Source: Escherichia coli O157:H7 (GTDB lineage Bacteria; Pseudomonadota; Gammaproteobacteria; Enterobacterales; Enterobacteriaceae). Taken from it: a DNA stretch of 64,000 bases. A program made the position numbers and the translations under genes. Under the pieces are notes generated by a model. The model saw only the letters and a list, made by a program, of their open reading frames with translations. It was not told the DNA's origin and searched no databases. The stretch lies in assembly GCF_013167455.1 (NCBI RefSeq), contig NZ_CP038328.1. One strand, written 5' to 3'. The number at the start of each line of letters is the position of its first letter. The first letter of the stretch is position 1. This document shows, piece by piece, positions 1 through 64,000 of this stretch.

Positions 1-126
1 CATAATCTGGTATTCCGAAGGAATGCGATCGTCTTCCACCAGATCTCCGGTATAAATACTTTCTCTTATCCACTCCACCACTTGTTGATAGAGCGGTATT
101 TGTGACGACTTACTTAATGATTTCAT
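1..126 (-). CDS. GntR-family HTH transcriptional regulator, N-terminal 42 codons only (gene runs off the window start)
   Basis: Reverse complement of 1..126 begins with ATG (124..126) and translates MKSLSKSSQIPLYQQVVEWIRESIYTGDLVEDDRIPSEYQIM, a typical GntR-type winged-helix N-terminus. Absent from the ORF track because no stop lies inside the window. Confidence 0.4.
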   Translation of the reverse strand, partial: MKSLSKSSQIPLYQQVVEWIRESIYTGDLVEDDRIPSEYQIM

Positions 127-324
127 GGCGCGCACCTGAACATTTACAGTTGTCTATGGACAATCATGGACAACTTCAAGCGTATAGTAGGTGAACGGGA
201 GAAAAAGAGGATCGAAGCGTCTCACATTTTGAGGGACCAAATCGTGATCAAAAAAATGTGACGTGAGTCGATATTTGTCAGAAGTTTACTGCGCCGTAAG
301 GAAATAACGGCGCGTTGGTAGGTG

Positions 325-3128
<2,804 letters not shown>

Positions 3129-3132
<4 letters not shown>

Positions 3133-4073
3133 GCGTGCGCTCCTTCATGACGACGAATGCGTGGGTCCAGTGCGGCGTTGAGCAAATCGACAATCAAATT
3201 ACAGACCACAAAAACCACCACCATCATCAGCGTAAAGCACTGGATCACCGGATAGTCACGGTTAAAAATCGCCGACACCGCATAGCGCCCGACGCCGGGC
3301 CAGGTAAAGATGTTTTCGATAATCATCGTCCCGCCAATCAGTTCGCCAATGTGCATCCCCACGGCGGTGATCATCGGCAGCGAGGCATTGCGCAGAATAT
3401 GACGACGCTCGGTCTGTTTGTCATTCAGGCCGCGTAGCCGCGCCCAGGTGACGTGACGCTGACCGGCGACGTCCAGCATACTGGCGCGCAGCAGCCGTGC
3501 GTTAATCGCCAGCGACATAAAGGCAATGGAAACCGCAGGCAAAATGATGTGCTGCCAGCCGCCGTAGCCCATCGCGGGTAGCCATTGCAGATACACCGAA
3601 AACGCCATCACCAGTAAAAATGCCAGCCAGAAGTTGGGCATCGACACGCCGAGAAACGCGATGAAACGTACGGCGAAATCCGGCAGACGGTCACGATGGC
3701 GCGCCGCCCAGATACCGAGCGGTACGGAAGTGAGCAGAATTAATACCAGCGCCGCACCCGCCAGTTCCAGCGTGGCGGGCAGGAAGTTCAGCATATCGTC
3801 CAGCACCGGGCGCTGCGTGGCAAATGAGATGCCGAAATCAAGATGCAGCGCCTTCCACAACCAGGTGCCGTACTGCACATACAGCGGCTGATCCAGTCCC
3901 AGCATGGTGCGGGTAGAGGCCAGCATCTCCGGCGTCGGCGGCAGGTTAGACAGACGCAAATAATCGAGCGCCGGGTCGCCGGTACCGAGGCGCAGCATCA
4001 GAAAAATGATCACCGAGGCGGCGAGCACCATCGGGATCAGCAGCAGAAAGCGGCGTAATACGTAACGCAACAT
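3129..4073 (-). CDS. nikB: Nickel ABC transporter permease NikB
   Basis: 314-aa DppB/OppB-type permease; tightly packed in the operon. Confidence 0.93.
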
Positions 4074-5647
4074 TAAGGTTTCACCGGTTTAATCTGTTCG
4101 AACGGAATTTCGGTGGCGATCGGCGCGTAGGGGATGTTACCCAGCTCCGGTTTTGATACCACCATCATTGAGATGTAACTGATAGGCAGATAAACCGCCT
4201 CGTCATGCAGACGGGTCAGAATGTCGCGATACAGTGCCTGACGTTGTGCTTCGTCATGGGTCGCCAGCACTTCGCCGATCTCTTTATCAATCAGCGGCTT
4301 GTCGGCTAATCCTTGCTGTGCCTGGAAGTCAGCGTGCGACGGTACGCGCATTGAACTCAGGAAGGCGTGTGGATCGTATGGCGCGCCCCAGGTGCGGTGG
4401 AAAATCATGCCAAAACGACCGTCGCGCTGACGCGCATAGATACTGCTCTCTTCTTCGCCAATCAGCGAGACATCTGCGCCAATCTGGCGCATATCAGCCT
4501 GAATGATTTCCGCCATCGATTTGCTTAACGCATCGGTGCCGATGAACGAAAGTTCAATGTGCAGCGGCTGACCATTTTTCTCGCGGATGTCTTTGCCCGC
4601 AGGCAGCGTCCAACCGGCTTTTTCCAGCAACGCTTTCGCTTTCTGCGGATCGTACTGGCGCGGTTTCAGGCCGAGGTTGGCGTAGGGCACAGAAGGGGCA
4701 AACAGGGTGTCGGCGACCTGCTGGGTGCCATACAACGCGTTATCAATCAGCGATTTTTTGTTTACCGCGTAATTAAGAGCTTCACGTACTGCCAGCTCAT
4801 TGGTGGGGGCTTTGGCGGTATTAAGCGCCAGCATCACGGTTTCGATCGGCTGTGACAGTTGGGTATGGTAAGCCGGGTTCTGGCTAAAGCGGGCGAAGGT
4901 ATCGAGCGGTAATAACCCTTCGTTTCCGTACAGCAGGTCGATATCGCCAGTTTCAAACGCCACCGCGCGGGTAGTCGGGTCTGGGATGACGTTAAAAGTG
5001 ATCTTCTTAATTGCCGGCTTTTCGCCCCAGTAGTTTTCGTTACGGACGAAGACATCGTACTGATTCAGTTTCGATTCCTGCAAAACCCACGGTCCGGTGC
5101 CAATCGGCGCTTTAATCCCGTTCATGGTTTCATGGTTTTTAAACTGCGAGGGGGCGATAAAGCGGAAAGGGCGCGGCAGGGCCAGTTCTTGCAGGAAAGG
5201 ATAGTAGGCGCTTTTCAGGGTGATTTGCAGCTCTGTTTTACTGAGTGCTTTAACATCAACAATCTGGTTTGCCAGCTCCAGCCAGGCGTGACGTTGACGG
5301 TTATCGAGCACTGCGCGGAAGTTTTCTGCCGCCGCCTCTGCATCAAACGGTTCGCCGTTAGAGAATTTCACGTCATCACGCAGGGTGAAGGTCCAGATTT
5401 TACCATCTTCTGAATGAGTCCAGCTTTTTGCCAGCCACGGGATCACCGAACCGTCTGCCTGATATTTCACCAATGGTTCATAAACCATGCTCTGGGCGAA
5501 CATCTGGTTAGGCGTGTAAAGGTGCGGGTTTAGTGGCCCGACATTCACCGGCCAGGCGGTGGTGATTTCATCTGGTGCAGCGGCATGGACGATAAAAGAC
5601 GCACAAGCCAGCAGCGCAAATAGAGTGCGGCGGAGTGTGGAGAGCAT
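4073..5647 (-). CDS. nikA: Periplasmic nickel-binding protein NikA
   Basis: 524 aa with N-terminal signal peptide; family-5 solute-binding protein; first gene of the nik operon. Confidence 0.93.
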
Positions 5648-5685
5648 GGTAACCCCAATGGATTAAAATAGATGGCGGAAATAAG

Positions 5686-5713
5686 TATGACGATTTTAAG
5701 TATTCGTCATACT
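5686..5713 (-). promoter_or_regulatory. NikR operator in the nikA promoter (GTATGA-N16-TCATAC)
   Basis: Perfect dyad GTATGA(5686..5691)-16 nt-TCATAC(5708..5713), about 40 bp upstream of the nikA start; matches the established NikR operator architecture. Confidence 0.8.
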
Positions 5714-5757
5714 GATTACCTGTTCTGGATCAATAGATGGGCAGTCGGGTGGGCGGA

Positions 5758-6345
5758 TCAGTTAACTGAATCGATCCATTGCACACTGTCGGCGGTGAGC
5801 GTAAAGGGAGTAGGGGTGCAGATCGCCAGGCTTAAATTTTCTAGCTGACAATGGCTGACTGACAGCGAGGAGTGATAGGTGCTGTCTACGCTGACGATTT
5901 GCCAGGCGCTGCCACCACGCTGTTTAACGATGGCTTCTTTGCGCGTCCAGATGCGCCAGAACATTTCCAGTTGCTGATCAGGATGCACGGCGTCCATCTC
6001 AGCATGTTCCCCGAGGCTGAACACGGCGTTCGCCAGCCAGCGCCAGTTGGCGCGCGGGCGAATCACTTCGATATCGCAGCCGACTTCGCCTTCATCACTC
6101 AACAGCAGGGCGATATCGTCACCGCTATGGCTTAAGTTGAACCATAGCGGCGTTTCCGGCGCAAATGCAGGTTTGCCTTGTTCGCCATAGATGATCTCCG
6201 GTAGCGGGGAAAGCGTGTGCGAAAGCAATGCACGCCCCGCCAGCCAGCGTTCGCGTCGTGGACCTTGCGGTGCTTGCTCGCGTAAACCCGGTGGCAGTGG
6301 AGCTGCGCTTAAGGTCGAAACTTTCCCCAGAACTATCCGATACAT
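5758..6345 (-). CDS. acpT: 4'-phosphopantetheinyl transferase AcpT (195 aa)
   Basis: Translation from the internal ATG at 6345 (MYRIVLGKV...) gives 195 aa matching AcpT. The longer ORF-track start at 6465 would overlap the upstream KS gene and is rejected. Confidence 0.88.
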   Translation of the reverse strand: MYRIVLGKVSTLSAAPLPPGLREQAPQGPRRERWLAGRALLSHTLSPLPEIIYGEQGKPAFAPETPLWFNLSHSGDDIALLLSDEGEVGCDIEVIRPRANWRWLANAVFSLGEHAEMDAVHPDQQLEMFWRIWTRKEAIVKQRGGSAWQIVSVDSTYHSSLSVSHCQLENLSLAICTPTPFTLTADSVQWIDSVN

Positions 6346-6346
6346 A

Positions 6347-7576
6347 TCAGGGCCAACGTTTAATGATGATGGATGTATTAATGCCGCCAAAGGCAAAGTT
6401 GTTACTCTGCAAAAACTCACAATCAACCTTGCGGGCTTCATGCATGATGTAATCCAGCGCGCCACAATTCGGGTCTGGTTTATTCAGGTTTAGCGTAGGC
6501 GCAAACCAACCTTCGCGCATCATTTGCAGACTCATCCAGGCTTCGAGCGCGCCACAGGCACCAAGCGTATGACCAAAATAACTTTTCAGCGAGGAGAGCG
6601 GCACATTATCACCGTAAATGGTTGCTGTCGCCAGACTTTCTGCCATATCACCGCGATCGGTCGCCGTACCATGCGCTGAAATATAGCCGATATCTTGTGC
6701 GCTTAACCCGGCGATTTTCAGCGATTGCTCCATACAATACTGCATGGTTTCGCGCTGCGGCTGGGTAATATGTGCCGCGTCGCAGTTAGTCGCAAAGCCG
6801 ACGATTTCACCGTAAATGGTCGCGCCGCGCGCTTTGGCGTGCTCCAGTTCTTCGAGAATGAGCGTACCTGCGCCTTCACCAATCACCAGCCCGTCGCGGT
6901 TTTCATCGAACGGTGAAGGTGTGGTTTTCGGCGCATCATTGTGCTGGCTGGTGGCGAAAAGCGTATCAAATACCGCTGCTTCTGAAGGACATAACTCTTC
7001 GGCACCACCAGCAACCATCACCGTTTGATAACCGTGGCGAATGGCTTCCCACGCATAACCGATTGCCTGGCTGCCGGAAGTACAGGCGCTGGAGGTTGGG
7101 ATCACCCGCCCGCGCAGGCCGAAAAAGAGGCCAGTATTAACGGCGGTGGTGTGCGGCATCATCTGCACATAGGTGGTGCCAGTGATGTTATTGGTGTGCT
7201 TTTCCGTCAGCATGGTGGCGAACTCGCTTACCGGGCCGGTACTGCCGGTCGATGAACCGTACGCAATGCCCGTTTCGCCGCTGGTTAATATCGGATCGCC
7301 AATCAACCCTGCCTGCTCTAACGCCAGCTCGCTGGCACGGGTCGACATTTGCGACACGCGGCCCATCGCACGGATACGCTTGCGGGTGTAGTGCTCCGGT
7401 AGCGTGAAATCATCAACAGGCGCGCCAAGCAGGGTGTGCAGCCCATCGTAGACCTGCCACTCCGGCATTTTGCGCACCGCATTTTCATATGCCAGTAAGC
7501 GTGCAGAAACGTCCTGCCAGTTTTCACCAAAGGCAGTCACGCCGCCCATTCCTGTAATCACTACGCGACGTGTCAT
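6347..7576 (-). CDS. apeR: Beta-ketoacyl-ACP synthase (FabB/FabF-like elongating KS) of the APE-type cluster
   Basis: 409 aa; active-site SSACTSG Cys plus ISAHGTAT and FGHTLGA His motifs. Ape letter assigned from position in a colinear 17-gene cluster, tentative. Confidence 0.8.
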   Translation of the reverse strand: MTRRVVITGMGGVTAFGENWQDVSARLLAYENAVRKMPEWQVYDGLHTLLGAPVDDFTLPEHYTRKRIRAMGRVSQMSTRASELALEQAGLIGDPILTSGETGIAYGSSTGSTGPVSEFATMLTEKHTNNITGTTYVQMMPHTTAVNTGLFFGLRGRVIPTSSACTSGSQAIGYAWEAIRHGYQTVMVAGGAEELCPSEAAVFDTLFATSQHNDAPKTTPSPFDENRDGLVIGEGAGTLILEELEHAKARGATIYGEIVGFATNCDAAHITQPQRETMQYCMEQSLKIAGLSAQDIGYISAHGTATDRGDMAESLATATIYGDNVPLSSLKSYFGHTLGACGALEAWMSLQMMREGWFAPTLNLNKPDPNCGALDYIMHEARKVDCEFLQSNNFAFGGINTSIIIKRWP

Positions 7577-8304
7577 AACATCCCTCCGTTGATGGAAATA
7601 ACCTGGCGGGTGACGTAACCCGCAATATCAGACATTAAATAGCTGGCAAGCCCGGCAACTTCTTCCGCCTGGCCCATGCGTTTCATGGGGATCATCGACA
7701 TTGCCTCTTTCAGGGCGCTCTCTTCCATTTCGATCATCCCGGTATCAATAAGCCCCGGCGCGATGCAGTTGACGGTGATTTTGCGCTTCGCGAGTTCGAT
7801 AGCCAGCGCTTTTGTTGCGCCGATAATTCCGGCTTTGGCAGCGCTGTAATTCACCTGGCCGCGATTGCCCATTACGCCGGAAACCGAGGATAGCGTGATG
7901 ATGCGCCCACCCTGGCGTGCGCCGATCATCGGCATAATGCACGGCTGAATGACGTTGTAGAAACTGTCGAGGTTGGTGTGGATCACCGCATCCCAGTCGT
8001 CATCGCTTAAAGCCGGAAAAGCGGCATCGCGGGCGATCCCGGCGTTACTGACCACGCCGTACCAGGCACCGTGTTGCGCGATTTCGTGCTCCAGCACTTC
8101 CCGACACTGTTCGCGGTTTGCGACGTCGAAACTGAGCAAACGCCCGTTACCCCCATTGGCGACAATGGCATTCAGCGTTTCCTGAGCGCCTGTGGCGTCA
8201 CGGTGATAGTGAACGCCAATGTTAAAGCCGTCTGCCGCCAGTTGGCAGGCGATGGCGCGACCAATGCCTTTGCTGGCACCAGTAACCAGAACTGAACGAC
8301 TCAT
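7573..8304 (-). CDS. apeQ: 3-oxoacyl-ACP reductase (FabG-like SDR ketoreductase)
   Basis: 243 aa; N-terminal TGASKGIG Rossmann motif and SDR catalytic YSAAK; 4-bp overlap with the downstream KS. Confidence 0.8.
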   Translation of the reverse strand: MSRSVLVTGASKGIGRAIACQLAADGFNIGVHYHRDATGAQETLNAIVANGGNGRLLSFDVANREQCREVLEHEIAQHGAWYGVVSNAGIARDAAFPALSDDDWDAVIHTNLDSFYNVIQPCIMPMIGARQGGRIITLSSVSGVMGNRGQVNYSAAKAGIIGATKALAIELAKRKITVNCIAPGLIDTGMIEMEESALKEAMSMIPMKRMGQAEEVAGLASYLMSDIAGYVTRQVISINGGML

Positions 8305-8768
8305 CAGGACGCTCCTTGTTGAAACAGGGTGGTAAGTTCTTCCGCGGTCGGCTGGAAGGTGTTAATGCGGCCCGTCGCCTCGCCGTCGTTGATGCTGCAC
8401 TCAAAACTGCCGAAGCGATCGTCTTGCATCAGCAGTTTGACGGTAATGGTCAGTGTCTGGCCTGCGGGCAGAATGCCAGTGGTGCAAAGCAATTCACGCG
8501 CGCCCAGTATCATCCCTAACTCAATACTGTTTTTGCCCTGCTGGTGGCGATGCCAGCCAGACCAGACGCCGACGGTTTGCGCCATCAGTTCAAGGGTAAA
8601 CCAGCCGGGGAGATTGCCGTCCGGGTCGAGAAACGGTGCCAGTACGCCACTGGGCGAAACCGTCACGCGGCACACCGCGCTGTCATCGCTGACGCTCACC
8701 ACGTCTTCCAGCAGTAACATGGGCGCGTCGTGGGGCAGATAAGCGCCGGGGGATAAATAGTGGCTCAC
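8304..8768 (-). CDS. apeP: Hotdog-fold 3-hydroxyacyl-ACP dehydratase (FabA/FabZ-like)
   Basis: 154-aa hotdog-sized ORF inside the PKS-like cluster; overlaps neighbours by 1 to 4 bp. Confidence 0.7.
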   Translation of the reverse strand: MSHYLSPGAYLPHDAPMLLLEDVVSVSDDSAVCRVTVSPSGVLAPFLDPDGNLPGWFTLELMAQTVGVWSGWHRHQQGKNSIELGMILGARELLCTTGILPAGQTLTITVKLLMQDDRFGSFECSINDGEATGRINTFQPTAEELTTLFQQGAS

Positions 8769-9943
8769 GAAACCCTCCCGAGCAGAATGCTGGCGTTATT
8801 GCCGCCAAAGGCGAAGGAATTGGACAGGATCACCGGACGTGCCAGCGGCTGCGGTTTTTCGATAATGCCACACGGTGGCAGCGTGGGATCGCGCGGCGAC
8901 AGGCTGAAGTCCTGAGCGGGCAGCGGTAAATCACGCTGTAAAATCAACATACTAATTGCCGCCTCGGTAATGCCCGCTGTGCCCAGCGTGTGTCCGGTCA
9001 AATGTTTGGTGGAGCTGCACGGTACGCGTTCGCCAAACAGGGCGTTAACCACCATTGATTCAATCTGATCGTTGAGTTGTGTGGCGGTGCCGTGCAGGTT
9101 GATATAGCCGACGTCATCTGGCGTAAGCTGCGCATCGGTCAGCGCCTGATTAATAGCGCGGATCGCTCCTTCGCCCTGCGGATGCGGGGCTGAAATATGG
9201 TAAGCGTCGCTCGATTCACCAACGCCCAGCAACGCGATGGGCTGCGGTTCCCGGGTCAGCAGCATTAGCCCCGCCCCTTCACCAATGGTGATACCTGCGC
9301 GGTCACGACCAAACGGCTGACATAAGGTTGGCGACAGCGATTCGAGGCTGTGAAAACCGTTAATCGGCATCCGGCTCAGGGTGTCTGCGCCACCCACAAT
9401 GGCGGCATCGACCAGCCCCGCTTCGATAAGCCTGCGCCCGCTGATTATCGCTCTGGCGCTGGAAGAGCAGGCGGTTGAAAGGGTATAGGCCGGGCCGTCG
9501 AGCGCCAGCCAGTGGCTGAGAAAACGCGACGGATCGCCGAGTTCCTGTTGCGCGTAGTGCCATGTGGTGCTCGGCTGCCCGTGGGTGCGCAGGTTAACGT
9601 GCGTGTCGCCTTCATGCAGGCCGGAGGTGCTGGTACCAAGCACAATCGCAATGCGCTCGCGGCCATATTTCGCAATGGCGTCATCAACCTGCGGCTGGAT
9701 CTGCGCCAGCGCCGCCAGCAGGATCTGATTGTTGCGCGAGCGGTGCGCAGCGAATTTTTCCGGGATAAGCGGAAGCTCGCCATCCACGCCAGCCAGGACC
9801 GCCTGCGGATGCCCCTGCAACCAGCCTGCGCGCGGGCGCATGCCGGGAGCAACACCGCGAGTCAGGTTGGTTGCGATTTCGTCAAGGTTATTTCCCAGGG
9901 CGTTGATCATGCCGACGGCGGAAATATAAATCATATCAGTCAC
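8765..9943 (-). CDS. apeO: Beta-ketoacyl synthase (KS partner of the chain-length-factor-like protein)
   Basis: 392 aa; active-site TACSSS Cys with HGTAT and GHTLG His motifs. Confidence 0.8.
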   Translation of the reverse strand: MTDMIYISAVGMINALGNNLDEIATNLTRGVAPGMRPRAGWLQGHPQAVLAGVDGELPLIPEKFAAHRSRNNQILLAALAQIQPQVDDAIAKYGRERIAIVLGTSTSGLHEGDTHVNLRTHGQPSTTWHYAQQELGDPSRFLSHWLALDGPAYTLSTACSSSARAIISGRRLIEAGLVDAAIVGGADTLSRMPINGFHSLESLSPTLCQPFGRDRAGITIGEGAGLMLLTREPQPIALLGVGESSDAYHISAPHPQGEGAIRAINQALTDAQLTPDDVGYINLHGTATQLNDQIESMVVNALFGERVPCSSTKHLTGHTLGTAGITEAAISMLILQRDLPLPAQDFSLSPRDPTLPPCGIIEKPQPLARPVILSNSFAFGGNNASILLGRVS

Positions 9944-10520
9944 CTAAGTATTGAATGGTGATGTGGTATTTAAAGACATGCTGCTCAATGCTGATTGGCA
10001 CGCGTTTGCCCTTGCGATTCAGATAGGTGATTTCCGTGACCAGTTTGCCGCTGGCGTTACGCAGCTCGCGTTTGTCACCGTTGTCGCGAAGTGTCCATCC
10101 TGCGGGAAGTTGCGGTTGCCAGGCGCTAATCGGCCAGTGGCTGAGCATCACGTCAGCCAGTACCTGACTTGCGGGCGGTAACTGTGGGACGACGATGGAT
10201 TGCTCGGCGCGTAGCCCTTGCGCATCGTAGGTCACCAGAAACAGGCGAATGCCGACCGACGACAGCCCGGCAAGGGTGATTTTCTGATCGTCGGCGTTAA
10301 GCATCACTAACAGCGACTGGGTTTTGCCGTTGAAGCTGCCGGTCAACAGTTGCTGCGAATTGACTGCGGGTGAAATCCCTGGTGCCGGCAGCGTGATGCG
10401 CGTGCCAGGTTGCAGCCACGCCTGCGGGCGGCCTTCCTGTTCTGGTTGCGAGTGGCTACAGCCGGTGAGGATAAGCGTAGCGGTCAGGGCGAACGCTCGC
10501 CAGAATGTGGATTTGATCAT
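9936..10520 (-). CDS. apeN: Lipoprotein of the APE export module (DUF3261-like)
   Basis: 194 aa; signal peptide with lipobox LTGC; sits between the MMPL exporter and a KS. Confidence 0.65.
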   Translation of the reverse strand: MIKSTFWRAFALTATLILTGCSHSQPEQEGRPQAWLQPGTRITLPAPGISPAVNSQQLLTGSFNGKTQSLLVMLNADDQKITLAGLSSVGIRLFLVTYDAQGLRAEQSIVVPQLPPASQVLADVMLSHWPISAWQPQLPAGWTLRDNGDKRELRNASGKLVTEITYLNRKGKRVPISIEQHVFKYHITIQYLGD

Positions 10521-12835
10521 TTTTTTGTTCTCTTTTTATCGGGCATAGCCAGCGGCGAAAGCAGGAAGGCGGTGAAAATACCGCTCACCAGCACAATGCC
10601 AAAACTGCTGATGGCCTGGGTGGCGCTGAATACCAGCATACCCAGCGTCAGCAAGGTGGTGAGCATTGCCAGCGCGATCGCCAGTAGCGAAGTTAACGGT
10701 GTACCGCGCGGATTACTGAAAAACAGCGTGTAGTTGATACCGATGCCAAGCACCAGCACCAGCGCCAGCAGCGAAAAGAGATTCACCGCCTGCCCGCTCA
10801 TCGCCAGCACCGCCAGACCACAGCCCAGCGAAAGCACCGAAGGCACCAGGCTGATAAGCCCTTTGCGCCAGCCGAGACGGGCCACTGCGCCGCAGGCAAT
10901 CACTGCCAGCGCCACCAGCAACAAGCCGGTTAAGACGTAGCGGTAAAGTGCGAACAATTCATCAAAGGTGCTTTTGCGATCAACCCAGGCAATGCCGCAA
11001 GGGTAATATGTGGCGATTTCCTGCATCAACGCGCTACTTTTAACCCCTTCAACCGGCACCAGTACGCCGCTTTCGCCGTTTTCCAGCGTCAGCCACAGCA
11101 GACGCCAGCCTTCACTGGCGGGGCTTGCCAGCCATTCATCAACGTTCACTGGCATGGCGTTGAGATCCGGGTTCACTGCCGTCAGCCCGGCATTTTGCAG
11201 CGCTTTTGTTACTGTCGGGGCCGCCGTTTTCAGCAGTTGTAAATCTTCCTCCTGCCGCGCAAGGGAGTTCAGCGGAATGGTGCGGTAGTTGCTGATAAGC
11301 CCCTCTTTTTTCGCATACTCAAGTGAGGCGGTATATTTCTCCAGTCGCCGCAATGTTTGCTGTGGCGAATCGCCGTAAACCACAAACCATTTTTGATCGA
11401 CGCTCTGCCCGGTCAGGGCGGTAATGGCTTTTTCCTGCGCCAGAATATGCTGCGGTAGCGCCTGTAACTGCGAGATATCGTCATCGACGCGTAGCATTGA
11501 CATCCCCGCCAGCGAAAACAGCGCCAGCGCGACGGGCAGACCCAGCGACAGTTTTTTATTACGCCGCCACGCTGCCAGCCAGCGTAGCATCAGCGCCATC
11601 GCCGGAACCGGACGCACCGGCAGGCCACGGCACAGCCACGGATGCCAGAACAGGACGGTCAGACAGGAGGCGCTCAACCCGACGGCGGCAAAAATCGCCA
11701 TCTGGCGAATGCCGGGGAAGGGGGCGAGCATCATAATCAGATACGCCGCCACGGTGGTGAGCAGCGCCAGTAGCAAGGCATTGCGTACTTTCGCCAGGCT
11801 TTGCCACGGCGAAACGTCGTTGCCGTGAACCATCCGCTCGGTGAGATAATAGAGCGTGTAGTCAGCGGAAATGCCGATAACGCTCATGCTCATCACCAGC
11901 GTCATCAGGTGTAATTCACCGAAAATCAATAAAGTGGCGACCGTTCCCGCCAGCGCGCCGATGCCGATGGAAATCACGCAAAGCAGCAACGGGCGTAAAG
12001 AGCGGAACACCGCCACAATCAGCAATATCACCCCCAGCAGCGTAGCCACGCCCAGGGTGGAGATATCCTGCTTCGCCTGTTGGCTGGCGTAATCGCTGTA
12101 AAACACCGTGCCGCGCGAGAGCAACTGTGCCTGCGGGTAACGCGTTTTCAGATCCTTTTCCAGCGTATTCAGGGTCGTGATCAGCTGGTGGGTTTGCTGC
12201 ATATCAAACGACGATCCCGCCAGTTCGCCGTGCAGCAGATACCAGTAGTTGCCCTGGGGATCCTGCGTCACCAGCCAACCGTCCATCAGCCGCAAACGCT
12301 GGCCGTTTTTCGCCATTGCCAGCTGCGAGCCGCGCATTAACATCAGCGGATCGTTTTGCAGCTCCTTGCCGCTTACGCCGGAGAATGCGGAATAAAGCTG
12401 GGAGAGGATCCACTGTGCCTGCGCTTCGCCGCCGTTTTGCAGGCGGGCGCGGGTGTTGGGGTCAATCAGGCCGTTGCGATGCTGCCAGAAAAACGCTCCC
12501 CACGCCTGCTGGCTGGCGGCATCCATTGGCCCTTTAACGTCGCCGAGCGCAGCGGATTTTTGCAGCAGCGTCAGCCACTCCTGAGCGACCAAAGGATTAG
12601 CCTCTTTACCGGGGCTGACCAGCCACACCAGTTGGCGGTCAAGACGCTGCATAAAGCCGTCATTCAGCGCCGGAGGAATATCGCCCATCGTCTGTTTGGG
12701 TAACATAGCCAGCACGCTACTGTTCAGCCGTGATTGCGGCAGCAGGATCAGCAACGCCACCGCCATGACCAGGCAGACTAGCCCCCATAACAGCGCGGGG
12801 CGTTTACTGGGCGGCAAAACGTTGGCGTTCGTCAT
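10517..12835 (-). CDS. apeM: MMPL/RND-family membrane exporter
   Basis: 772-aa polytopic protein with two hydrophobic bundles separated by a large soluble loop, the typical MMPL layout. Confidence 0.75.
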   Translation of the reverse strand: MTNANVLPPSKRPALLWGLVCLVMAVALLILLPQSRLNSSVLAMLPKQTMGDIPPALNDGFMQRLDRQLVWLVSPGKEANPLVAQEWLTLLQKSAALGDVKGPMDAASQQAWGAFFWQHRNGLIDPNTRARLQNGGEAQAQWILSQLYSAFSGVSGKELQNDPLMLMRGSQLAMAKNGQRLRLMDGWLVTQDPQGNYWYLLHGELAGSSFDMQQTHQLITTLNTLEKDLKTRYPQAQLLSRGTVFYSDYASQQAKQDISTLGVATLLGVILLIVAVFRSLRPLLLCVISIGIGALAGTVATLLIFGELHLMTLVMSMSVIGISADYTLYYLTERMVHGNDVSPWQSLAKVRNALLLALLTTVAAYLIMMLAPFPGIRQMAIFAAVGLSASCLTVLFWHPWLCRGLPVRPVPAMALMLRWLAAWRRNKKLSLGLPVALALFSLAGMSMLRVDDDISQLQALPQHILAQEKAITALTGQSVDQKWFVVYGDSPQQTLRRLEKYTASLEYAKKEGLISNYRTIPLNSLARQEEDLQLLKTAAPTVTKALQNAGLTAVNPDLNAMPVNVDEWLASPASEGWRLLWLTLENGESGVLVPVEGVKSSALMQEIATYYPCGIAWVDRKSTFDELFALYRYVLTGLLLVALAVIACGAVARLGWRKGLISLVPSVLSLGCGLAVLAMSGQAVNLFSLLALVLVLGIGINYTLFFSNPRGTPLTSLLAIALAMLTTLLTLGMLVFSATQAISSFGIVLVSGIFTAFLLSPLAMPDKKRTKK

Positions 12836-13409
12836 CGGTCAGTTGCGCTGGCGTCAGTTGATGTTGGGTAAGAGCAATATCGGTGCGATCGCCCTGTTTA
12901 TCATTAAGTTGAATGCTCTCCAGATAGGTTTTCCCGGCGAGATCGATGGTGTTGAAAATTTTATCCAGCGGCGTGGTGGTCGGCGTCAGGCGCAGCGTCC
13001 AGCGGCCTTCGCCTTTGTCAGCAAATTCGACGCGGAAGTTTTGTTCCAGCACTTTGCGATCGGCCTGGAACAACGCGCGCAGCAGGTGGTTAAACTGGAA
13101 CATCTGCGGGTTGTTTTCTGCCGTGATGATTTGCGGCGGCTGACCGTTGATCACCTGCACCATGCGTTTATCGTCCAGTAATAGTTGCATGGGGAACGGT
13201 GAGGTTTGATCCCACAACAGCCCCTGGTCGCGGGCGATCAACATCTGGCCCTGAGATCGCAGCGGCTGCGGCAGATCTTTAATCGTCCGGGTTTGATCGA
13301 AATGGGCGCGGATCACCGGTTGTTCGGTAAAGCGTTGCTGAAGATCGTCCAGGGTCAGGGCGCTCACAAACGGGCTAATCAGCAGCGCCAGCAGCGGTAA
13401 AAATTTCAT
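12804..13409 (-). CDS. apeL: LolA-like outer-membrane lipoprotein carrier protein
   Basis: 201 aa with signal peptide; size and position match the LolA-like component of APE clusters. Confidence 0.65.
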   Translation of the reverse strand: MKFLPLLALLISPFVSALTLDDLQQRFTEQPVIRAHFDQTRTIKDLPQPLRSQGQMLIARDQGLLWDQTSPFPMQLLLDDKRMVQVINGQPPQIITAENNPQMFQFNHLLRALFQADRKVLEQNFRVEFADKGEGRWTLRLTPTTTPLDKIFNTIDLAGKTYLESIQLNDKQGDRTDIALTQHQLTPAQLTDDERQRFAAQ

Positions 13410-13828
13410 GGTTTGACTCCCATGCGTTCAAACAGAATATCGGGGCTGACAAAGCACAGTTCGCGACTTTGCTCGTCGACCGCGACCTGAATGGTGTATC
13501 CGGTGGTGGCGCGTTTGCCCGTTTCGGCATCGAAAATCTGATAGCCAATCCGCAGACGGTTTTCGAACTCTTCGATATGCGCACGCACGCGGATGCGTTG
13601 CTCAAAGGTGAGGGCGTGGCGATATTTCACCCGCGCATCGACCACTGGCCACAAATAACCGGACTCTTTCATTTGCCGATAGCCGTAATTGAACTGGTTG
13701 AGCAGCGCCTCGCGAGCCACTTCAAAGTAGCGAAAATAGTTACCGTGCCAGGCCACGCCCATCATATCGACGTCGTGAAAGGGAATGGTCAGCTCGACTT
13801 CTGCGGTAAATCGGGGATCGTTCAGCAC
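13406..13828 (-). CDS. apeK: Hotdog-fold acyl-CoA/acyl-ACP thioesterase (4HBT-like)
   Basis: 140-aa small thioesterase-sized ORF, translationally coupled (ATGA overlap) to the next gene. Confidence 0.65.
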   Translation of the reverse strand: MLNDPRFTAEVELTIPFHDVDMMGVAWHGNYFRYFEVAREALLNQFNYGYRQMKESGYLWPVVDARVKYRHALTFEQRIRVRAHIEEFENRLRIGYQIFDAETGKRATTGYTIQVAVDEQSRELCFVSPDILFERMGVKP

Positions 13829-13831
13829 CCT

Positions 13832-15508
13832 TTACTCCTTGTCCTGAATTTCCGGCAGTTGCCAGAAATCGAAAAAATTAAACCAGTCGAGAGGCGACTG
13901 GAGCGCGTAATGTTCCAGACGCGCGGCGTAATGATCGATAGCGTTTTGCAGCGCCTGTTGGCGTTCGCCGCGCGGCAGCTGCAGTGGGTCGGCAAAGCTT
14001 TCGCAGTGAATATGCAGCTTGCCGTGCTGGCGCAGGGCGAAAATCAGATTCACCGGGCAGCGCAAAATAGAGGCGAGAATAAACGGCCCCTGTGGGAAAG
14101 GCGCAGGCTGGCCCATAAACGAACTCCAGCAGACGCGCCAGTCGCCGCCGCGTTGCGGGTTGACGGCGATGCGGTCACCGACAATCGCCACCCATTCGCC
14201 GTTATCCAGCTTCTCTTTCAGCAGGATGGCGGTTTCTGGGCCGATATCTGTTACCGGCATCAGGTTAATGCCTGCCTGAGGAGCCATCTCCTGCATTATC
14301 TGTTTAAAGCGTTGGGCGTTTTCGCTAAACACCAGCGCGTTAATGGTTTTGTAGCCCTGAATTTTTGCCAGCGCCCGGCACACTTCCACATCGCCAAGAT
14401 GCGAGGCCAGCAGCAATTTGCCGCGCGGATCGCGGACGTCAAGCGCTGCTTCTGCGCCTGGCGCAAACAGCACATCACGCCCTGGTTGTAGCTCGCCGCG
14501 CCAGCTGGCGATTTTGTCGAGCATGGCATTACCGAAACGTAGAAAGTGCTGATAGCTGTTGAGTTTTGCCGCCTGTGGTTGATGCTGTCGTACACGGGCG
14601 AGCCAGTCTTGCGACGCTTTGCGCGCACGAGAAGCAGTGAGCCAGTAGACGCCCACCACCGGGTAAAGCAGCGCGCTAAACGCCGTTCTTCCCAGCAGAC
14701 GCCAGACCAGCAGCATCAGGCGCATTCCCCATAATCCTTTCACTTCACTCTGCCGCGCCCAGTGGCAGGAAGAGCGGCGCATCAGCAGTGAAGGAATACG
14801 CGGCAACATGCCGAAAAACAGACGCGTGTGCATGAGCGAGATGCGGACGTTATCTTTCAGGGCATCAAAATGCGAAAGCCCGTCCAGTGGATAGGTGACG
14901 CGGGTCGGCACGAAATAGCTGGTATTTCCCTGCCAGTAGAGGCGCACCATCACTTCGGTGTCGAAATCCATCCGCTTGCCGATGGTGGCGTGTTTTGCCA
15001 GTTGCAGCGTTGGCGCAACCGGATAAACGCGAAAACCGCACATGCTGTCTTTCAGTTGCAGGGAGAGCGTTTCGATCCATACCCAGACGTGGGTGACCCA
15101 GCGCCCGTAAAGCCGTGAGCGGGGGATGGAGTCATCGTAAATTGGCTGGCCGGAGATCAGTGCCGCAGGTTGTTGTTCAGCGAGAGCCAGCAGTTTAGGG
15201 ATATCTTCAATCGCGTGCTGACCGTCAGCATCCACCTGCACCGCATGGCTGAACCCTGCGTCTGCCGCTGCCTGTAAGCCACGCATCACCGCCGCGCCTT
15301 TGCCTGCGTTTTCTGCCAGGCGAATTAAGGTCACGCCAGGCTGTTCGGCAAGCAGACTGTCCAGTTGCTGTTGTGTGGTGGCATCGCTGCCGTCATCCAC
15401 CACAATACAGGGCAGATTAAATGGCTTAAGACGCGCCAGCACGCCCGGCATCATCGCGCCGTGGTTGTAGCAGGGTATCAACACGCAGGGAGAAAAGTTT
15501 ACCGACAT
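13832..15508 (-). CDS. apeJ: Bifunctional family-2 glycosyltransferase / acyltransferase
   Basis: 558 aa; N-terminal GT2 motif VVDDGSD, followed by a membrane segment and a C-terminal acyltransferase-like domain. Confidence 0.7.
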   Translation of the reverse strand: MSVNFSPCVLIPCYNHGAMMPGVLARLKPFNLPCIVVDDGSDATTQQQLDSLLAEQPGVTLIRLAENAGKGAAVMRGLQAAADAGFSHAVQVDADGQHAIEDIPKLLALAEQQPAALISGQPIYDDSIPRSRLYGRWVTHVWVWIETLSLQLKDSMCGFRVYPVAPTLQLAKHATIGKRMDFDTEVMVRLYWQGNTSYFVPTRVTYPLDGLSHFDALKDNVRISLMHTRLFFGMLPRIPSLLMRRSSCHWARQSEVKGLWGMRLMLLVWRLLGRTAFSALLYPVVGVYWLTASRARKASQDWLARVRQHQPQAAKLNSYQHFLRFGNAMLDKIASWRGELQPGRDVLFAPGAEAALDVRDPRGKLLLASHLGDVEVCRALAKIQGYKTINALVFSENAQRFKQIMQEMAPQAGINLMPVTDIGPETAILLKEKLDNGEWVAIVGDRIAVNPQRGGDWRVCWSSFMGQPAPFPQGPFILASILRCPVNLIFALRQHGKLHIHCESFADPLQLPRGERQQALQNAIDHYAARLEHYALQSPLDWFNFFDFWQLPEIQDKE

Positions 15509-15852
15509 AGGCGGATCTTCCCGCTACTGGCGGTGTGGCGGGCGTCACCGTCGTGACGCTGATAGCTAAAGCTCAGAATCTGGCGTTCTTCCTGCCAGTT
15601 AAGCGCGAGCGTGACGCGGTTTTCCGGCAGCAACGGAGACTGGAATTTTATGTTCTGAATGGAGTGAAAACGCCAGCCAGGCGCGAGCAGATTGAGCGCG
15701 TAGCTCATCGCCCAGTCGATTTGCGCAACTCCTGGGAGTAATGGTTGCACGGCAAAATGACCGCGAAACCAGAACAGATCCGCCCTGAGATGCAGAACAA
15801 TTTCAAGGTGATTCGTTTGTGCCTGATGGCGCTCGATTTCATGGGGCTTCAT
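15499..15852 (-). CDS. apeI: Hotdog-fold dehydratase (second DH subunit)
   Basis: Start set at the ATG at 15852, which has an AGGAG ribosome-binding site 9 nt upstream, giving 117 aa. The ORF track extends it to 15882. Confidence 0.65.
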   Translation of the reverse strand: MKPHEIERHQAQTNHLEIVLHLRADLFWFRGHFAVQPLLPGVAQIDWAMSYALNLLAPGWRFHSIQNIKFQSPLLPENRVTLALNWQEERQILSFSYQRHDGDARHTASSGKIRLCR

Positions 15853-17200
15853 GAAATAACTCCTGTAATTGCGCATAGACACGCTTGTTCATACTGTTTA
15901 CTGGCATTTCATCAATAACGCGCCAGTAACGCGGAATAGCAACTGGCTCCAGCGTCGGGCGCAGTAAACGCCGCCAGGTCATTTCCTGGCTATGCCCGCC
16001 GCCGTTCTGCCATTGCAGATGAGCTTCGTCATCCAGCACCAGCAAAACGCCTATGCTCTGACGCCCGCCGCGCGTAACGGGAACTGCCGCCGCCTCGCGA
16101 ATGCCGTCCAGCGCCAGTAGACGTTGTTCTACTTCCTGGAGTGAAATACGTTTTTCTTCAATCTTAACGATGCGCCCACGACGCCCCATCAGATGGAACT
16201 GACCATCTTCGCTAAACTGTAAGATATCGTCGAGTAACATGCCGTTATCTTCCGCTATCAGCGGTGAAAAGAGGCGAAAGGCATCGCCTTCGGCCTGGAA
16301 CTGCATACCTGGGAGGGGTAGCCAGCGGCGTTGCTCTTGTTCGCGGTAGCGCCAGGCGATGACGCCAGTTTCCGTGCTGCCGTAGATTTCATCAGGCCAG
16401 ACGCGCAGCCAGCTCGCGGTATGTTGTACATCCTGCCACGGCAGCTCACCGCCAGCAGAGAGAAGCACCTGAACGGGTGGCGGAGAAAGCTGGGTATCCA
16501 GGCGCTTCAAAAATGCCGGGCTGCTGATGAAGATATAGCGATGCTGATGACTCAACGCGGCAAACTGTTCGACATACCAGAGCATGGCGGCGTGCAGCGG
16601 TAATCCCAACGCCATGGGCAGGAAAACGCGAAAAGTCAGGCCGTACAAATGCTGCGGCAATACGGAACCGACGACACGACAACCCGCCAGACGTGCGCCT
16701 AATCGTTCAGCCAGCAGTTCTGCTTCACGATCCAGCAAATGAACAGGTTTAATCGCCCGTTTCGGCTGTCCCGTGGAACCGGAGGTAAACAGCTCGATAA
16801 AAGCCTCTGGCGCTATAGCGGCAAAGGTGAAGGATTGTGTCGCGATTTGTGGAGAACTTGCTACCAACAGCAATGAACCTTGCCAGTTAAGTTCGCTGTC
16901 GCTAAGCACACCATCAAAAAGTTCACGTTGCTCGTTAAGCTGGATAACACGGTTATGCCCCGGAAGCACCGGCGTTTTTCCGGCGTGTAGCGTGGCGAGC
17001 AGGGCAACGATAAACAGATAGCTGTTCTCAAAGCACAGCGCCCAGCGTTCACCCGGCTGTTGCTGCAAGCGGCAGATAAGTTGCGCGACATCGTGACGCA
17101 AATCGCCCAGCGTCCAGGTACTTTCGTTCAGCCACGCAATGGGTGTGTCATCAGGGCGTGGCGCAGTCAGCCAGCGTGCAAGCGGTAAGGTCTGCTTCAT
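15839..17200 (-). CDS. apeH: AMP-dependent synthetase/ligase (adenylating starter-unit ligase, acyl-ACP synthetase-like)
   Basis: AMP-binding motif TSGSTGQPK; start placed at the ATG at 17200, which forms an ATGA overlap with the upstream gene's stop, giving 453 aa. Confidence 0.8.
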   Translation of the reverse strand: MKQTLPLARWLTAPRPDDTPIAWLNESTWTLGDLRHDVAQLICRLQQQPGERWALCFENSYLFIVALLATLHAGKTPVLPGHNRVIQLNEQRELFDGVLSDSELNWQGSLLLVASSPQIATQSFTFAAIAPEAFIELFTSGSTGQPKRAIKPVHLLDREAELLAERLGARLAGCRVVGSVLPQHLYGLTFRVFLPMALGLPLHAAMLWYVEQFAALSHQHRYIFISSPAFLKRLDTQLSPPPVQVLLSAGGELPWQDVQHTASWLRVWPDEIYGSTETGVIAWRYREQEQRRWLPLPGMQFQAEGDAFRLFSPLIAEDNGMLLDDILQFSEDGQFHLMGRRGRIVKIEEKRISLQEVEQRLLALDGIREAAAVPVTRGGRQSIGVLLVLDDEAHLQWQNGGGHSQEMTWRRLLRPTLEPVAIPRYWRVIDEMPVNSMNKRVYAQLQELFHEAP

Positions 17201-17778
17201 GCGCGATCTCTTTTCATCACCTGACGGCGCAGCAGCCATTCACCAGCCATTAACGTCCCCATCAACAAATAAGCAATCATGCCGTTCCAGGCGGTCCATA
17301 ACGACATATCGGCATAAAGCGCGGTAAAGAGGGCAATTCCACCGTTAATGATGAAAAAGCCGCACCAGATTTGCGTGACGTGGCGGGTATAGCGCACGCC
17401 CTTTTCCGGGAGGTCTGGCTCCTGCAACCGCGCCAGCCGCTCAACTATCGGCATTGCCGACCACAGCGAACCGCCAAAAACCGCCAGCATGACCGCGTTA
17501 ACCACTACCGGGTAAAACAGCAGTAGCTGGTGCGTTTTCAACATAAAGCTGGCGACACATAATGCGATGCCCACGACAGCGACGAGTTGCGTGACGGCTT
17601 GTAAAGGCCCCGCCTGGCGACGGGTCTGGCGCAGACGCAACAAAAGCAGCAACGCCATTAGCGGTAACAGCCAGTGCAGGCCGTTATGCGCTAAGCCAAA
17701 CCAAATCACAAACGGCCAGGCGAGCAGCAATAATCCAGTCAGCAGCTTAATCATCGGTAGCGAGCGAATGCCCGACAT
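17197..17778 (-). CDS. apeG: Integral membrane protein of the APE cluster
   Basis: 193 aa with about 5 predicted transmembrane helices. Confidence 0.6.
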   Translation of the reverse strand: MSGIRSLPMIKLLTGLLLLAWPFVIWFGLAHNGLHWLLPLMALLLLLRLRQTRRQAGPLQAVTQLVAVVGIALCVASFMLKTHQLLLFYPVVVNAVMLAVFGGSLWSAMPIVERLARLQEPDLPEKGVRYTRHVTQIWCGFFIINGGIALFTALYADMSLWTAWNGMIAYLLMGTLMAGEWLLRRQVMKRDRA

Positions 17779-17782
17779 CAGA

Positions 17783-18034
17783 TCAGGCTTCTTGTAGCAG
17801 GCGTTCTACAGCCTCGACGACATCCTGGACTGTACGCACTGCTTTAAACTCTTCCGGCTTGATTTTCTTACCGGTTTTCTTTTGCAGGTGCACAATCATG
17901 TCAACGGCGTCGATGCTGTCCAGTTCCAGATCTTCGTACAGGCGCGTTTCAGGTTTGATGTCCTGCGGATCGATTTCAAACAGCTTAACCAGCAGGGCTG
18001 AGACTTCCTGATAGACGGTTTGTTGTTCTGTCAT
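17783..18034 (-). CDS. apeF: Acyl carrier protein
   Basis: 83 aa; phosphopantetheine attachment motif LELDSIDAVDM; GAGGAA ribosome-binding site upstream. Confidence 0.85.
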   Translation of the reverse strand: MTEQQTVYQEVSALLVKLFEIDPQDIKPETRLYEDLELDSIDAVDMIVHLQKKTGKKIKPEEFKAVRTVQDVVEAVERLLQEA

Positions 18035-18045
18035 GATGGCTTTCC

Positions 18046-18303
18046 TCAGGCACGTTGCGCAGCAATGAAAGAGGCCAGAGTGGCGACGGAGAAAAAGTGC
18101 TGACGCATCTCTTCGCTTTCCGCAGAGAGCACGATGCCGTACTCATTTTTTACTGCCAGTCCCAGTTCCAGGGCATCGATAGAGTCCAGCCCTAAACCGT
18201 CGCCAAACAGCGGCGCGTCGGTATCGATATCATCAGGCGTCAACTCGTCCAGATTGAGGGTGCTGATGATGAGGTTTTTAATTTCCAGATAAAGCGCTTG
18301 CAT
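18046..18303 (-). CDS. apeE: Acyl carrier protein
   Basis: 85 aa; motif LGLDSIDALEL; AGGA ribosome-binding site upstream. Confidence 0.85.
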   Translation of the reverse strand: MQALYLEIKNLIISTLNLDELTPDDIDTDAPLFGDGLGLDSIDALELGLAVKNEYGIVLSAESEEMRQHFFSVATLASFIAAQRA

Positions 18304-19099
18304 TATTTATTCCTGAGAGAGGTAAACAACCTTGTTGTAATTGAAGCAAAAGATGCCGGTTTAACTGCCTTGCTGCCAGCGCCGGTTCTTGTGAAGTTGC
18401 ATCGTAAAATTTATTGATTTCAACCCGACCATGGACTGCAACCGTAAAAAACGGCCGGTCAGGTGGAACGTCATACCATTTACTTTGTTTATCCAGCAGA
18501 TGCTCGCTACAGCCGATTGTCACGATGCGTAAATCGCTGGCGCAGCGCACGGCAATATTCGCCGCCCCGCGCTGCAGCGTCATTTTTTCACCGGGCTTCG
18601 TTCGTGTGCCTTCGGGGAAAATCAGGATAGTGTCACCCTGTGCCAGTCGCTGTTGGCAGCGGGGTAACAGAGTTTCAGCTTCGCTGTTGATTAAATAATC
18701 TGTCGCCCGCACGACGCCGCCAAGAAAAGGATTTTTTAACAGCGCGCTTTTCACCAGGCAGTCAGTTTCTGGCATGACTGACGCCAGCAGCACGTAATCG
18801 ATCAGCGTGGGATGATTGGCTACGACGAGGCAACCGCGTTCCTGATGTAAGATTTCAGCGCCATCAATACGATAATCCAGTACGCCAAGCCCTTTCGCGA
18901 CAGTTAAAAACAGGCGAAAACTGGCGGCAATGCTGCGACGCGCCAAACGACGGCGGCGGGAAGTATCCCACACCAAAACTAACAATATGTTAAACCACAC
19001 GACAGAAAGCAGCAGGCCGCCGAGACCAAACAGGGCAAAACATAACCCGGTCATGACCAGTCGCCAGGTCCACTCCAGACGTGACATCAGCTTACTCAT
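18278..19099 (-). CDS. apeD: Lysophospholipid (PlsC-type) acyltransferase
   Basis: N-terminal membrane anchor and acyltransferase-sized body; start placed at the ATG at 19099 (ATGA coupling with the upstream stop), giving 273 aa. Confidence 0.7.
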   Translation of the reverse strand: MSKLMSRLEWTWRLVMTGLCFALFGLGGLLLSVVWFNILLVLVWDTSRRRRLARRSIAASFRLFLTVAKGLGVLDYRIDGAEILHQERGCLVVANHPTLIDYVLLASVMPETDCLVKSALLKNPFLGGVVRATDYLINSEAETLLPRCQQRLAQGDTILIFPEGTRTKPGEKMTLQRGAANIAVRCASDLRIVTIGCSEHLLDKQSKWYDVPPDRPFFTVAVHGRVEINKFYDATSQEPALAARQLNRHLLLQLQQGCLPLSGINNASALSGN

Positions 19100-19818
19100 C
19101 TGTGGCTCCAGCGCCATTGCACGCGCTCGCCAGGCAGTGAAAATGTGTCTACATTTTGTAAATAGTGCTGTAAAAACAACATGCTTTGCGGCAGTGTTGT
19201 TTCATTGCCCGCAATGGCTGACTGCGTTTCACATTGCCAGTCATCGCCAGCTTCAATCACCAGCGCGACGGCGTACGGCCAGGTCGGCATTTCTGATGGC
19301 AGTTGTGGGTGATAAAACTCGGGCAGGAAACCGTCAAAATCGACCATCAGCACGCGCTGGTATCCCGCTTGTAGCAGGCTAAGCACTTCACACAAACCTT
19401 GCTGGAAACTATCGCGACCAGCCGAAAGCGATGACGAAACGCTCGGCTGTTTGGCCGCAATGGTCAGGTTACCCACGGAAGAGTTGTGTACGGAGAGCGC
19501 GAAGTCCGTCGGAGAAAGCGCCTGTTCGGTTGCCAGTGCATGAACAATGCGGTAATTGCGCTCCAGTTCGCCATGACGACTGGTATACAAAACGGCGTCT
19601 GGTTGATGGCGGCGTAGCATTGCCAGACCGCATTCAACAGCCAGTTTGCTCCCGGAGCTGAGGCGGCGGGCGGTCATCATTGGCAGTTCACTTAATTTTG
19701 CCAACGGTGCTGTCGGGTCAATTGCCTGAGGCTGACGTGACCACTCCTGCCATTGCAGCGTTTCACTAAGTCCAGGCGCTCTTGCCTGCCAGTCGAGAAT
19801 GTTTAATGCAAATTTCAT
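19096..19818 (-). CDS. apeC: KS-like protein lacking the active-site Cys (chain-length-factor-like KS partner)
   Basis: Ketosynthase-like by cluster context, but no Cys/His/His triad is visible. Start ambiguous: ATG at 19818 (240 aa) or TTG at 19842 (248 aa). Confidence 0.6.
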   Translation of the reverse strand: MKFALNILDWQARAPGLSETLQWQEWSRQPQAIDPTAPLAKLSELPMMTARRLSSGSKLAVECGLAMLRRHQPDAVLYTSRHGELERNYRIVHALATEQALSPTDFALSVHNSSVGNLTIAAKQPSVSSSLSAGRDSFQQGLCEVLSLLQAGYQRVLMVDFDGFLPEFYHPQLPSEMPTWPYAVALVIEAGDDWQCETQSAIAGNETTLPQSMLFLQHYLQNVDTFSLPGERVQWRWSHR

Positions 19819-19858
19819 CAACGCGCGCCCGCGGTAAACCAAAATTATTAAGTGACGA

Positions 19859-20926
19859 TTATTTCTTTTGGCATATCAAAAGTGTATGCCCAACGCCTAA
19901 ATTATCGTGGCGCTCTGCTACCTGGAATCCTGCTTTATTCAGATAGTCGTAAAATTTCTCTGCACTATAGAAACGGCTGTTACCGTTTGCCATGCAGGTA
20001 AAATAAAGTGAGGACGCGTTCAGGCTAAACGATGCTGCTTCAAACCGCTGCGCATCCCAGAACAACTCCATGATGCAAACTTTTGCGCCAGGCTTCATTA
20101 CGCTGGCAATTTTGCTGAGTATGCTAATTATTTGTTCGGGTGAAAAACAGTCTAAAAATTGGCTCATCCACCAGATATCAGCCTCGCCCGGTAATGGGGC
20201 ATCGCTTAGCATATCCACCGCATGGAAATCTATGCGATCAGAAAAACCTGCATTCGCGATATTTTCTTTCGCTAGTACGATTTGTTGTGGCAGATCTAAT
20301 AACGTAACGGCGATGTTTTCATTGTATTTGCAGCAACGCAAAGCCCACTTACCCGTATTGCCGCCTACATCGTACAATGTTGTGGGGTTGTTGGCGAATA
20401 CATAAGGCAGTGCGGCGTTAAATGCGCCATCTGAATAGTAATGATCAAACGCAAACCAGCTTTCACGAGCGGCGTCTGGTAATTGCGAAAGTGCCGGATA
20501 TATCGTCGACCAGTCGCCAAATACTTTTAACCCGGAAGGTTTTCCTTCATTGAGTGAATCGGCGAGGAAGAAGAGCCCCTGGTAACAGACATCCTGGGTG
20601 AAATCCATATTCACGCGAGTCATAGTGTCATGCAGGAGGTAATGACCGATTTTCGCCAGGTAATAAATTCCCTCTTTACAGGTAATAATTCGCCCGCTTA
20701 AGCCCATATCTAACAGAACGCTGGTAGCATATTCGTTGATATGGCTATGTTCGGTGATATCAGCCAGCGTTGCGCCATGTTTGCCTTGCCGATCCAGATA
20801 TGAAAGTACACCCGCATTACGTAGGCAGAGTGCTGTTTGAAAAAGCATAGGGGCAAAGGCAATGCGTTGAGCTTCGGTAATCGCATCCAGTGCGCTAAGA
20901 GAATCCTGTTCGTACATGTTGGGCAC
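19859..20926 (-). CDS. apeB: Class I SAM-dependent O-methyltransferase
   Basis: 355 aa; SAM-binding motif LYDVGGNTG; first gene of the 17-gene block. Confidence 0.8.
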   Translation of the reverse strand: MPNMYEQDSLSALDAITEAQRIAFAPMLFQTALCLRNAGVLSYLDRQGKHGATLADITEHSHINEYATSVLLDMGLSGRIITCKEGIYYLAKIGHYLLHDTMTRVNMDFTQDVCYQGLFFLADSLNEGKPSGLKVFGDWSTIYPALSQLPDAARESWFAFDHYYSDGAFNAALPYVFANNPTTLYDVGGNTGKWALRCCKYNENIAVTLLDLPQQIVLAKENIANAGFSDRIDFHAVDMLSDAPLPGEADIWWMSQFLDCFSPEQIISILSKIASVMKPGAKVCIMELFWDAQRFEAASFSLNASSLYFTCMANGNSRFYSAEKFYDYLNKAGFQVAERHDNLGVGHTLLICQKK

Positions 20927-20985
20927 AACCTGTTAAGAGGGAATTAAATTATTATCGGACCGCAACGGCCCGACTTTAGGAAGAA

Positions 20986-21375
20986 TTATAAATCTGCGCC
21001 CGCTGACAAATTCAGTTGAATATCTTTGTCGAGATTGCGGACCCAGCGATTGTAGTTTTTATGAATTTGTCCGCCTGACGCTTGTAGGTTCTGGCTATTT
21101 TCATAATTGATATCGTAGCTGGATGCCGTGTAGTTAATGCGTATTTCCGCTGAATGATCGCGTGACTGTTGACGTGCTTTAATTATGCCTTGTCCGGCTT
21201 CGGACATAATCCATTTGCGTTCAACGCCAGCTTTCAGAATCGCTTTTTTCACTTGTTCCTGGGTATGACCAGCGCTGACGGTTGAGTGAACCTGATCAAT
21301 TGGCGCAGTACGCGCGCAACCTGCTAAAGCACCCACAACAGCAATAGCCGCAAACCATTTCATGTAATGTCTCAT
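20986..21375 (-). CDS. Small secreted lipoprotein, function unknown (possibly the first gene of the APE operon)
   Basis: 129 aa; signal peptide with lipobox LAGC; GGGG ribosome-binding site; sits between the AT-rich region and the methyltransferase gene. Confidence 0.55.
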   Translation of the reverse strand: MRHYMKWFAAIAVVGALAGCARTAPIDQVHSTVSAGHTQEQVKKAILKAGVERKWIMSEAGQGIIKARQQSRDHSAEIRINYTASSYDINYENSQNLQASGGQIHKNYNRWVRNLDKDIQLNLSAGADL

Positions 21376-21704
21376 TAGAACCCCATTAAAGTATTGTTTT
21401 TACGAGTAAAGCAAGTTTTAACTGTAATTGCTGGCATCACTATTCTTTATTTAGAGAAAAAATTACTTGTGAGATAAGTCAGTAAGTGCACATCAGAGTA
21501 AAAATCTCTGAAATGACTAAATTACTGCCAGCAGGGACCAACTATAAGTGAGTGAGAAAAATGAGGCAATAAAAATAACACAATGTTATCAGTGCATTCT
21601 TTGAGAAGGATTTAATCGCTATTCGGCGTTTATATATATTTGACTTAAGGAATGGTTTTTTTAAATTAATTTTCTGAATAATGTTTCATCATTTCCTCAA
21701 ATCA

Positions 21705-21735
21705 AATGGCCACTGTTAGATAAACGGTGGCCATT
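21705..21735 (-). terminator. Hairpin downstream of yhhT (9-bp perfect stem AATGGCCAC/GTGGCCATT)
   Basis: Inverted repeat directly after the yhhT stop, followed on the minus strand by a T-rich stretch. Confidence 0.45.
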
Positions 21736-21754
21736 GCCTGCTCAGGAGGTGCTA

Positions 21755-22804
21755 TTAACCCGGTAACCGACTTTTCGGTCTGCCCGGCCCCAGTAAAATC
21801 GCCAGTTTGCTGCCGCCTTTCGTCGTTTCCATCCAGATTTTACACACGCTGGTTAATGGCACCGAAAGTAGCATCCCTACCGGGCCGAGCAGCCATCCCC
21901 AAATTAACAATGAAAGAAATACCACCATGGTGGACATCCCCAGGCGATGGCCCATCATCCGTGGTTCTAAAATATTGCCGATGACCATATGGACCACTAA
22001 AAACAATGCGCCGACCAGAATACATTCGTAAACACCATTAAACAGCAGCACCTGAATCATTGGCGGTACGGCGGAAATTACCGCGCCGATATTGGGCACG
22101 TAGTTAAGCAAAAACGCCAGTACTGCCCACATCAGCGCAAACTGTACCCCCATCAGCTCCAGCCCCAGCCAGACGATGACACCCGTCCATAAACTGAGTA
22201 GCGTCTTTAACGCCAGATAATGCGAAACGCCTTTAAGTGCGCGGTGTAATCCCGCGATGTGAATCTGTGGGTTATTCAGCGCAAAACGCATTTTGTAAGG
22301 GACGTGGCGCACTTCAAACAGCATAAAAACTACGGTCATCACCAGCAAAAGCACGCTCGCCATTGCCCCGGAAAGCCCGGTCATTAGCGCTGTGGTGAAG
22401 GTAACCACTTTTTCCGAGTCCATCCGCTGCAGCATTCGCTCCGGCGACATATGCAAATTAAGAAAAGGCAACATCTCCTGCAATTTAAAAAGTTTGCGCG
22501 TCAGCTCCTTATTAAACTTCGGCAGCATAGAGATAAATTCGTTAAACGATGCCGCCAGTACGCCGACCAGCGCGGTTAGTGCGATCAGCATCACCACCAC
22601 TACAATCGTAATGGCAACGGGGCGTTGTACTCCCCGACGAATAAACCAGGTGACGAGCGGGTTGAGGACGATGGCAAAAAACAGCGCCAGTAACAGCTGC
22701 ACAATGATATCTGCCGCTGCGTGAATGCCCGCGAGGATCACTACCAGCGAGGCCAGCTTGAGCAGAATGTGCATGCCCGTTTTATCGGGTTGAGGGGTTT
22801 CCAT
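21755..22804 (-). CDS. yhhT: AI-2E-family inner-membrane transporter YhhT
   Basis: Start at the internal ATG (METPQPDKTGMH...) gives 349 aa matching YhhT. Confidence 0.88.
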   Translation of the reverse strand: METPQPDKTGMHILLKLASLVVILAGIHAAADIIVQLLLALFFAIVLNPLVTWFIRRGVQRPVAITIVVVVMLIALTALVGVLAASFNEFISMLPKFNKELTRKLFKLQEMLPFLNLHMSPERMLQRMDSEKVVTFTTALMTGLSGAMASVLLLVMTVVFMLFEVRHVPYKMRFALNNPQIHIAGLHRALKGVSHYLALKTLLSLWTGVIVWLGLELMGVQFALMWAVLAFLLNYVPNIGAVISAVPPMIQVLLFNGVYECILVGALFLVVHMVIGNILEPRMMGHRLGMSTMVVFLSLLIWGWLLGPVGMLLSVPLTSVCKIWMETTKGGSKLAILLGPGRPKSRLPG

Positions 22805-22935
22805 TGGGGCTTCCTTGTGACTTTTTGTATTAAGTGTAGCGGGAGTCACGACGGCAATATTCTGATTCTTACTGCTGATTTTCACGTCAGCACGTGGTAA
22901 AAATGAAACACTGTTGTAAAAATGTGGTGATCCTC

Positions 22936-24153
22936 ATGCCCGAACCCGTAGCCGAACCCGCGCTAAACGGATTGCGCCTGAATTTGCGCATTCTCTCCAT
23001 TGTCATGTTTAACTTCGCCAGCTACCTCACCATCGGGTTGCCGCTCGCTGTATTACCGGGCTATGTCCATGATGTGATGGGCTTTAGCGCTTTCTGGGCA
23101 GGATTGGTTATCAGCCTGCAATATTTCGCCACCTTGCTGAGCCGTCCTCATGCCGGACGTTACGCCGATTTGCTGGGCCCCAAAAAGATTGTCGTCTTCG
23201 GTTTATGCGGCTGCTTTTTGAGCGGTCTGGGATATCTGACGGCAGGATTAACCGCCAGTCTGCCCGTCATCAGCCTGTTATTACTTTGCCTGGGACGCGT
23301 CATCCTTGGGATTGGGCAAAGTTTTGCCGGAACGGGATCGACCCTGTGGGGTGTTGGCGTGGTTGGCTCGCTGCATATCGGGCGGGTGATTTCGTGGAAC
23401 GGCATTGTCACTTACGGGGCGATGGCGATGGGTGCGCCGTTAGGCGTCGTGTTTTATCACTGGGGCGGCTTGCAGGCGTTAGCGTTAATTATTATGGGCG
23501 TGGCGCTGGTGGCCATTTTGTTGGCGATCCCGCGTCCGACGGTAAAAGCCAGTAAAGGCAAACCGCTGCCGTTTCGCGCGGTGCTTGGGCGCGTCTGGCT
23601 GTACGGTATGGCGCTGGCACTGGCTTCCGCCGGATTTGGCGTCATCGCCACCTTTATCACGCTGTTTTATGACGTTAAAGGTTGGGGCGGTGCGGCTTTC
23701 GCGCTGACGCTGTTTAGCTGTGCGTTTGTCGGTACGCGTTTGTTATTCCCTAACGGCATTAACCGTATCGGCGGCTTAAACGTAGCGATGATTTGCTTTA
23801 GCGTTGAGATAATCGGCCTGCTACTGGTTGGCGTGGCGACTATGCCGTGGATGGCGAAAATCGGCGTCTTACTGGCGGGGGCCGGGTTTTCGCTGGTGTT
23901 CCCGGCATTGGGTGTAGTGGCGGTAAAAGCGGTTCCGCAGCAAAATCAGGGGGCGGCGCTGGCAACCTACACCGTATTTATGGATTTATCGCTTGGCGTG
24001 ACCGGACCACTGGCTGGGCTGGTGATGAGTTGGGCGGGCGTACCGGTGATTTATCTGGCGGCGGCGGGACTGGTCGCAATCGCGTTATTACTGACGTGGC
24101 GATTAAAAAAACGGCCTCCGGAACACGTCCCTGAGGCCGCCTCATCATCTTAA
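22936..24153 (+). CDS. yhhS: MFS transporter YhhS
   Basis: Start at MPEPVAEPALNG gives 405 aa; 12-TM MFS topology; divergent from yhhT. Confidence 0.88.
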   Translation: MPEPVAEPALNGLRLNLRILSIVMFNFASYLTIGLPLAVLPGYVHDVMGFSAFWAGLVISLQYFATLLSRPHAGRYADLLGPKKIVVFGLCGCFLSGLGYLTAGLTASLPVISLLLLCLGRVILGIGQSFAGTGSTLWGVGVVGSLHIGRVISWNGIVTYGAMAMGAPLGVVFYHWGGLQALALIIMGVALVAILLAIPRPTVKASKGKPLPFRAVLGRVWLYGMALALASAGFGVIATFITLFYDVKGWGGAAFALTLFSCAFVGTRLLFPNGINRIGGLNVAMICFSVEIIGLLLVGVATMPWMAKIGVLLAGAGFSLVFPALGVVAVKAVPQQNQGAALATYTVFMDLSLGVTGPLAGLVMSWAGVPVIYLAAAGLVAIALLLTWRLKKRPPEHVPEAASSS

Positions 24154-24156
24154 AAC

Positions 24157-24714
24157 TTACTGAATAACCAGCGTATTAATGATGTTTTCTGCGGTGGTCT
24201 GCGCTTTTTGCTGATCGTCAGCTGGCAGAGTAATTTGCATGGTCAGCAGTTGATTACCCACGTTACCCAGAATAACGGAAGAGTACGCCGTCTGGCCTTT
24301 CGCGGAGATAATACTGTCTAACTGCTGCATTTTGTGACCTTTCAGCTCAATGGCTTTATTGGTGACCACTTGCAGCTGTGGATCGCGGCTACGTTGCTGA
24401 TCTTCCAGACGCTTCGCCAGCACCGCCAGATCTTCTTTCGGATCATCGCCCATGATGACGATGACTGCTTTCTGCCCGGTGGCGTCGGACCAGACATGCA
24501 TGTTATTGGCCTGCGTTCCCAGCTTACCGCTCTGGTCGGTCATATCCGCTGGCAGCGAGAAACTTAACTTGCCATCAAGCAGGTTGACGGGATTCCCGGT
24601 AGCGTTACTTTCCGCGACCGAACCCTGCGCCGTAGCGTTAGTGTCTTTATCATCACAGGCCGCAAGCCCCATAACCAGCAGGCCAATTCCGACATATTTA
24701 ACCAGATTGCGCAT
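24157..24714 (-). CDS. dcrB: Periplasmic lipoprotein DcrB
   Basis: Start at [20 protein letters not shown] gives 185 aa with lipobox LAAC. Confidence 0.85.
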
Positions 24715-24786
24715 TGACTTCTTCCTTTCGATAAACGGCCATAACGGCTCATTCATCCATCTTATCACAACTCTGATAACGAACCT

Positions 24787-25452
24787 TTAACTCGCCTGCA
24801 AAGCGTTGATTTCGGATTTATCTGCCAGTCTTTTCAACAGCATATTGAGTAATACGCCATACATTGGCAGGAAGAAAACGATACTGATTAACACTTTGAA
24901 ACAGTAATCGACCAGCGCGATTTCCATCCAGTGTTCAGCCATAAAGGCATCCGGGCTACGCCAGAAGGCAATGAAGAAAAAGGCCAGCGTGTCGCTGACG
25001 TTACCGAACAGTGTGGACGCTGTCGGTGCCAGCCACCAGCGGCGACTCTGACGCAGGCGGTTAAAAACGTGCACGTCGAGGATCTGTCCCAGCGCGTAGG
25101 CCATGAAACTGGCGGTGGCGATACGGGCGACAAACAGGTTGAAGTGGGAGAGTGCGCCGAATCCCTGCCATGAACCCATATAGAATAGCGACGAGATGAC
25201 GTAGGAGATCAGCAATGCCGGGATCATCACCGCAAAGATGATACGACGGGCCAGCGGTGCGCCAAAAATACGTACGGTCAGGTCGGTAGCGAGAAAGATA
25301 AACGGAAAGCTAAACGCGCCCCAGGTGGTATGGAAACCAAAAATGGAGACGGGAAGCTGAACCAGATAGTTACTGGAGGTGATCACCAGCAGATGAAATA
25401 ACGATAACCAGAACAACGCCTTATAGCGTTGAGTTTGCGAGAAAACGTTCAT
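24787..25452 (-). CDS. yhhQ: Queuosine-precursor transporter YhhQ
   Basis: 221-aa polytopic membrane protein matching YhhQ. Confidence 0.88.
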   Translation of the reverse strand: MNVFSQTQRYKALFWLSLFHLLVITSSNYLVQLPVSIFGFHTTWGAFSFPFIFLATDLTVRIFGAPLARRIIFAVMIPALLISYVISSLFYMGSWQGFGALSHFNLFVARIATASFMAYALGQILDVHVFNRLRQSRRWWLAPTASTLFGNVSDTLAFFFIAFWRSPDAFMAEHWMEIALVDYCFKVLISIVFFLPMYGVLLNMLLKRLADKSEINALQAS

Positions 25453-25672
25453 ATTGTACCTTTTTGATTAACCATTGGGGTGAGGGAACCCAATACGTAC
25501 GACACGTCTGTTACCTTAACATAATAACGTGCTTACCCTTTTTTCGAGCCGCCGCATGATACTGCTTTACGTTGACAATGCAATGGTTAATTTTCACGCA
25601 ATCGTTAACCTGGTTTGCTTACGGACTCACAGGGCGTAAACTAGCGCCGTTTTTTTATGTGATGAGAAGAAA

Positions 25673-25918
25673 ATGACCGATCTCTTTTCCAGCCCTGACC
25701 ACACACTCGACGCACTTGGCCTGCGCTGCCCGGAACCAGTCATGATGGTGCGCAAAACAGTGCGCAATATGCAGCCAGGTGAAACATTGCTGATTATTGC
25801 TGACGATCCGGCGACGACCCGCGATATCCCTGGGTTTTGTACCTTTATGGAACACGAACTGGTTGCCAAAGAGACGGATGGACTGCCTTATCGTTATTTG
25901 ATTCGTAAAGGCGGTTGA
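25673..25918 (+). CDS. tusA: Sulfurtransferase TusA
   Basis: 81 aa with the conserved LGLRCPEP active-site Cys motif. Confidence 0.92.
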
Positions 25919-25986
25919 CGGGGGCAGATTGGCTTCGATGCCGCCTTTTCCCCTCACCCTAACCCTCTCCCCAGAGGAGCGAGGGG

Positions 25987-26014
25987 ACCGATCGCGCTCA
26001 ATGTTGCGATCGGT
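25987..26014. terminator. Hairpin between convergent tusA and zntA (9-bp stem ACCGATCGC/GCGATCGGT)
   Basis: Perfect inverted repeat with a 10-nt loop between two convergent stops; only a weak T-run follows on the plus strand. Confidence 0.4.
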
Positions 26015-26019
26015 TTGCC

Positions 26020-28218
26020 TTATCTCCTGCGCAACAATCTTAACGCATTCGCTGTCACCAGCACCGTCGCACCCGTATCTGCCAGCACTGCCAGCCATAG
26101 TCCGGTCATCCCTAACAGCGTGGTGACGAGGAAGATCCCTTTCAGCCCCAGCGCAATAGTGATGTTCTGGCGGATATTGGCGTGAGTGGCGCGTGCCAGT
26201 TCAATCATTTGCACCAGACCGCGCAGGTGGTTATGGGTTAATGCTGCGTCGGCGGTTTCCAGCGCCACGTCTGTGCCGCTGCCCATTGCAATCCCGATGG
26301 CGGCAGCTTTCATCGCTGGCGCGTCGTTAATACCGTCACCGACCATCGCCAGCGGCGCATGTTGATTCAGCTCGGTCACCGCTTTGACTTTATCTTCCGG
26401 CAACAGGCCCGCTTTAAACTCCAGCCCCAGCTCCCCGGCAATTGCCGCCGCTGCGCGTGGATTATCGCCGGTGAGGATCACCCCTTTGACGCCCAGCGCG
26501 TTCAGTTCACTGATGGCAGTTGCAGCATCGGCGCGCAGGGTATCCTGCAATGCAATGATACCCAGCACGTCATCATTACGTACTACCAGCACAACCGTTT
26601 GCCCGGCGCTTTCCAGTTCATTAATCAAACCAGCAAATGCATCAGCGGGATGTTTCCCGGCAGCGCATATCAACACGCGCTCACCGTTAACCTGCGCTTC
26701 AATGCCAGACCCGACCAGCGCCCGCTGTGATTCGGCGGCGGGAATGGCGAGTGCAGCAACCTGTGCTTCGCGCACGATGGCCTGCGCCAGTGGATGCGTC
26801 GCGCCTTGCTCGACCGCCGCCGCCAGTGTCAGCAGTTCAGATTCACTAATACCCGTTGCCGGATGAATCGCGGTAACGCGCGGTTTACCGACGGTCAGCG
26901 TACCGGTTTTATCAAACGCCACCTGGGTAACACGACCCAGCTGTTCCAGCGCCGCTCCGCCTTTAATCAACGCCCCACGACGCGCTGCCGCCGCCAGCCC
27001 GGAGGTAATCGCCGCAGGCGTTGAGATAACTAACGCACACGGGCAGCCAATCAGCAGCAGCGTCAGCCCTTTATAAATCCACTCCTGCCAGCTGGTGGCA
27101 AACAGCAGCGGTGGCACCAGCGTCACCAGCAGAGCGACGGCCATAATCGCGGGCGTGTAAATACGGCTGAAACGGTCGATAAACCGCTCAATGGGTGCGC
27201 GACGCTCTTCGGCTTCTTCGATCAGTTTCAGAATCCGGTCAATGGCGCTGGCACCCGGTTCTGACAGCACTTCCAGCGTTACCAGACGGTCTACGCTGGT
27301 GGCTCCTGCAGGAACTTTATCGCCCGTTGCGCGCTCCACCGGAATAGATTCGCCGGTCAGGGCGCTTTCATCAAAACTGGCAAACGGTGAGAGCAGTTTA
27401 CCGTCGGCAGGCAAACGTCCACCTGCGGCGACTTCAATCACATCGCCAGGGCGCAGGCTGTTAATCGCCACCTCTTCCCGCTCACCGTTACGCAGGCGCG
27501 TGGCGGTTTCTGGTTTCAGCGCCATTAACGCGCTGACCTCTTGACGCGCGCGGCTGGCGGCCCAGCCTTCCAGTCGTTCACCAATCAAAAACAGCAGCAA
27601 CACCATCGCAGCTTCAGCCGTTGCGCCAATAAACAGTGCACCAATAGCGGCTACGCTCATTAAGGTTTCAATGGCGAAGTAGCTGCCGGATTTGATCAGC
27701 CGTAATGCCTGACGAGCAATCGGGTACAGCCCAACCAGCGTGGTCGCGATAAACGCCAGTTGCCCGAACGGATGATTAAATTGCTCCAAACCCCAGCTGA
27801 TTGCCATCATCACGATAAGCGTAATCAGCGGCAGATTCTCTTTCAGGCGCGATGCTTGTGGCTCGTCGGCGGCCTGCTCATCGCGCAGGGAATAGCCCGC
27901 TTTTTGCACCGCAGATTCAACTTGTGCACGGATGTCATTGTCGGCATCAACCACCAGTTTTTCGGTGGCGAACAACACCTGTACCTGATTCACGCCTGCA
28001 AGCTGGCGCACGGCATTTTCTACCTTGCGCGCACAGGCGGCGCAGTCCATGCCGCTGACTTTCCAGCTATAGCGGGTGCCGGAGACGTTTTCAGAGAGAG
28101 TTGGCGTGCTGGAACATGCGCCGTCGCAGCAACAGTCGTTGGCGTTCTGTACCGTGGTTAGCGGTTTGAACGCAGCAAATTGAGGGGCTTTCTTGCCGTG
28201 ATTGTCAGGAGTCGACAT
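26020..28218 (-). CDS. zntA: Zn/Cd/Pb-exporting P1B-type ATPase ZntA
   Basis: 732 aa; N-terminal metal-binding GMDCAAC, transmembrane CPC motif, phosphorylation motif DKTGTLT. Confidence 0.95.
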   Translation of the reverse strand: MSTPDNHGKKAPQFAAFKPLTTVQNANDCCCDGACSSTPTLSENVSGTRYSWKVSGMDCAACARKVENAVRQLAGVNQVQVLFATEKLVVDADNDIRAQVESAVQKAGYSLRDEQAADEPQASRLKENLPLITLIVMMAISWGLEQFNHPFGQLAFIATTLVGLYPIARQALRLIKSGSYFAIETLMSVAAIGALFIGATAEAAMVLLLFLIGERLEGWAASRARQEVSALMALKPETATRLRNGEREEVAINSLRPGDVIEVAAGGRLPADGKLLSPFASFDESALTGESIPVERATGDKVPAGATSVDRLVTLEVLSEPGASAIDRILKLIEEAEERRAPIERFIDRFSRIYTPAIMAVALLVTLVPPLLFATSWQEWIYKGLTLLLIGCPCALVISTPAAITSGLAAAARRGALIKGGAALEQLGRVTQVAFDKTGTLTVGKPRVTAIHPATGISESELLTLAAAVEQGATHPLAQAIVREAQVAALAIPAAESQRALVGSGIEAQVNGERVLICAAGKHPADAFAGLINELESAGQTVVLVVRNDDVLGIIALQDTLRADAATAISELNALGVKGVILTGDNPRAAAAIAGELGLEFKAGLLPEDKVKAVTELNQHAPLAMVGDGINDAPAMKAAAIGIAMGSGTDVALETADAALTHNHLRGLVQMIELARATHANIRQNITIALGLKGIFLVTTLLGMTGLWLAVLADTGATVLVTANALRLLRRR

Positions 28219-28253
28219 GGCATCCTCCGGTTAAGTTTTTTCTCATTAACCGA

Positions 28254-28285
28254 AGGATACACTCTGGAGTCGACTCCAGAGTCAA
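28254..28285 (-). promoter_or_regulatory. zntA promoter with ZntR (MerR-type) operator
   Basis: On the minus strand: TTGACT, a 20-bp spacer containing the perfect palindrome ACTCTGGAGTCGACTCCAGAGT (28261..28282), then TATCCT. Confidence 0.8.
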
Positions 28286-28291
28286 GTTTTA

Positions 28292-28918
28292 TCAGAGATA
28301 CAGCGAGCGGACGATGAGGAAGTGACCGGCAAAGTAGCAGGCCGCAGCAATCGCGTTGTCCGCACGGAAGCGTCGGCGATAGTGACTACCCAGCCAGACA
28401 AAGTTACTGATAAACAGCAACGAAGCGCCGACAAACGCAGAGAGTGCCGGAGCGGTCGGACGGAAGAACCACAGTTCACCTGCCAGCCACACCATCACCA
28501 GCGTCATGCCGATAAACGTGCAGATAGGCCAACGATACTCTTCCAGCCGCGTCCAGATAATCGCCAGTAACAGCGCACCCAGAACCAGCAACACCAGTGG
28601 CAGAGGCCAGAAGAAAGAGAGCGTCATCTGACTGGCGAAATAGATGGTGTACAGCAGGTGCGAGAGGAAAAACGCGCCGATGGCGTACATCAGACGTTGA
28701 CGTGGCAACAGGGTTAGCGCATCGCCCAGCAGTGAGGCGCACAGCCCTGCCAGCACCAGATAGCTAATGGCGTCGAACATCGGCGCTTGCCAGGCCAGTA
28801 ACAGCAGGAGAAGAAGGGTTAACGGTTTAAACACCCAGCGTTGCCAGGTTGGCCCACGATACGATGCATCCACAGATAGCCATGCGGAAAGACAGACAGC
28901 GATAAACGACCAAAGCAT
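28292..28918 (-). CDS. yhhN: YhhN-family membrane protein
   Basis: 208-aa polytopic membrane protein matching YhhN. Confidence 0.85.
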
Positions 28919-29058
28919 CTTAGTTCCTTGAATTCGTTATTTTTTCGTAAGCGGAATGCCTACGGTCTTGCTTCCAGTTTAGTGGCGAGGGTGGACGGAT
29001 GACAACACCATAACTGGCAGGGTATGCTTATTTCCGCATTTTCCGATGAGGGATAAAG

Positions 29059-29418
29059 ATGAGCAAACCACCTCTTTTCTTTATTGTTATCATTGGCTTA
29101 ATCATCGTCGCCGCATCGTTTCGTTTTATGCAACAGCGACGGGAAAAAGCTGATAATGATATGGCACCACTCCAGCAAAAGCTGGTGTTGGTGAGCAACA
29201 AGCGGGAAAAACCGATTAACGATCGCCGTTCGCGCCAGCAGGAAGTGACTCCGGCAGGCACCAGTATGCGCTATGAGGCAAGCTTCAAACCGCAAAGCGG
29301 AGGAATGGAGCAGACGTTTCGCCTCGACGCCCAGCAGTACCACGCCCTGACAGTGGGCGATAAAGGTACGCTGAGCTATAAAGGAACGCGCTTTGTTAGC
29401 TTTGTTGGCGAACAATAA
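29059..29418 (+). CDS. yhhM: DUF2500 membrane-anchored protein YhhM
   Basis: 119 aa with a single N-terminal transmembrane helix. Confidence 0.8.
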   Translation: MSKPPLFFIVIIGLIIVAASFRFMQQRREKADNDMAPLQQKLVLVSNKREKPINDRRSRQQEVTPAGTSMRYEASFKPQSGGMEQTFRLDAQQYHALTVGDKGTLSYKGTRFVSFVGEQ

Positions 29419-29420
29419 GG

Positions 29421-29690
29421 TTATTTTTTAACTTTAAATTTCTTCTGCCAGACCAGCAGTTCAAACACGCCGAAAAGGAAAATCCGCACCTTTTCGGCGG
29501 TGGTCATCTGCGGGCCATCTTTCGGTAAAGTGGATTTCAATAGCGCCAGTTGCATACCATGCATCAGCACGGTAAAAATCAGCGCCACGTTAACGAAAAT
29601 ATTCAGCGGGCGCGGGAAGGGATGCACCAGGTTGAGGATTAAAAATCCCCAAACACAGAGCATTAACAAACGACCAATATTAATCAGCAT
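29421..29690 (-). CDS. yhhL: Small membrane protein YhhL (DUF1145)
   Basis: Start at the internal ATG (MLINIGRLLML...) gives 89 aa with 2 to 3 TM helices; overlaps rsmD by 11 bp. Confidence 0.75.
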   Translation of the reverse strand: MLINIGRLLMLCVWGFLILNLVHPFPRPLNIFVNVALIFTVLMHGMQLALLKSTLPKDGPQMTTAEKVRIFLFGVFELLVWQKKFKVKK

Positions 29691-30276
29691 CACTTTCTCC
29701 TTGTGCTTCGCGTTGATACAGCCGATAAGCCACCTGACCCGCCACTTTTTCCCGATGTAACGACCAGTTTGCCGGAACGGTGGGCAGACCGTTTTCGACT
29801 TCGCTTTCGACATAAATCAGGGTTTCGTCAGCCAGCCAGCCGTTATCTTCCAGTAAATTTATCGTCTCTTCTAACAAACCACGGCGGAACGGTGGATCGA
29901 CAAACACGATATTATGCGGTGTGCCTTTTTGCGCCAGGAATGACATTGCGTTGCTGTTCACCACGCGTGCATTGCCTGCTTTTAGTGTCGCCAGATTCTT
30001 AATTAACTGCTGAGAAACTGCACGATCCATCTCAATTAACGTGGCCCCCGCAGCGTAGCGCGATAACGCTTCCAGCCCCAGCGCGCCGCTCCCGGCGAAG
30101 CAATCCAGACATTGGGCGTCAACAATGACCGGAGCCAGCCAGTTAAACAACGTTTCGCGTACGCGGTCGGTGGTGGGGCGCAGACCTGGGCTATCAGGAA
30201 CCGGGAGTTTACGGCCTCGCCACTGCCCGCCAATAATGCGGATTTGGCCGCTGCCGGAATGATTCGGTTTTTTCAT
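29680..30276 (-). CDS. rsmD: 16S rRNA m2G966 methyltransferase RsmD
   Basis: 198 aa; SAM motif LDCFAGSGALGLEALSR and DPPF catalytic motif. Confidence 0.9.
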   Translation of the reverse strand: MKKPNHSGSGQIRIIGGQWRGRKLPVPDSPGLRPTTDRVRETLFNWLAPVIVDAQCLDCFAGSGALGLEALSRYAAGATLIEMDRAVSQQLIKNLATLKAGNARVVNSNAMSFLAQKGTPHNIVFVDPPFRRGLLEETINLLEDNGWLADETLIYVESEVENGLPTVPANWSLHREKVAGQVAYRLYQREAQGESDAD

Positions 30277-30425
30277 GATAAATTGCTCAATCCGCCAGAT
30301 AACACATACTTGCAGGCGGTGATGTGAATTAAGTTAAGTGATAGACTATTTCATCATTTTTTTAGCTGCTATGTACATAGCGTTAACGCTGTGCCATGAA
30401 GCAACAGCGAGGAGTGTAGTCGCAA

Positions 30426-31922
30426 ATGGCGAAAGAAAAAAAACGTGGCTTTTTTTCCTGGCTGGGCTTTGGTCAAAAAGAGCAGACCCCGGAAAAAGAG
30501 ACAGAAGTTCAGAATGAACAAACGGTTGTAGAAGAAATCGTTCAGGCGCAAGAGCCTGTGAAGGCTTCTGAACAAGCCGTCGAAGAGCAGCCGCAGGCGC
30601 ATACTGAGGCCGAGGCGGAAACTTTTGCTGCCGACGTTGTGGAAGTCACTGAACAGGTTGCTGAAAATGAAAAAGCGCAGCCTGAAGCGGAAGTCGTTGC
30701 ACAACCGGAACCGGTCGTAGAAGAAACGCCGGAGCCAGTGGCTATCGAACGTGAAGAGCTGCCGTTGCCGGAAGACGTCAACGCCGAAGAGGTTTCGCCA
30801 GAAGAGTGGCAGGCTGAAGCGGAAACCGTAGAGATTGTCGAAGCGGCGGAAGAAGAAGCGGCTAAAGAAGAAATCACCGACGAAGAGCTGGAAGCACAGG
30901 CGCTGGCTGCCGAAGCAGCAGAAGAGGCGGTGATGGTGGTTCCTCCGGCAGAAGAAGAGCAGCCGGTGGAAGAAATCGCTCAGGAGCAGGAAAAACCGAC
31001 CAAAGAAGGTTTTTTCGCGCGCCTGAAACGCAGCCTGTTAAAAACCAAAGAAAATCTCGGTTCCGGATTTATCAGCCTGTTCCGCGGTAAAAAAATCGAC
31101 GATGATCTGTTTGAGGAGCTGGAAGAGCAGCTTTTGATCGCCGATGTGGGCGTGGAAACCACACGTAAAATTATCACCAATCTGACGGAAGGCGCATCCC
31201 GCAAGCAGCTTCGTGATGCCGAGGCGCTCTATGGCCTGCTGAAAGAAGAGATGGGTGAGATTCTGGCGAAAGTCGATGAGCCGCTGAATGTTGAAGGTAA
31301 AACGCCGTTCGTGATCCTGATGGTGGGCGTCAACGGTGTGGGTAAAACCACGACGATTGGTAAGCTGGCACGTCAGTTTGAGCAGCAGGGTAAATCGGTG
31401 ATGCTGGCGGCGGGCGATACTTTCCGTGCAGCAGCGGTTGAACAGCTTCAGGTCTGGGGGCAGCGCAACAATATTCCGGTGATTGCCCAGCATACCGGGG
31501 CGGATTCCGCCTCTGTTATCTTCGACGCCATTCAGGCGGCTAAAGCGCGTAATATCGACGTCCTGATTGCCGATACCGCCGGACGCCTGCAGAACAAATC
31601 GCACCTGATGGAAGAGTTGAAGAAAATCGTCCGCGTGATGAAGAAACTCGACGTTGAAGCGCCGCATGAAGTTATGCTGACTATCGATGCCAGCACCGGG
31701 CAGAACGCGGTAAGCCAGGCCAAACTGTTCCATGAAGCCGTTGGCTTAACCGGCATCACGCTAACGAAACTGGACGGCACGGCGAAAGGCGGGGTAATTT
31801 TCTCGGTGGCTGACCAGTTTGGTATCCCTATCCGCTACATTGGTGTCGGCGAACGTATTGAGGATTTGCGTCCGTTTAAGGCGGACGACTTTATAGAGGC
31901 ACTTTTTGCCCGAGAGGATTAA
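30426..31922 (+). CDS. ftsY: Signal-recognition-particle receptor FtsY
   Basis: 498 aa; acidic repetitive N-terminal domain followed by an SRP GTPase domain (GVNGVGKTTT, DTAGR). Confidence 0.95.
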   Translation: MAKEKKRGFFSWLGFGQKEQTPEKETEVQNEQTVVEEIVQAQEPVKASEQAVEEQPQAHTEAEAETFAADVVEVTEQVAENEKAQPEAEVVAQPEPVVEETPEPVAIEREELPLPEDVNAEEVSPEEWQAEAETVEIVEAAEEEAAKEEITDEELEAQALAAEAAEEAVMVVPPAEEEQPVEEIAQEQEKPTKEGFFARLKRSLLKTKENLGSGFISLFRGKKIDDDLFEELEEQLLIADVGVETTRKIITNLTEGASRKQLRDAEALYGLLKEEMGEILAKVDEPLNVEGKTPFVILMVGVNGVGKTTTIGKLARQFEQQGKSVMLAAGDTFRAAAVEQLQVWGQRNNIPVIAQHTGADSASVIFDAIQAAKARNIDVLIADTAGRLQNKSHLMEELKKIVRVMKKLDVEAPHEVMLTIDASTGQNAVSQAKLFHEAVGLTGITLTKLDGTAKGGVIFSVADQFGIPIRYIGVGERIEDLRPFKADDFIEALFARED

Positions 31923-31924
31923 CA

Positions 31925-32593
31925 ATGATTCGCTTTGAACATGTCAGCAAGGCTTATCTCGGTGGGAGACAGGCGCTGCAGGGCGTTACGTTCCATATGC
32001 AGCCGGGTGAGATGGCGTTTCTGACCGGTCATTCCGGCGCAGGGAAAAGTACCCTCCTGAAGCTGATCTGTGGGATTGAGCGGCCCAGCGCCGGGAAAAT
32101 CTGGTTTAGCGGCCATGACATCACGCGTCTGAAAAACCGTGAAGTTCCGTTTCTGCGCCGCCAGATTGGCATGATTTTCCAGGATCACCATCTACTGATG
32201 GACCGTACTGTCTACGATAACGTGGCGATCCCGCTGATTATCGCCGGTGCCAGCGGTGACGATATTCGCCGCCGGGTGTCGGCGGCACTGGATAAAGTCG
32301 GGCTACTGGACAAAGCGAAGAACTTCCCTATTCAGCTTTCTGGCGGTGAACAACAGCGTGTTGGCATTGCCCGCGCGGTGGTGAACAAGCCCGCGGTACT
32401 GCTGGCGGACGAACCGACTGGTAACCTGGACGACGCGTTGTCGGAAGGGATTCTACGTCTGTTTGAAGAGTTTAACCGCGTAGGGGTAACCGTATTGATG
32501 GCAACGCACGACATCAACCTGATTTCACGGCGTTCCTATCGCATGCTCACCCTGAGCGATGGTCACTTGCATGGAGGCGTGGGCCATGAATAA
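31925..32593 (+). CDS. ftsE: Cell-division ABC ATPase FtsE
   Basis: 222 aa; Walker [10 protein letters not shown] and signature LSGGEQQRV. Confidence 0.95.
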
Positions 32594-33644
32594 GCGCGAT
32601 GCAATCAATCATATTCGGCAGTTTGGCGGGCGTCTTGATCGCTTCCGTAAATCGGTCGGCGGCTCAGGCGACGGCGGTCGTAACGCACCGAAACGCGCGA
32701 AATCCTCGCCAAAACCGGTAAATCGCAAAACCAACGTTTTCAACGAACAGGTGCGCTATGCCTTCCACGGCGCATTGCAGGATCTGAAAAGCAAACCGTT
32801 CGCCACATTTTTAACGGTGATGGTTATCGCCATCTCCCTGACGCTGCCCAGCGTCTGTTATATGGTGTACAAAAACGTTAACCAGGCGGCGACGCAGTAT
32901 TATCCGTCACCGCAAATCACTGTTTATCTGCAAAAAACGCTGGACGATGACGCCGCTGCGGGCGTGGTGGCACAGTTGCAGGCCGAGCAAGGCGTAGAGA
33001 AAGTGAACTATCTTTCTCGTGAAGACGCACTGGGCGAGTTCCGTAACTGGTCTGGTTTTGGTGGCGCGCTGGATATGCTGGAAGAAAACCCGCTTCCGGC
33101 AGTGGCGGTGGTGATCCCGAAGCTCGACTTTCAGGGGACGGAGTCTCTGAATACGCTGCGTGATCGTATCACGCAGATTAACGGCATTGACGAAGTGCGG
33201 ATGGATGACAGCTGGTTTGCCCGTCTGGCGGCGTTGACCGGGCTGGTCGGGCGCGTTTCGGCGATGATCGGCGTGTTGATGGTGGCGGCAGTGTTCCTCG
33301 TCATCGGTAACAGTGTACGCCTGAGTATCTTTGCTCGTCGTGACTCCATTAACGTGCAGAAACTGATTGGTGCAACGGATGGTTTCATCCTGCGCCCGTT
33401 CCTGTACGGTGGCGCATTGCTGGGGTTTTCTGGCGCATTGTTGTCATTAATTTTATCAGAAATTCTGGTACTGCGATTGTCATCGGCGGTTGCGGAAGTG
33501 GCACAGGTTTTCGGAACGAAGTTTGATATCAATGGTTTATCGTTCGATGAATGCCTGCTGTTGCTGCTGGTATGCTCGATGATTGGCTGGGTGGCAGCGT
33601 GGCTTGCCACGGTACAACATTTACGCCACTTTACGCCTGAATAA
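32586..33644 (+). CDS. ftsX: Cell-division ABC permease-like protein FtsX
   Basis: Start at [12 protein letters not shown] gives 352 aa, overlapping the ftsE stop. Confidence 0.9.
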
Positions 33645-33660
33645 TAAAAGCGTGTTATAC

Positions 33661-33695
33661 TCTTTCCCTGCAATGGGTTCCGTAGCAGGGAAAGA
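33661..33695 (+). terminator. Strong hairpin after ftsX (11-bp stem TCTTTCCCTGC/GCAGGGAAAGA)
   Basis: Perfect 11-bp inverted repeat 17 nt after the ftsX stop with no U-run; terminator or processing/regulatory hairpin. Confidence 0.4.
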
Positions 33696-33768
33696 GACCC
33701 CGTTGTCTCTTCCCGGTATTTCATCTCTATGTCACATTTTGTGCGTAATTTATTCACAAGCCTGCATT

Positions 33769-33795
33769 GAACTTGTGGATAAAATCACGGTCTGA
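33769..33795 (+). promoter_or_regulatory. rpoH sigma-E-dependent promoter (P3) with overlapping DnaA box
   Basis: GAACTT (33769..33774), 16-nt spacer, TCTGA (33791..33795); TGTGGATAA (33774..33782) is the reverse complement of the DnaA box TTATCCACA. Confidence 0.7.
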
Positions 33796-33888
33796 TAAAA
33801 CAGTGAATGATAACCTCGTTGCTCTTAAGCTCTGGCACAGTTGTTGCTACCACTGAAGCGCCAGAAGATATCGATTGAGAGGATTTGA

Positions 33889-34743
33889 ATGACTGACAAA
33901 ATGCAAAGTTTAGCTTTAGCCCCAGTTGGCAACCTGGATTCCTACATCCGGGCAGCTAACGCGTGGCCGATGTTGTCGGCTGACGAGGAGCGGGCGCTGG
34001 CTGAAAAGCTGCATTACCATGGCGATCTGGAAGCAGCTAAAACGCTGATCCTGTCTCACCTGCGGTTTGTTGTTCATATTGCTCGTAATTATGCGGGCTA
34101 TGGCCTGCCACAGGCGGATTTGATTCAGGAAGGTAACATCGGCCTGATGAAAGCAGTGCGCCGTTTTAACCCGGAAGTGGGTGTGCGCCTGGTCTCCTTC
34201 GCCGTCCACTGGATCAAAGCAGAGATCCACGAATACGTTCTGCGTAACTGGCGTATCGTCAAAGTTGCGACCACCAAAGCGCAGCGCAAACTGTTCTTCA
34301 ACCTGCGTAAAACCAAGCAGCGTCTGGGCTGGTTTAACCAGGATGAAGTCGAAATGGTGGCCCGTGAACTGGGCGTAACCAGCAAAGACGTACGTGAGAT
34401 GGAATCACGTATGGCGGCACAGGACATGACCTTTGACCTGTCTTCCGACGACGATTCCGACAGCCAACCGATGGCACCGGTGCTCTATCTGCAGGATAAA
34501 TCATCTAACTTTGCCGACGGCATTGAAGATGATAACTGGGAAGAGCAGGCTGCAAACCGTCTGACCGACGCGATGCAGGGTCTGGACGAACGCAGCCAGG
34601 ACATCATCCGTGCGCGCTGGCTGGACGAAGACAACAAGTCCACGTTGCAGGAACTGGCTGACCGTTACGGTGTTTCCGCTGAGCGTGTGCGCCAGCTGGA
34701 AAAGAACGCGATGAAAAAACTGCGCGCTGCTATAGAAGCGTAA
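33889..34743 (+). CDS. rpoH: Heat-shock sigma factor RpoH (sigma-32)
   Basis: 284 aa with sigma-70-family regions 2 to 4. Confidence 0.96.
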
Positions 34744-34764
34744 TTTCCGCTATTAAGCAGAGAA

Positions 34765-34796
34765 CCCTGGATGCGAGTCCGGGGTTTTTGTTTTTT
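34765..34796 (+). terminator. rpoH intrinsic terminator
   Basis: Stem CCCTGGA/TCCGGGG with a 6-nt loop, followed by TTTTTGTTTTTT. Confidence 0.75.
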
Positions 34797-35013
34797 GGGC
34801 CTCTACAATAATCAATTTCCCCTCCGGCAAAACGCCAATCCCCACGCAGATTGTTAATAAACTGTCAAAATAGCTATTCCAATATCATAAAAATCGGGTA
34901 TGTTTTAGCAGAGTATGCTGCTAAAGCACGGGTAGTCATGCATAAAACGAAATAAAGTGCTGAACAACAACATCACAACACACGTAATAACCAGAAGAAT
35001 GGGGATTCTCAGG

Positions 35014-36117
35014 ATGAACATAAAGGGTAAAGCGTTACTGGCAGGATGTATCGCGCTGGCATTCAGCAATATGGCTCTGGCAGAAGATATTAAAGTCGCG
35101 GTCGTGGGCGCAATGTCCGGTCCGGTTGCGCAGTACGGTGACCAGGAGTTTACCGGCGCAGAGCAGGCGGTTGCGGATATCAACGCTAAAGGCGGCATTA
35201 AAGGCAACAAACTGCAAATCGTAAAATATGACGATGCCTGTGACCCGAAACAGGCGGTTGCGGTGGCGAACAAAGTCGTTAACGACGGCATTAAATACGT
35301 GATTGGTCACCTCTGTTCTTCATCAACGCAGCCTGCGTCTGACATCTACGAAGACGAAGGCATTTTAATGATCACCCCAGCGGCAACCGCGCCGGAGCTG
35401 ACCGCCCGTGGCTATCAGCTGATCCTGCGCACCACCGGCCTGGACTCCGACCAGGGGCCGACGGCGGCGAAATATATTCTTGAGAAAGTGAAACCGCAGC
35501 GTATTGCTATCGTTCACGACAAACAGCAATACGGCGAAGGTCTGGCACGAGCGGTGCAGGACGGCCTGAAGAAAGGCAATGCTAACGTGGTGTTCTTTGA
35601 TGGTATCACCGCCGGGGAAAAAGATTTCTCAACGCTGGTGGCGCGTCTGAAAAAAGAGAATATCGACTTCGTTTACTACGGCGGTTATCACCCGGAAATG
35701 GGGCAAATCCTGCGTCAGGCACGCGCGGCAGGGTTGAAAACTCAGTTTATGGGGCCGGAAGGCGTGGCTAACGTCTCGCTGTCTAACATTGCGGGCGAAT
35801 CAGCGGAAGGGCTGCTGGTGACCAAGCCGAAGAACTACGATCAGGTTCCGGCGAACAAACCCATTGTTGATGCGATCAAAGCGAAAAAACAGGACCCAAG
35901 CGGCGCATTCGTTTGGACCACCTACGCCGCGCTGCAATCTTTGCAGGCGGGCCTGAATCAGTCTGACGATCCGGCTGAAATCGCCAAATACCTGAAAGCG
36001 AACTCCGTGGATACCGTAATGGGACCGCTGACCTGGGATGAGAAAGGCGATCTGAAAGGCTTTGAGTTCGGTGTGTTTGACTGGCACGCCAACGGCACGG
36101 CAACCGATGCGAAGTAA
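35014..36117 (+). CDS. livJ: Leu/Ile/Val-binding periplasmic protein LivJ
   Basis: Start at [11 protein letters not shown] gives 367 aa with signal peptide; the sequence is a paralogue of the livK product downstream. Confidence 0.93.
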
Positions 36118-36137
36118 CAGATAGATAAATGAAAATG

Positions 36138-36169
36138 CCCGATGCGCTGAACTGCCATCGGGTTTTTTT
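36138..36169 (+). terminator. livJ intrinsic terminator
   Basis: Stem CCCGATG/CATCGGG with an 11-nt loop followed by TTTTTTT. Confidence 0.8.
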
Positions 36170-36219
36170 GTGTTTGTCGAAATGGTTGTAGAAAGATTAA
36201 ACAATCCAGGATATGCTTA

Positions 36220-36242
36220 ATGTACGGTGACATACCGTACAT
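36220..36242 (+). promoter_or_regulatory. Palindromic operator upstream of the toxin-antitoxin operon
   Basis: Perfect dyad ATGTACGGT-GACAT-ACCGTACAT directly upstream of a TATTAT -10-like hexamer and the antitoxin ribosome-binding site. Confidence 0.55.
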
Positions 36243-36266
36243 ATTATACGGAGCAGGAGAGTTCAC

Positions 36267-36533
36267 ATGTCTGCTGTTAAAAAGCAGCGTATCGATCTGC
36301 GTTTAACTGACGATGACAAAAGTATGATTGAGGAAGCGGCAGCGATATCTAATCAGTCCGTCAGCCAATTTATGTTGAACAGCGCTTCGCAGCGGGCTGC
36401 GGAAGTGATTGAACAGCATCGGCGGGTGATCCTCAATGAGGAATCCTGGACGCGGGTGATGGATGCGCTGAGTAATCCACCGTCACCAGGTGAAAAGCTA
36501 AAACGTGCGGCAAAACGTCTTCAGGGAATGTAA
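36267..36533 (+). CDS. DUF1778-family antitoxin (TacA/AtaR/ItaR-like) of a GNAT toxin-antitoxin module
   Basis: 88 aa, 6 nt upstream of a GNAT toxin gene; small charged protein typical of DUF1778 antitoxins. Confidence 0.8.
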   Translation: MSAVKKQRIDLRLTDDDKSMIEEAAAISNQSVSQFMLNSASQRAAEVIEQHRRVILNEESWTRVMDALSNPPSPGEKLKRAAKRLQGM

Positions 36534-36539
36534 TAATTT

Positions 36540-37067
36540 ATGGATGATCTGACGATAGAGATTCTGACCGATGATGCAGATTATGATCTACAGCGATTCG
36601 ACTGCGGCGAGGAAGCGTTAAATCTCTTTCTGACGACACATCTCGTTCGTCAACATCGCAACAAAATTCTGCGAGCGTATATCCTTTGTCGCAACACTCC
36701 AGAACGTCAGGTGCTGGGATATTACACATTATGCGGCAGTTGTTTTGAACGAGCCGCATTGCCCTCGAAATCGAAACAGAAAAAAATTCCCTACAAAAAT
36801 ATTCCCAGCGTTACTCTTGGGCGTCTGGCAATTGATCGTTCATTACAGGGGCAGGGATGGGGAGCAACACTGGTTGCTCATGCCATGAAAGTCGTCTGGT
36901 CAGCCTCTTTAGCGGTAGGTATTCACGGTCTTTTTGTCGAGGCGCTGAATGAAAAAGCCCATACGTTTTATAAATCGCTGGGCTTTATCCCTTTAGTCGG
37001 GGAAAACGAAAATGCGTTATTTTTCCCAACCAAATCCATTGAACTGCTTTTTACACAGAGCGATTAA
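36540..37067 (+). CDS. GNAT-fold acetyltransferase toxin (TacT/AtaT/ItaT-family tRNA-acetylating toxin)
   Basis: 175 aa; motifs FDCGEEALNLFL and LGRLAIDRSLQGQGWGATL are typical of aminoacyl-tRNA-acetylating GNAT toxins. Confidence 0.8.
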   Translation: MDDLTIEILTDDADYDLQRFDCGEEALNLFLTTHLVRQHRNKILRAYILCRNTPERQVLGYYTLCGSCFERAALPSKSKQKKIPYKNIPSVTLGRLAIDRSLQGQGWGATLVAHAMKVVWSASLAVGIHGLFVEALNEKAHTFYKSLGFIPLVGENENALFFPTKSIELLFTQSD

Positions 37068-37447
37068 CGCTTCTCCCAGCCGCCCTGCTGTGCCGTAAAT
37101 CCCAGTGCCTGCATAAACGCCGTCATCACACCGCGATCTTCCACGCCTGCATCCGCCATCCACCAGCATGAAACGCCAGGATTGTTACGCAAAACCTCTT
37201 CCAGCAGATATTGCCCCACACCGCGACGTCGAGTGACTTCCCGCACGCGCAGGGAATCCAGTGCCCCCTCGGTGCCGCTTAAGGTTACCCGCACGGCAGC
37301 AAGCAGGCGCTCGTTAAAACGCGCGGCGTAGATGCGGTGGTTATCGTCAACCTGTAAAGAGGAAGGGGAATACTCCGGCCAGATCTTTTGCAGGTCAATC
37401 CGGTCCTGGTCGCTAAATTTTTCTAATCGAATGATGGTCAGCTTCAT
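37064..37447 (-). CDS. panZ: PanD maturation factor PanZ (PanM/YhhK; GNAT fold)
   Basis: 127 aa matching PanZ; its 3' end overlaps the toxin gene's 3' end by 4 bp (convergent). Confidence 0.85.
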   Translation of the reverse strand: MKLTIIRLEKFSDQDRIDLQKIWPEYSPSSLQVDDNHRIYAARFNERLLAAVRVTLSGTEGALDSLRVREVTRRRGVGQYLLEEVLRNNPGVSCWWMADAGVEDRGVMTAFMQALGFTAQQGGWEKR

Positions 37448-37870
37448 GGGTAACCCGTGTAAATCACAAAAGTGGAACCAGTGTAGCGAAATAATTTAAT
37501 CGGAGGCTTTCTCTTTTTTATTTCTTTTGGCAGGTGATTAATTTCTTAACAGCAATAATTACAAAGTTAAAACATTAGAGAATGAAAAATACCCAGCATA
37601 ATCCCCTGAATGGTAGTGAATTATTCCGCCCTTTGTGCCGTTATTTTATGCTGACAAAGGCACTTTTTTCTGTTTATCTATCAATAAATTCAGAATATTA
37701 TCTGTTCTTAATCGACTGAAAAATAGGGACTTTAATCGCTATTATCACAAAATACTGCGCTAAACCCTTAATCAGACAGGCAAAAACAGTGCAGTATAAA
37801 AAAAGAACAGTCTGATTTGTTAACACATAAAAACAAAGCAACACAACATCACGAATGGGGATTTTTGACT

Positions 37871-38980
37871 ATGAAACGGAATGCGAAAACTATCATCGCA
37901 GGGATGATTGCACTGGCAATTTCACACACCGCTTTAGCCGACGATATTAAAGTTGCCGTTGTCGGCGCGATGTCCGGCCCGATTGCCCAGTGGGGCGATA
38001 TGGAATTTAACGGCGCGCGTCAGGCGATTAAAGACATTAATGCCAAAGGGGGAATTAAAGGCGATAAGCTGGTTGGCGTAGAATATGACGACGCCTGCGA
38101 CCCGAAACAAGCCGTTGCGGTCGCCAACAAAATCGTTAATGACGGCATTAAATACGTTATTGGTCATCTGTGTTCTTCTTCTACCCAGCCTGCGTCAGAT
38201 ATCTATGAAGACGAAGGTATTCTTATGATCTCGCCGGGAGCGACAAACCCGGAGCTGACCCAACGCGGTTATCAACACATTATGCGTACTGCCGGGCTGG
38301 ACTCTTCCCAGGGGCCAACGGCGGCAAAATACATTCTTGAGACGGTGAAGCCCCAGCGCATCGCCATCATTCACGACAAACAACAGTATGGCGAAGGGCT
38401 GGCGCGTTCGGTGCAGGACGGGCTGAAAGCGGCTAACGCCAACGTCGTCTTCTTCGACGGTATTACCGCCGGGGAGAAAGATTTCTCCGCGCTGATCGCC
38501 CGCCTGAAAAAAGAAAACATCGACTTCGTTTACTACGGCGGTTACTACCCGGAAATGGGGCAGATGCTGCGCCAGGCCCGTTCCGTTGGCCTGAAAACCC
38601 AGTTTATGGGGCCGGAAGGTGTGGGTAATGCGTCGTTGTCGAACATTGCCGGTGATGCCGCCGAAGGCATGTTGGTCACTATGCCAAAACGCTATGACCA
38701 GGATCCGGCAAACCAGGGCATCGTTGATGCGCTGAAAGCAGACAAGAAAGATCCGTCCGGGCCTTATGTCTGGATCACCTACGCGGCGGTGCAATCTCTG
38801 GCAACTGCCCTTGAACGTACCGGCAGCGATGAGCCGCTGGCGCTGGTGAAAGATTTAAAAGCTAACGGTGCAAACACCGTGATTGGGCCGCTGAACTGGG
38901 ATGAAAAAGGCGATCTTAAGGGATTTGATTTTGGTGTCTTCCAGTGGCACGCCGACGGTTCATCCACGGCAGCCAAGTGA
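37871..38980 (+). CDS. livK: Leucine-specific periplasmic binding protein LivK
   Basis: Start at [11 protein letters not shown] gives 369 aa with signal peptide; first gene of livKHMGF. Confidence 0.93.
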
Positions 38981-39027
38981 AAATCCCACCGCCCGTGAAA
39001 TGCGGGCGGGTTTAGAAAGGTTACCTT

Positions 39028-39954
39028 ATGTCTGAGCAGTTTTTGTATTTCTTGCAGCAGATGTTTAACGGCGTCACGCTGGGCAGTACTTACGCGCTGA
39101 TTGCCATCGGCTACACCATGGTTTACGGCATTATCGGCATGATCAACTTCGCCCACGGCGAGGTTTACATGATCGGCAGCTACGTCTCATTTATGATCAT
39201 CGCCGCACTGATGATGATGGGCATTGATACCGGCTGGCTGCTGGTAGCGGCGGGATTCGTCGGCGCAATCGTCATTGCCAGCGCCTACGGCTGGAGTATC
39301 GAACGGGTGGCTTACCGCCCGGTGCGTAACTCTAAGCGCCTGATTGCACTCATCTCGGCAATCGGTATGTCCATCTTCCTGCAAAACTACGTCAGCCTGA
39401 CTGAAGGTTCGCGCGACGTGGCGCTGCCCAGCTTGTTTAATGGTCAGTGGGTAGTGGGTCATAGCGAAAACTTCTCTGCCTCTATTACCACCATGCAGGC
39501 GGTGATCTGGATTGTCACCTTCCTCGCCATGCTGGCGCTGACGATTTTCATTCGTTATTCCCGTATGGGGCGCGCCTGCCGTGCCTGCGCCGAAGATCTG
39601 AAAATGGCGAGCCTGCTTGGCATTAACACCGACCGGGTGATTGCTTTGACCTTTGTGATTGGCGCGGCGATGGCGGCGGTGGCGGGCGTACTGCTCGGTC
39701 AGTTCTACGGCGTCATTAACCCCTATATCGGCTTTATGGCCGGGATGAAAGCCTTTACCGCTGCGGTGCTCGGTGGGATTGGCAGCATTCCGGGAGCGAT
39801 GATTGGCGGGCTGATTCTGGGGATTGCGGAGGCGCTCTCTTCTGCCTACCTGAGTACGGAATATAAAGATGTGGTCTCATTCGCCCTGCTGATTCTGGTG
39901 CTGCTGGTGATGCCGACCGGTATTCTGGGTCGCCCGGAGGTAGAGAAAGTATGA
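39028..39954 (+). CDS. livH: Branched-chain amino-acid ABC permease LivH
   Basis: 308-aa polytopic permease. Confidence 0.95.
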
Positions 39955-41228
39955 AACCGATGCATATTGCAATGGCGTTGCTCTCTGCCGCGATGTTTTT
40001 TGTCCTGGCGGGCGTCTTTATGGGCGTACAACTGGAGCTGGATGGCACCAAACTGGTGGTCGACACGGCTTCAGACATCCGTTGGCAGTGGGTGTTTATC
40101 GGCACGGCGGTGGTCTTTTTCTTCCAGCTTTTGCGACCGGCTTTCCAGAAAGGGTTGAAAAGCGTTTCCGGACCGAAGTTTATTCTGCCCGCCATTGATG
40201 GCTCCACGGTGAAGCAAAAGCTGTTTCTCGTGGCGCTGCTGGTGCTTGCGGTGGCGTGGCCGTTTATGGTCTCACGCGGGACGGTGGATATCGCCACCCT
40301 GACCATGATCTACATTATCCTCGGACTCGGGCTGAACGTGGTGGTAGGGCTTTCTGGTCTGCTGGTGCTGGGGTACGGCGGCTTTTACGCCATCGGCGCT
40401 TATACCTTTGCGCTGCTCAATCACTATTACGGCTTGGGCTTCTGGACCTGTCTGCCGATAGCCGGGTTGATGGCGGCGGCGGCGGGCTTCCTGCTCGGCT
40501 TCCCGGTGCTTCGCTTGCGCGGTGACTATCTGGCGATCGTTACCCTCGGTTTCGGCGAAATTGTGCGCATATTGCTACTCAATAACACCGAAATTACCGG
40601 CGGTCCGAACGGTATCAGTCAGATCCCGAAACCGACTTTTTTCGGCCTTGAGTTCAGCCGTACCGCTCGTGAAGGCGGCTGGGACACGTTCAGTAATTTC
40701 TTTGGCCTGAAATACGATCCCTCCGATCGTGTCATTTTCCTCTACCTGGTGGCGTTGCTGCTGGTGGTGCTAAGCCTGTTTGTCATTAACCGCCTGCTGC
40801 GGATGCCGCTGGGTCGCGCCTGGGAAGCGTTGCGTGAAGATGAAATCGCCTGCCGTTCGCTGGGCTTAAGCCCGCGTCGTATCAAGCTGACTGCCTTTAC
40901 CATCAGCGCCGCGTTTGCCGGTTTTGCCGGAACGCTGTTTGCTGCGCGTCAGGGCTTTGTCAGCCCGGAATCCTTCACCTTTGCCGAATCGGCGTTTGTG
41001 CTGGCGATAGTGGTGCTCGGCGGTATGGGCTCGCAATTTGCGGTAATTCTGGCGGCAATTTTGCTGGTGGTGTCGCGCGAGTTGATGCGTGATTTCAACG
41101 AATACAGCATGTTAATGCTCGGTGGTTTGATGGTGCTGATGATGATCTGGCGTCCGCAGGGCTTGCTGCCCATGACGCGCCCGCAACTGAAGCTGAAAAA
41201 CGGCGCAGCGAAAGGAGAGCAGGCATGA
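39951..41228 (+). CDS. livM: Branched-chain amino-acid ABC permease LivM
   Basis: 425-aa permease; 4-bp overlap with livH. Confidence 0.95.
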
Positions 41229-41992
41229 GTCAGCCATTATTATCTGTTAACGGCCTGATGATGCGCTTCGGCGGCCTGCTGGCTGTGAATAACGTCAATC
41301 TTGAATTGTACCCGCAGGAGATCGTCTCGTTAATCGGTCCTAACGGTGCCGGAAAAACCACGGTCTTTAACTGCCTGACCGGATTCTACAAACCCACCGG
41401 CGGCACTATTTTACTGCGCGATCAGCATCTGGAGGGTTTGCCGGGGCAGCAAATCGCCCGCATGGGCGTGGTGCGTACCTTCCAGCATGTGCGTCTGTTC
41501 CGCGAAATGACGGTAATTGAAAACCTGCTGGTGGCGCAGCATCAGCAACTGAAAACCGGGCTGTTCTCTGGCCTGTTGAAAACGCCTTCTTTCCGTCGCG
41601 CCCAAAGTGAAGCGCTCGACCGCGCCGCCACCTGGCTTGAGCGCATTGGTTTGCTGGAACACGCCAACCGTCAGGCGAGTAACCTGGCCTACGGTGACCA
41701 GCGCCGTCTGGAGATTGCCCGCTGCATGGTGACGCAGCCGGAGATTTTAATGATCGACGAACCTGCGGCAGGTCTTAACCCGAAAGAAACGAAAGAGCTG
41801 GATGAGCTGATTGCCGAACTGCGCAATCATCACAACACCACTATCTTGTTGATTGAACACGATATGAAGCTGGTGATGGGAATTTCGGACCGAATTTACG
41901 TGGTCAATCAGGGGACGCCGCTGGCAAACGGTACGCCGGAGCAAATCCGTAATAACCCGGACGTGATCCGTGCCTATTTAGGTGAGGCATAA
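41225..41992 (+). CDS. livG: Branched-chain amino-acid ABC ATPase LivG
   Basis: 255 aa; Walker [10 protein letters not shown]. Confidence 0.95.
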
Positions 41993-41993
41993 G

Positions 41994-42707
41994 ATGGAAA
42001 AAGTCATGTTGTCCTTTGACAAAGTCAGCGCCCACTACGGCAAAATCCAGGCGCTGCATGAGGTGAGCCTGCATATCAATCAGGGCGAGATTGTCACGCT
42101 GATTGGCGCGAACGGGGCGGGGAAAACCACCTTGCTCGGCACGTTATGCGGCGATCCGCGCGCCACCAGCGGGCGAATTGTGTTTGATGATAAAGACATT
42201 ACCGACTGGCAGACGGCGAAAATCATGCGCGAAGCGGTAGCGATTGTCCCGGAAGGGCGTCGCGTCTTCTCGCGGATGACGGTGGAAGAGAACCTGGCGA
42301 TGGGCGGCTTTTTTGCCGAACGTGATCAGTTTCAGGAGCGCATAAAGTGGGTGTATGAGCTGTTTCCACGTCTTCATGAGCGTCGTGTTCAGCGGGCAGG
42401 CACCATGTCCGGCGGTGAACAGCAGATGCTGGCGATTGGTCGCGCGCTGATGAGCAATCCGCGTTTGTTGTTGCTTGATGAGCCATCGCTCGGTCTTGCG
42501 CCGATTATCATCCAGCAAATTTTCGACACCATCGAGCAGCTGCGCGAGCAGGGGATGACTATCTTCCTCGTCGAGCAGAACGCCAACCAGGCGCTGAAGC
42601 TCGCTGATCGCGGCTACGTGCTGGAAAACGGCCATGTTGTGCTCTCCGATACTGGTGATGCGCTGCTGGCGAACGAAGCAGTGAGAAGTGCGTATTTAGG
42701 CGGGTAA
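41994..42707 (+). CDS. livF: Branched-chain amino-acid ABC ATPase LivF
   Basis: Start at MEKVMLSFDKV gives 237 aa; Walker A GANGAGKTT. Confidence 0.93.
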   Translation: MEKVMLSFDKVSAHYGKIQALHEVSLHINQGEIVTLIGANGAGKTTLLGTLCGDPRATSGRIVFDDKDITDWQTAKIMREAVAIVPEGRRVFSRMTVEENLAMGGFFAERDQFQERIKWVYELFPRLHERRVQRAGTMSGGEQQMLAIGRALMSNPRLLLLDEPSLGLAPIIIQQIFDTIEQLREQGMTIFLVEQNANQALKLADRGYVLENGHVVLSDTGDALLANEAVRSAYLGG

Positions 42708-42716
42708 ATTATCGAT

Positions 42717-42746
42717 AACCCGGCAGCTAAGTTCTGCCGGGTTATT
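42717..42746 (+). terminator. livF terminator hairpin
   Basis: Stem ACCCGGCAG/CTGCCGGGT with a 7-nt loop followed by TATTCG (short T-run). Confidence 0.55.
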
Positions 42747-42825
42747 CGTCCGTATACAGACTTGTTTCAACTGACCGGGAGGATTAAAACCAGACCACTT
42801 ATTTGCCACGGAAAGGTTCCCTCCC

Positions 42826-43572
42826 ATGCATTATGCCGTTGTTGTCATGCTTGAACTGCTTTGCTGTATTCACGCTTACCGTACCGGACAAGAGCGGTAC
42901 TGGATTTTTATCATTTTCTGTTTTCCGGTGATTGGCTGCGTGGCGTATTTCGTCATAGTGATGCTGCCTGAAACGGGCGCTGACCGTCACGGGCATACTT
43001 TGCTGATGCGCCTGCAGGACAAACTCAACCCTGAGCGCCACCTGCGCAAATTAACCGAAGAACTGGCGATTGCCGAGACGAATCAAAACCATTATGCGTT
43101 GGCTAATGAACTGGCGCGTCTGGGGCGTTATCACGAAGCTGTTCCCCATTATCAGCAGGCGTTAAGCGGGATATTCGCCCATGAAGCGGCAATGATGCTA
43201 AGCCTGGCGCAGGCACAGTTTGCTATTCAGGAGTTCGCCGCCTGTCAGCAGACGCTGGAAGATGTGATGCGTTATAACCCTGATTTTCAGTCGGCAGACG
43301 GGCATTTGTTATTTGCCAGAACGTTAGCCGCACAAGAAAAATACGCTGATGCGGAAAGCGAGTTTGAAGTATTGATTTCTTATTACCCCGGCCCGCAGGC
43401 GCGTATTTACTATGCGGAAATGTTGGCGAAAATGAGTCGGTTACGTGAAGCCAACGAGCAGTATGTTGCCGTGGTTGATACGGCTAAACGCTCAAGACCT
43501 CATTATAGAAAACACCACCGGGAATGGATTAAGACCGCCAATGAGCGGCTGAAGCAGAGTGTGGTGCAATGA
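42826..43572 (+). CDS. Hypothetical membrane-anchored protein: N-terminal PLD-N-like transmembrane hairpin plus C-terminal TPR-like helical domain
   Basis: 248-aa ORF with an AAAGG ribosome-binding site; hydrophobic N-terminus (YWIFIIFCFPVIGCVAYFVIVMLPE); helical repeat C-terminus; its own terminator at 43643..43680. Confidence 0.55.
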   Translation: MHYAVVVMLELLCCIHAYRTGQERYWIFIIFCFPVIGCVAYFVIVMLPETGADRHGHTLLMRLQDKLNPERHLRKLTEELAIAETNQNHYALANELARLGRYHEAVPHYQQALSGIFAHEAAMMLSLAQAQFAIQEFAACQQTLEDVMRYNPDFQSADGHLLFARTLAAQEKYADAESEFEVLISYYPGPQARIYYAEMLAKMSRLREANEQYVAVVDTAKRSRPHYRKHHREWIKTANERLKQSVVQ

Positions 43573-43642
43573 AAATCTTCTTTGCCGTTAGACCAGTGTC
43601 GCGGCAATCTTTTGTTAAAATTGAAAAATGTAGCTCTCATCG

Positions 43643-43680
43643 GGCAGCAAAATTGGACGCAGAATTTGCTGCCATTTTTG
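43643..43680 (+). terminator. Intrinsic terminator after the 248-aa ORF
   Basis: Perfect 9-bp stem GGCAGCAAA/TTTGCTGCC with a 13-nt loop followed by ATTTTTG. Confidence 0.65.
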
Positions 43681-43795
43681 CTCTTCATGGTAAGGAGTTC
43701 TGGCGATTAGCTGGCCGTTAATCGCCTCTTTTCAGTGCATTCTCGGGATATCCGTGCCCCATCTCCCATTTTCCCTCACCCGTACCGTCACCGCC

Positions 43796-43872
43796 TTGTC
43801 ATCTTTCTGACACCTTACTATCTTACAAATGTAACAAAAAAGTTATTTTTCTGTAATTCGAGCATGTCATGT
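43796..43872 (+). promoter_or_regulatory. ugpB promoter pho-box array (PhoB binding sites)
   Basis: Tandem TGTCA-type repeats (TTGTCATCTTTCTGACACC ... CATGTCATG) ending about 60 bp before the ugpB ATG. Confidence 0.7.
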
Positions 43873-43931
43873 TACCCCGCGAGCATAAAACGCGTGAATT
43901 CGCGCATTCGGTACAACAAGAGAGATAAACG

Positions 43932-45248
43932 ATGAAACCGTTACATTATACAGCTTCAGCACTGGCGCTCGGACTGGCGTTAATGGGGAATGCACAGGCA
44001 GTGACGACCATTCCGTTCTGGCATTCTATGGAAGGGGAACTGGGTAAAGAGGTGGATTCTCTGGCCCAACGTTTTAACGCCGAAAACCCGGATTACAAAA
44101 TTGTACCGACCTATAAAGGCAATTACGAACAGAATTTAAGCGCGGGGATTGCCGCATTTCGTACCGGCAATGCTCCGGCTATTTTGCAGGTTTATGAAGT
44201 TGGCACCGCCACCATGATGGCGTCGAAAGCCATTAAACCGGTTTATGACGTGTTTAAAGAGGCGGGGATTCAATTCGATGAGTCGCAGTTTGTGCCGACG
44301 GTTTCCGGTTACTACTCCGACAGCAAAACGGGCCACTTACTCTCCCAGCCATTCAACAGCTCGACTCCCGTTCTCTATTACAACAAAGACGCCTTCAAGA
44401 AAGCGGGGTTAGACCCGGAACAACCGCCGAAAACCTGGCAGGATCTGGCGGACTATGCCGCAAAACTAAAAGCCTCCGGCATGAAGTGCGGCTACGCCAG
44501 CGGCTGGCAGGGCTGGATCCAACTGGAAAACTTTAGCGCCTGGAACGGTCTGCCGTTTGCCAGCAAAAACAACGGCTTTGACGGCACGGATGCGGTGCTG
44601 GAGTTCAACAAGCCGGAGCAGGTGAAACACATCGCCATGCTCGAAGAGATGAACAAGAAGGGCGATTTCAGCTACGTCGGGCGTAAGGATGAATCCACCG
44701 AGAAGTTCTATAACGGTGATTGCGCTATGACCACCGCCTCTTCCGGTTCTCTCGCTAATATTCGCGAGTACGCCAAATTCAACTATGGCGTAGGCATGAT
44801 GCCTTACGACGCCGATGCGAAAGATGCACCGCAAAACGCCATTATCGGCGGGGCCAGCCTGTGGGTGATGCAGGGCAAAGATAAAGAAACGTATACCGGC
44901 GTGGCGAAGTTCCTCGACTTCCTCGCGAAGCCAGAAAACGCTGCCGAGTGGCATCAGAAAACCGGTTATCTGCCAATCACCAAAGCAGCGTATGACCTGA
45001 CCCGTGAGCAGGGCTTTTATGAGAAAAACCCAGGGGCGGATACCGCGACGCGTCAGATGCTGAATAAGCCGCCGTTGCCGTTCACCAAAGGGCTGCGTCT
45101 GGGCAACATGCCGCAGATCCGCGTGATTGTGGATGAAGAGCTGGAGAGCGTGTGGACCGGTAAGAAGACACCACAGCAGGCACTGGATACCGCCGTTGAG
45201 CGTGGAAATCAGTTGCTGCGCCGCTTTGAGAAATCGACGAAGTCTTAA
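43932..45248 (+). CDS. ugpB: sn-glycerol-3-phosphate periplasmic binding protein UgpB
   Basis: 438 aa with signal peptide. Confidence 0.95.
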
Positions 45249-45258
45249 TCAGTGTAAT

Positions 45259-45326
45259 GTCGGATGCGTTTCGCTTATCTGACCTGGCATCGCGTGTAGG
45301 CCGGATAAGCGAAGCGCATCCGGCAC
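45259..45326. repeat. REP/BIME element (two inverted REP copies) between ugpB and ugpA
   Basis: GTCGGATGCGTTTCGCTTATCTGACC and GTAGGCCGGATAAGCGAAGCGCATCCGGCAC match the REP consensus in opposite orientations. Confidence 0.85.
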
Positions 45327-45345
45327 AGTTCAGGAATTAACCGTA

Positions 45346-46233
45346 ATGTCATCATCCCGTCCGGTGTTCCGCTCGCGCTGGCTGCCTTATCTGCTGGTCG
45401 CGCCGCAGCTCATCATCACCGTTATCTTTTTTATCTGGCCTGCGGGCGAAGCGTTGTGGTACTCGCTGCAAAGCGTCGATCCGTTTGGTTTCTCCAGCCG
45501 GTTTGTCGGCCTGGATAACTTCGTCGCGCTGTTTCATGACAGCTACTATATCGACTCCTTCTGGACGACGATAAAATTCAGCACCTTTGTCACCGTCAGC
45601 GGTTTGCTGGTATCGCTGTTCTTTGCGGCGCTGGTGGAGTACATCGTGCGCGGCAGTCGTTTCTATCAAACCTTGATGCTGCTGCCGTATGCCGTGGCTC
45701 CCGCCGTTGCCGCCGTATTGTGGATCTTCCTGTTTAACCCCGGTCGCGGGCTGATCACCCATTTTCTCGCTGAGTTCGGCTACGACTGGAACCACGCGCA
45801 AAACAGCGGTCAGGCAATGTTTCTGGTGGTGTTTGCCTCAGTATGGAAGCAAATCAGCTACAACTTCCTGTTCTTCTATGCCGCGCTGCAATCCATTCCC
45901 CGTTCGTTGATCGAAGCCGCAGCCATCGACGGTGCAGGGCCGATTCGCCGCTTCTTTAAGATTGCGCTGCCGCTTATCGCCCCGGTGAGTTTCTTCCTGC
46001 TGGTAGTGAACCTGGTGTATGCCTTCTTCGACACCTTCCCGGTGATCGACGCCGCCACGTCCGGCGGGCCGGTTCAGGCCACCACTACGCTGATTTATAA
46101 GATCTACCGCGAAGGCTTTACCGGACTGGATCTGGCTTCGTCTGCCGCACAGTCGGTGGTGTTGATGTTCCTCGTCATCGTGCTGACGGTGATGCAGTTC
46201 CGCTATGTTGAAAGCAAGGTGCGTTACCAATGA
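45346..46233 (+). CDS. ugpA: sn-glycerol-3-phosphate ABC permease UgpA
   Basis: 295-aa MalF-type permease. Confidence 0.95.
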
Positions 46234-47075
46234 TTGAGAACCGTCCGTGGCTGACGATATTCAGCCATACCATGCTGATCCTCGGGATCGCGGTGATCCT
46301 ATTCCCGCTGTACGTGGCGTTTGTCGCGGCGACGCTGGATAAACAGGCCGTCTACGCCGCGCCGATGACGCTCATCCCCGGCACGCATCTGCTGGAAAAC
46401 ATCCACAACATCTGGGTAAACGGGGTAGGCACAAATAGTGCGCCGTTCTGGCGGATGTTGCTTAACAGCTTCGTGATGGCGTTCAGCATTACGCTCGGCA
46501 AAATTACCGTCTCGATGCTCTCGGCATTCGCCATTGTCTGGTTTCGTTTTCCGCTGCGTAACCTCTTTTTCTGGATGATTTTTATCACCCTGATGTTGCC
46601 GGTTGAAGTACGTATCTTCCCGACGGTGGAAGTCATCGCCAACCTGAAGATGCTCGACAGCTACGCAGGTTTAACGCTGCCGCTGATGGCCTCGGCGACC
46701 GCGACGTTTCTTTTCCGCCAGTTCTTTATGACCCTACCGGATGAACTGGTGGAAGCCGCGCGGATCGACGGCGCGTCGCCAATGCGCTTCTTTTGCGACA
46801 TCGTTTTTCCGTTGTCCAAAACTAATCTGGCGGCGTTGTTTGTGATCACCTTTATTTACGGCTGGAACCAGTATTTGTGGCCGTTGTTGATTATTACCGA
46901 CGTGGATCTCGGCACCACCGTGGCAGGGATCAAAGGGATGATCGCCACTGGCGAAGGCACCACAGAATGGAACTCAGTGATGGCGGCGATGTTGTTAACC
47001 CTGATCCCACCAGTAGTGATTGTTTTAGTGATGCAGCGTGCCTTCGTGCGCGGCCTGGTCGATAGTGAGAAATAA
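46230..47075 (+). CDS. ugpE: sn-glycerol-3-phosphate ABC permease UgpE
   Basis: 281-aa MalG-type permease; 4-bp overlap with ugpA. Confidence 0.95.
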
Positions 47076-47076
47076 G

Positions 47077-48147
47077 ATGGCAGGACTGAAATTACAGGCA
47101 GTAACCAAAAGCTGGGATGGCAAAACCCAGGTGATTAAACCGCTGACCCTTGATGTGGCGGATGGCGAATTTATCGTGATGGTCGGGCCGTCAGGCTGCG
47201 GGAAATCGACGCTGCTGCGCATGGTTGCCGGGCTGGAGCGGGTGACGGAAGGCGATATCTGTATCAACGACCAGCGGGTGACCGAAATGGAGCCGAAAGA
47301 TCGCGGGATTGCGATGGTGTTCCAGAACTACGCGCTTTATCCGCATATGAGTGTTGAAGAAAACATGGCGTGGGGGCTGAAAATTCGCGGCATGGGCAAG
47401 CAGCAAATTGCCGAGCGCGTTAAAGAGGCGGCGCGCATTCTGGAACTGGACGGTCTGCTTAAGCGCCGCCCGCGCGAGCTTTCCGGCGGTCAGCGTCAGC
47501 GTGTGGCGATGGGCCGGGCGATTGTGCGCGATCCGGCGGTGTTCCTGTTTGATGAGCCACTCTCTAACCTCGATGCCAAGCTGCGCGTACAGATGCGTCT
47601 TGAACTGCAACAGCTGCACCGTCGCCTGAAAACGACTTCACTCTACGTTACTCACGATCAGGTTGAGGCGATGACCCTCGCCCAGCGAGTAATGGTGATG
47701 AACGGCGGCGTTGCCGAACAGATTGGCACACCAGTTGAAGTCTACGAAAAGCCCGCCAGCCTGTTTGTGGCGAGTTTTATTGGCAGCCCGGCGATGAATC
47801 TGCTGACAGGCCGCGTGAATAACGAAGGCACGCACTTCGAGCTGGACGGCGGCATTGCGCTGCCGCTAAACGGTGGCTACCGTCAGTATGCAGGGCGTAA
47901 AATGACTCTCGGCATTCGCCCGGAACATATCGCGCTAAGCTCGCAGGCAGAAGGCGGCGTGCCGCTGGTGATGGACACGCTGGAGATCCTCGGCGCAGAT
48001 AACCTGGCGCACGGACGCTGGGGCGAACAGAAGCTGGTGGTACGGCTGGCGCATCAGGAGCGCCCGACGGCAGGCAGCACGCTGTGGCTGCATCTGCCGG
48101 AAAATCAGCTACATCTTTTTGATGGTGAAACAGGACAACGAGTATGA
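47077..48147 (+). CDS. ugpC: sn-glycerol-3-phosphate ABC ATPase UgpC
   Basis: Start at [13 protein letters not shown], the ATG directly after the ugpE stop, gives 356 aa; Walker [10 protein letters not shown]. Confidence 0.93.
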
Positions 48148-48887
48148 GTAACTGGCCTTATCCCCGCATCGTCGCCCACCGTGGCGGCGGTAAACTGGCC
48201 CCGGAAAACACCCTGGCGGCAATCGACGTCGGGGCAAAATACGGTCATAAGATGATCGAATTTGACGCGAAGTTGTCGAAAGATGGCGAAATCTTCCTGC
48301 TCCATGACGACAATCTCGAACGTACCAGCAACGGCTGGGGCGTCGCGGGTGAACTGAACTGGCAGGATTTACTACGTGTGGATGCAGGCAGTTGGTACGG
48401 CAAAGCGTTTAAAGGTGAGCCGCTGCCGTTGCTTTCGCAGGTGGCGGAACGCTGTCGCGAACATGGGATGATGGCGAATATCGAAATCAAACCCACCACT
48501 GGCACTGGGCCATTAACGGGCAAAATGGTGGCGCTGGCGGCACGCGAGCTGTGGGCCGGTATGACGCCGCCGCTACTGTCATCGTTTGAGATTGATGCTT
48601 TAGAAGCCGCACAACAGGCAGTACCAGAACTGCCGCGCGGTTTGTTGCTGGATGAGTGGCGCGACGACTGGCGAGAACTGACCGCGCGGCTGGGCTGCGT
48701 CTCTATTCATCTCAATCATAAGTTGCTCGATAAAGCGCGAGTGATGCAGTTGAAAGACGCCGGATTACGGATTCTGGTTTATACCGTCAATAAACCCCAG
48801 CGCGCGGCAGAGTTGCTGCGCTGGGGCGTGGATTGCATCTGTACCGATGCGATTGATGTGATTGGTCCGAACTTTACGGCCCAATAG
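48144..48887 (+). CDS. ugpQ: Glycerophosphodiester phosphodiesterase UgpQ
   Basis: 247 aa; GDPD-family N-terminal motif VAHRGGG. Confidence 0.93.
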
Positions 48888-49314
48888 TTTTCAACGGTAT
48901 ATCAGGCTGCGGCGTGCCGGGCTGATTCAGCATGTCGCCGTTTCTCCTCTCCGGCAACATATGCTGCTGATTCAACGAACTATCCGGATTACGGTTGCTG
49001 TTTAACATCCCGCCATTGGTGTTGGGCAGCATTTGCTGCCGGGCGGGATTTCGCTCCCCCGGCTGTGACTGCAACACCCGCTGAGAATTATTGTTTATCT
49101 GGTTTTCTAAATGCTGTTGTTGCAACTGAGTTTGCGTTTTCAGTTGCTGATTCAGCATCCCTTTTTGCTGGATTTGCTGCGTTTGCATCTGGGTTTGCAT
49201 CCGCTGCTGACTGGGGATCTGATACCCCGGCTGGTTAGGGTTGTTCAGAGTATTAATGGGCTGTGCAAAGCCGACAAACGGCAGGAGTGCCGTAAGAATC
49301 AGAAGTCGTTTCAT
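48874..49314 (-). CDS. yhhA: Secreted Gln-rich protein YhhA (DUF2756)
   Basis: 146 aa with signal peptide and a Q-rich low-complexity body; its 3' end overlaps ugpQ by 14 bp (convergent). Confidence 0.8.
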
Positions 49315-49433
49315 CGCGTATCCTCCTCTGAAGATATTCTTTAAGTTTACTCCTTTCCTGCAATCATCAGGATTAATTCAGAGTTATATACCAGGCTTAG
49401 CTGGGGTTGCCCCTTAATCTCTGGAGAATAACG

Positions 49434-51179
49434 ATGATAAAACCGACGTTTTTACGCCGGGTGGCCATTGCTGCTCTGTTCACAGGAAGTTGTTTTAGTA
49501 CGGTAGCCGCGCCACCTGCGCCGTCTCCTGTTTCTTACGGCGTGGAGGAAGATGTCTTTCATCCGGTACGCGCGAAACAGGGGATGGTGGCATCTGTAGA
49601 TGCTACTGCCACTCAGGTGGGGGTGGATATCCTCAAGGAGGGCGGGAATGCCGTTGATGCCGCCGTGGCTGTGGGCTACGCGCTGGCGGTAACGCATCCG
49701 CAGGCAGGGAATCTGGGCGGTGGTGGTTTTATGCTGATCCGCTCGAAAAATGGCAATACCACCGCTATCGATTTCCGCGAAATGGCACCCGCCAAAGCGA
49801 CCCGCGATATGTTCCTTGATGACCAGGGCAACCCGGACAGCAAAAAATCACTCACTTCGCATCTGGCTTCCGGCACGCCCGGTACGGTCGCTGGTTTCTC
49901 GCTGGCGTTGGATAAATACGGCACAATGCCGTTGAACAAAGTGGTGCAGCCAGCGTTTAAACTGGCACGCGATGGTTTTATCGTTAACGACGAGCTGGCT
50001 GACGATCTCAAAACCTACGGGAGCGAAGTGCTGCCGAATCACGAAAACAGCAAGGCTATCTTCTGGAAAGAGGGCGAGCCGCTGAAAAAGGGCGACAAGC
50101 TGGTGCAGGCGAACCTGGCAAAGAGCCTGGAGATGATTGCCGAAAACGGCCCGGACGAATTCTACAAAGGCACGATAGCGGAACAGATTGCCCAGGAGAT
50201 GCAGAAAAACGGTGGCCTGATCACTAAAGAAGATTTAGCGGCGTATAAAGCGGTCGAACGCACACCGATAAGCGGCGATTATCGCGGGTATCAGGTTTAC
50301 TCCATGCCACCGCCATCCTCCGGCGGGATCCATATCGTACAAATCCTCAATATTCTGGAAAACTTCGATATGAAGAAATACGGTTTTGGCAGCGCCGACG
50401 CGATGCAGATCATGGCAGAAGCGGAGAAATATGCCTACGCTGACCGCTCGGAATATCTTGGCGACCCGGATTTTGTGAAAGTCCCGTGGCAGGCGCTGAC
50501 CAATAAAGCCTATGCCAAATCTATTGCCGAGCAAATCGATATCAATAAAGCGAAACCGTCCAGCGAGATTCGCCCCGGCAAGCTTGCGCCTTATGAGAGT
50601 AATCAAACTACCCATTATTCGGTGGTGGATAAAGACGGTAACGCGGTGGCGGTGACCTATACGCTGAACACCACCTTCGGTACGGGTATTGTCGCGGGCG
50701 AGAGCGGTATTTTGCTCAATAACCAAATGGATGATTTCTCTGCCAAACCGGGCGTACCGAACGTTTACGGGCTGGTGGGCGGTGATGCCAACGCCGTCGG
50801 GCCGAACAAACGCCCGCTGTCATCGATGTCACCAACCATTGTGGTGAAAGACGGTAAAACCTGGCTGGTCACCGGTAGCCCTGGCGGGAGCCTGATCATC
50901 ACTACAGTGCTTCAAATGGTGGTGAATAGCATCGATTATGGCATGAACGTCGCCGAAGCGACCAATGCGCCGCGTTTCCACCATCAGTGGTTGCCGGACG
51001 AGCTGCGTGTCGAAAAAGGGTTTAGCCCGGATACGCTCAAGCTGCTGGAAGCAAAAGGTCAGAAAGTGGCGCTGAAAGAGGCGATGGGCAGTACACAAAG
51101 CATTATGGTTGGGCCGGACGGTGAGTTGTACGGCGCATCCGACCCGCGCTCGGTGGATGATTTAACGGCGGGGTACTAA
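49434..51179 (+). CDS. ggt: Gamma-glutamyltranspeptidase Ggt
   Basis: Start at MIKPTFLRRVAIAALF gives 580 aa with signal peptide. Confidence 0.93.
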   Translation: MIKPTFLRRVAIAALFTGSCFSTVAAPPAPSPVSYGVEEDVFHPVRAKQGMVASVDATATQVGVDILKEGGNAVDAAVAVGYALAVTHPQAGNLGGGGFMLIRSKNGNTTAIDFREMAPAKATRDMFLDDQGNPDSKKSLTSHLASGTPGTVAGFSLALDKYGTMPLNKVVQPAFKLARDGFIVNDELADDLKTYGSEVLPNHENSKAIFWKEGEPLKKGDKLVQANLAKSLEMIAENGPDEFYKGTIAEQIAQEMQKNGGLITKEDLAAYKAVERTPISGDYRGYQVYSMPPPSSGGIHIVQILNILENFDMKKYGFGSADAMQIMAEAEKYAYADRSEYLGDPDFVKVPWQALTNKAYAKSIAEQIDINKAKPSSEIRPGKLAPYESNQTTHYSVVDKDGNAVAVTYTLNTTFGTGIVAGESGILLNNQMDDFSAKPGVPNVYGLVGGDANAVGPNKRPLSSMSPTIVVKDGKTWLVTGSPGGSLIITTVLQMVVNSIDYGMNVAEATNAPRFHHQWLPDELRVEKGFSPDTLKLLEAKGQKVALKEAMGSTQSIMVGPDGELYGASDPRSVDDLTAGY

Positions 51180-51187
51180 GGTTAGCG

Positions 51188-51218
51188 GCCCTCTTCGTGG
51201 GAAGAGGGCTGTTTTCTT
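51188..51218 (+). terminator. ggt intrinsic terminator
   Basis: Perfect 9-bp stem GCCCTCTTC/GAAGAGGGC with a GTGG loop, followed by TGTTTTCTT. Confidence 0.8.
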
Positions 51219-51547
51219 GAACAAGATAAATTAGTGTCTGGATTGCTTTTACTATTGCTCCGTAATATATAATCATAATTATCCTGAATGCTTTTAAGGG
51301 GCTTAGGTTATGCTTTCTTTTCAAGAGTATGCAGAATAGTCTTTCATTTACCGTGAAAATAGGACGTGCGATAATTACTTCCTGATATTCAGGAAAGGAA
51401 TTAACTATGCTATTAAATAAACTGTAGTTATAGTTCATTTTAGAGTGTAATTTATTGATTTAAATATCACGCTTTGTGTTGTTTATGTGCATAATGGCAT
51501 TCATCATGACTTTGATCGATTTTGTAAAGTGTTTTTAAGGGGGAATA

Positions 51548-51964
51548 ATGAAAGCAAAATACGTGATTCTCTCTGTACTTAATAAACAAGAACTCTTCTA
51601 TTTAAAATCAAGATACAAAGAAATGAAGAAACTTGCTAATAAGCATGAAGTCTCTCTCGTAGAACAAAATTTCATTGATGCTATTATTTCAATGGTGGGT
51701 TATTGCTCTTTGGGGTTTGGGTTGGTAAGTATAGTTAATGGGATATTGCTTGTATTCTCATTTTTTCAGGATAATATGTTGAAAAGTTTTTTTCTGTCTT
51801 CAATCGTTAGTATTGCCATGTTCGCTATTCTTATCATACACAGAAAACTGGATACTAAATTCTCTTACCAATTATGCCTCAAAATGTTTTATCTTAAAAT
51901 TAAGTTATTCTGTTATTGTATTCCTGCACCAGTTGTAGTTCCTGATATATTCATTAATAATTGA
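51548..51964 (+). CDS. Hypothetical small membrane protein in the low-GC islet
   Basis: 138-aa ORF with an AGGGGG ribosome-binding site 5 nt upstream; two predicted TM helices; very AT-rich codon usage. Confidence 0.4.
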   Translation: MKAKYVILSVLNKQELFYLKSRYKEMKKLANKHEVSLVEQNFIDAIISMVGYCSLGFGLVSIVNGILLVFSFFQDNMLKSFFLSSIVSIAMFAILIIHRKLDTKFSYQLCLKMFYLKIKLFCYCIPAPVVVPDIFINN

Positions 51965-52824
51965 TGTGGCATATGATTATTGAGGCCATGTTTTATCCTC
52001 AAATTTGTATTTTCATCATAAAATGTAACCTTGAATTTTTTTACAGTAGAACTAATTTGTATGATTTTTAAAGGGGTAGGTTTTAATGAGAATTTATTTT
52101 TAAAATCAACTGATGTGTAATGAAATAATCGTCCTGTACCAGGTCTATTTCCTAATGAAGGACGAATCAATCTATTATACTTAGGTACGATTTTCATGCC
52201 TGAATATCCACCATATGCAGTAATCGAAAAGTCCACGATGCTGTATGCATAATCAGCAGAATTAATATCACCTCCCATTTTTTTTGCTATTACTCTGTAG
52301 AGTTCACGTATTGGACCTGAATCATACTCGTTAAAAAATAAAGGTGATAAGCTTTCATAAAAATTATTCGCCCCATGAGCAACTAATGTGACGCCTATAC
52401 CTTTTATTCGGTTTGAATGCACTACCTTACCAAATTTCAACGCGCCAACCCCGCCTACGACCTGTCCTACAGATGCAACAATATCGAAACTTAAGTTCAC
52501 ATATTTTATCAAACCATGTTCTTCGAAAATATCAGTAGTGATATATTTATCATAATTTCCTTGTCTGAAAAGTTGATATTCTTTTCTTGCTGTTTCTGAC
52601 TCCATTTTTAATTCATTGATAAGTCGTGCTTTTTCATTGATGTCATATGAAGAATTGAATCTGTGAGTAATATCATTAATAGTATTTTCTATTTCTTGCA
52701 GATACTCGAATCTAACTAATGGGGACTCAATAAAAAATGTTGAAGCAAGTGTTGCGGTTTTGCGTAAAGAAAGGGCATATTTGTTAAGATCATATCGTAA
52801 ATGACTTATAGCTGCTGTACCCAT
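51913..52824 (-). CDS. Hypothetical protein in the low-GC islet (occupies the position of the K-12 yhhZ/yrhA variable segment)
   Basis: 303-aa ORF; AT-rich; Gly-rich segments (VVGGVGALKFGKV, TAYGGYSGMK); no recognisable family from the sequence alone. Confidence 0.5.
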   Translation of the reverse strand: MGTAAISHLRYDLNKYALSLRKTATLASTFFIESPLVRFEYLQEIENTINDITHRFNSSYDINEKARLINELKMESETARKEYQLFRQGNYDKYITTDIFEEHGLIKYVNLSFDIVASVGQVVGGVGALKFGKVVHSNRIKGIGVTLVAHGANNFYESLSPLFFNEYDSGPIRELYRVIAKKMGGDINSADYAYSIVDFSITAYGGYSGMKIVPKYNRLIRPSLGNRPGTGRLFHYTSVDFKNKFSLKPTPLKIIQISSTVKKFKVTFYDENTNLRIKHGLNNHMPHQLLMNISGTTTGAGIQ

Positions 52825-53034
52825 TAAGTAGACTCTCTATCCATAAACAAACAGTAATAACTATTGCTTGCGAAAATATGTTCTCTTTAATAAGAAATAT
52901 TAACGAGTAATGATTCAAAGGTCTCTTGATGTTACAAATTGTTTCAAAATGATGGTGGTAATATAAGGAAAAACTCAAATTAGATGAACAAAACTAATTA
53001 TTCACATTGGTAACAGGCAATTTGAGAATATTCT

Positions 53035-53523
53035 TTACTTCACCCGCGCCATAAAATACGCATCAACATATTCACCATTACGTAATGCGTACTTCTTGCC
53101 AGTCCCTTCAATCTCAAAGCCGAATTTTTTATAGACCTTAATTGCTGGCGCGTTATCGACGAACACCGTTAGCTCAATACGATCTACCCGCAACCAGTTG
53201 TCGCACATTTCAATCATCTCTCGCATCAGGGCGCTGGCGACGCCGCGATTCTTCCAGCGGGCGTCGACACAGATACCAAAATCGGCAACATGACTGCGGC
53301 GTGGGCGCTGTTGCACGTCAATGGTGAGATGGCCCACGACGTCTCCATCAATACAGGCGACGAGTTGCTTGATGCCGGGACGATCGGCGAGTCGCTCCTG
53401 CCACATATGATCGGAAGGATGAGGCACCTGTAGTGTGTTGTAATACACCTCCGGCTGGGCGTGAATCTGCCTGATGGCCTCGTAATCCCGTGTTTCAGCA
53501 TGGCGTATCACTATCTCACTCAT
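53035..53523 (-). CDS. yhhY: GNAT N-acetyltransferase YhhY
   Basis: Start at MSEIVIRHAETRDYEAIRQ gives 162 aa. Confidence 0.88.
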   Translation of the reverse strand: MSEIVIRHAETRDYEAIRQIHAQPEVYYNTLQVPHPSDHMWQERLADRPGIKQLVACIDGDVVGHLTIDVQQRPRRSHVADFGICVDARWKNRGVASALMREMIEMCDNWLRVDRIELTVFVDNAPAIKVYKKFGFEIEGTGKKYALRNGEYVDAYFMARVK

Positions 53524-53607
53524 TCCTTTGTCCTCTTTGGGGTAAATGTCCCTTTCAACATCATTGACTTTCGAATGCGAGTCAAATGCATTTTTTTGCA
53601 AAAAGTG

Positions 53608-53640
53608 TTGGACAAGTGCGAATGAGAATGATTATTATTG
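53608..53640 (+). promoter_or_regulatory. ryhB promoter with Fur box
   Basis: TTGGAC -35-like hexamer, then AATGAGAATGATTATTATT (Fur-box-like) overlapping the -10 region, directly upstream of the RyhB 5' end. Confidence 0.7.
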
Positions 53641-53644
53641 TCTC

Positions 53645-53734
53645 GCGATCAGGAAGACCCTCGCGGAGAACCTGAAAGCACGACATTGCTCACATTGCTT
53701 CCAGTATTACTTAGCCAGCCGGGTGCTGGCTTTT
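53645..53734 (+). ncRNA. ryhB: RyhB small RNA (Fur-repressed, Hfq-dependent iron-sparing sRNA)
   Basis: 90-nt sequence GCGATCAGGAAGACCCTCGCGGAGAACCTGAAAGCACGACATTGCTCACATTGCTTCCAGTATTACTTAGCCAGCCGGGTGCTGGCTTTT matches RyhB, including the terminal hairpin AGCCAGC/GCTGGCT plus U-run; lies between yhhY and yhhX. Confidence 0.9.
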
Positions 53735-53856
53735 TTTTTGATCTTTCGTTCTCAATTTATCCTCGGGAAGTGCTTGTGTTCGTTATGCGCACTCCAGTAG
53801 GAACCACGTCCGCTTTGCGCTAAGGTGTAAATAACCACCTTAAAAAGGACGAAATC

Positions 53857-54894
53857 ATGGTCATCAACTGCGCCTTTATTGGCTTCGGCAAAAGCACCAC
53901 CCGTTACCATCTGCCGTATGTACTTAACCGCAAGGATAGCTGGCATGTCGCGCATATTTTTCGCCGCCATGCAAAGCCGGAAGAACAAGCTCCCATTTAC
54001 TCTCATATCCATTTCACCAGCGATCTCAACGAAGTGCTAAACGATCCCGATGTTAAGCTGGTTGTTGTCTGCACCCATGCGGACAGCCACTTCGAGTACG
54101 CGAAGCGCGCGATGGAAGCCGGGAAAAATGTGCTGGTCGAAAAACCGTTCACTCCGACACTTGCGCAGGCGAAAGAGCTGTTTGCACTGGCGAAAAGCAA
54201 AGGGCTGACCGTCACGCCATATCAGAATCGTCGCTTTGATTCCTGCTTCCTGACGGCGAAAAAAGCGATTGAAAGCGGCAAGCTGGGAGAGATTGTCGAA
54301 GTGGAAAGCCATTTTGACTATTACCGCCCGGTGGCAGAAACCAAACCTGGGCTGCCGCAGGATGGCGCGTTCTATGGCCTTGGTGTGCATACGATGGACC
54401 AGATTATTTCTCTGTTCGGTCGCCCGGATCACGTCGCTTATGACATCCGCAGCCTGCGCAATAAAGCCAATCCTGACGATACTTTCGAAGCGCAACTGTT
54501 TTATGGCGATCTAAAAGCCATCGTCAAAACCAGCCATCTGGTGAAAATCGATTATCCGAAATTTATCGTTCACGGTAAGAAAGGTTCGTTTATTAAATAT
54601 GGTATCGACCAGCAGGAAACCAGCCTGAAGGCTAATATTATGCCGGGCGAACCGGGATTCGCAGCGGATGATTCGGTCGGTGTGCTGGAGTATGTCAATG
54701 ACGAGGGCGTGACGGTCAGAGAAGAGATGAAGCCGGAGATGGGCGATTACGGGCGCGTTTATGATGCGTTGTATCAAACCATCACCCACGGTGCGCCAAA
54801 TTACGTCAAGGAATCTGAAGTTCTTACGAATCTGGAAATACTTGAACGTGGATTCGAGCAAGCCTCTCCCTCCACAGTGACTCTCGCGAAGTAA
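53857..54894 (+). CDS. yhhX: Gfo/Idh/MocA-family NAD(P)-dependent oxidoreductase YhhX
   Basis: 345 aa with N-terminal Rossmann fold. Confidence 0.9.
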   Translation: MVINCAFIGFGKSTTRYHLPYVLNRKDSWHVAHIFRRHAKPEEQAPIYSHIHFTSDLNEVLNDPDVKLVVVCTHADSHFEYAKRAMEAGKNVLVEKPFTPTLAQAKELFALAKSKGLTVTPYQNRRFDSCFLTAKKAIESGKLGEIVEVESHFDYYRPVAETKPGLPQDGAFYGLGVHTMDQIISLFGRPDHVAYDIRSLRNKANPDDTFEAQLFYGDLKAIVKTSHLVKIDYPKFIVHGKKGSFIKYGIDQQETSLKANIMPGEPGFAADDSVGVLEYVNDEGVTVREEMKPEMGDYGRVYDALYQTITHGAPNYVKESEVLTNLEILERGFEQASPSTVTLAK

Positions 54895-55016
54895 GTTTGA
54901 TGGCCCCTCGAATAGTTCAATTTTTTTGAACAGAGGGGTCAATTTTCACCCTCTATCATCCCAGGCAGATCGGGTCCACACTAAGCCCATCGAAATCATT
55001 CAGGGGGCGAATACAA

Positions 55017-55712
55017 ATGATCTACTTACGCAAAGCAAATGAACGTGGTCATGCAAATCATGGCTGGCTGGACTCCTGGCATACTTTCTCTTTTGCCAAC
55101 TATTACGATCCGAACTTTATGGGCTTCTCCGCGCTGCGCGTGATTAACGACGACGTGATTGAAGCAGGGCAGGGCTTCGGCACTCACCCGCATAAAGATA
55201 TGGAAATTTTGACCTACGTGCTGGAAGGTACTGTTGAGCACCAGGACAGCATGGGCAATAAAGAGCAGGTTCCGGCGGGCGAGTTCCAGATTATGAGTGC
55301 GGGTACGGGTATTCGTCACTCAGAGTACAACCCAAGCAGCACCGAGCGTCTGCACCTGTATCAGATCTGGATCATGCCGGAAGAAAACGGCATTACGCCG
55401 CGTTATGAACAGCGTCGCTTCGATGCAGTGCAGGGCAAACAACTGGTGCTTTCGCCAGATGCGCGTGATGGTTCATTGAAAGTGCATCAGGATATGGAAC
55501 TGTACCGCTGGGCGTTGCTGAAAGATGAGCAGTCGGTGCATCAGATTGCCGCTGAACGCCGCGTCTGGATCCAGGTGGTGAAAGGCAATGTCACCATTAA
55601 CGGCGTGAAAGCCTCGATCAGCGATGGTCTGGCAATCTGGGATGAGCAGGCAATCTCCATCCATGCGGATAGCGACAGCGAAGTGTTACTGTTCGATCTG
55701 CCGCCGGTTTAA
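55017..55712 (+). CDS. yhhW: Pirin-like quercetin 2,3-dioxygenase YhhW
   Basis: 231-aa cupin/pirin fold with metal-binding His residues. Confidence 0.9.
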   Translation: MIYLRKANERGHANHGWLDSWHTFSFANYYDPNFMGFSALRVINDDVIEAGQGFGTHPHKDMEILTYVLEGTVEHQDSMGNKEQVPAGEFQIMSAGTGIRHSEYNPSSTERLHLYQIWIMPEENGITPRYEQRRFDAVQGKQLVLSPDARDGSLKVHQDMELYRWALLKDEQSVHQIAAERRVWIQVVKGNVTINGVKASISDGLAIWDEQAISIHADSDSEVLLFDLPPV

Positions 55713-55935
55713 AGCTCAACGGCATCTTTGAAGCCTGCCTTTTTGCAGGCTTCCTCGCTCGCTCCGGTCGCGTGCTGATGTACGCTTCCGGGGTTTTGCA
55801 GCGTCGTTAGCACAATGCGATGCAATTGATTTAGTGTATATCTAATAATTGTAAACAAGCACTGTTTTCCCCGGGAAGGTTCTGATGCGTCCGTGTTAAA
55901 CTAAGAGAATCTATCTCTTTTGTACCTTCAGGACG

Positions 55936-56931
55936 ATGAAAAAGAAAAGACCCGTACTTCAGGATGTGGCTGACCGTGTAGGCGTGACCAAAATGACGGT
56001 CAGCCGTTTTTTACGCAACCCGGAGCAGGTTTCCGTCGCTCTACGCGGCAAGATTGCCGCGGCTCTTGATGAACTGGGCTATATTCCCAATCGTGCGCCC
56101 GATATCCTCTCTAACGCCACCAGCCGGGCGATTGGCGTCCTGTTACCTTCTCTCACCAACCAGGTTTTCGCGGAAGTATTACGCGGAATCGAAAGCGTCA
56201 CCGACGCGCACGGTTATCAGACCATGCTGGCCCACTACGGTTATAAACCGGAAATGGAGCAAGAACGTCTCGAATCAATGCTCTCATGGAATATCGACGG
56301 ACTGATCCTCACCGAACGTACCCACACGCCGCGCACCTTAAAGATGATTGAAGTGGCGGGGATCCCGGTGGTGGAGTTGATGGACAGCCAGTCGCCGTGT
56401 CTCGATATCGCCGTCGGTTTTGATAACTTTGAAGCGGCACGCCAGATGACCACAGCCATTATTGCTCGCGGGCATCGCCACATTGCCTATCTCGGCGCAC
56501 GTCTCGACGAACGTACTATCATCAAACAGAAGGGATACGAACAGGCGATGCTGGATGCAGGCCTGGTGCCATATAGCGTGATGGTTGAGCAATCTTCTTC
56601 TTACTCTTCCGGTATTGAACTGATTCGCCAGGCACGGCGGGAATATCCGCAGCTGGATGGCGTGTTCTGTACTAATGATGATCTGGCGGTCGGCGCGGCG
56701 TTTGAATGTCAGCGTCTGGGGTTAAAAGTTCCTGACGATATGGCGATTGCCGGTTTCCACGGTCATGACATTGGTCAGGTGATGGAGCCACGACTTGCGA
56801 GCGTGCTGACGCCGCGTGAGCGGATGGGCAGTATTGGCGCTGAACGCCTGCTGGCGCGTATTCGTGGCGAATCTGTGACACCGAAAATGTTAGATTTAGG
56901 TTTCACCTTGTCACCGGGCGGATCTATTTAA
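55936..56931 (+). CDS. gntR: Gluconate repressor GntR (LacI family)
   Basis: 331 aa; N-terminal HTH (LQDVADRVGVTKMTVSRFL) plus periplasmic-binding-protein-like domain. Confidence 0.93.
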   Translation: MKKKRPVLQDVADRVGVTKMTVSRFLRNPEQVSVALRGKIAAALDELGYIPNRAPDILSNATSRAIGVLLPSLTNQVFAEVLRGIESVTDAHGYQTMLAHYGYKPEMEQERLESMLSWNIDGLILTERTHTPRTLKMIEVAGIPVVELMDSQSPCLDIAVGFDNFEAARQMTTAIIARGHRHIAYLGARLDERTIIKQKGYEQAMLDAGLVPYSVMVEQSSSYSSGIELIRQARREYPQLDGVFCTNDDLAVGAAFECQRLGLKVPDDMAIAGFHGHDIGQVMEPRLASVLTPRERMGSIGAERLLARIRGESVTPKMLDLGFTLSPGGSI

Positions 56932-57010
56932 GCCCACAAATTTGAAGTAGCTCACACTTATACACTTAAGGCACGGATGGATATTGCTTCTGATATTGTC
57001 CGGCTGGACA

Positions 57011-57039
57011 ATGTTACCGATAACAGTTACCCGTAACAT
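57011..57039 (+). promoter_or_regulatory. GntR operator pair in the gntK promoter
   Basis: Two adjacent dyads, ATGTTACCGATAACA and GTTACCCGTAACAT, 30 to 60 bp upstream of gntK. Confidence 0.6.
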
Positions 57040-57069
57040 TTTTAATTCTTGTATTGTGGGGGCACCACT

Positions 57070-57597
57070 TTGAGCACGACTAACCATGATCACCACATTT
57101 ACGTCTTGATGGGCGTATCGGGCAGCGGCAAATCTGCGGTCGCAAGTGAAGTGGCGCATCAACTTCATGCCGCGTTTCTTGATGGCGATTTCCTCCATCC
57201 ACGGCGCAATATCGAAAAAATGGCGTCTGGCGAACCGCTGAATGACGACGATCGCAAACCGTGGTTGCAGGCGCTGAACGACGCCGCGTTTGCTATGCAG
57301 CGCACTAATAAAGTGTCGCTGATCGTCTGTTCTGCATTGAAAAAACACTATCGTGACTTGCTGCGTGAAGGTAATCCGAATCTCTCTTTCATCTACCTGA
57401 AAGGCGATTTTGATGTGATTGAAAGCCGCCTGAAAGCGCGCAAAGGCCATTTCTTTAAAACCCAAATGTTGGTGACGCAGTTTGAAACGCTGCAGGAGCC
57501 GGGTGCGGACGAAACCGATGTACTGGTGGTGGATATCGATCAACCGCTGGAAGGTGTTGTGGCAAGCACCATTGAGGTTATTAAAAAAGGCAAATAA
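57070..57597 (+). CDS. gntK: Thermoresistant gluconokinase GntK
   Basis: Start at the TTG at 57070 (MSTTNHDHHIYVLMGVSGSGKS) gives 175 aa with a P-loop. Confidence 0.9.
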   Translation: MSTTNHDHHIYVLMGVSGSGKSAVASEVAHQLHAAFLDGDFLHPRRNIEKMASGEPLNDDDRKPWLQALNDAAFAMQRTNKVSLIVCSALKKHYRDLLREGNPNLSFIYLKGDFDVIESRLKARKGHFFKTQMLVTQFETLQEPGADETDVLVVDIDQPLEGVVASTIEVIKKGK

Positions 57598-57600
57598 GTA

Positions 57601-58941
57601 GTGACTACATTAACGCTTGTTTTAACAGCAGTAGGGTCTGTTTTACTGCTGCTGTTTTTAGTCATGAAGGCGCGTATGCACGCTTTCCTGGCTTTAATGG
57701 TGGTGTCCATGGGGGCTGGCCTTTTTTCCGGTATGCCGCTCGATAAAATCGCAGCGACGATGGAAAAAGGGATGGGAGGCACCCTCGGCTTCCTGGCGGT
57801 GGTTGTCGCCCTGGGAGCTATGTTTGGCAAGATCTTACATGAAACCGGCGCAGTCGATCAGATTGCCGTCAAAATGCTTAAATCCTTCGGTCACAGCCGC
57901 GCGCATTATGCCATCGGCCTTGCGGGGCTGGTCTGTGCGCTACCGCTGTTCTTTGAAGTGGCGATTGTTCTGCTGATTAGCGTTGCTTTCTCAATGGCGC
58001 GCCACACCGGTACGAACCTGGTGAAGCTGGTAATCCCATTATTCGCAGGCGTGGCGGCCGCGGCGGCGTTCCTGGTGCCAGGGCCAGCGCCAATGCTGCT
58101 GGCATCGCAGATGAACGCCGATTTTGGCTGGATGATCCTGATTGGCCTGTGTGCGGCAATTCCGGGAATGATTATTGCCGGGCCGCTGTGGGGTAACTTC
58201 ATCAGCCGTTACGTTGAGCTGCATATTCCTGACGACATCAGCGAACCGCATCTCGGCGAAGGCAAAATGCCATCCTTCGGATTCAGCCTGTCGCTGATCC
58301 TGCTGCCGCTGGTGCTGGTAGGGCTGAAAACCATTGCCGCGCGTTTTGTGCCGGAAGGCTCTACCGCTTACGAATGGTTCGAGTTTATTGGTCATCCGTT
58401 TACCGCGATTCTGGTTGCTTGTCTGGTAGCGATTTATGGCCTGGCAATGCGTCAGGGCATGCCAAAAGACAAAGTGATGGAGATTTGCGGTCACGCGCTG
58501 CAACCGGCGGGGATCATTCTGCTGGTGATTGGTGCGGGCGGCGTGTTCAAACAGGTGCTGGTTGACTCTGGCGTAGGTCCGGCACTGGGCGAAGCGTTAA
58601 CCGGCATGGGCCTGCCGATTGCCATCACCTGCTTCGTGCTGGCCGCTGCAGTGCGCATCATTCAGGGTTCTGCAACCGTTGCCTGTTTAACGGCGGTGGG
58701 ACTGGTGATGCCGGTTATTGAACAACTGAACTACTCCGGTGCGCAAATGGCGGCGCTGTCGATTTGTATCGCCGGTGGTTCGATTGTTGTCAGCCACGTT
58801 AACGACGCTGGTTTCTGGTTGTTCGGTAAATTTACCGGCGCGACCGAAGCCGAAACGCTGAAAACCTGGACCATGATGGAAACCATCCTCGGCACTGTCG
58901 GTGCCATCGTTGGGATGATTGCGTTCCAGCTGTTGAGTTAA
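57601..58941 (+). CDS. gntU: Low-affinity gluconate transporter GntU (GntP family)
   Basis: 446-aa polytopic GntP-family permease with a GTG start. Confidence 0.9.
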   Translation: MTTLTLVLTAVGSVLLLLFLVMKARMHAFLALMVVSMGAGLFSGMPLDKIAATMEKGMGGTLGFLAVVVALGAMFGKILHETGAVDQIAVKMLKSFGHSRAHYAIGLAGLVCALPLFFEVAIVLLISVAFSMARHTGTNLVKLVIPLFAGVAAAAAFLVPGPAPMLLASQMNADFGWMILIGLCAAIPGMIIAGPLWGNFISRYVELHIPDDISEPHLGEGKMPSFGFSLSLILLPLVLVGLKTIAARFVPEGSTAYEWFEFIGHPFTAILVACLVAIYGLAMRQGMPKDKVMEICGHALQPAGIILLVIGAGGVFKQVLVDSGVGPALGEALTGMGLPIAITCFVLAAAVRIIQGSATVACLTAVGLVMPVIEQLNYSGAQMAALSICIAGGSIVVSHVNDAGFWLFGKFTGATEAETLKTWTMMETILGTVGAIVGMIAFQLLS

Positions 58942-58952
58942 TTACTGCGACA

Positions 58953-58995
58953 AATTACTGCGAGCTTGCTCGCAGTAATTCATTTCTCTTTTCTC
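58953..58995 (+). terminator. gntU terminator hairpin (12-bp perfect stem)
   Basis: AATTACTGCGAG-CTTG-CTCGCAGTAATT followed by a pyrimidine-rich tract. Confidence 0.6.
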
Positions 58996-59080
58996 CTCTC
59001 TTCATCTTTTTGATCTCTCTCGCAAATTTACCTGCAAATAATCCGTTCTAATCACTGCCTAAAGATCGCAGGAGATAAAG

Positions 59081-61205
59081 ATGGAAAAGCACGCAGCTGA
59101 ATTGCTTTTACAGCGGATGTTAGGAAATACCACCGCTACTTTCAGGGAAGGGCAATGGGAAGCCATAGACGCGGTGGTGAACCAACGGCGAAAACTGCTG
59201 GTTGTCCAACGCACTGGCTGGGGGAAAAGTGCTGTGTACTTCATCGCCAGTAAAATCTTCCGCGATCGCGGCGCTGGCCCGACAATTATCATCTCTCCTT
59301 TGCTTGCCCTGATGCGTAACCAGGTTGCCGCCGCTGAACGGTTAGGTATTACGGCTGAAACGTTGAATTCTACAAACAGAGAAGAATGGCAGCGCATTAG
59401 CGATAAGTTGCTGCAAGGTGAGGTCGATTGCTTGCTGGTTTCCCCGGAACGTTTGGCAAACCAGGACTTTATCGAAACGGTTTTATATCCTATAGCCGAT
59501 CATATTGGCTTGCTTGTGGTCGACGAGGCGCACTGCATCTCTGATTGGGGCCACGATTTTCGCCCGGATTACCGACGTATATTAGATATTTTGCGCAACT
59601 ACCTGCGAATACCCCTGTTCTGGGTACAACCGCGACAGCGAATAACCGTGTCGTTGAGGATATCCGTCAGCAATTGGGTGACATTGTGATTCAGCGTGGA
59701 ACGCTGGCTCGCGAAAGTTTGGCGCTTGATGCCTTAGTCTTAGGTGAACACTCATCCCGTCTGGCATGGTTAGCAACGGTTATCCCTCAGTTTTCCAAAT
59801 CGGGAATTGTTTATACCCTGACTACTCGCGATGCCGAACTTGTCGCCGAGTGGTTAAGGAAAAATGGTATCAGTGCATTTGCTTACTACAGCGGCGTGAC
59901 TTGTGAAGGCGCGGAAGATTCTAATACTGCCAGGGAATATCTGGAGCAGGCGTTGCTGGCAAATAAAATTAAAGTGCTGGTTGCGACAACGGCGCTGGGA
60001 ATGGGCTTTGACAAACCGGATTTGGGGTTTGTTATTCATTACCAGATGCCAGGTTCGATAGTTGGTTACTACTAACAGGTGGGGCGTGCCGGTCGCGGTA
60101 TCGATTCTGCTGTTGGCATACTGCTTTGCGGCAGTGAAGACCGTGCTATTCATAAATTCTTCCGTGAAAGCGCCTTTCCTGCGGAGGCGCAAATTCATGA
60201 AATACTCAACGTACTTAGCGTGAATGACGGTCTTACCTTACGAGGCATTGAACAACGGACGAATCTCCGTTATGGGCAAATAGAAAAAGCACTGAAATTA
60301 TTGGTAGCTGAAAATCCATCGCCTGTGGTGTATACCGAGAAATTATGGCGCAGAACAATTGTCAGTTTTTCTCCTGACCATGAACGAATTAACCATTTGA
60401 TGAATCAGAGAAAAAGTGAGCTGGCAGACGTTGAAAGCTATATCACGACCAAGGAGTGCAAAATGCAATTTCTGCGCCGCGCACTCGATGAGCCAGGTGC
60501 CGAACATTGTGGTAAATGTAGCAGTTGTCTTCAGCATCCGTTGTTGTCGCCCGACATTGATAGCGGCTTACTCCATGCGGCAAACTTATTTATTAAACAC
60601 GCTGACCTGTCATTAAATCTCAATAAACAGGTGGCAGCTGGGGCTTTTACGCAATACGGATTTAAAGGGAACTTGCCTGCGAGTTTACAAGGATCTACGG
60701 GGCGAATCCTTTCTCGTTGGGGATATTCCGGGTGGGGAAAGCAGGTAGCACAGGAGAAAAAAACGGGGCGATTCAGTGATGAACTGGTGGAGGCATGTGC
60801 GGAAATGGTTCGCCAACGCTGGAATCCGCATCCTGAACCAACCTGGGTATGCTGCGTTCCTTCATTAAAGCACCTCGACCTGGTTCCTGATTTTGAAAGC
60901 ACCTCGACCTGGTTCCTGATTTTGCCCGGCGACTGGCGGCGAAACTTGGCTTACCTTTTATTGATGCCATTGAAAAAGTCGTGGACAATCCACCGCAGAA
61001 AATGCAGCAAAACCGTTTCCACCAGTGTCAAAATCTCGACGGGGCGTTTGTGATTACCCCTCCTTTGATGCCTGGTCCGGCGTTGCTGGTTGACGATATC
61101 GTGGATTCTGCATGGACGCTGACAGTTCTAACAGCACTGTTACGCCAGGCAGGTTGCCCGACGGTTTATCCTCTTGCCCTTGCTTCTACCTCGGTAAAAA
61201 ATTGA
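59081..61205 (+). pseudogene. Disrupted RecQ-family DNA helicase fused to a C-terminal ComF-like phosphoribosyltransferase domain
   Basis: Three ORF-track fragments belong to one gene: Walker A GWGKS and RecQ motifs [19 protein letters not shown] and GYY*QVGRAGRG, a Cys-rich RQC-like region, and a PRTase motif ALLVDDIVDSAWT at the C-terminus. Lesions: frameshift near 59597..59612, in-frame TAA at 60073..60075, 29-bp tandem duplication at 60896..60924. Reconstructed ancestral product about 698 aa. Confidence 0.75.
60867..60924 (+). repeat. Perfect 29-bp tandem duplication inside the RecQ-like gene
   Basis: AAAGCACCTCGACCTGGTTCCTGATTTTG occurs twice back to back (60867..60895 and 60896..60924); 29 is not a multiple of 3, so the reading frame shifts. 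Confidence 0.95.
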
Positions 61206-62407
61206 TGAATCTTTCAGCCAATGCACAAGCAACTCTCCTGCTAACCAGCGATTTTTCTCGCGCGGCGGCGAGTAAGTATAAACCTCTTAGTAATAGTGAA
61301 TGGGGGAAGTTTGCATTATGGCTGAAGCACCAACGTATCAGTCCCGCCGAGCTTCTGGTGCCGCAACCGCAAGAGAAACTTACAGGCTGGAGCGATCCGC
61401 GTATTTCTCAGGAGCGTATTCTTGGCTTGCTGGCGCGTGGTCATAGTCTGGCGTTGGCGGTAGATAAGTGGCAACGCGCCGGTTTATGGATCTTAACCCG
61501 CGGAGATGCTGATTATCCCGTTCGCTTGAAAAACCGATTGCGAACGGATGCACCTCCCGTTTTATTTGGCTGCGGGAATAAAGCATTACTGCAAGCGGAA
61601 GGTATGGCGATTGTTGGCTCGCGAGATGCTCCGACTGACGATTTGCGCTATACCCAACAACTGGCCGCGAAACTGGCCCAACAGGGGATTTGCGTTATCT
61701 CTGGTGGTGCGCGAGGTATTGATGAATGTGCAATGGCGTCGGCACTGGAGGCCGGGGGAACTGCCGTTGGCGTATTAGCTGATAGCTTGTTAAAAACGAG
61801 TACGTTAGTGAAATGGCGTGAAGGGCTTATAGCAGGCAACCTGGTGTTGATTTCGCCGTTTTACCCAGAGGTACGTTTCACCGTCGGCAATGCGATGGCG
61901 CGAAATAAATATATTTATTGCCTTGCTGAAAGCGCAATGGTTGTACGTGCGGGAATGACCGGTGGAACGATAACCGGGGCGATGGAGGCATTAAAACATC
62001 AGTGGCTGCCTGTGCAGGTTAAACCAAATCAGGATATGCAATCAGCCAATTCACGATTAGTAGAAAATGGGGCGTCATGGAGTGCTGAACAGGCTGAGAA
62101 TGTGACGATCAGACTGCCAGACGTTCCTGGGCTGATGTATGACAGAGCACTCCGTAACGCTCAACCAGAACTGTTTTCGCTGCATGAAGATGACGCAAAT
62201 TACGCAGTAATGCCCGCGTATACGCCTGTCGATTTTTATCAACTCTTTGTGGCGGAACTGGCGATCCTTGCAAAGGAATCGATAAGTATTGAAAGGCTGG
62301 CGTCTTGTACTGGTTTAACCATCGAACAAATTAGTGTGTGGCTGAACCGCGCAGAAGAAGAGGGAAGGGTTATCCGATTGGGCGAAGGTCATTATCAGTT
62401 CAGGTAA
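61205..62407 (+). CDS. DprA/Smf-family (SLOG Rossmann) protein, a paralogue of the DNA-processing protein DprA
   Basis: 400 aa from the ATG at 61205, which shares a base with the TGA stop of the upstream helicase frame; Rossmann motifs AIVGSRDAPTDD and VISGGARGIDE; C-terminal winged-helix-like tail. Confidence 0.75.
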   Translation: MNLSANAQATLLLTSDFSRAAASKYKPLSNSEWGKFALWLKHQRISPAELLVPQPQEKLTGWSDPRISQERILGLLARGHSLALAVDKWQRAGLWILTRGDADYPVRLKNRLRTDAPPVLFGCGNKALLQAEGMAIVGSRDAPTDDLRYTQQLAAKLAQQGICVISGGARGIDECAMASALEAGGTAVGVLADSLLKTSTLVKWREGLIAGNLVLISPFYPEVRFTVGNAMARNKYIYCLAESAMVVRAGMTGGTITGAMEALKHQWLPVQVKPNQDMQSANSRLVENGASWSAEQAENVTIRLPDVPGLMYDRALRNAQPELFSLHEDDANYAVMPAYTPVDFYQLFVAELAILAKESISIERLASCTGLTIEQISVWLNRAEEEGRVIRLGEGHYQFR

Positions 62408-62410
62408 TAA

Positions 62411-62446
62411 AACAGGTGCCGCGTCTGGTTGTGTGCAGCACCTGTT
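62411..62446. terminator. Hairpin between convergent DprA-like gene and yhgN
   Basis: Perfect 9-bp stem AACAGGTGC/GCACCTGTT with an 18-nt loop between the two stop codons. Confidence 0.45.
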
Positions 62447-62452
62447 TGAACC

Positions 62453-63046
62453 TTACCCCTTCATCCACATTCGAATGCCGTCGAGGAACATCTGGGTTGC
62501 CATCATCACCAGAATCAATCCCATCAGGCGTTCAAGTGCGTTCACCCCTTTCTCGCCCAGCAGACGTAAAAATAGCGAAGACTGTAGCAGGATGACAAAG
62601 GTGCCGCCCCAGGCCAGCAGCAGAGCAATCACCAGATGTCCCATCTGATTCGGGTACTGATGAGACAACAACATCAGCGTGGCGAGAATAGTTGGCCCGG
62701 CGACCAGCGGAATTGCCAGCGGCACGATAAATGGCTCTTCACCTGCCGGAAGCCCGCTGCTATTTCCTGAAGCGCTGGGGAAAATCATCTTAATGGCAAT
62801 TAGAAACAGAATGATGCCGCCAGAAATGGAGACGGTTTCTGCTCGCAGGCTGAGAAATGCCAGAATTTTCTCACCCGCAAACAGGAACACCAGCATCACC
62901 AGGAGAGCAATAAGCAACTCTCGCACCATGATTGCCCGCCGTCTTTTCGGTTCAGTATGTTTCAGTACGGACATGAAAATAGGTAGGTTTCCGAGCGGAT
63001 CCATAATCAGGATCAATAAAACTGCTGCAGAAATGATTTCATTCAT
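62453..63046 (-). CDS. yhgN: MarC-family inner-membrane protein YhgN
   Basis: 197-aa polytopic membrane protein matching YhgN; divergent from asd. Confidence 0.88.
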   Translation of the reverse strand: MNEIISAAVLLILIMDPLGNLPIFMSVLKHTEPKRRRAIMVRELLIALLVMLVFLFAGEKILAFLSLRAETVSISGGIILFLIAIKMIFPSASGNSSGLPAGEEPFIVPLAIPLVAGPTILATLMLLSHQYPNQMGHLVIALLLAWGGTFVILLQSSLFLRLLGEKGVNALERLMGLILVMMATQMFLDGIRMWMKG

Positions 63047-63237
63047 AACTCAAATTCCCTGATAATTGCCGCGGACTTTCTGCGTGCTAACAAAGCAGGA
63101 TAAGTCGCATTACTGATGGCTTCGCTATCATTGATTAATTTCACTTGCGACTTTGGCTGCTTTTTGTATGGTGAAAGATGTGCCAAGAGGAGACCGGCAC
63201 ATTTATACAGCACACATCTTTGCAGGAAAAAACGCTT

Positions 63238-64000
63238 ATGAAAAATGTTGGTTTTATCGGCTGGCGCGGTATGGTCGGCTCCGTTCTCATGCAACGCATG
63301 GTTGAAGAGCGCGACTTCGACGCCATTCGCCCTGTCTTCTTTTCTACTTCTCAGCTTGGTCAGGCTGCGCCGTCTTTTGGCGGAACCACTGGCACACTTC
63401 AGGATGCCTTTGATCTGGAGGCGCTAAAGGCCCTCGATATCATTGTGACCTGTCAGGGCGGCGATTATACCAACGAAATCTATCCAAAGCTTCGTGAAAG
63501 CGGATGGCAGGGTTACTGGATTGACGCAGCATCGTCTCTGCGCATGAAAGATGACGCCATCATCATTCTTGACCCCGTCAATCAGGACGTCATTACCGAC
63601 GGATTAAATAATGGCATCAGGACTTTTGTTGGCGGTAACTGTACCGTAAGCCTGATGTTGATGTCGTTGGGTGGTTTATTCGCCAATGATCTTGTTGATT
63701 GGGTGTCCGTTGCAACCTACCAGGCCGCTTCCGGCGGTGGTGCGCGGCATATGCGTGAGTTATTAACCCAGATGGGCCATCTGTATGGCCATGTAGCAGA
63801 TGAACTCGCGACCCCGTCCTCTGCTATTCTCGATATCGAACGCAAAGTCACAACCTTAACCCGTAGCGGTGAGCTGCCGGTGGATAACTTTGGCGTGCCG
63901 CTGGCGGGTAGCCTGATTCCGTGGATCGACAAACAGCTCGATAACGGTCAGAGCCGCGAAGAGTGGAAAGGGCAGGCGGAAACCAACAAGATCCTCAACA
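63238..64000 (+). CDS. asd: Aspartate-semialdehyde dehydrogenase Asd, 5' part (about 254 codons; continues beyond the window end)
   Basis: ATG at 63238; translation [45 protein letters not shown]... with active-site region GGNCTVSLM; no stop before the window end, so absent from the ORF track. Confidence 0.92.

Follow-up and report, generated by a model that had tools for sequence, protein, structure and literature searches.

According to Jana et al. 2022 (PMC9765294), the DUF4225 domain is an antibacterial T6SS1 effector whose action from the periplasm leads to cell lysis. The DUF4225 protein was toxic only from this compartment, was neutralised by an adjacent small multi-TM protein, and caused lysis of a kind that differed from that seen with the membrane disruptor Tme1 (PMC9765294). 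A membrane-active toxin of another kind is Tse4 of Pseudomonas aeruginosa (Tse4/Tsi4), a pore-forming protein which travels as cargo in the lumen of Hcp (bioRxiv 10.64898/2026.06.15.732508). At the site that concerns us here, the gene order in Escherichia coli K-12 is yhhY, yhhZ, yrhA::IS1E, yrhD, yrhB, ggt. The pore-forming colicins (e.g. A, E1 and Ia) also act from the periplasmic side and insert a hydrophobic helical hairpin into the inner membrane, where they are countered by immunity proteins which are themselves small integral proteins of that membrane and act within it. The gene for colicin immunity follows that for the toxin, is read from the other strand and has a promoter of its own.

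We analysed a 64,000-nucleotide stretch of E. coli O157:H7 DNA (contig NZ_CP038328.1; hereafter the window), in which the ggt-yhhY interval is occupied by an AT-rich islet (Table 1). We think it likely that this islet is a horizontally acquired cassette consisting of a DUF4225 T6SS-type toxin gene and a convergent gene for a membrane protein conferring immunity. The islet is 1.8 kb long and has a GC content of 0.312, compared to 0.529 for the window. The profile falls from ~0.55 outside to 0.28–0.35 across positions ~51200 to 53050, and GC3 amounts to 0.30 and 0.22 in the 138-aa and 303-aa ORFs, respectively, as against 0.58–0.63 for ggt, yhhY and yhhX, such that both measures bear out the original prediction of a sharp drop to AT-rich sequence and AT-rich codon usage between ggt and yhhY. 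The limits proposed at that stage (51220–53034) agree with the points at which similarity to other strains breaks off. On the ggt side, similarity to K-12, strain 38 and Z0117EC0056 stops at 51215 and similarity to ST131 at 51179; on the yhhY side it restarts at 53030–53035 against all four genomes.

Table 1. Positions in the window of the islet, its two genes and their notable parts.
Feature	Position	Strand	Basis
AT-rich islet, variable ggt-yhhY interval	51216..53033		Composition and strain comparison
Shine-Dalgarno motif of the 2-TM gene (AGGGGG), 4 nt from its ATG	51538..51543	+	Direct reading of the sequence
138-aa inner-membrane protein, candidate immunity protein for the DUF4225 toxin	51548..51964	+	Homologues, hydropathy, AlphaFold2
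303-aa DUF4225-family protein (ECs_4291 / WP_001302024.1), candidate T6SS antibacterial effector	51913..52824	-	Pfam, annotation, orthologues
Stop codon of the ancestral DUF4225 gene (not in frame in O157)	51977..51979	-	Sequence
T4 run (A4 on the coding strand), site of the 1-bp deletion in the O157 allele	52010..52013		Alignment, translations
DUF4225 domain, residues 71–246	52087..52614	-	Pfam match, model positions 2–162 of 165
Gly-rich hydrophobic segment of the toxin, residues ~108–150	52375..52503	-	Hydropathy, identity, AlphaFold2
AT-rich spacer of 210 bp, yhhY stop to DUF4225 start; position of hcp in related modules	52825..53034		Sequence

Of 5426 complete E. coli genomes, 342 have the cassette, each with one copy and invariably between ggt and yhhY, and the O157 copies are all at least 99% identical to one another. 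Elsewhere in E. coli the interval is empty, contains yrhB alone, or holds a yhhZ(tssD)-yrhA-yrhD-yrhB module. The suggestion of a strain-specific replacement cassette is upheld by this distribution, and the K-12 arrangement cited in its support (yhhZ, yrhA, an IS1 copy and yrhB) was correct. The islet was most likely acquired horizontally. Its ends carry no meaningful direct or inverted repeats, an Rfam search placed no RNA family within it, and a promoter and terminator scan returned counts equal to chance expectation. Libraries of defence systems, phage proteins and curated families gave nothing meaningful for its ORFs, the defence and toxin-antitoxin models of PADLOC and NCBIfam yielding no match with E below 0.004 or close to a curated cut-off.

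The 303-aa protein matches Pfam family PF13988 (DUF4225) with an E-value of 2.3e-36 and most of the model covered. All 97 of its aligned relatives match DUF4225 and Pfam gives no other domain, nor does it find an N-terminal Hcp domain (PF05638) on the O157 protein. The idea of a toxin-type cassette is therefore strengthened, in that the protein carries a domain shown by experiment to be an antibacterial T6SS toxin. An AlphaFold2 model (mean pLDDT 60.8, with ~30 over residues 104–170) folds the N-terminal 100 residues into three long helices. Foldseek comparison of this model, which is of low confidence in its core, with the PDB gave nothing below E 0.29, and a profile search of PDB sequences gave nothing below E 1.2. 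The Gly-rich segment is moderately hydrophobic in O157 according to its hydropathy, and relatives of the Pantoea type display TM-like segments at residues 116–141 and 137–157 by the same measure. Pairwise identity between toxins is lowest at residues 111–140 (0.34–0.40). From hydropathy and by analogy, we propose that the Gly-rich segment could form a membrane-inserting helical hairpin.

The O157 locus belongs to a clade of six (E. coli, L007, L008, L009, Phytobacter ursingii L012 and Edaphovirga cremea L013), in which the DUF4225 orthologues are 47–59% identical to the O157 protein; locus L005 was disregarded as an error-ridden assembly with ggt and many other genes fragmented. A gene for a 2-TM protein lies tail-to-tail with the DUF4225 orthologue in all six. 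In four of the five clade members other than E. coli (L007, L008, Phytobacter and Edaphovirga) hcp is directly upstream of the DUF4225 gene, the fifth (L009) being cut within the DUF4225 gene so that the upstream region falls outside the view, and in the related loci the hcp stop and toxin start codons abut (TAAATG). The order in L007 is a yhhY-like gene, hcp, DUF4225 and two convergent 2-TM genes. In Phytobacter ursingii it is yhhY, hcp, DUF4225, three convergent 2-TM genes and ggt, at the same chromosomal site as in O157. Tandem arrays of this sort are typical of immunity genes. The Hcp of the module is 53% identical to ECs_0216, the Hcp of the O157 T6SS cluster, and the Hcp of the Phytobacter module is 38% identical to the N-terminal Hcp domain of K-12 YhhZ. 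The ggt-yhhY interval is a hot spot for Hcp-linked cassettes in both Escherichia and Phytobacter.

The gene facing the toxin has the strong AGGGGG ribosome-binding site foreseen for it, and all of its homologues are preceded by similar motifs (e.g. AGGAG, AGGAGG, GGAG and GAGG). Its 138-aa product consists of a basic N-terminal helical region (residues 1–41), two TM helices (~42–72 and 77–103) with a very short loop between them, and an amphipathic, basic helix at the C-terminus. The two-TM character read from the sequence at the outset is supported by the strong hydrophobicity of both segments, which hydropathy places at ~45–72 and 78–100, and by the helices of an AlphaFold2 model (mean pLDDT 81). 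A search of 1.8 billion representative proteins returned homologues of 31–40% identity (E 6.6e-15 to 7e-6), every one of them encoded tail-to-tail with a DUF4225 gene, which favours the immunity half of the hypothesis. Homologues exist for both proteins of the islet, and neither can be assigned to a housekeeping family, so that neither of the outcomes named beforehand as refuting the hypothesis occurred. The 138-aa protein has no match in Pfam, NCBIfam, PADLOC or PHROGs and no detectable similarity to described immunity families in the libraries searched, and no PDB entry matched the model of the 2-TM protein.

In the non-O157 carriers this ORF is annotated as hypothetical protein WP_000645159.1. 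PGAP leaves it out of the O157 genomes, and ECs_4292 has gone from the current Sakai record. The current O157 RefSeq annotation thereby implies that the DUF4225 gene alone is real and that the 138-aa ORF is a chance frame in AT-rich DNA, for which the absence of a family match in the four libraries could also be cited. We consider this highly improbable, since the 31–40% homologues retain the length, Shine-Dalgarno motif, TM pattern and position of the ORF, dN/dS is well below 1 (0.26–0.53 among the Phytobacter copies), the antisense frame is not conserved, and PGAP itself calls the ORF wherever the neighbouring gene is flagged as frameshifted. Judged by these comparisons, the ORF is a real gene, and its product is probably the cognate inner-membrane immunity protein. 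It is intact in all carriers examined but one, strain ABW_A19, in which the small gene has lost its first ~30 codons to an IS insertion, next to an intact toxin gene; such a truncation would be tolerable only if the toxin is undelivered or the truncated protein still works. Other candidates were considered and rejected. A tblastn search with eight family members for a decayed second copy between ggt and the 138-aa gene matched only the intact ORF, an ORF at 51103–51438 (111 aa, running into ggt), downstream of the toxin gene and on its strand, has no family match and no counterpart in related loci, and another on that strand at 51467–51589 (40 aa) likewise has no counterpart there.

The 2-TM proteins share an identity of 0.54 in their TM helices versus 0.90 at the N-terminus; it is these helices, and the Gly-rich helix of the toxin, that vary most. 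This is the pattern that would be expected from a co-diversified interface inside the membrane.

The two ORFs are convergent, as originally predicted, and the predicted overlap of about 50 bp measures 52 bp; the overlap is not an ancestral feature, however, as it results from a 1-bp deletion in a T-run of the O157 allele. Carriers with T5 encode a 282-aa toxin with the C-terminus ...KVTFYDEKYKFEDKTWPQ, the last 11 residues of which are swapped for 35 unrelated residues by the deletion, and the frame-restored C-terminus aligns with those of homologues. The T4 allele is present in 299 of the 342 carriers. In the remaining 43, which include O55:H7 CB9615, the toxin gene ends 12 nt short of the stop codon of the 2-TM gene. 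In loci L003 and L004 the toxin stop codon occupies 2248–2250 and the small gene ends at 2235. KxKVxFxD is the last block of the toxin to be conserved broadly, and the frameshift falls beyond it; toxin activity may therefore survive.

No hcp, vgrG or PAAR gene adjoins the O157 DUF4225 gene. Within the spacer where related modules have hcp, tblastn with Hcp found nothing better than E 0.66. Local DNA alignments to hcp were equalled by 35–360 of 500 shuffles, so that a remnant of the gene was rejected, and an apparent resemblance of the last ~20 nt of the spacer to the 3' end of hcp was dropped as being without statistical support. With hcp absent and the toxin tail replaced, the O157 cassette appears to be partly decayed. 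It could be that both genes are unexpressed or non-functional in O157:H7, leaving a silent relic with no present role in attack or immunity; the promoter scan, with no more sites than chance, is consistent with this, and an islet of 31% GC is a likely target of H-NS. The Sakai T6SS cluster at aspV (ECs_0213–0238) contains two hcp genes, and one gene of the cluster is a pseudogene. The state of the O157 secretion system points the same way: it has a tssM insertion, a vipB nonsense mutation and undetectable Hcp1 secretion, and is reported to be degenerate relative to O55:H7 (PMC12981562), a trend with which the O157 frameshift fits. We nevertheless regard complete silence as unlikely, given an immunity-gene candidate that is intact in all but one of the carriers examined and has a strong Shine-Dalgarno sequence, and a frameshift that may spare toxin activity. 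The near-identity of the O157 copies means that their divergence is too small to test for decay. Moreover, such silence would concern present activity only and is compatible with our preferred reading of the cassette as a T6SS-type toxin and immunity pair. Because the cassette appears partly decayed and the T6SS is reported as degenerate, its role today is more probably protection against DUF4225-armed competitors, or none, than attack.

A second and larger DUF4225 clade comes from Pantoea, Erwinia, Salmonella, Enterobacter and Yersinia, and in eight of eight loci it includes a convergent gene of 108–114 aa. Six partner sequences were examined, each representing a different type of locus, and all have an N-terminal helical region and two TM segments. 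Homology between the 138-aa and ~110-aa partner families was rejected, hhalign giving a probability of 2.6% and aligning a 17-residue N-terminal motif only. The partners are clade-specific, which points to a functional pair. Convergent 3' overlaps recur, with 23 bp in four loci of the Pantoea type and 4 bp in Yersinia in addition to that in O157, and this layout may couple expression of the toxin and partner genes. The Pantoea-type clade is without hcp and often resides on plasmids near resolvase, Tn3-family, RelB/ParE and ParA/ParG genes, and DUF4225 pairs need not all be T6SS-linked. These surroundings, together with the lack of a secretion gene beside the O157 copy, would suit a self-contained pair which operates without T6SS delivery, as a plasmid or island addiction or exclusion module; the 2-TM protein could then be a membrane-active partner and the linkage to hcp secondary, and the recurrent overlaps would leave room for antisense effects or transcriptional interference of the kind found in type I TA systems. 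This seems improbable to us, given that no PADLOC defence or NCBIfam toxin-antitoxin model matches, that hcp linkage with abutting codons is found in four of the five other loci of the O157 clade, that the corresponding site in K-12 holds a fusion of Hcp to a toxin, and that the characterised DUF4225 protein is T6SS-delivered and toxic only from the periplasm (PMC9765294).

For a T6SS-type toxin with its immunity protein, the reading we prefer, the following sequence of events can be envisaged. The Hcp tube would export the DUF4225 toxin, on the analogy of the Vibrio Hcp-module effector; injected into the periplasm of a neighbour, the toxin would kill this cell by lysis as its Gly-rich hairpin inserts into the inner membrane. 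The 138-aa protein, whose N- and C-termini are predicted to be cytoplasmic with only a loop of ~4–8 residues in the periplasm, would neutralise the toxin inside the membrane, and its gene would be transcribed convergently from its own promoter. The data suggest that immunity to this toxin domain acts within the membrane. A broader and more doubtful conjecture, which we offer tentatively, is that DUF4225 proteins are pore-forming-type membrane toxins neutralised in the inner membrane by convergent 2-TM proteins, as with colicins, and that specificity resides in the hairpin and the TM helices. If true, it would explain how this widespread toxin domain, with its target still listed as unknown, works.

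Although the kind of system is already known, the convergently encoded immunity family is a candidate for an undescribed one when set against the libraries searched. Neither ECs4291 nor ECs4292 is mentioned in the literature searched, which likewise contains nothing on this DUF4225 copy and its antidote family, and the O157 protein does not appear in the accessible part of the supplementary tables of Jana et al. 2022 (PMC9765294). The locus is listed neither in an in-silico survey of 2020 (PMC7216683) nor in work from 2026 on T6SS degeneration (PMC12981562), and it would add an overlooked effector/immunity locus to the T6SS repertoire of E. coli O157:H7 and O55:H7. The toxin frameshift, which is absent from O55:H7, is a further example of the degenerative trend in O157. 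Two annotation errors can be noted: O157 RefSeq records omit the probable immunity gene, and the intact ancestral toxin is flagged as 'frameshifted' in O55:H7 and others, with the frameshifted O157 allele serving as the reference. Finally, since the 138-aa family and the analogous ~110-aa family are always convergent with DUF4225, their position offers a rule for finding DUF4225 immunity genes in Enterobacterales.

Among the known systems, Tse4 has no detectable homology to the DUF4225 protein, which at 282–303 aa seems large for an Hcp-lumen cargo. The pore-forming colicins resemble the O157 pair in architecture and gene layout only, including a hydrophobic segment in the toxin. No colicin pore-forming domain was detected by Pfam, PDB profile search or Foldseek, the model being of low confidence in the relevant region, and colicins are imported by receptor/Tol/Ton whereas delivery of the O157 toxin would be by T6SS. 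In K-12 and many other strains, the YhhZ-YrhA pair takes up precisely this ggt-yhhY interval, oriented the same way to yhhY, and is also Hcp-related; it has no sequence similarity to the O157 cassette. YhhZ (tssD, Hcp-ET) is a toxin fused to Hcp and annotated as an endonuclease, implying a cytoplasmic target, whereas the O157 toxin is without an Hcp domain; yrhA is co-directional and downstream, whereas the O157 partner gene is convergent. The O157 pair also has a counterpart in the Hcp1b auxiliary module DUF4225^18764/Imm4225^18764 of Vibrio parahaemolyticus CFSAN018764 (PMC9765294). Compared by length and TM count, the partners differ, with 138 aa and two TM helices for the convergent O157 protein and 89 aa and three TM helices for Imm4225^18764 (NZ_LHBG01000025.1, 296..27). 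The O157 toxin also differs in being C-terminally frameshifted, and its host in possessing, at aspV, a cluster of the E. coli T6SS-2 type that has been reported as degenerate. Of the features seen in that work, an adjacent Hcp, VgrG or PAAR is absent from O157, and an adjacent multi-TM gene and a T6SS in the genome are present. Orthologues of the O157 gene lie directly downstream of hcp like the Vibrio gene, although the O157 copy itself does not. Both toxins share the PF13988 domain with no other recognisable domain, and in both cases the adjacent small multi-TM gene was missed by annotation pipelines.

The AT-rich interval between ggt and yhhY is most probably an orphan, partly decayed T6SS effector/immunity cassette of the DUF4225 type. 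The 303-aa protein (ECs_4291 / WP_001302024.1, named 'DUF4225 domain-containing protein' in RefSeq) matches Pfam DUF4225 (PF13988) over residues 71-246 with an E-value of 2.3e-36. The domain is widespread among polymorphic toxins, and a DUF4225 protein from Vibrio parahaemolyticus, whose gene directly follows hcp in an auxiliary module, is an antibacterial effector delivered by T6SS1 (Jana et al. 2022, PMC9765294). It is toxic solely when targeted to the periplasm, from which it lyses the cell, and an unannotated gene immediately downstream encodes the 89-aa, 3-TM protein that neutralises it (PMC9765294); a 2025 review gives the DUF4225 activity only as 'cell lysis' (PMC12724144). The original prediction had offered a toxin/immunity-type cassette as a hypothesis, which is now supported and made more precise by the DUF4225 domain and a conserved, convergent two-TM partner. 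ECs4291 and ECs4292 are not mentioned in the literature searched, and the locus is missing both from the in-silico survey of EHEC T6SS effectors published in 2020 and from the degeneration study of 2026.

From ~51200 to ~53050 the GC content falls from ~0.55 to 0.28-0.35, giving 0.312 for the islet vs 0.529 for the whole window and bearing out the sharp drop first noticed. GC3 is 0.30 and 0.22 in the 138-aa and 303-aa ORFs, vs 0.58-0.63 in ggt, yhhY and yhhX. Limits were set where the sequence shared with K-12, an ST131 strain and two other strains ends, at 51215 (51179 in ST131) and 53030-53035. Both ORFs lie where originally placed, convergent with a 52 bp overlap, and the strong ribosome-binding site ascribed to the 138-aa ORF is present. 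Sakai, EDL933 and many other O157 genomes are 100% identical to the 2-kb stretch around the islet.

Positions of features in the window and in related loci
Feature	Record	Position	Strand	Remark
Islet	window	51216-53033
138-aa ORF	window	51548-51964	+	AGGGGG four bases before ATG
303-aa ORF	window	51913-52824	-	DUF4225
T-run	window	52010-52013		T4 in O157
111-aa ATG ORF	window	51103-51438	-	from islet across ggt terminator into ggt 3' end
Hairpin, then T-run	window	51183-51213	+	GCCCTCTTC-GTGG-GAAGAGGGC-TGTTTTCTT
Spacer-like segment	window	51239-51325		ggt-proximal islet end
yrhB-yhhY spacer	L018 (E. coli strain 38)	5852-5939		73% identity to spacer-like segment
RyhB small RNA	window	53674-53738	+	Rfam RF00057, 83 bits, E 1.7e-15
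ECs_0219	L014 (Sakai T6SS cluster)	12971-14382		annotated pseudogene
Three tandem 2-TM paralogues	L012 (Phytobacter ursingii)	6842-8444		between DUF4225 and ggt
Region with ISVsa5 (IS4-like) insertion	L026 (ABW_A19)	1-1500

Just past the ggt stop lies the apparent ggt terminator, a GC-rich hairpin with a T-run behind it, which K-12 shares; it is absent from the list of the terminator scan. The 111-aa ORF is probably spurious, since it has neither family matches nor a counterpart in related loci. RyhB lies outside the islet, between yhhY and yhhX as in K-12.

At least four forms of the ggt-yhhY interval occur in E. coli: an empty form with ~60 bp between the genes (ST131), a yrhB-only form, a form with yhhZ, yrhA, yrhD and yrhB, and the DUF4225 cassette, which 342 of 5426 genomes carry at ≥99% identity. 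The islet had thus been rightly described as a strain-specific replacement cassette. YhhZ is annotated tssD, 'Hcp1 family T6SS effector', and its N-terminus in K-12 is 38% identical to the Hcp of the Phytobacter module; Hcp-linked toxin cassettes therefore have a hot spot in this interval. The ggt-proximal end of the islet resembles the yrhB-yhhY spacer of strain 38, and scaffold sequence may be partly common to different cassette types at the site.

The 138-aa frame is a genuine gene and is linked genetically to DUF4225. Its product has no match in Pfam, NCBIfam, PADLOC or PHROGs. PGAP does not annotate it in O157 genomes, and the current Sakai record lacks the locus-tag number ECs_4292. Among 1.8 billion representative proteins, searched exhaustively with phmmer, there were three distant homologues (40, 36 and 31% identity; E 6.6e-15, 6e-14 and 7e-6), each encoded tail-to-tail with a DUF4225 gene. 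A second search took the toxin subfamily as query against one genome per bacterial species, with two named organisms added. In Phytobacter ursingii ATCC 27989T the module occupies the same chromosomal site as in O157, in the order yhhX, yhhY, hcp (159 aa), DUF4225 (278 aa), three convergent 2-TM paralogues (144, 141 and 141 aa), ggt. Edaphovirga cremea has a resolvase gene, hcp, DUF4225 (279 aa) and one convergent 2-TM gene (132 aa), and a further locus (L007) has a yhhY-like gene, hcp, DUF4225 and two convergent 2-TM genes. The convergent partner is found in all six loci of the O157 toxin's clade, with conserved length (130-144 aa), SD-like motifs and hydropathy pattern; dN/dS is 0.26-0.53 for the Phytobacter copies and their orthologue, and conservation is absent from the antisense frame of the ORF.

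AlphaFold2 gives a confident, all-helical model of the 138-aa protein (pLDDT 81; helices 4-32, 42-72, 77-103 and 107-122), in which the second and third helices correspond to the two TM segments first proposed, joined by a linker of just a few residues. With 9 Lys/Arg against 4 acidic residues in the N-terminal 41 and a C-terminal tail that is likewise basic, the charge distribution would place both termini in the cytoplasm by the positive-inside rule. The Phytobacter paralogues are 90% identical at their N-termini and only 54% in the TM regions; the triplet resembles an array of immunity genes whose specificities have diverged. In strain ABW_A19 the 2-TM gene has lost its first ~30 codons, together with the ggt-proximal DNA, to an insertion sequence, and the adjoining 282-aa toxin gene is intact; translation from an in-frame ATG at the end of the IS could still produce a shortened 2-TM protein.

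More distant relatives (~24% identical to the O157 toxin) occur in Pantoea, Erwinia, Salmonella, Enterobacter and Yersinia. All eight loci examined in this second clade have a convergent 108-114 aa gene overlapping the toxin 3' end by 4-23 bp, and the six partner sequences read start with a helical region, with two TM segments after it. Homology between the ~110-aa and 138-aa families is not demonstrable (hhalign probability 2.6%). That two different toxin clades each have their own convergent small membrane partner argues for a functional pair. The second-clade loci lack hcp, and several adjoin resolvase genes on plasmids, DUF4225 often lying beside a resolvase or Tn3 element (L010, L011, L019-L024); some members may have a lifestyle independent of the T6SS. 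The PLSDB gene table for the Erwinia pyrifoliae plasmids lacks the DUF4225 gene.

The cassette appears to have degenerated in O157. The toxin start codon lies only 210 bp from yhhY, and no hcp remnant was found in that stretch. Related modules have the toxin ATG immediately after the hcp stop (TAAATG), which suggests translational coupling, lost in O157; export of the toxin would depend on Hcp. The T4 run is T5 in TUM18780, 2013C-4465, O55:H7 CB9615 and ABW_A19, where it yields a 282-aa toxin ending ...KVTFYDEKYKFEDKTWPQ, in alignment with homologue ends ...LDEDYKFETQQLP and ...IDEEYRYGQP, and a stop codon 12 nt from that of the 2-TM gene. The T4 allele replaces the last 11 residues with 35 unrelated ones and makes the ORFs overlap; the shift falls past the toxin's last broadly conserved block. 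Comparison with the homologues points to the 282-aa allele as the intact ancestral form and the 303-aa O157 allele as the frameshifted one. A 61-nt probe across the T-run found a perfect match in 299 genomes and an imperfect one, with a mismatch or gap, in 43; five of the latter were read, all T5, and most sampled rows had a single extra base. PGAP labels the T5 allele 'frameshifted' in TUM18780, 2013C-4465 and CB9615, which we regard as an artefact of reference choice, and annotates the 138-aa gene only where the neighbouring DUF4225 gene is flagged as a pseudogene.

The T6SS cluster of Sakai, at aspV, includes two hcp genes, one of which, ECs_0216, encodes an Hcp 53% identical to that of the Phytobacter module. 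The O157 T6SS is reported to be degenerated relative to O55:H7: tssM has a 28-bp insertion, vipB a nonsense mutation, effectors are fragmented and Hcp1 secretion is undetectable (Sun et al. 2026, PMC12981562). The pseudogene annotation of ECs_0219, within the structural cluster, is consistent with this degeneration.

The analysis establishes which domain the toxin carries and that its gene is consistently linked to one for a small inner-membrane protein; immunity, export through Hcp and the way of killing are inferred. As to the mode of killing, we favour a reading in which the toxin would insert into the inner membrane from the periplasmic side, with the 2-TM protein, as candidate immunity protein, acting inside the membrane because almost nothing of it is exposed to the periplasm. 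Besides that minimal exposure, this reading draws on the Gly-rich segments first noted in the 303-aa protein, which belong to a conserved hydrophobic stretch of the family (two TM-like segments in Pantoea-type proteins, moderately hydrophobic in O157), and on the most variable regions, namely the TM helices of the small protein (identity 0.54 vs 0.90 at the N-terminus) and toxin residues 111-140 (0.34-0.40). It draws also on gene layout: pore-forming colicins have membrane immunity genes on the opposite strand, an arrangement that the O157 cassette mirrors. Against membrane insertion, the toxin core is modelled poorly (AlphaFold2 pLDDT ~30), the PDB holds neither a fold nor a sequence relative, Pfam searches of the 97 members turn up no colicin-like domain, and the DUF4225 lysis phenotype is unlike that of a known membrane disruptor (Jana et al., PMC9765294). 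On balance, we consider it rather unlikely that the toxin is a pore-former.

These results are directly testable and should be useful to T6SS and EHEC specialists. New here are an undescribed, convergently encoded family of immunity candidates, a frameshift that only the O157 allele carries, and two errors of annotation; the kind of system is already known, and the cassette is not a new kind of biology.

Follow-up and report, generated by a model that had tools for sequence, protein, structure and literature searches.

What is encoded between yhhY and yhhX in the genome of an Escherichia coli O157:H7-type strain, and would an annotation built on open reading frames (ORFs) record it? The window, which is the whole 64,000-nucleotide stretch of DNA analysed here, carries between these two protein genes a segment for which an earlier note, made from the sequence alone, had proposed the RyhB small RNA (sRNA) preceded by a Fur-box promoter. 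RyhB is among the best-studied bacterial small RNAs and is a main iron-sparing regulator, and it is relevant to pathogens, O157:H7 for example, that meet iron limitation in the host. We conclude from sequence comparison that the locus is almost certainly ryhB, as carried on the chromosome of an E. coli O157:H7-type strain, with the following features.

53035-53523, - strand: yhhY, GNAT N-acetyltransferase (RefSeq; Pfam Acetyltransf_1, E = 5.8e-19), divergent from ryhB
53609-53614, + strand: -35 hexamer TGGACA (sigma-70 consensus scan; identical to K-12)
53618-53636, no strand assigned: secondary Fur-box-like site (14/19), one hexamer (6 bp) upstream of the main box and overlapping it
53624-53642, no strand assigned: main Fur box GAGAATGATTATTATTGTC (19-bp consensus), covering the -10 hexamer
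53633-53638, + strand: -10 hexamer TATTAT (sigma-70 scan), 6 nt upstream of the annotated K-12 5′ end
53645-53739, + strand: RyhB small RNA, 90 nt long if taken to 53734 and 95 nt, as annotated in K-12, if taken to the end of the T run
53645-53664, + strand: RyhB 5′ stem-loop, nt 1-20 (minimum-free-energy and centroid folds, both pairing GCGA with UCGC)
53682-53690, + strand: core for target pairing, GACAUUGCU (RyhB nt 38-46), with complementarity to the start-codon region of sodB
53713-53739, + strand: Rho-independent terminator (terminator scan, fold and Rfam structure line)
53857-54894, + strand: yhhX, Gfo/Idh/MocA oxidoreductase (RefSeq; Pfam GFO_IDH_MocA, E = 1.6e-30; C-terminal domain, E = 4.2e-47)

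One exact copy of the 90-nt K-12 RyhB string is present in the window, on the + strand (53645-53734), and b4451, the K-12 annotation of 95 nt, maps onto 53645-53739 with 95 of 95 nt identical; the promoter, the Fur box and the terminator are also 100% identical to those of K-12. An Rfam covariance-model scan matched RF00057 (RyhB) with 83.1 bits against a gathering score of 55 (E = 3.6e-14), over 53674-53738 on the + strand and through all model positions (1-67 of 67), the model being one that takes in the pairing core and the terminator, not the RyhB 5′ stem-loop. At gathering thresholds, Rfam 15 gave no match besides RF00057 in the whole 64 kb, and no second RyhB copy. Compared with K-12 MG1655, the 331-bp yhhY-yhhX intergenic region is identical from the -35 hexamer to well beyond the terminator, and its only three differences, at 53573, at 53763 and as a 1-nt insertion near 53768, fall outside the ryhB element. 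A 501-bp query around ryhB was 100% identical to many E. coli O157:H7 genomes, and the window is colinear with strain PA20 (NZ_CP017669.1 847349-911348), from which it differs by 10 mismatches in 64,000 bases, the closest to ryhB lying at 56554. These results bear out what the earlier note had said of the locus: that the full 90-nt RyhB is present, that a covariance-model search and an alignment to K-12, the checks it had named, the former also as the one that could refute it, would identify it as RyhB, and that it lies between yhhY and yhhX, whose positions and strands reproduce the synteny of K-12. Of the range it had given (53608-53734), the start is one base before the -35 hexamer, and the end leaves out the last 5 T of the run, which reaches 53739.

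The promoter consists of TGGACA and TATTAT separated by an 18-nt spacer, with 10 of 12 matches to the sigma-70 consensus, and a consensus scan of 53400-53900 on both strands found no other promoter-like site. Fur sites were sought with the 19-bp consensus GATAATGATAATCATTATC, and chance expectation was taken from dinucleotide shuffles. The main Fur box, at positions -21 to -3 relative to the start at 53645, agrees with this consensus in 16 of its 19 bases on the - strand and in 15 on the + strand; it is the sole site in 64 kb within 3 mismatches, where 0.02 would be expected by chance, and an exhaustive count ranked it best in the window, followed by four sites at 14/19, among them the overlapping one at 53618-53636. 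The Fur-box-like dyad that had been described as overlapping the -10 region is thus recovered, as a 16/19 box at 53624-53642 that covers 53633-53638. In K-12, an information-theory model placed, just upstream of ryhB, one strong Fur site of 25.2 bits that overlaps two weaker ones, and an oligonucleotide with the strong site bound Fur in gel shifts (PMC2189734). Since the site sequence is identical to that of K-12, the gel-shift result applies directly here. The secondary 14/19 site at 53618-53636 is consistent with the reported K-12 cluster of one strong and two weaker sites.

At the other end of the RNA, the terminator hairpin AGCCAGC-CGGGT-GCTGGCT occupies 53713-53731 and is followed by TTTTTTTT. 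Its stem of 7 bp (5 of them G-C pairs), its 5-nt loop and a T run of 8-9 that extends to 53739 make up the complete Rho-independent terminator that had been claimed, and no other terminator-like site was found in a scan of 53400-53900. Hfq binding needs the 3′-terminal polyU of RyhB, which has a 9-U tail (PMC4509938), and the terminator hairpin with its U tail is predicted to be the 3′ Hfq-binding module. The minimum free energy of the whole RNA was no better than that of shuffled sequences (z = -0.59) and is uninformative as evidence of structure. Such a folding energy is common among sRNAs that have a long unpaired seed.

The central part of the RNA holds the pairing core. GACAUUGCU is a perfect 9-bp complement of AGCAAUGUC, which lies at -4 to +5 of sodB, across the start codon, and duplex prediction restricted to the core joins it with the sodB translation-initiation region. 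An unconstrained duplex of full-length RyhB with sodB was unrealistically long, and its energy was equalled by 29 of 1000 shuffles; the specific sodB signal is the 9-bp seed and not the total duplex energy. The sodB leader used for pairing was the K-12 sequence, which is 100% identical in 5406 of 5425 E. coli records, one of an O157:H7 strain included. An open hairpin at C37-U51 has been used in published target prediction (PMC4666370), and it coincides with the seed found here at nt 38-46.

Taken together with work on K-12, these elements outline how the locus would act. When iron is plentiful, Fe2+-Fur on the 19-bp box and the overlapping weaker site would cover the -10 hexamer and block RNA polymerase; for this step the site and its overlap with the -10 hexamer were found here, and binding has been demonstrated in other work on K-12 DNA of the same sequence. 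Under iron shortage Fur would leave, and transcription would start at 53645 and stop in the T run at 53731-53739. The predicted RNA product, 90-95 nt long, would have a stem-loop at its 5′ end, a centre that is mostly open and a terminator hairpin with a U tail, an anatomy that was read here, with the RNA ends taken from the K-12 annotation. With Hfq on the 3′ U tail and hairpin, the central core would pair with mRNAs for non-essential iron proteins, and this pairing would block translation and bring about, through RNase E, the decay of both mRNA and sRNA, so that iron would be spared. The Hfq and RNase E steps are established for K-12 RyhB, and the complementarity is the part demonstrated here. 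Induction by iron starvation or by fur deletion, Hfq-dependent stability and RNase E-coupled target decay are all known for the K-12 RyhB, which is identical in sequence. RyhB represses about 50 mostly iron-protein genes by blocking translation, by mRNA decay or by both, which has been termed iron-sparing, and it activates shiA and cirA (PMC4666370).

Of 5426 complete E. coli genomes, 5424 carry the 132-nt unit of promoter plus RNA, in every case on the chromosome, and with at least 99% identity in 5413. The unit occupies 5429 places in these 5424 genomes, which indicates that nearly all E. coli genomes carry one ryhB copy. Exceptions were seen: two of the 5426 genomes are without the unit, at least one holds three ryhB places, and the copy in NZ_CP195448.1 is only 93.6% identical and carries an insertion (141 bases as against 132).

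Matches to ryhB in records labelled as plasmid or phage were also considered and rejected as mobile copies. Those plasmid records that match over the full length are mislabelled chromosomes of 4-5 Mb, the matches of truly plasmid size are paralogues that share only the core, and the phage matches fall into large Salmonella contigs and small unannotated records of some 2 kb. Two of the latter, OR845464.1 (742-870) and OR851358.1 (1779-1907), hold a full RyhB locus at 88.5% identity, and one of the two lists E. coli O157:H7 as its host. Their identity is close to that of the Salmonella contig matches (88-92%), and they are probably pieces of bacterial DNA that were submitted under a phage label.

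Two paralogues of the RyhB family were compared with the window copy: one in Klebsiella pneumoniae (L006; NZ_CP076548.1 2947-3061, Rfam 74.1 bits) and one on a 10.9-kb circular plasmid of Enterobacter roggenkampii (L007; NZ_CP045066.1 2387-2501, Rfam 70.5 bits). The 29-nt core ACGACAUUGCUCACAUUGCUUCCAGUAUU around the seed is unchanged in both, and the 5′ domain differs from that of the window copy. The paralogues have terminator stems of GCCCGC/GCGGGC and GCCCACU/AGUGGGC where the RNA of the window has GCCAGC/GCUGGC, so that pairing is kept while the sequence changes, and each has, about 50 nt before the conserved core, a Fur-box-like palindrome of its own (14-15/19). A trans-acting sRNA would be expected to show just this pattern, a seed that does not vary and a stem with compensatory changes. 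The neighbours of the Enterobacter copy are a yeaQ-family gene and genes for diguanylate cyclases, with an IS903B transposase beside them, and the arrangement suggests that a small plasmid has picked up a chromosomal locus of the RyhB-2 type. The Klebsiella copy lies on a linear 221-kb record labelled as a plasmid, near a gene for the Fiu siderophore receptor, and this record may be a misassigned piece of chromosome.

A first rival explanation for the locus holds that it is mainly the Fur-regulated promoter and leader of yhhX, with the RNA of RyhB size arising by attenuation of a transcript that spans ryhB and yhhX. The arrangement of the genes would allow this, with yhhX co-directional with ryhB and 117 nt downstream of its terminator, no consensus promoter in the 117-nt gap between them (53740-53856), and the ryhB promoter alone in the scanned interval. 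About 20% of polymerases read through the K-12 ryhB terminator, but the 3′-extended forms of RyhB made by read-through do not bind Hfq (PMC4509938). Low iron raises the yhhX transcript, a rise that is lost when ryhB is deleted together with its promoter (PMC8896160), and the ryhB Fur site was originally assigned to yhhX (PMC2189734); yet the terminated RNA belongs fully to a conserved family of trans-acting sRNAs, its core does not vary among the paralogues, which have no yhhX downstream, and in Klebsiella ryhB itself has no yhhX after it (PMC3423075). Since members of the family occur where no yhhX lies downstream and the extended forms are not bound by Hfq, read-through into yhhX may be an added output and cannot replace the sRNA function, and we regard a locus that serves chiefly as the yhhX leader as very improbable.

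With ryhB retained as an sRNA gene, read-through into yhhX is a plausible second output of its promoter. A stronger form of this proposal, in which the ryhB terminator is a leaky valve and yhhX owes most of its expression to read-through from the ryhB promoter, which Fur represses, is possible, though we hold it only tentatively and lean somewhat against it. If it were true, YhhX would be an unrecognised iron-starvation enzyme and ryhB-yhhX a mixed sRNA-mRNA operon. It would extend known work and would not be a discovery, because the read-through and low-iron results cited above (PMC4509938; PMC8896160) already hint at it. Two of the three differences from K-12, at 53763 and at about 53768, lie in the gap at 53740-53856 and bear on the dependence of yhhX on read-through.

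A second alternative arises from the ORF track, which places four mechanically called ORFs over the locus.

53546-53800, + strand: ORF of 84 aa
53638-53823, + strand: ORF of 61 aa
53586-53675, + strand: ORF of 29 aa
53582-53686, - strand: ORF of 34 aa

If any of these (84, 61, 29 or 34 aa) were a real small-protein gene, the RNA would be an mRNA or a dual-function transcript. The ORFs do exist as mechanical calls, but none of the four has a Pfam match, and those on the + strand have their starts at 53546, 53586 and 53638, ahead of the point where transcription begins (53645), so that translation from the RyhB transcript is excluded for all three. ORFs of 20 aa or more, sought as the mark of a dual-function sRNA, do not start anywhere within 53645-53739 on the + strand. 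Neither the curated K-12 record nor the O157:H7 record annotates a CDS at the ryhB locus, and no report of a coding or dual-function RyhB appears in the titles and abstracts of the hits listed in a search of papers from 2018 onwards. The overlapping ORFs were rejected as genes on the absence of Pfam matches and on starts that precede the transcription start, and a small-protein gene at this position is, in our estimation, more improbable still than the yhhX leader. That a chance resemblance or a decayed pseudogene copy of ryhB could account for the locus can be dismissed outright, given a promoter and RNA 100% identical to K-12, the covariance-model E-value, the conserved yhhY-ryhB-yhhX synteny and the near-universal presence of ryhB in E. 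coli.

The locus is therefore best described as an sRNA gene, and the earlier note had warned both that the ORFs laid over it are spurious and that ORF-based annotation would miss it. The first point agrees with the four mechanical ORFs, which are without Pfam matches. The second holds for the records sampled: in 12 of 12 RefSeq pipeline records, a re-sequenced MG1655 among them, no feature lies under the ryhB match, and of all the records sampled only the curated NC_000913.3 lists ncRNA ryhB. In PA20 (NZ_CP017669.1), nothing is annotated from yhhY to yhhX (window 53524-53856; L001 1625-1957), and the locus tags skip RS04555 there, which suggests that a feature was once assigned at ryhB or is not displayed. 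The ryhB element in the window is already known and brings no new biology; its significance is one of annotation only, as a real non-coding gene is recovered where the sampled pipelines show none.

Several other features of the window were recorded. Between ggt and yhhY lies a gene with a DUF4225 domain (51913-52824, - strand), where K-12 has yhhZ (a putative endonuclease) beside yhhY, and this neighbour of the ryhB locus therefore varies between strains. A block of about 20 genes on the - strand (5758-21363), from acpT to just before yhhT, encodes ketoacyl-ACP synthases, a chain-length-factor-like protein, two acyl carrier proteins, FabG/FabZ-like enzymes and an MMPL transporter, as well as a LolA-like protein, a family 2 glycosyltransferase, a DUF3261 protein, an acyl-CoA synthetase, a thioesterase, an acyltransferase, a methyltransferase and a lipoprotein. 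By its gene content this block may resemble the lipid clusters of the aryl-polyene type and an O157 island that is absent from K-12. An ataR-ataT type II toxin-antitoxin pair, with a GNAT acetyltransferase toxin, lies between livJ and panM (36267-37067, + strand). In the interval from gntU to yhgN (59081-62407, + strand), a RecQ-family helicase pseudogene with a frameshift and an internal stop overlaps the start of a DprA-like gene.

Compared with known systems, the locus is closest to K-12 RyhB (b4451; synonyms SraI and IS176; RF00057), with which it shares the same RNA, promoter hexamers, Fur box and terminator and the same yhhY and yhhX flanks; it differs in having G for A at 53573, T for A at 53763 and an extra A near 53768, and in its O157:H7-type host. 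The RyhB-2-type paralogues (L006 and L007), which are presumably the Enterobacteriaceae counterparts of the RNA called RyhB-2, IsrE or RfrB in Salmonella, have the same 29-nt core, a terminator with a U tail and an upstream Fur-box-like palindrome, whereas their 5′ domain, their stem sequence and their neighbourhood (in L007 a yeaQ-family gene) are different. More distant are PrrF1 and PrrF2 of Pseudomonas, FsrA of Bacillus and IsrR of Staphylococcus, which are described as Fur-repressed iron-sparing sRNAs (PMC9410917). RyhB shares with them repression by Fur and the silencing of iron-protein mRNAs, but they are unrelated to it in sequence and stand outside RF00057, so that the likeness is one of function only.

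Follow-up and report, generated by a model that had tools for sequence, protein, structure and literature searches.

The 29-mer at positions 57011–57039 (ATGTTACCGATAACAGTTACCCGTAACAT) of the window, by which we mean the whole 64,000-nucleotide stretch of Escherichia coli O157:H7 DNA that was analysed, almost certainly represents the known GntR operators of the E. coli gntKU operon, an element whose textbook regulation is already known. It lies in the gntR–gntK intergenic region, and its 3′ end falls 31 nt short of the TTG start codon of gntK at 57070. We rely on the literature for the binding of GntR, for its reversal by gluconate and for the part played by each site, and the identity of the element, its statistical significance, its match to the regulon and its conservation come from the present analysis.

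A 301-bp query around the site was 100% identical to E. coli O157:H7 chromosomes and was found in 5424 of the 5426 complete E. coli genomes. The genes of the locus follow the order gntR–gntK–gntU, all on the plus strand in the RefSeq annotation. gntR (55936–56931) encodes the LacI-family gluconate repressor, a protein of 331 amino acids with the Pfam LacI helix-turn-helix (PF00356) and Peripla_BP domains, and the winged-helix family PF00392 was absent among the families reported for it at E ≤ 0.001. E. coli GntR is thus a member of the LacI family and not of the winged-helix GntR family of the FadR/HutC type, with which it has the name alone in common. gntK (57070–57597) encodes a gluconokinase of 175 amino acids with a P-loop kinase Pfam match, and gntU (57601–58941), which is co-transcribed with gntK, encodes the low-affinity gluconate transporter (Pfam GntP_permease, E = 2e-168).

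The original prediction of a TTG-initiated gntK agrees with the RefSeq start at 57070, where the orthologues carry ATG or TTG, with ATG at this same position in several genera. A Shine-Dalgarno-like G run read from the sequence, TGGGGG (57057–57062, plus strand), lies 8 nt 5′ of the start codon, and the orthologues have GGAG or GGGG at its position. In the list of open reading frames, the gntK frame reaches further upstream, to an in-frame TTG at 57049 (182 amino acids). Both the orthologues and the position of the ribosome-binding site support 57070, rather than 57049, as the start of gntK.

Two other features of the window were observed in passing. The stretch between gntU and yhgN, from 59081 to about 62400, holds a DprA-like gene and a RecQ-family helicase pseudogene with a frameshift; the gntU–yhgN gap in K-12 measures just 56 bp, and an insertion of about 3.5 kb is therefore specific to the O157-type strain. 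The annotation of this strain also has an ataR–ataT toxin–antitoxin pair in the interval from livJ to panM (36260–37070 of the window, 4414463–4415263 of the record).

The 29-mer consists of two 16-bp pseudo-palindromes in tandem, neither of which is assigned to a strand. Operator 1 (ATGTTACCGATAACAG, with a central CG) occupies 57011–57026 and operator 2 (CAGTTACCCGTAACAT) occupies 57024–57039, so that, framed as 16-mers in keeping with the literature, they have 3 bp in common (57024–57026), and their centres at 57018.5 and 57031.5 are spaced by 13 bp. The two palindromes originally pointed out are present to the exact letter, at 57011–57025 and 57026–57039; their description as adjacent holds in that there are two tandem sites, but not for the 16-bp frame, in which they overlap. 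A repeat search returned both a 13-nt direct repeat with a spacing of 13 nt (57013–57025, GTTACCGATAACA, and 57026–57038, GTTACCCGTAACA; 85% identity) and a composite inverted repeat, a 31-nt palindrome with arms at 57010–57024 and 57026–57040 that are 87% complementary. Both kinds of repeat are expected here, because two near-palindromes in tandem must yield them. Operator 1 agrees with ATGTTACCGGTAACAT at 14 of 16 positions, as does operator 2 with ATGTTACCCGTAACAT, the consensus given in PMC10450161. Against the pseudo-palindrome ATGTTACC(C/G)GTAACAT, the fit is 14/16 for operator 1 and 13–14/16 for operator 2. In the E. coli gntK pair, the inner half-sites are degenerate and the outer half-sites are perfect.

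In K-12 MG1655, the 29-mer is identical to 57011–57039, and the whole gntR–gntK intergenic region differs from that of K-12 by one substitution in total, which lies outside all of the conserved blocks. PMC4052901 (Ravcheev et al. 2014) cites Izu et al. (1997, J Mol Biol 267:778) and Tsunedomi et al. (2003, J Bacteriol 185:1783) for the promoter–operator region of K-12 gntKU. According to the same paper, the GntR sites ahead of gntKU, which overlap at a distance of about 13 bp, have a function that was demonstrated by Tsunedomi et al. (2003). The operator 1 16-mer also serves as the GntR operator in a gluconate-responsive mammalian switch, whose response to gluconate was lost upon deletion of the 16-mer or a 2-bp insertion at its centre (NAR 2023, PMC10450161). 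With respect to the gnt genes in general, PMC2230225 describes repression by GntR, activation by cAMP-CRP and, citing Peekhaus and Conway (1998), the release of GntR from its target DNA by 1 mM gluconate. In addition, a bioRxiv paper gives the gntT sequence ATGTTACCCGTATCAT as "the E. coli GntR operator", and an ACS Synth Biol 2026 paper employs PgntK without a description of its operators. The assignment of the palindromes to the GntR operator type is thereby borne out by the 29-mer identical to that of K-12, by the literature on the gntKU sites and by the identity of operator 1 with a published 16-mer.

To assess the weight of the match, we counted the core GTTACNNNTAAC in the 64-kb window and found four strand-matches, as compared to 0.14 expected, a number reached in none of 100 shuffles. 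We also built a symmetric weight matrix from five K-12 16-mers of the gntT, edd and idnK/idnD promoters, with the gntK sites left out. These training sites were chosen with the help of a prior consensus, and only one of them, the gntT site ATGTTACCCGTATCAT, was confirmed in an accessible paper. Over about 64,000 positions, the matrix ranked operator 1 first (18.4 bits) and operator 2 second (16.6 bits). Shuffled windows contained 0.07 sites at ≥16.6 bits, and a pair spaced by 13 bp arose in none of 200 shuffles. The alignment with characterised gntK and gntT operators that had been proposed as a check thus favours the assignment, both in the identity with K-12 and in the ranking by a matrix that includes gntT. 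The third-best match (37182–37197, TTGTTACGCAAAACCT, 13.9 bits) lies within the panM coding sequence and is most likely due to chance, given that the best match in shuffled windows averages 13.4 bits.

Could the palindromes themselves be chance matches without a regulatory role? Short AT-rich palindromes do arise by chance, and nothing else speaks for such an origin, to which we give virtually no credence. It is opposed by the shuffles, none of which produced such a pair, by the at least 100 independent genomes that retain the pair upstream of gntK while the flanks diverge, and by the published functional data. A chance origin of the pair is excluded by the shuffle statistics and the conservation.

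The conservation was examined by scanning species-representative genomes with the DNA pattern GTTACNNNTAACNGTTACNNNTAAC, which yielded at least 120 stretches; by our own estimate, about 9 matches would be expected by chance in about 600 Gb, counting both strands. Among the 120 matches listed, 100 sit 31–166 bp upstream of a gntK orthologue found by tblastn, measured from the mid-point of the site to the gene start. Also among the matches listed, such gntK-linked pairs occur in Escherichia, Salmonella, Citrobacter, Klebsiella, Enterobacter and Kluyvera, as well as in Edwardsiella, Photorhabdus, Providencia and Proteus, where GntK identity is 64–74%. The 120 loci were picked by the operator pattern and give no fraction of gntK promoters that retain the pair, and because the set was selected in this manner, we judged conservation only at the positions left free by the pattern.

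At those positions, the outer AT of operator 1 is present in all of the 100 gntK promoters and the A at 57038 in 99 of them. The pattern-free positions of operator 1 are conserved at 90–100%, and the central triplets of the operators at 79–97%. Position 57025, the exact centre of the composite, is A in 66 promoters, T in 33, G in one and C in none, a composition that fits an outer base serving both sites, one on each strand. In an alignment of 18 sequences, comprising the window and 17 other genera in a gapless register from the operators back for about 100 bp, the operators (57011–57039) have a mean information of 1.59 bits at their free positions. The information in this alignment resides solely in the CRP half-sites, the −35 and −10 elements and the operators; near-background values are seen in the 17-bp spacer (0.41 bits) and 3′ of operator 2 (0.35 bits). 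Between operator 2 and the start codon lie 17 to 152 nt, depending on the locus.

The composite 31-nt palindrome might instead act in RNA, as a terminator or attenuator hairpin for read-through from gntR, which we consider very improbable. Its complementary arms would allow such a structure, and in E. coli a TTTTT run follows at 57039–57043. However, the predicted fold reaches only −5.7 kcal/mol (z = −0.79), and 41 of 200 shuffled sequences fold as well or better. A terminator scan calls none here, and other genera retain the palindromes but not the T run. Furthermore, a gntKU transcript beginning at about 57019 would be without the left arm. An intrinsic terminator, which would have a stable G+C-rich hairpin and a conserved T run, is disfavoured by the weak fold, the scan and the lack of conservation of the T run.

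The conserved blocks around the operators delineate a putative promoter on the plus strand. The candidate −10 element, GACAAT (57007–57012; 1.61 bits), ends in the first 2 bp of operator 1, and five of its six positions (GAnAAT) are nearly invariant in the 100 gntK promoters (G 99, A 98, A 98, A 100 and T 100). The candidate −35 element, TTGCTT (56984–56989; mean of 1.60 bits), is located 17 bp upstream, and this spacing is fixed while the letters of the spacer diverge. Further upstream, a CRP-like site (AAATTTGAAGTAGCTCACACTT, 56938–56959, not assigned to a strand) contains the core TTTGA-N6-TCACA (56941–56956, centre 56948.5). Its half-sites are 93–97% conserved in the 18 sequences, and Photorhabdus has TGTGATAAATATCACA in the same register. 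Activity of this predicted CRP site in the activation of the E. coli gnt genes would fit the literature on cAMP-CRP (PMC2230225).

The likely gntKU transcription start would lie at 57019–57020 on the plus strand, 7–8 nt 3′ of the −10 element. With such a start, the operators would be centred at about −1 and +13 and the CRP site at about −70.5 to −71.5, a usual class I position. The location of the operator pair upstream of gntKU is certain, and its overlap with the −10 element and the start is deduced from the conserved hexamers. It was also foreseen that the pair lies just before gntK; the sites are indeed upstream of the TTG start, but they would cover the transcription start as well. In the accessible literature, we found no usable mapped gntK transcription start or CRP position.

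The unconserved sequence and variable length of the region 3′ of operator 2 argue against a promoter downstream of the operators. Two candidate −10 elements there, TTTAAT (57041–57046) and TATTGT (57052–57057), were rejected, as this region is conserved across the genera neither in sequence nor in length; TATTGT would also leave almost no leader ahead of the ribosome-binding site. The gntK promoter was missed by a generic sigma-70 scan, whose lone match, on the minus strand at 56914–56887 inside the end of gntR, was disregarded. The gntK promoter is presumably weak and activator-dependent.

The mechanism is known in outline. GntR, encoded just upstream, recognises both 16-bp operators according to the literature, and on this layout the bound repressor would cover the end of the −10 element, the predicted start and the first 20 or so transcribed bases. 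Its occupancy may block the binding of RNA polymerase, the formation of the open complex or the escape from the promoter. Gluconate binds GntR and causes its release, as the literature describes, and cAMP-CRP, at a predicted site with its centre some 71 bp ahead of the start, could then activate the freed promoter, with the probable outcome that the synthesis of gluconokinase and GntU requires both gluconate and a lack of glucose. We infer the exact positions of the −35, −10, start and CRP elements, as well as the occlusion step, the latter from the geometry.

The 13-bp spacing bears on how the two sites could be occupied. The same operators may be bound alternately, by one GntR dimer at a time in either register, in which case the two overlapping registers would raise the odds that the start site is covered; we regard this as a genuine possibility, though not the favoured one. 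In keeping with it, the inner half-sites abut and share the 3 bp described above, the two dyads are rotated by about 86° at 13 bp, and the geometry of LacI/PurR-type binding suggests that a mere 2 bp or so would separate the inner recognition helices. According to PMC4052901, the shared bases belong to the region of specific contacts, and dimers at such a distance cannot interact. The combination of degenerate inner and perfect outer half-sites in E. coli is likewise in keeping with alternate binding. On the other hand, the preference for the 13-bp distance over 110 operons (PMC4052901) suggests a specific joint geometry, not mere redundancy. Several lineages, moreover, retain two perfect palindromes at 13 bp, e.g. 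GTTACCGGTAACTGTTACCGGTAAC in Advenella and Streptomyces. Both elements reportedly matter in the mutational analysis of Tsunedomi et al. (2003), which likewise speaks against mere alternation.

Given the rotation of about 86° and the distance of about 2 bp between the inner helices, the dimers may therefore either alternate or bind together with distortion of the DNA. We suggest, as a speculative and rather unlikely proposition, that the overlap may impose an unusual mode of binding, with two dimers on 29 bp and marked distortion, or with one register-switching dimer. If this were true, gntKU would offer the simplest natural example on which to test a layout that is found at >100 LacI-family operons and is not explained by the existing LacI/PurR–DNA structures. 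The question has already been raised by Ravcheev et al. (2014), and only the answer would be new.

As a discovery, the element carries little weight; it confirms that a real, characterised operator can be recognised from raw sequence. Operator 1 is already in use in gluconate-responsive synthetic switches, and the putative CRP/−35/−10/double-operator layout may provide a compact map for promoter engineering.

The element is the same as the E. coli K-12 gntKU promoter–operator, with the same flanking genes; the host here is an O157:H7-type strain, and nothing of substance differs. Within the regulon, the gntT, edd and idn operators of E. coli have the same 16-bp pseudo-palindrome of the ATGTTACC-GGTAACAT type as the gntK pair. 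gntT has two sites, ATGTTACCCGTATCAT and ACGTTACCCATAACAA, 141 bp apart, and edd has two sites, ATGTTACCGGTAAAAT and TTGTTACGCGTAACAA, 222 bp apart, and the idnK/idnD region has a single site, ATGTTACGCATAACGT. When we used the matrix to look for scoring partner sites at 13 bp at gntT, edd and idn, none was found. The tight 13-bp pair is thus particular to gntK among gntK, gntT, edd and idn in E. coli.

Two details of the K-12 sites were observed alongside. At edd (locus L003, 3578–3593), the GntR-type 16-mer TTGTTACGCGTAACAA lies 12–27 nt inside the coding sequence, 222 bp from the upstream ATGTTACCGGTAAAAT. In the idnK/idnD intergenic region (locus L004, 4489–4522), a lone TGTTAC half-site (TTGTTACATTACTATGTTAC...) is present exactly 13 bp upstream of ATGTTACGCATAACGT, and may be a degenerate remnant of the tandem layout.

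Among LacI-family regulators, the overlapping tandem sites described by Ravcheev et al. (2014, PMC4052901) have the same 13-bp centre distance as the gntK pair. The gntKU locus is named there as the functional example of this class; there is no difference between the two, and gntKU is the type example. We also observed 13-bp tandems, often of two perfect GTTACCGGTAAC palindromes, outside the Enterobacterales, in Advenella, Phycisphaerae, Chloroflexi, Streptomyces and others (L013, 1349–1373; L021, 4184–4208; L022, 10223–10247; L035, 3184–3208; L051, 9984–10008; L054, 4203–4227). They adjoin genes for LacI-family regulators, a 2-hydroxyacid dehydrogenase, a TctC receptor, a sugar ABC ATPase, and GH35 and GH2 glycosidases, and fit the class of Ravcheev et al. 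(2014).

The lac operator O1 with LacI provides a further parallel: as at gntK, a LacI-family repressor, a pseudo-palindrome over the transcription start (the predicted one in the case of gntK) and release by a small-molecule inducer are combined. In contrast, the lac system relies on auxiliary operators far from O1 and on DNA looping by a tetramer, whereas the second site at gntK overlaps the first, at a distance of 13 bp.

Follow-up and report, generated by a model that had tools for sequence, protein, structure and literature searches.

The window, that is, the whole 64-kb stretch of DNA analyzed here, carries a two-gene cassette between gntU, which ends at 58941, and yhgN on the minus strand, which ends at 62453 (Table 1). 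In E. coli K-12, the gntU–yhgN gap measures 56 bp. Alignment with K-12 showed that identity is lost directly past the gntU stop codon and regained at the yhgN stop codon, in agreement with an earlier reading made from the sequence alone (hereafter the sequence-only reading), which had described a block with no K-12 counterpart at this junction. The GC content of the cassette is 49%, compared to 53% for the window. The same reading placed the block between the gntU terminator and yhgN. The location between the two genes is correct, but the terminator-like hairpin lies inside the 58942–62452 block. A second hairpin, in the gap where rqlI and yhgN converge, is likely a bidirectional terminator. 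A sigma-70 promoter scan of positions 58850–62550 returned no site and the rqlHI promoter was not located, while an Rfam scan of the whole window gave no match in or near the cassette.

Table 1. Features of the gntU–yhgN junction (positions in the window)
Feature	Position	Strand	Description and evidence
rqlHI/PsyrTA cassette	58942..62452	.	3,511 bp; allele-specific DNA in place of the 56-bp K-12 gntU–yhgN intergenic region
Terminator-like hairpin 3' of gntU, then T-rich tail	58953..58980	+	Terminator scan; −16.6 kcal/mol, z = −4.8; inside cassette-specific DNA
rqlH/psyrT pseudogene (toxin)	59081..61205	+	RecQ-like SF2 helicase, linker, zinc module, PRTase; ORF fragments tile the PADLOC PsyrT profile
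Helicase motif I, GWGKS (K49)	59216..59230	+	Numbering agrees with the K49 mutated in PMC3378886 and PMC4670107
Lesion 1	59595..59596	+	One C lost (CGCCAA→CGCAA), frameshift at codon 172; alignment with CFT073, S40 and XJ34
Lesion 2	60073..60075	+	CAA→TAA nonsense (C→T at 60073), codon 332, motif VI (YYQQVGRAGR); alignment
Tetracysteine RecQ-type zinc-binding module (C460, C477, C480, C483)	60457..60528	+	Pfam RecQ_Zn_bind; TIGR01389 positions 351–396
Lesion 3	60867..60924	+	Perfect 29-bp tandem duplication, 60867–60895 / 60896–60924, frameshift at codon 596 within the PRTase domain; repeat search, 100% identity
PRPP-binding loop DDIVD (D663; residues 662–666)	61092..61106	+	Now only in the 74-codon out-of-frame remnant ORF 60981–61205
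rqlI/psyrA (antitoxin)	61205..62407	+	Intact 400-codon DprA/SLOG-like gene; PADLOC PsyrA, Pfam; ATG overlaps the rqlH TGA
Hairpin between convergent rqlI and yhgN	62410..62447	.	−18.9 kcal/mol on + (z = −2.9); −21.0 kcal/mol on − (z = −4.8)

The first gene, rqlH (psyrT), is broken into four ORFs that overlap or adjoin one another (59081–59689, 59545–60075, 60079–61053 and 60981–61205), which cover positions 5–174, 161–326, 330–611 and 615–687 of the 689 positions of the PADLOC PsyrT profile. The intact RqlH orthologue of CFT073 matches this profile with 1063 bits over positions 5–687. In RefSeq, this O157:H7 gene is already marked as a pseudogene, under the description 'RecQ family ATP-dependent DNA helicase, frameshifted; internal stop'. 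Once the three lesions described below are repaired, rqlH encodes a 698-aa protein, which is equal to the CFT073 protein at 677 and to the S40 protein at 683 of 699 positions (the aligned stop position being counted). The sequence-only reading had reconstructed a protein of about this size with a RecQ helicase core and, at the C-terminus, a phosphoribosyltransferase (PRTase) domain, and both domains were recovered. The helicase core is matched by Pfam DEAD (5.9e-25) and Helicase_C (4.2e-13) and by the PDB structure of RecQ 1oyw (5.8e-53). Motifs I, II and VI (GWGKS, DEAH and QQVGRAGR) are found in RqlH, and the copy in the window has its reading frame broken at codons 172 and 332. The protein is not RecQ proper: TIGR01389 gives the two helicase fragments 143 and 93.5 bits, where its cut-off is 640, and Pfam gave no HRDC match. 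What had been described as an RQC-like Cys cluster is indeed a cysteine cluster (C460-x16-C477-x2-C480-x2-C483), but it corresponds to the RecQ zinc-binding module (Pfam RecQ_Zn_bind, residues 443–484) and not to the RQC winged helix. A family-specific linker separates it from the ATPase core.

Assignment of the C-terminal domain required several approaches. The PF00156 profile matches 31 of 34 RqlH homologues, with an E-value of just 0.0015–0.009 for the single RqlH sequence. Since sequence searches of the PDB, with single sequence and profile, gave, with marginal E-values, only the PRPP-loop motif that all PRTases and PRPP synthetases have in common, the fold was confirmed through structure prediction and Foldseek. 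All Foldseek matches of the AlphaFold model of this domain (pLDDT 86) are PRTases, and the model supports a type I PRTase. Its proposed ComF type is less clear. Helicobacter pylori ComF (7p0h) has the top query coverage among the fold matches (TMq 0.44), yet it ranks 8th among generic PRTases, and the GntX model NF008616 matches the domain weakly (E = 0.01, 15.3 bits, cut-off 304). PGAP names a truncated rqlH copy 'ComF family protein'.

The second gene, rqlI (psyrA), is intact. Its start overlaps the rqlH stop (TGATG at 61203–61207), the A of ATG being shared with TGA, and the full-length DprA-like gene in an operon with rqlH that the sequence-only reading had described is borne out by our searches. 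RqlI matches the PADLOC PsyrA profile with about 671 bits (residues 1–400 on profile positions 1–397 of 398) and Pfam DNA_processg_A at 2.6e-50, and it belongs to SLOG cluster 4. It also matches the ShosA HMM (2.7e-27) and the ShosA structure 9vzo. DprA (Smf) proper was rejected, as RqlI scores 101.9 with TIGR00732 (cut-off 191.15) and 79.9 with NF008007 (cut-off 495), which makes it a paralogue. The gene is intact in all 18 E. coli alleles with annotation that we inspected.

Alignment of rqlH to the intact alleles of CFT073 and S40 revealed exactly three lesions, as had been counted from the sequence alone, and these were mapped against four other alleles (CFT073, S40, XJ34 and RM19259). Lesion 3 is absent from all four. 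We then counted each lesion in 5,426 complete E. coli genomes. The exact 61-mer of lesion 1 is present in 308 genomes, O55:H7 DEC5D included, and that of lesion 2 in 306, while the 50-mer spanning the junction of lesion 3 is found in 291; among the 25 matches listed for the latter, all serotyped ones are O157. O55:H7 DEC5D and RM19259 share the first two lesions and lack the third. Single-base indels are a frequent assembly artefact, and one could suppose that the lesions arose in sequencing or assembly, or that they are bypassed by recoding, and that the helicase gene is functional. We consider the chance of this to be negligible: the same lesions, nested by lineage, recur in 291–308 complete genomes that were assembled independently, and neither a TAA nonsense codon nor a 29-bp duplication can be bypassed by slippage. 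Because the lesions recur in this way, assembly error is excluded and they are lineage markers of O55:H7/O157:H7.

The frameshift at codon 172 and the nonsense codon 332 destroy the helicase, and the later 29-bp duplication splits the PRTase core from the PRPP loop. No toxic RqlH product can be made from the allele in the window and, as a consequence, the module can serve neither as a toxin–antitoxin pair nor for defence. The locus belongs to PsyrTA by descent, not by function.

Comparison of the gntU–yhgN junction across the same 5,426 genomes, as suggested by the sequence-only reading, showed that the site is strictly two-state: 1,650 genomes (about 30%) carry the cassette, always at this one chromosomal site, and the other 3,776 have the K-12 junction. 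Intact alleles were readily found, since all 11 of the spread-sampled carriers outside O157 have both genes intact, and the intact rqlHI orthologue of CFT073 (ExPEC) occupies the same gntU–yhgN site. Independent damage to rqlH was also observed: in XJ34 the gene is frameshifted by +G, and in strain 98218 it is interrupted by ISEcp1; an insertion element is reported to split rqlH in Shigella sonnei 53G (PMC4670107). The term 'inserted', applied earlier to this module, is not upheld, as the site has two alleles and the cassette shows none of the hallmarks of a mobile genomic island (integrase or transposase, flanking repeats, tRNA target, variable cargo). The repeat search found no direct or inverted repeats flanking the cassette and, as possible insertion scars beyond the 29-bp duplication, just short chance-level matches. 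Plasmids contain only distant RqlH homologues, at most 60% identical (one of them, at 60%, on an E. coli plasmid), which rules out recent plasmid carriage of this allele. A plasmid-borne RqlH homologue is present in NZ_OX030731.1. A phage origin of the cassette was rejected as well, because phage genomes contain no RqlI homologue save weak DprA-like matches in three records.

According to these data, the block is very probably the published RqlH–RqlI (PsyrTA) toxin–antitoxin/anti-phage cassette, present here as an O55:H7/O157:H7 allele with a dead toxin gene. The novelty implied by the sequence-only reading is not retained. Earlier publications already cover the system itself, the domains of its proteins, its behaviour as a toxin–antitoxin pair, the fact that K-12 lacks it and its echo of ComF and DprA. 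The helicase family with zinc and ComF-like domains was defined in 2012 by Ordonez et al., who noted that it lacks HRDC and that it is missing from K-12 and present in other E. coli (PMC3378886). The E. coli rqlH–rqlI locus was characterized genetically in 2015 by Russell & Mulvey, in a paper that does not mention O157:H7 or pseudogenes and numbers RqlI 1–400 (PMC4670107). The K49, D148 and D663 residue numbering of our protein is identical to that of the F11 protein studied there. In that work, RqlH of ExPEC expressed alone is genotoxic, causing SOS induction, filamentation and mutagenesis; its toxicity requires the PRTase domain, ends with D663A, and is neutralized by RqlI, which is made from the same operon and binds RqlH (F11 allele; PMC4670107). 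PsyrTA, which is RqlHI, figures among the anti-phage systems of Millman et al. (2022, bioRxiv 10.1101/2022.05.11.491447), who reported phage protection by a PsyrTA operon and found that ΔpsyrA is not transformable. With the native PsyrTA of E. coli NILS69, protection could not be detected for the phages tested, and its expression in K-12 made growth slower. One survey found PsyrTA enriched in phylogroup E2. The family models used here are PADLOC PDLC03928/PDLC03927. Our search of the available literature for a dedicated study of the PsyrTA mechanism found none, its results being crowded by the psychiatric term 'PSYRATS'. Sberro (2013) is a further source for the family.

The sequence-only reading had favored a nucleic-acid conflict module over housekeeping repair, and this agrees with a toxin–antitoxin/anti-phage system (PMC4670107; PADLOC). 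It had also drawn a parallel with natural competence. A module serving competence-type uptake or processing of ssDNA, as a fused analogue of ComFA/ComFC and DprA with no conflict function, would fit the ComF-like fold match, the low-scoring match to GntX, which is the ComF homologue of E. coli, and the DprA-like second gene, and the analogy is raised in both PMC4670107 and PMC3378886. We nevertheless find it very improbable. Russell & Mulvey detected zero transformation events in their ExPEC isolates, and a protein that is genotoxic by itself and neutralized by its partner behaves as a toxin–antitoxin (PMC4670107). Furthermore, RqlI falls far under the cut-offs of the DprA equivalogs, and the cassette is accessory, being carried by 30% of genomes and dispensable in O157:H7.

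In the intact state, as shown for the orthologous ExPEC allele (PMC4670107), the RecQ-like helicase RqlH, with its genotoxic, PRPP-dependent C-terminal PRTase, is bound and restrained by RqlI. By analogy with ShosTA, phage infection might release RqlH, a labile antitoxin being lost or the antitoxin being titrated by phage ssDNA, and the freed PRTase may then damage DNA or nucleotide metabolism, so that infection is aborted. This defence step is borrowed from ShosTA and from the homologue that Millman et al. examined. An inactive toxin next to an intact antitoxin would be the asymmetry predicted by toxin–antitoxin logic: decay of the toxin first is expected because losing rqlI first is costly and losing rqlH first costs nothing. 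From its sequence, rqlI appears to survive as an orphan antitoxin gene beside the dead toxin gene, and by a rough estimate the lineage may not be old enough for rqlI, now neutral, to have been lost to decay.

To account for the intact rqlI, one can also imagine that selection keeps the orphan RqlI of O55:H7/O157:H7 for a job of its own, either as an anti-addiction factor against PsyrT/ShosT-type toxins of plasmids or phages or as a DprA-like mediator of ssDNA and RecA. Each of the inspected alleles with a dead toxin (O157:H7, O55:H7, RM19259, XJ34 and strain 98218) retains an intact rqlI, the plasmid-borne RqlH homologue mentioned above could provide a target, and the related ShosA binds ssDNA and RecA. 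Russell & Mulvey found rare RqlI-only genomes and proposed RqlH-independent roles for RqlI (PMC4670107). We judge this explanation unlikely. An intact rqlI has no statistical power, because three lesions in 2,097 bp lead one to expect about 1.7 in 1,203 bp, with a Poisson probability of zero of about 0.18. The rqlI genes of O157 and XJ34 differ by 4 substitutions only (2 synonymous and 2 non-synonymous), too few for dN/dS to be informative on selection. Toxin-first decay accounts for the asymmetry without any added function.

The decay of this allele matters for automated defence censuses. The PsyrT and PsyrA models still match O157:H7 strongly, and such censuses will score a dead system as PsyrTA-positive. 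If the orphan RqlI were selected, those reporting PsyrTA enrichment in phylogroup E2, which we take to be the O157:H7 cluster, would count a dead system. The nested lesions offer a clean natural case of toxin-first decay, two of them being common to O55:H7 and the third found only in O157-type genomes. On the other hand, the decayed O157:H7 copy is of no help on the PRTase chemistry of RqlH or on its trigger, and it has little discovery value.

Compared with known systems, the locus is closest to RqlH–RqlI of ExPEC F11 (PMC4670107), with which it shares the gene pair and its order, the overlapping stop and start, the 698-aa and 400-aa products and the K49, D148 and DIVD663 residues; it differs from it by the three inactivating rqlH lesions of the window. 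With the PsyrTA family it shares a helicase–PRTase toxin and a DprA-like antitoxin, both matching the family HMMs end to end, but its toxin ORF is broken and it is a remnant, not a working member. ShosTA (PMC11961720, PMC12961424) likewise pairs a PRPP-dependent PRTase toxin with a DprA-like antitoxin and produces DNA damage and filamentation. Unlike RqlH, ShosT has no helicase, and it is absent from the top Foldseek matches of the RqlH C-terminal domain; neutralization of ShosT by ShosA is of type IV, with no binding between the two, whereas RqlI does bind RqlH. The RqlH of Mycobacterium smegmatis (PMC3378886) has the same RecQ-like ATPase, linker of about 90 aa, tetracysteine zinc domain and ComF-like PRTase as that of E. 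coli, and is the only one for which 3'→5' translocase/helicase activity was proven biochemically. Its gene is not accompanied by an rqlI, which is also the case in nearly all Gram-positive bacteria. Finally, ComFA/ComFC/DprA, E. coli RecQ, DprA (Smf) and GntX share folds with RqlHI (SF2 helicase, zinc finger and type I PRTase, DprA Rossmann/SLOG). They are paralogues only, as RqlHI scores far under the equivalog cut-offs, has no HRDC and has no detected role in transformation.

The block between gntU and yhgN is the RqlHI module, also named PsyrTA, and is already known as to family, locus and phenotype. Identity to K-12 ends directly past the gntU stop codon and returns at the yhgN stop codon; the allele boundaries coincide exactly with these two codons. 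The gntU–yhgN spacer measures 3,511 bp (58942–62452) in the window vs 56 bp in K-12, confirming the sequence-only reading that the block has no K-12 counterpart. The window is of the E. coli O157:H7 type, and the 3.5-kb block is 100% identical in many O157:H7 chromosomes. The cassette has no flanking repeats, and neither an integrase nor a tRNA was found. In the whole window, the RyhB small RNA gene (53674–53738, 83 bits) was the sole Rfam match above gathering score.

Features of the gntU–yhgN region and lesions in rqlH (window positions; last column, genomes with the diagnostic k-mer among 5,426 complete E. coli genomes)
Feature	Position	Strand	Description	Genomes
gntR	55936–56931		first in local gene order, then gntK	
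gntU	57601–58941		after gntK, then the block	
Terminator-like hairpin	58953–58980		after gntU, inside allele-specific DNA	
rqlH	59081–61205		gene 1 (psyrT), toxin	
Lesion 1	after 59595		codon 172, one C lost (1-bp deletion)	308
Lesion 2	60073		codon 332, C→T giving TAA (nonsense codon), helicase motif VI	306
Lesion 3	60867–60924		codon 596, perfect 29-bp tandem duplication	291
rqlI	61205–62407		gene 2 (psyrA), antitoxin	
Terminator-like hairpin	62410–62447		between convergent rqlI and yhgN, inside allele-specific DNA	
yhgN	62453–63046	minus	after the block, then asd	

The cassette was present in 1,650 of 5,426 genomes, chromosomal in every case, and the K-12-type junction in 3,776. Since these counts add exactly to 5,426, the site is strictly two-state and not a variable-cargo hotspot. 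This survey, proposed by the sequence-only reading, recovered both the empty site (the K-12 junction) and intact alleles: both genes are annotated as intact in CFT073, S40 and 11 of 11 spread-sampled carriers outside the O157 group. At the CFT073 locus, the annotation treats yhhY (N-acetyltransferase, 225–713) as a pseudogene that carries an internal stop.

CFT073 carries at this site an undamaged 2,097-nt gene encoding 698 aa, with a DprA-like gene after it. The N-terminal part of the 698-aa protein is an SF2 helicase core of the RecQ-like kind, recognised by Pfam DEAD and Helicase_C; residues 5–348 match the E. coli RecQ structure 1oyw (5.8e-53). The predicted Cys cluster proved to be a RecQ-type zinc module with the cysteine spacing of RecQ itself (C460-x16-C477-x2-C480-x2-C483). 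The C-terminal domain is a type I phosphoribosyltransferase (PRTase). Although its single-sequence Pfam match is weak (E = 0.009), this assignment has further support: PF00156 is matched by 31 of 34 homologues at E ≤ 0.001, and the AlphaFold model of residues 454–698 (mean pLDDT 86) retrieved only PRTases with Foldseek, the top query-normalised TM-score being that of H. pylori ComF (7p0h; 0.44 over 239 columns). The domain calls made from the sequence are supported. With PADLOC, the intact protein matched PsyrT with 1063 bits (profile positions 5–687 of 689). The PADLOC "DpdF" model PDLC02869, of 74 positions, matches end to end the out-of-frame rqlH remnant ORF 60981–61205 (186 bits), and PDLC02866 (255 positions) matches RqlH residues 462–694. 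Both models appear to have been built from C-terminal pieces of RqlH and may give rise to mis-annotation.

The second protein matches Pfam DNA_processg_A (2.6e-50) and SLOG cluster 4, as well as solved DprA structures and ShosA. Because its scores with the DprA equivalog models are far below cut-offs, RqlI is a DprA paralogue. RefSeq/PGAP places its start at 61112, 31 codons upstream of 61205, giving 431 aa and a 94-nt overlap with rqlH; this extension (61112–61204) runs through the PRPP-loop codons of gene 1 in a different frame. The true start codon, ATG at 61205, has one base in common with the TGA of gene 1, as first read from the sequence. This 400-aa start is preferred since residues 1–400 align to positions 1–397 of 398 of the PADLOC PsyrA profile (671 bits) and RqlI is numbered 1–400 by Russell & Mulvey 2015 (PMC4670107).

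Alignment with CFT073, S40, XJ34 and RM19259 bore out the three lesions in the helicase gene next to an intact DprA-like gene (Table), and the 698-aa frame was regained once all three were repaired. RefSeq already flags rqlH as a pseudogene. The sequence-only reading had raised assembly error as a source of the lesions, which is ruled out by their recurrence among the genomes counted. As O55:H7 DEC5D and RM19259 carry the first two lesions without the duplication, the latter is the latest event. The PRPP loop (DDIVD662–666) is downstream of the duplication and is left only in a 74-codon remnant ORF.

Other alleles have lost rqlH as well. XJ34, the non-O157 allele nearest to this one (99.6% identity), is free of all three O157 lesions; its own +G frameshift, at about window position 60718, is an independent inactivation. 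In strain 98218 (locus positions 1–8586), an ISEcp1–blaCTX-M-15 unit is inserted in rqlH, and S. sonnei 53G carries an insertion element in this gene (PMC4670107). Beside the 98218 unit lie IS26, Tn3 remnants, OXA-1 and aac(6')-Ib-cr, and the insertion leaves a C-terminal fragment, named "ComF family protein" by PGAP, with an intact rqlI. Across alleles, the dN/dS of rqlH is about 0.05–0.12, so intact rqlH is under purifying selection. Annotation of rqlI was inspected in 18 E. coli alleles and showed an intact gene in each. Its retention may be due to selection or to chance, since zero lesions in rqlI at the rqlH lesion density has, by our own calculation, a probability of about 0.18, and the nearest rqlI alleles differ by four substitutions only.

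The O157 and CFT073 alleles diverge unevenly (58942–60140): several stretches of 200 bp in the leader and the helicase part of rqlH exceed 10% differing sites (19–33 differences within 58942–59241, 59342–59641 and 59842–60241), vs about 1% in rqlI (1–3 per 200 bp). For rqlH the dS is 0.21, compared with 0.03 in rqlI and 0.12 in gntU. The pattern points to a recombination mosaic inside the helicase gene. A full-length RqlH homologue (60% identity) was also observed on an E. coli plasmid of 100 kb (NZ_OX030731.1, 37352–39478); it represents a second PsyrT lineage in E. coli, and a mobile one.

Ordonez et al. 2012 (PMC3378886) defined RqlH, missing from K-12 and present in other E. coli, as a RecQ-like 3'→5' helicase that also contains a linker, a tetracysteine zinc domain and a ComF-like PRTase domain. 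The rqlH–rqlI operon was studied in ExPEC strain F11 (PMC4670107): RqlH expressed alone caused SOS, filamentation and mutagenesis, and RqlI bound and neutralised it. Toxicity needs the PRTase domain (abolished by D663A), but this domain alone is insufficient. K49, D148 and D663 of that study occupy identical positions in the present E. coli protein.

In the window, no reading frame encodes one protein that joins the helicase to a whole PRTase domain, and the PRPP loop is cut off from the remainder of that domain. Given these split frames and the published need for D663 together with other RqlH parts (PMC4670107), the toxin is probably dead; the module would have no toxin–antitoxin or abortive-infection activity, leaving rqlI as a putative orphan antitoxin. 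Since loss of rqlI is harmful as long as rqlH is active (PMC4670107), toxin-first decay may be the sole cost-free way to lose the pair. All four rqlH fragments and PsyrA score strongly with PADLOC, so surveys of defence systems based on HMMs will go on scoring PsyrTA in O157:H7, a cluster which we take to be phylogroup E2. One survey reports PsyrTA as enriched in phylogroup E2.

The sequence-only reading of a conflict module rather than housekeeping repair was right in kind, though not new. Russell & Mulvey (PMC4670107) discussed both the toxin–antitoxin and the ComF/DprA competence analogies, no transformation events being detectable, and PsyrTA has been listed among the toxin–antitoxin systems protecting against phage (Millman et al. 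2022, bioRxiv 10.1101/2022.05.11.491447). In the sister system ShosTA, the ShosT toxin depends on PRPP and disturbs both purine metabolism and DNA. The DprA-like antitoxin is unstable and binds RecA as well as ssDNA; the proposed trigger is host shut-off or phage ssDNA (PMC11961720, PMC12961424).

Follow-up and report, generated by a model that had tools for sequence, protein, structure and literature searches.

A 29-bp tandem duplication in the rqlH/psyrT pseudogene of Escherichia coli O157:H7, the youngest of three lesions in a decayed toxin-antitoxin pair

Results

The rqlHI locus

The window analysed in this study, by which we mean the whole 64-kb stretch of Escherichia coli O157:H7 DNA, carries between gntU and yhgN an island with two genes, a RecQ-like helicase gene that is broken into pieces and an intact DprA-like gene directly downstream. 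A 3.6-kb query around the tandem repeat described below is 100% identical to O157:H7 chromosomes including those of EDL933, Sakai, TW14359 and EC4115. Of 5,426 complete E. coli genomes, 1650 contain the helicase gene and the others do not; K-12 MG1655 lacks both rqlH and rqlI (PMC4670107). The genes of the locus are as follows.

57601..58941: gntU, the upstream neighbour of the rqlHI island
58942..62452: rqlHI island, between gntU and yhgN
59081..61205, plus strand: rqlH/psyrT, RecQ-like helicase-PRTase toxin pseudogene (ORF list, RefSeq/PGAP, profile matches)
59081..59689, 59545..60075, 60079..61053 and 60981..61205, plus strand: the four pieces of rqlH in the six-frame ORF list
61205..62407, plus strand: rqlI/psyrA, intact DprA-like antitoxin of 400 aa (PADLOC, Pfam, direct reading)
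62453..63046, minus strand: yhgN, the downstream neighbour of the island

The pseudogene state of rqlH is already known from the RefSeq/PGAP label of the gene in EDL933 ('RecQ family ATP-dependent DNA helicase; frameshifted; internal stop'), and the older annotation of Sakai and EDL933 has it as the fragments ECs4281-4284 / Z4801-4803, all named 'putative ATP-dependent DNA helicase'. In the literature on these old locus tags and on O157/O55 pseudogenes we found no description of the 29-bp indel, only an ortholog table in which ECs4281-4284 / Z4801-4803 stand as helicase fragments. Downstream, the sequence read directly has the ATG of rqlI overlapping the stop codon of rqlH (TGATG). PGAP offers instead a longer ORF of 431 aa from 61112, which RefSeq names 'DNA-processing protein DprA' in EDL933 and lists as intact; we prefer the start at ATG 61205 because it fits the 400-aa RqlI, whose full length is given as residues 1-400 (PMC4670107).

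Profile searches identify both partners. An intact helicase allele aligns to positions 5-687 of the 689 in the PADLOC model of PsyrT with 1065 bits, and the protein encoded downstream matches PsyrA over its full length (671 bits, 1.5e-202). The intact allele L004 also scores 253.9 bits against the NCBIfam model TIGR00614 recQ_fam (cutoff 219.8) and carries the Pfam domains DEAD (4.9e-25) and Helicase_C (9.5e-13); the Pfam match to Pribosyltran on the intact helicase allele is weak (E = 0.0087, residues 605-683), and the RqlI protein matches DNA_processg_A (4.7e-51). PsyrTA and RqlHI have been described as one system (Millman et al., bioRxiv 10.1101/2022.05.11.491447). The O157 locus has its features, namely a RecQ-family SF2 helicase, a fused C-terminal PRTase with a PRPP loop and an adjacent downstream DprA-like partner, with the exception of an intact toxin frame, which is broken in the window by a 1-bp deletion, a TAA codon and the 29-bp duplication. 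Judged by its sequence, the locus can be assigned to RqlHI/PsyrTA as a decayed member, in which a toxin remnant stands beside an orphan antitoxin.

Three lesions in rqlH

Four intact alleles of 2097 bp (THO-010, O103:H2 12009, Nissle and UPEC-774U) served as references in an alignment with the window, O55:H7 CB9615 and one O157:H7 strain that has a single copy of the 29-bp unit. Relative to the four intact alleles, rqlH has three lesions: a 1-bp deletion, a nonsense mutation and the 29-bp duplication at codons 596-606.

59595..59596, plus strand: 1-bp deletion at codon 172 (GCGCC>GCGC), one C lost after 59595 (alignment)
60073..60075, plus strand: premature TAA at Gln332 (CAA>TAA; alignment and residue mapping)
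60867..60895, plus strand: copy 1 of the 29-bp unit AAAGCACCTCGACCTGGTTCCTGATTTTG (TRF, string identity, residue mapping)
60896..60924, plus strand: copy 2, the extra copy, a +2 frameshift after which the frame stops at 61051..61053
61092..61109, plus strand: PRPP-binding loop DDIVDS of the PRTase domain, residues 662-667 (residue mapping)

The first frameshift comes from the deletion at codon 172, after which the frame stops at 59687..59689; the Gln332 stop falls within the helicase motif ..GYYQQVGRAGR.. In silico repair of all three lesions yields a protein of 698 aa, with an identity of 99.3% to the THO-010 allele, 96.9-99.3% across the four aligned intact E. coli alleles and 98.9% to the allele of strain TR01. 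Residue mapping bears out the original prediction that the duplication shifts the frame just before the catalytic motif of the PRTase, as DDIVDS lies 3' of the duplication and is out of frame with two copies. It was likewise correct that taking out one copy restores the frame: with one copy deleted in silico, the frame opening at 60076 runs through DDIVDS to the natural stop at 61203..61205. This repair acts only from 60076 onward, and the codon-172 deletion and the TAA at 60073 persist.

The 29-bp tandem repeat

Positions 60867..60924 form a single TRF array (period 29, 2.0 copies, 100% matches, 0 indels, score 116), and direct string comparison finds the same unit in both copies, in agreement with the exact head-to-tail duplication that had been predicted here. 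It is the only strong tandem repeat in the 64-kb window, the other array found by TRF being a weak one of 15 bp x 2.2 at 30840..30872. By simple arithmetic, an exact tandem match of 29 nt is expected by chance about 2e-13 times in 64 kb (~64000 x 4^-29). Since 29 = 3x9+2, the extra copy shifts the frame. Copy 1 is the counterpart of the single copy in intact alleles, where it encodes ..L-KHLDLVPDF-A.. (residues 596-606 of 698 aa), and neither O55:H7 nor any intact allele examined has copy 2, which seven O157:H7 genomes lack as well. The notion that intact homologs might also hold two copies in frame found no support, as each of the five intact alleles sequenced has one.

The original prediction attributed the duplication to slipped-strand mispairing, and this origin is not demonstrated by the sequence. 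A microhomology-mediated event of that kind is expected to leave a direct repeat at the border, and no microhomology was found at the borders of the duplicated unit, where string comparison gives zero further matching bases, without even a single-base extension on either side. Inverted repeats near the array are weak ones only, the single-stranded fold of the repeat region is no better than that of shuffled sequence (z = 0.05), and we found no sigma-70-like promoter or terminator formed by the repeat junction; the one terminator-like match in 60600..61400 lies elsewhere than the junction and scores no better than chance. We read the 29-bp repeat as a scar left by mutation in a pseudogene rather than as a functional element.

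Distribution of the lesions across complete genomes

Each variant was counted in 5,426 complete E. coli genomes with variant-centred queries of 40-41 nt, for which a megablast match denotes the exact variant only; the two-copy total came from an 87-nt query of three tandem units.

1-bp deletion junction: 308 of 5,426 genomes, including O55:H7 CB9615
TAA at 60073: 308 of 5,426 genomes, including O55:H7
derived O157 SNP 59751C: 294 of 5,426 genomes
two repeat copies: 291 of 5,426 genomes, a total that does not separate two from three or more copies

The duplication might have been an assembly error, an objection that loses its ground here, as the same two-copy sequence in 291 independent complete assemblies is no artefact of the window. 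One-copy genomes were recovered with a 356-nt two-copy query, for which genomes with one copy and perfect flanks rank first. Such genomes number exactly 17, the difference between 308 and 291, and every two-copy genome thus lies inside the pseudogene lineage. All 17 hits span 327 nt, and no three-copy genome occurs in this top-ranked group. Ten of the 17 are of O55:H7 type (CB9615, RM12579, DEC5A/B/D/E, TB182A, USDA5905, 2013C-4465 and FDAARGOS_946), and the other seven are O157:H7 (RM19259, M1300706002, 6535WT, 6535NalR, PNUSAE008512, PNUSAE008406 and PNUSAE014970). The expectation that the repeat number may vary in the population was therefore well founded, with seven one-copy and 291 two-copy complete genomes in O157:H7. 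TR01, which is labelled O157:H7, was considered as a basal strain and rejected, as its gene is intact and its flanking alleles are different.

Order of the mutations

In the alignment, O55:H7 CB9615 has both the codon-172 deletion and the TAA at 60073 with a single repeat copy, which means that the toxin gene was dead before the duplication. At the other end of the series, the ancestral G at 59751 is found beside a two-copy repeat in PV15-279, LSU61 and F3113, and the DprA allele of PV15-279 is likewise of O55 type. In the stepwise model, typical O157:H7 (A6) arose out of clonal complex A5, the beta-glucuronidase-positive O157:H7 lineage that includes PV15-279 (PMC6256406). LSU-61 is presumed to be an intermediate form linking O55:H7 with the diverging branches of O157 (PMC7175801). 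As these early-branching strains are already two-copy, we infer that the duplication arose once, on the O157 stem. Read from these sequences, the duplication is the third and youngest lesion of rqlH, in a gene that was already dead in the ancestor of O55:H7 and O157:H7.

One-copy O157:H7 genomes

The seven one-copy O157:H7 genomes match the window at 100% over 3.6 kb, including the derived 59751C, which was confirmed directly in the four of them that were aligned; carrying this derived base, they descend from a two-copy ancestor. Three linked SNPs in a 43-kb alignment (window positions 48537 and 51132, and a third about 20 kb downstream of the locus) divide the strains into two haplotypes. One unites EC4115, which has two copies, with the one-copy strains RM19259 and PNUSAE008512; the other unites Sakai, the window and PV15-279, all two-copy, with the one-copy strains M1300706002 and PNUSAE014970. 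All four combinations of haplotype and copy number exist, and copy number has therefore changed more than once. The history that best explains these three SNPs and the published lineage placements, being the most parsimonious, is one gain followed by at least two losses. A one-copy allele might in principle also move between backgrounds by a short recombination tract.

RM19259 has in addition an aberrant stretch of roughly 700 bp downstream of the locus; a simple inversion was ruled out on test.

Discussion

The pseudogene and the RqlHI/PsyrTA system were already described, and what we add is modest: the 29-bp indel marks the O157 stem, and it is reversible and hence homoplastic. We consider it highly probable that the duplication was a third hit in a dead rqlH/psyrT gene, neutral, acquired on the O157 stem and lost again at least twice. 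According to this proposal, the codon-172 deletion and the codon-332 nonsense mutation would have destroyed the toxin gene in the common ancestor of O55:H7 and O157:H7. The 29-bp segment would then have been duplicated head to tail on the O157 stem, after the split from O55:H7 and before the divergence of the LSU-61-like intermediate, the beta-glucuronidase-positive O157:H7 and typical O157:H7. In a gene already dead, such a duplication would most likely have had no selective effect and would merely have been inherited. Precise deletion, by replication slippage or by recombination, could afterwards act on the two adjacent perfect 29-bp repeats and is the likely origin of the later one-copy states; in a few lineages of typical O157:H7 one copy appears to have been lost again, at least twice overall. 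Precise deletion between short perfect direct repeats is an easy event in E. coli.

The number of losses rests on the one-copy O157:H7 assemblies, and one could suppose that their state is an artefact of assembly or polishing in a population that is uniformly two-copy. The seven assemblies do come from only three sources (M1300706002, 6535WT and 6535NalR; the three PNUSAE genomes, with neighbouring accessions; and RM19259). Nevertheless, reads longer than 100 nt do not typically let a 58-bp array collapse cleanly by 29 bp, the loss is exact between flanks that are 100% identical, the sibling assemblies 6535WT and 6535NalR both show it, and another PNUSAE genome (H49) has two copies, so that we consider an artefact very unlikely.

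A shade less credible is the idea that the one-copy O157:H7 strains retained the ancestral state while an identical duplication arose independently several times. O55:H7 is one-copy, and the presence of one-copy strains in two haplotype backgrounds could also be produced by repeated gains. These gains would have to number at least three, in the LSU61/PV15-279/F3113, Sakai/EDL933-type and EC4115-type groups, each with identical end points; such repetition is implausible because the repeat borders offer no microhomology that could guide it, and deletion between perfect direct repeats is, as is generally understood, mechanistically far easier.

Could the duplication have been selected, either by removing the catalytic loop of a C-terminal PRTase fragment or by altering translational coupling into rqlI? 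With one copy, a frame from GTG 60079 to 61205 (about 365 aa, predicted) includes DDIVDS, and with two copies it ends at 61053 without the motif; moreover, the toxicity of RqlH resides in its PRTase domain (PMC4670107), and the rqlI start overlaps the rqlH stop. Against this, translation from the native start ends at 59689 owing to the 1-bp deletion, 390 nt short of GTG 60079, in front of which no Shine-Dalgarno sequence can be recognised on direct reading, and these two points together make expression of the C-terminal fragment unlikely. Such a PRTase fragment would in any case be neutralised by an intact antitoxin, both the one-copy revertants and all O55:H7 genomes persist, and elements outside the PRTase domain also contribute to the toxicity of RqlH (PMC4670107). 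We judge selection to be no more credible than repeated gain. Even less can be said for a reversible switch, in which the one-copy state would make the PRTase fragment of about 365 aa from GTG 60079 and couple its translation into rqlI, with both lost in the two-copy state; were this very doubtful reading true, copy number would modulate residual PRTase/RqlI activity in EHEC.

Finally, the claim that the duplication recently inactivated a functional helicase-PRTase gene, which the loss of one copy would reactivate, is refuted and can be set aside as next to impossible: without one copy the local reading frame does continue past the PRTase motif as far as the natural stop, and the copies are undiverged, but the 1-bp deletion after 59595 and the TAA at 60073 lie upstream in all 308 genomes of the lineage, including all ten one-copy O55:H7-type genomes, sequencing errors at these sites are implausible across 308 independent assemblies, and the one-copy O157:H7 strains too are still annotated 'frameshifted; internal stop'. 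A clean repeat whose removal restores a frame is thus no sign that a gene was recently alive, and the whole gene needs to be compared with intact alleles.

Both O157:H7 and O55:H7 are without a working RqlHI/PsyrTA toxin and have retained the antitoxin gene alone. Loss of the toxin with retention of the antitoxin is the textbook course of toxin-antitoxin decay, a pattern into which the intact rqlI/psyrA falls. RqlI may reportedly also have roles that are independent of RqlH, and a retained antitoxin fits this suggestion. The 29-bp indel can be sized by PCR and serves as a marker between O55:H7 (one copy) and the O157 lineages (two copies). It is unfit as a sole lineage marker because it is homoplastic, the duplication being open to loss.

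Comparison with known systems

The locus shares its gene order, domain content and chromosomal pairing with RqlHI/PsyrTA. In ExPEC F11, RqlH expressed without RqlI is genotoxic, the toxicity has been traced to the C-terminal PRTase domain (residues 509-690) and disappears when DIVD663 is mutated, and RqlI, encoded in one operon with rqlH, binds the PRTase domain and neutralises the toxicity, with elements beyond this domain adding to it (PMC4670107). The O157 motif DDIVDS (662-667) corresponds to this DIVD663 motif required for toxicity. Phage defence has been published for PsyrTA homologs (bioRxiv 10.1101/2022.05.11.491447). The key distinction is that three lesions make the O157 toxin gene a pseudogene, so that the antitoxin alone is intact; the pair cannot therefore act as a toxin-antitoxin or defence system in O157:H7. 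ShosTA and related DprA-PRTase pairs, whose relationship to PsyrTA is discussed by Millman et al. (bioRxiv 10.1101/2022.05.11.491447), likewise join a PRTase-domain toxin to a DprA-like antitoxin. Unlike RqlH, ShosT has no RecQ-like helicase, and O157 RqlI matches the PADLOC ShosA models (2.7e-27) more weakly than PsyrA (94 vs 671 bits).

The repeat itself resembles the tandem direct repeats that are known to undergo deletion, in having perfect adjacent 29-bp copies and a precise loss of one copy in a minority of strains, in at least two backgrounds; it differs in that the gain occurred without microhomology, so that its origin does not fit a simple slippage model. A resemblance to phase-variable contingency loci is also apparent, as copy number differs between close relatives (291 two-copy and seven one-copy O157:H7 genomes) and the copies shift the frame. 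However, such loci switch an otherwise intact gene, whereas the one-copy alleles of O55:H7 and O157:H7 remain pseudogenes and the two other fixed lesions in rqlH mean that copy number cannot toggle expression. In addition, only the states of one and two copies are seen, and the array consists of two copies of a long unit (29 bp) in place of the long tract of a contingency locus.

Translation start of the antitoxin gene

The pair consists of two genes in the window:
59081..61205, + strand: rqlH/psyrT, RecQ-like helicase-PRTase toxin gene (pseudogene)
61205..62407, + strand: rqlI/psyrA, DprA-like antitoxin gene (intact)

PGAP begins the DprA-like gene at ATG 61112, which gives a product of 431 aa and a 94-nt overlap with the helicase gene. 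The RqlI used in experiments has 400 aa (PMC4670107), a length that fits the ATG at 61205, where the start codon overlaps the rqlH stop as TGATG. PGAP has probably placed the start upstream of the true one.

Variation among O157:H7 genomes

Apart from the 29-bp repeat (60867..60924), the only tandem array in the 64-kb window is a 15-bp unit, GAAGCGGCGAAAGAA, at 30840..30872 (2.2 copies, 88% matches). In the 43-kb alignment, the A at position 41753 is private to the window strain; seven other O157:H7 genomes carry C there. The early-branching, beta-glucuronidase-positive PV15-279 carries several private SNPs and indels across this region, among them a 1-bp insertion opposite position 53734, and its rtcR (1..1427 of locus L015) is frameshifted. 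Downstream of glgP in RM19259, the second PstS-family gene, a truncated pseudogene by annotation, contains a stretch of about 700 bp (~36,900..37,600 of locus L010) that diverges strongly from every other O157 genome compared. This stretch is not a simple inversion of local sequence; it may have arisen by conversion or replacement from a paralog.

In TR01 (NZ_CP033605.1), which is also labelled O157:H7, rqlH is intact (2097 bp, 2350..4446 of locus L009), and the gntK, yhgN and DprA alleles are different. At the rqlHI locus TR01 lies outside the O55:H7/O157:H7 pseudogene lineage, making it either a recombinant or a strain of different genetic background.

The rqlHI pair in other strains

In the unrelated strain S1-KEN-03-A (NZ_CP145698.1, 2972540..2975836), rqlH is interrupted by an IS5-like ISKpn26 element. 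Here the toxin gene was inactivated independently, which suggests that toxin loss is recurrent in E. coli. Strain g1-11 (NZ_AP040965.1), whose record has matches at two places, holds a partial copy (71%; 2388592..2390079) annotated as "helicase-related protein" that adjoins DprA and the conjugal transfer protein TraF; a mobile element may carry a pair resembling rqlHI here.
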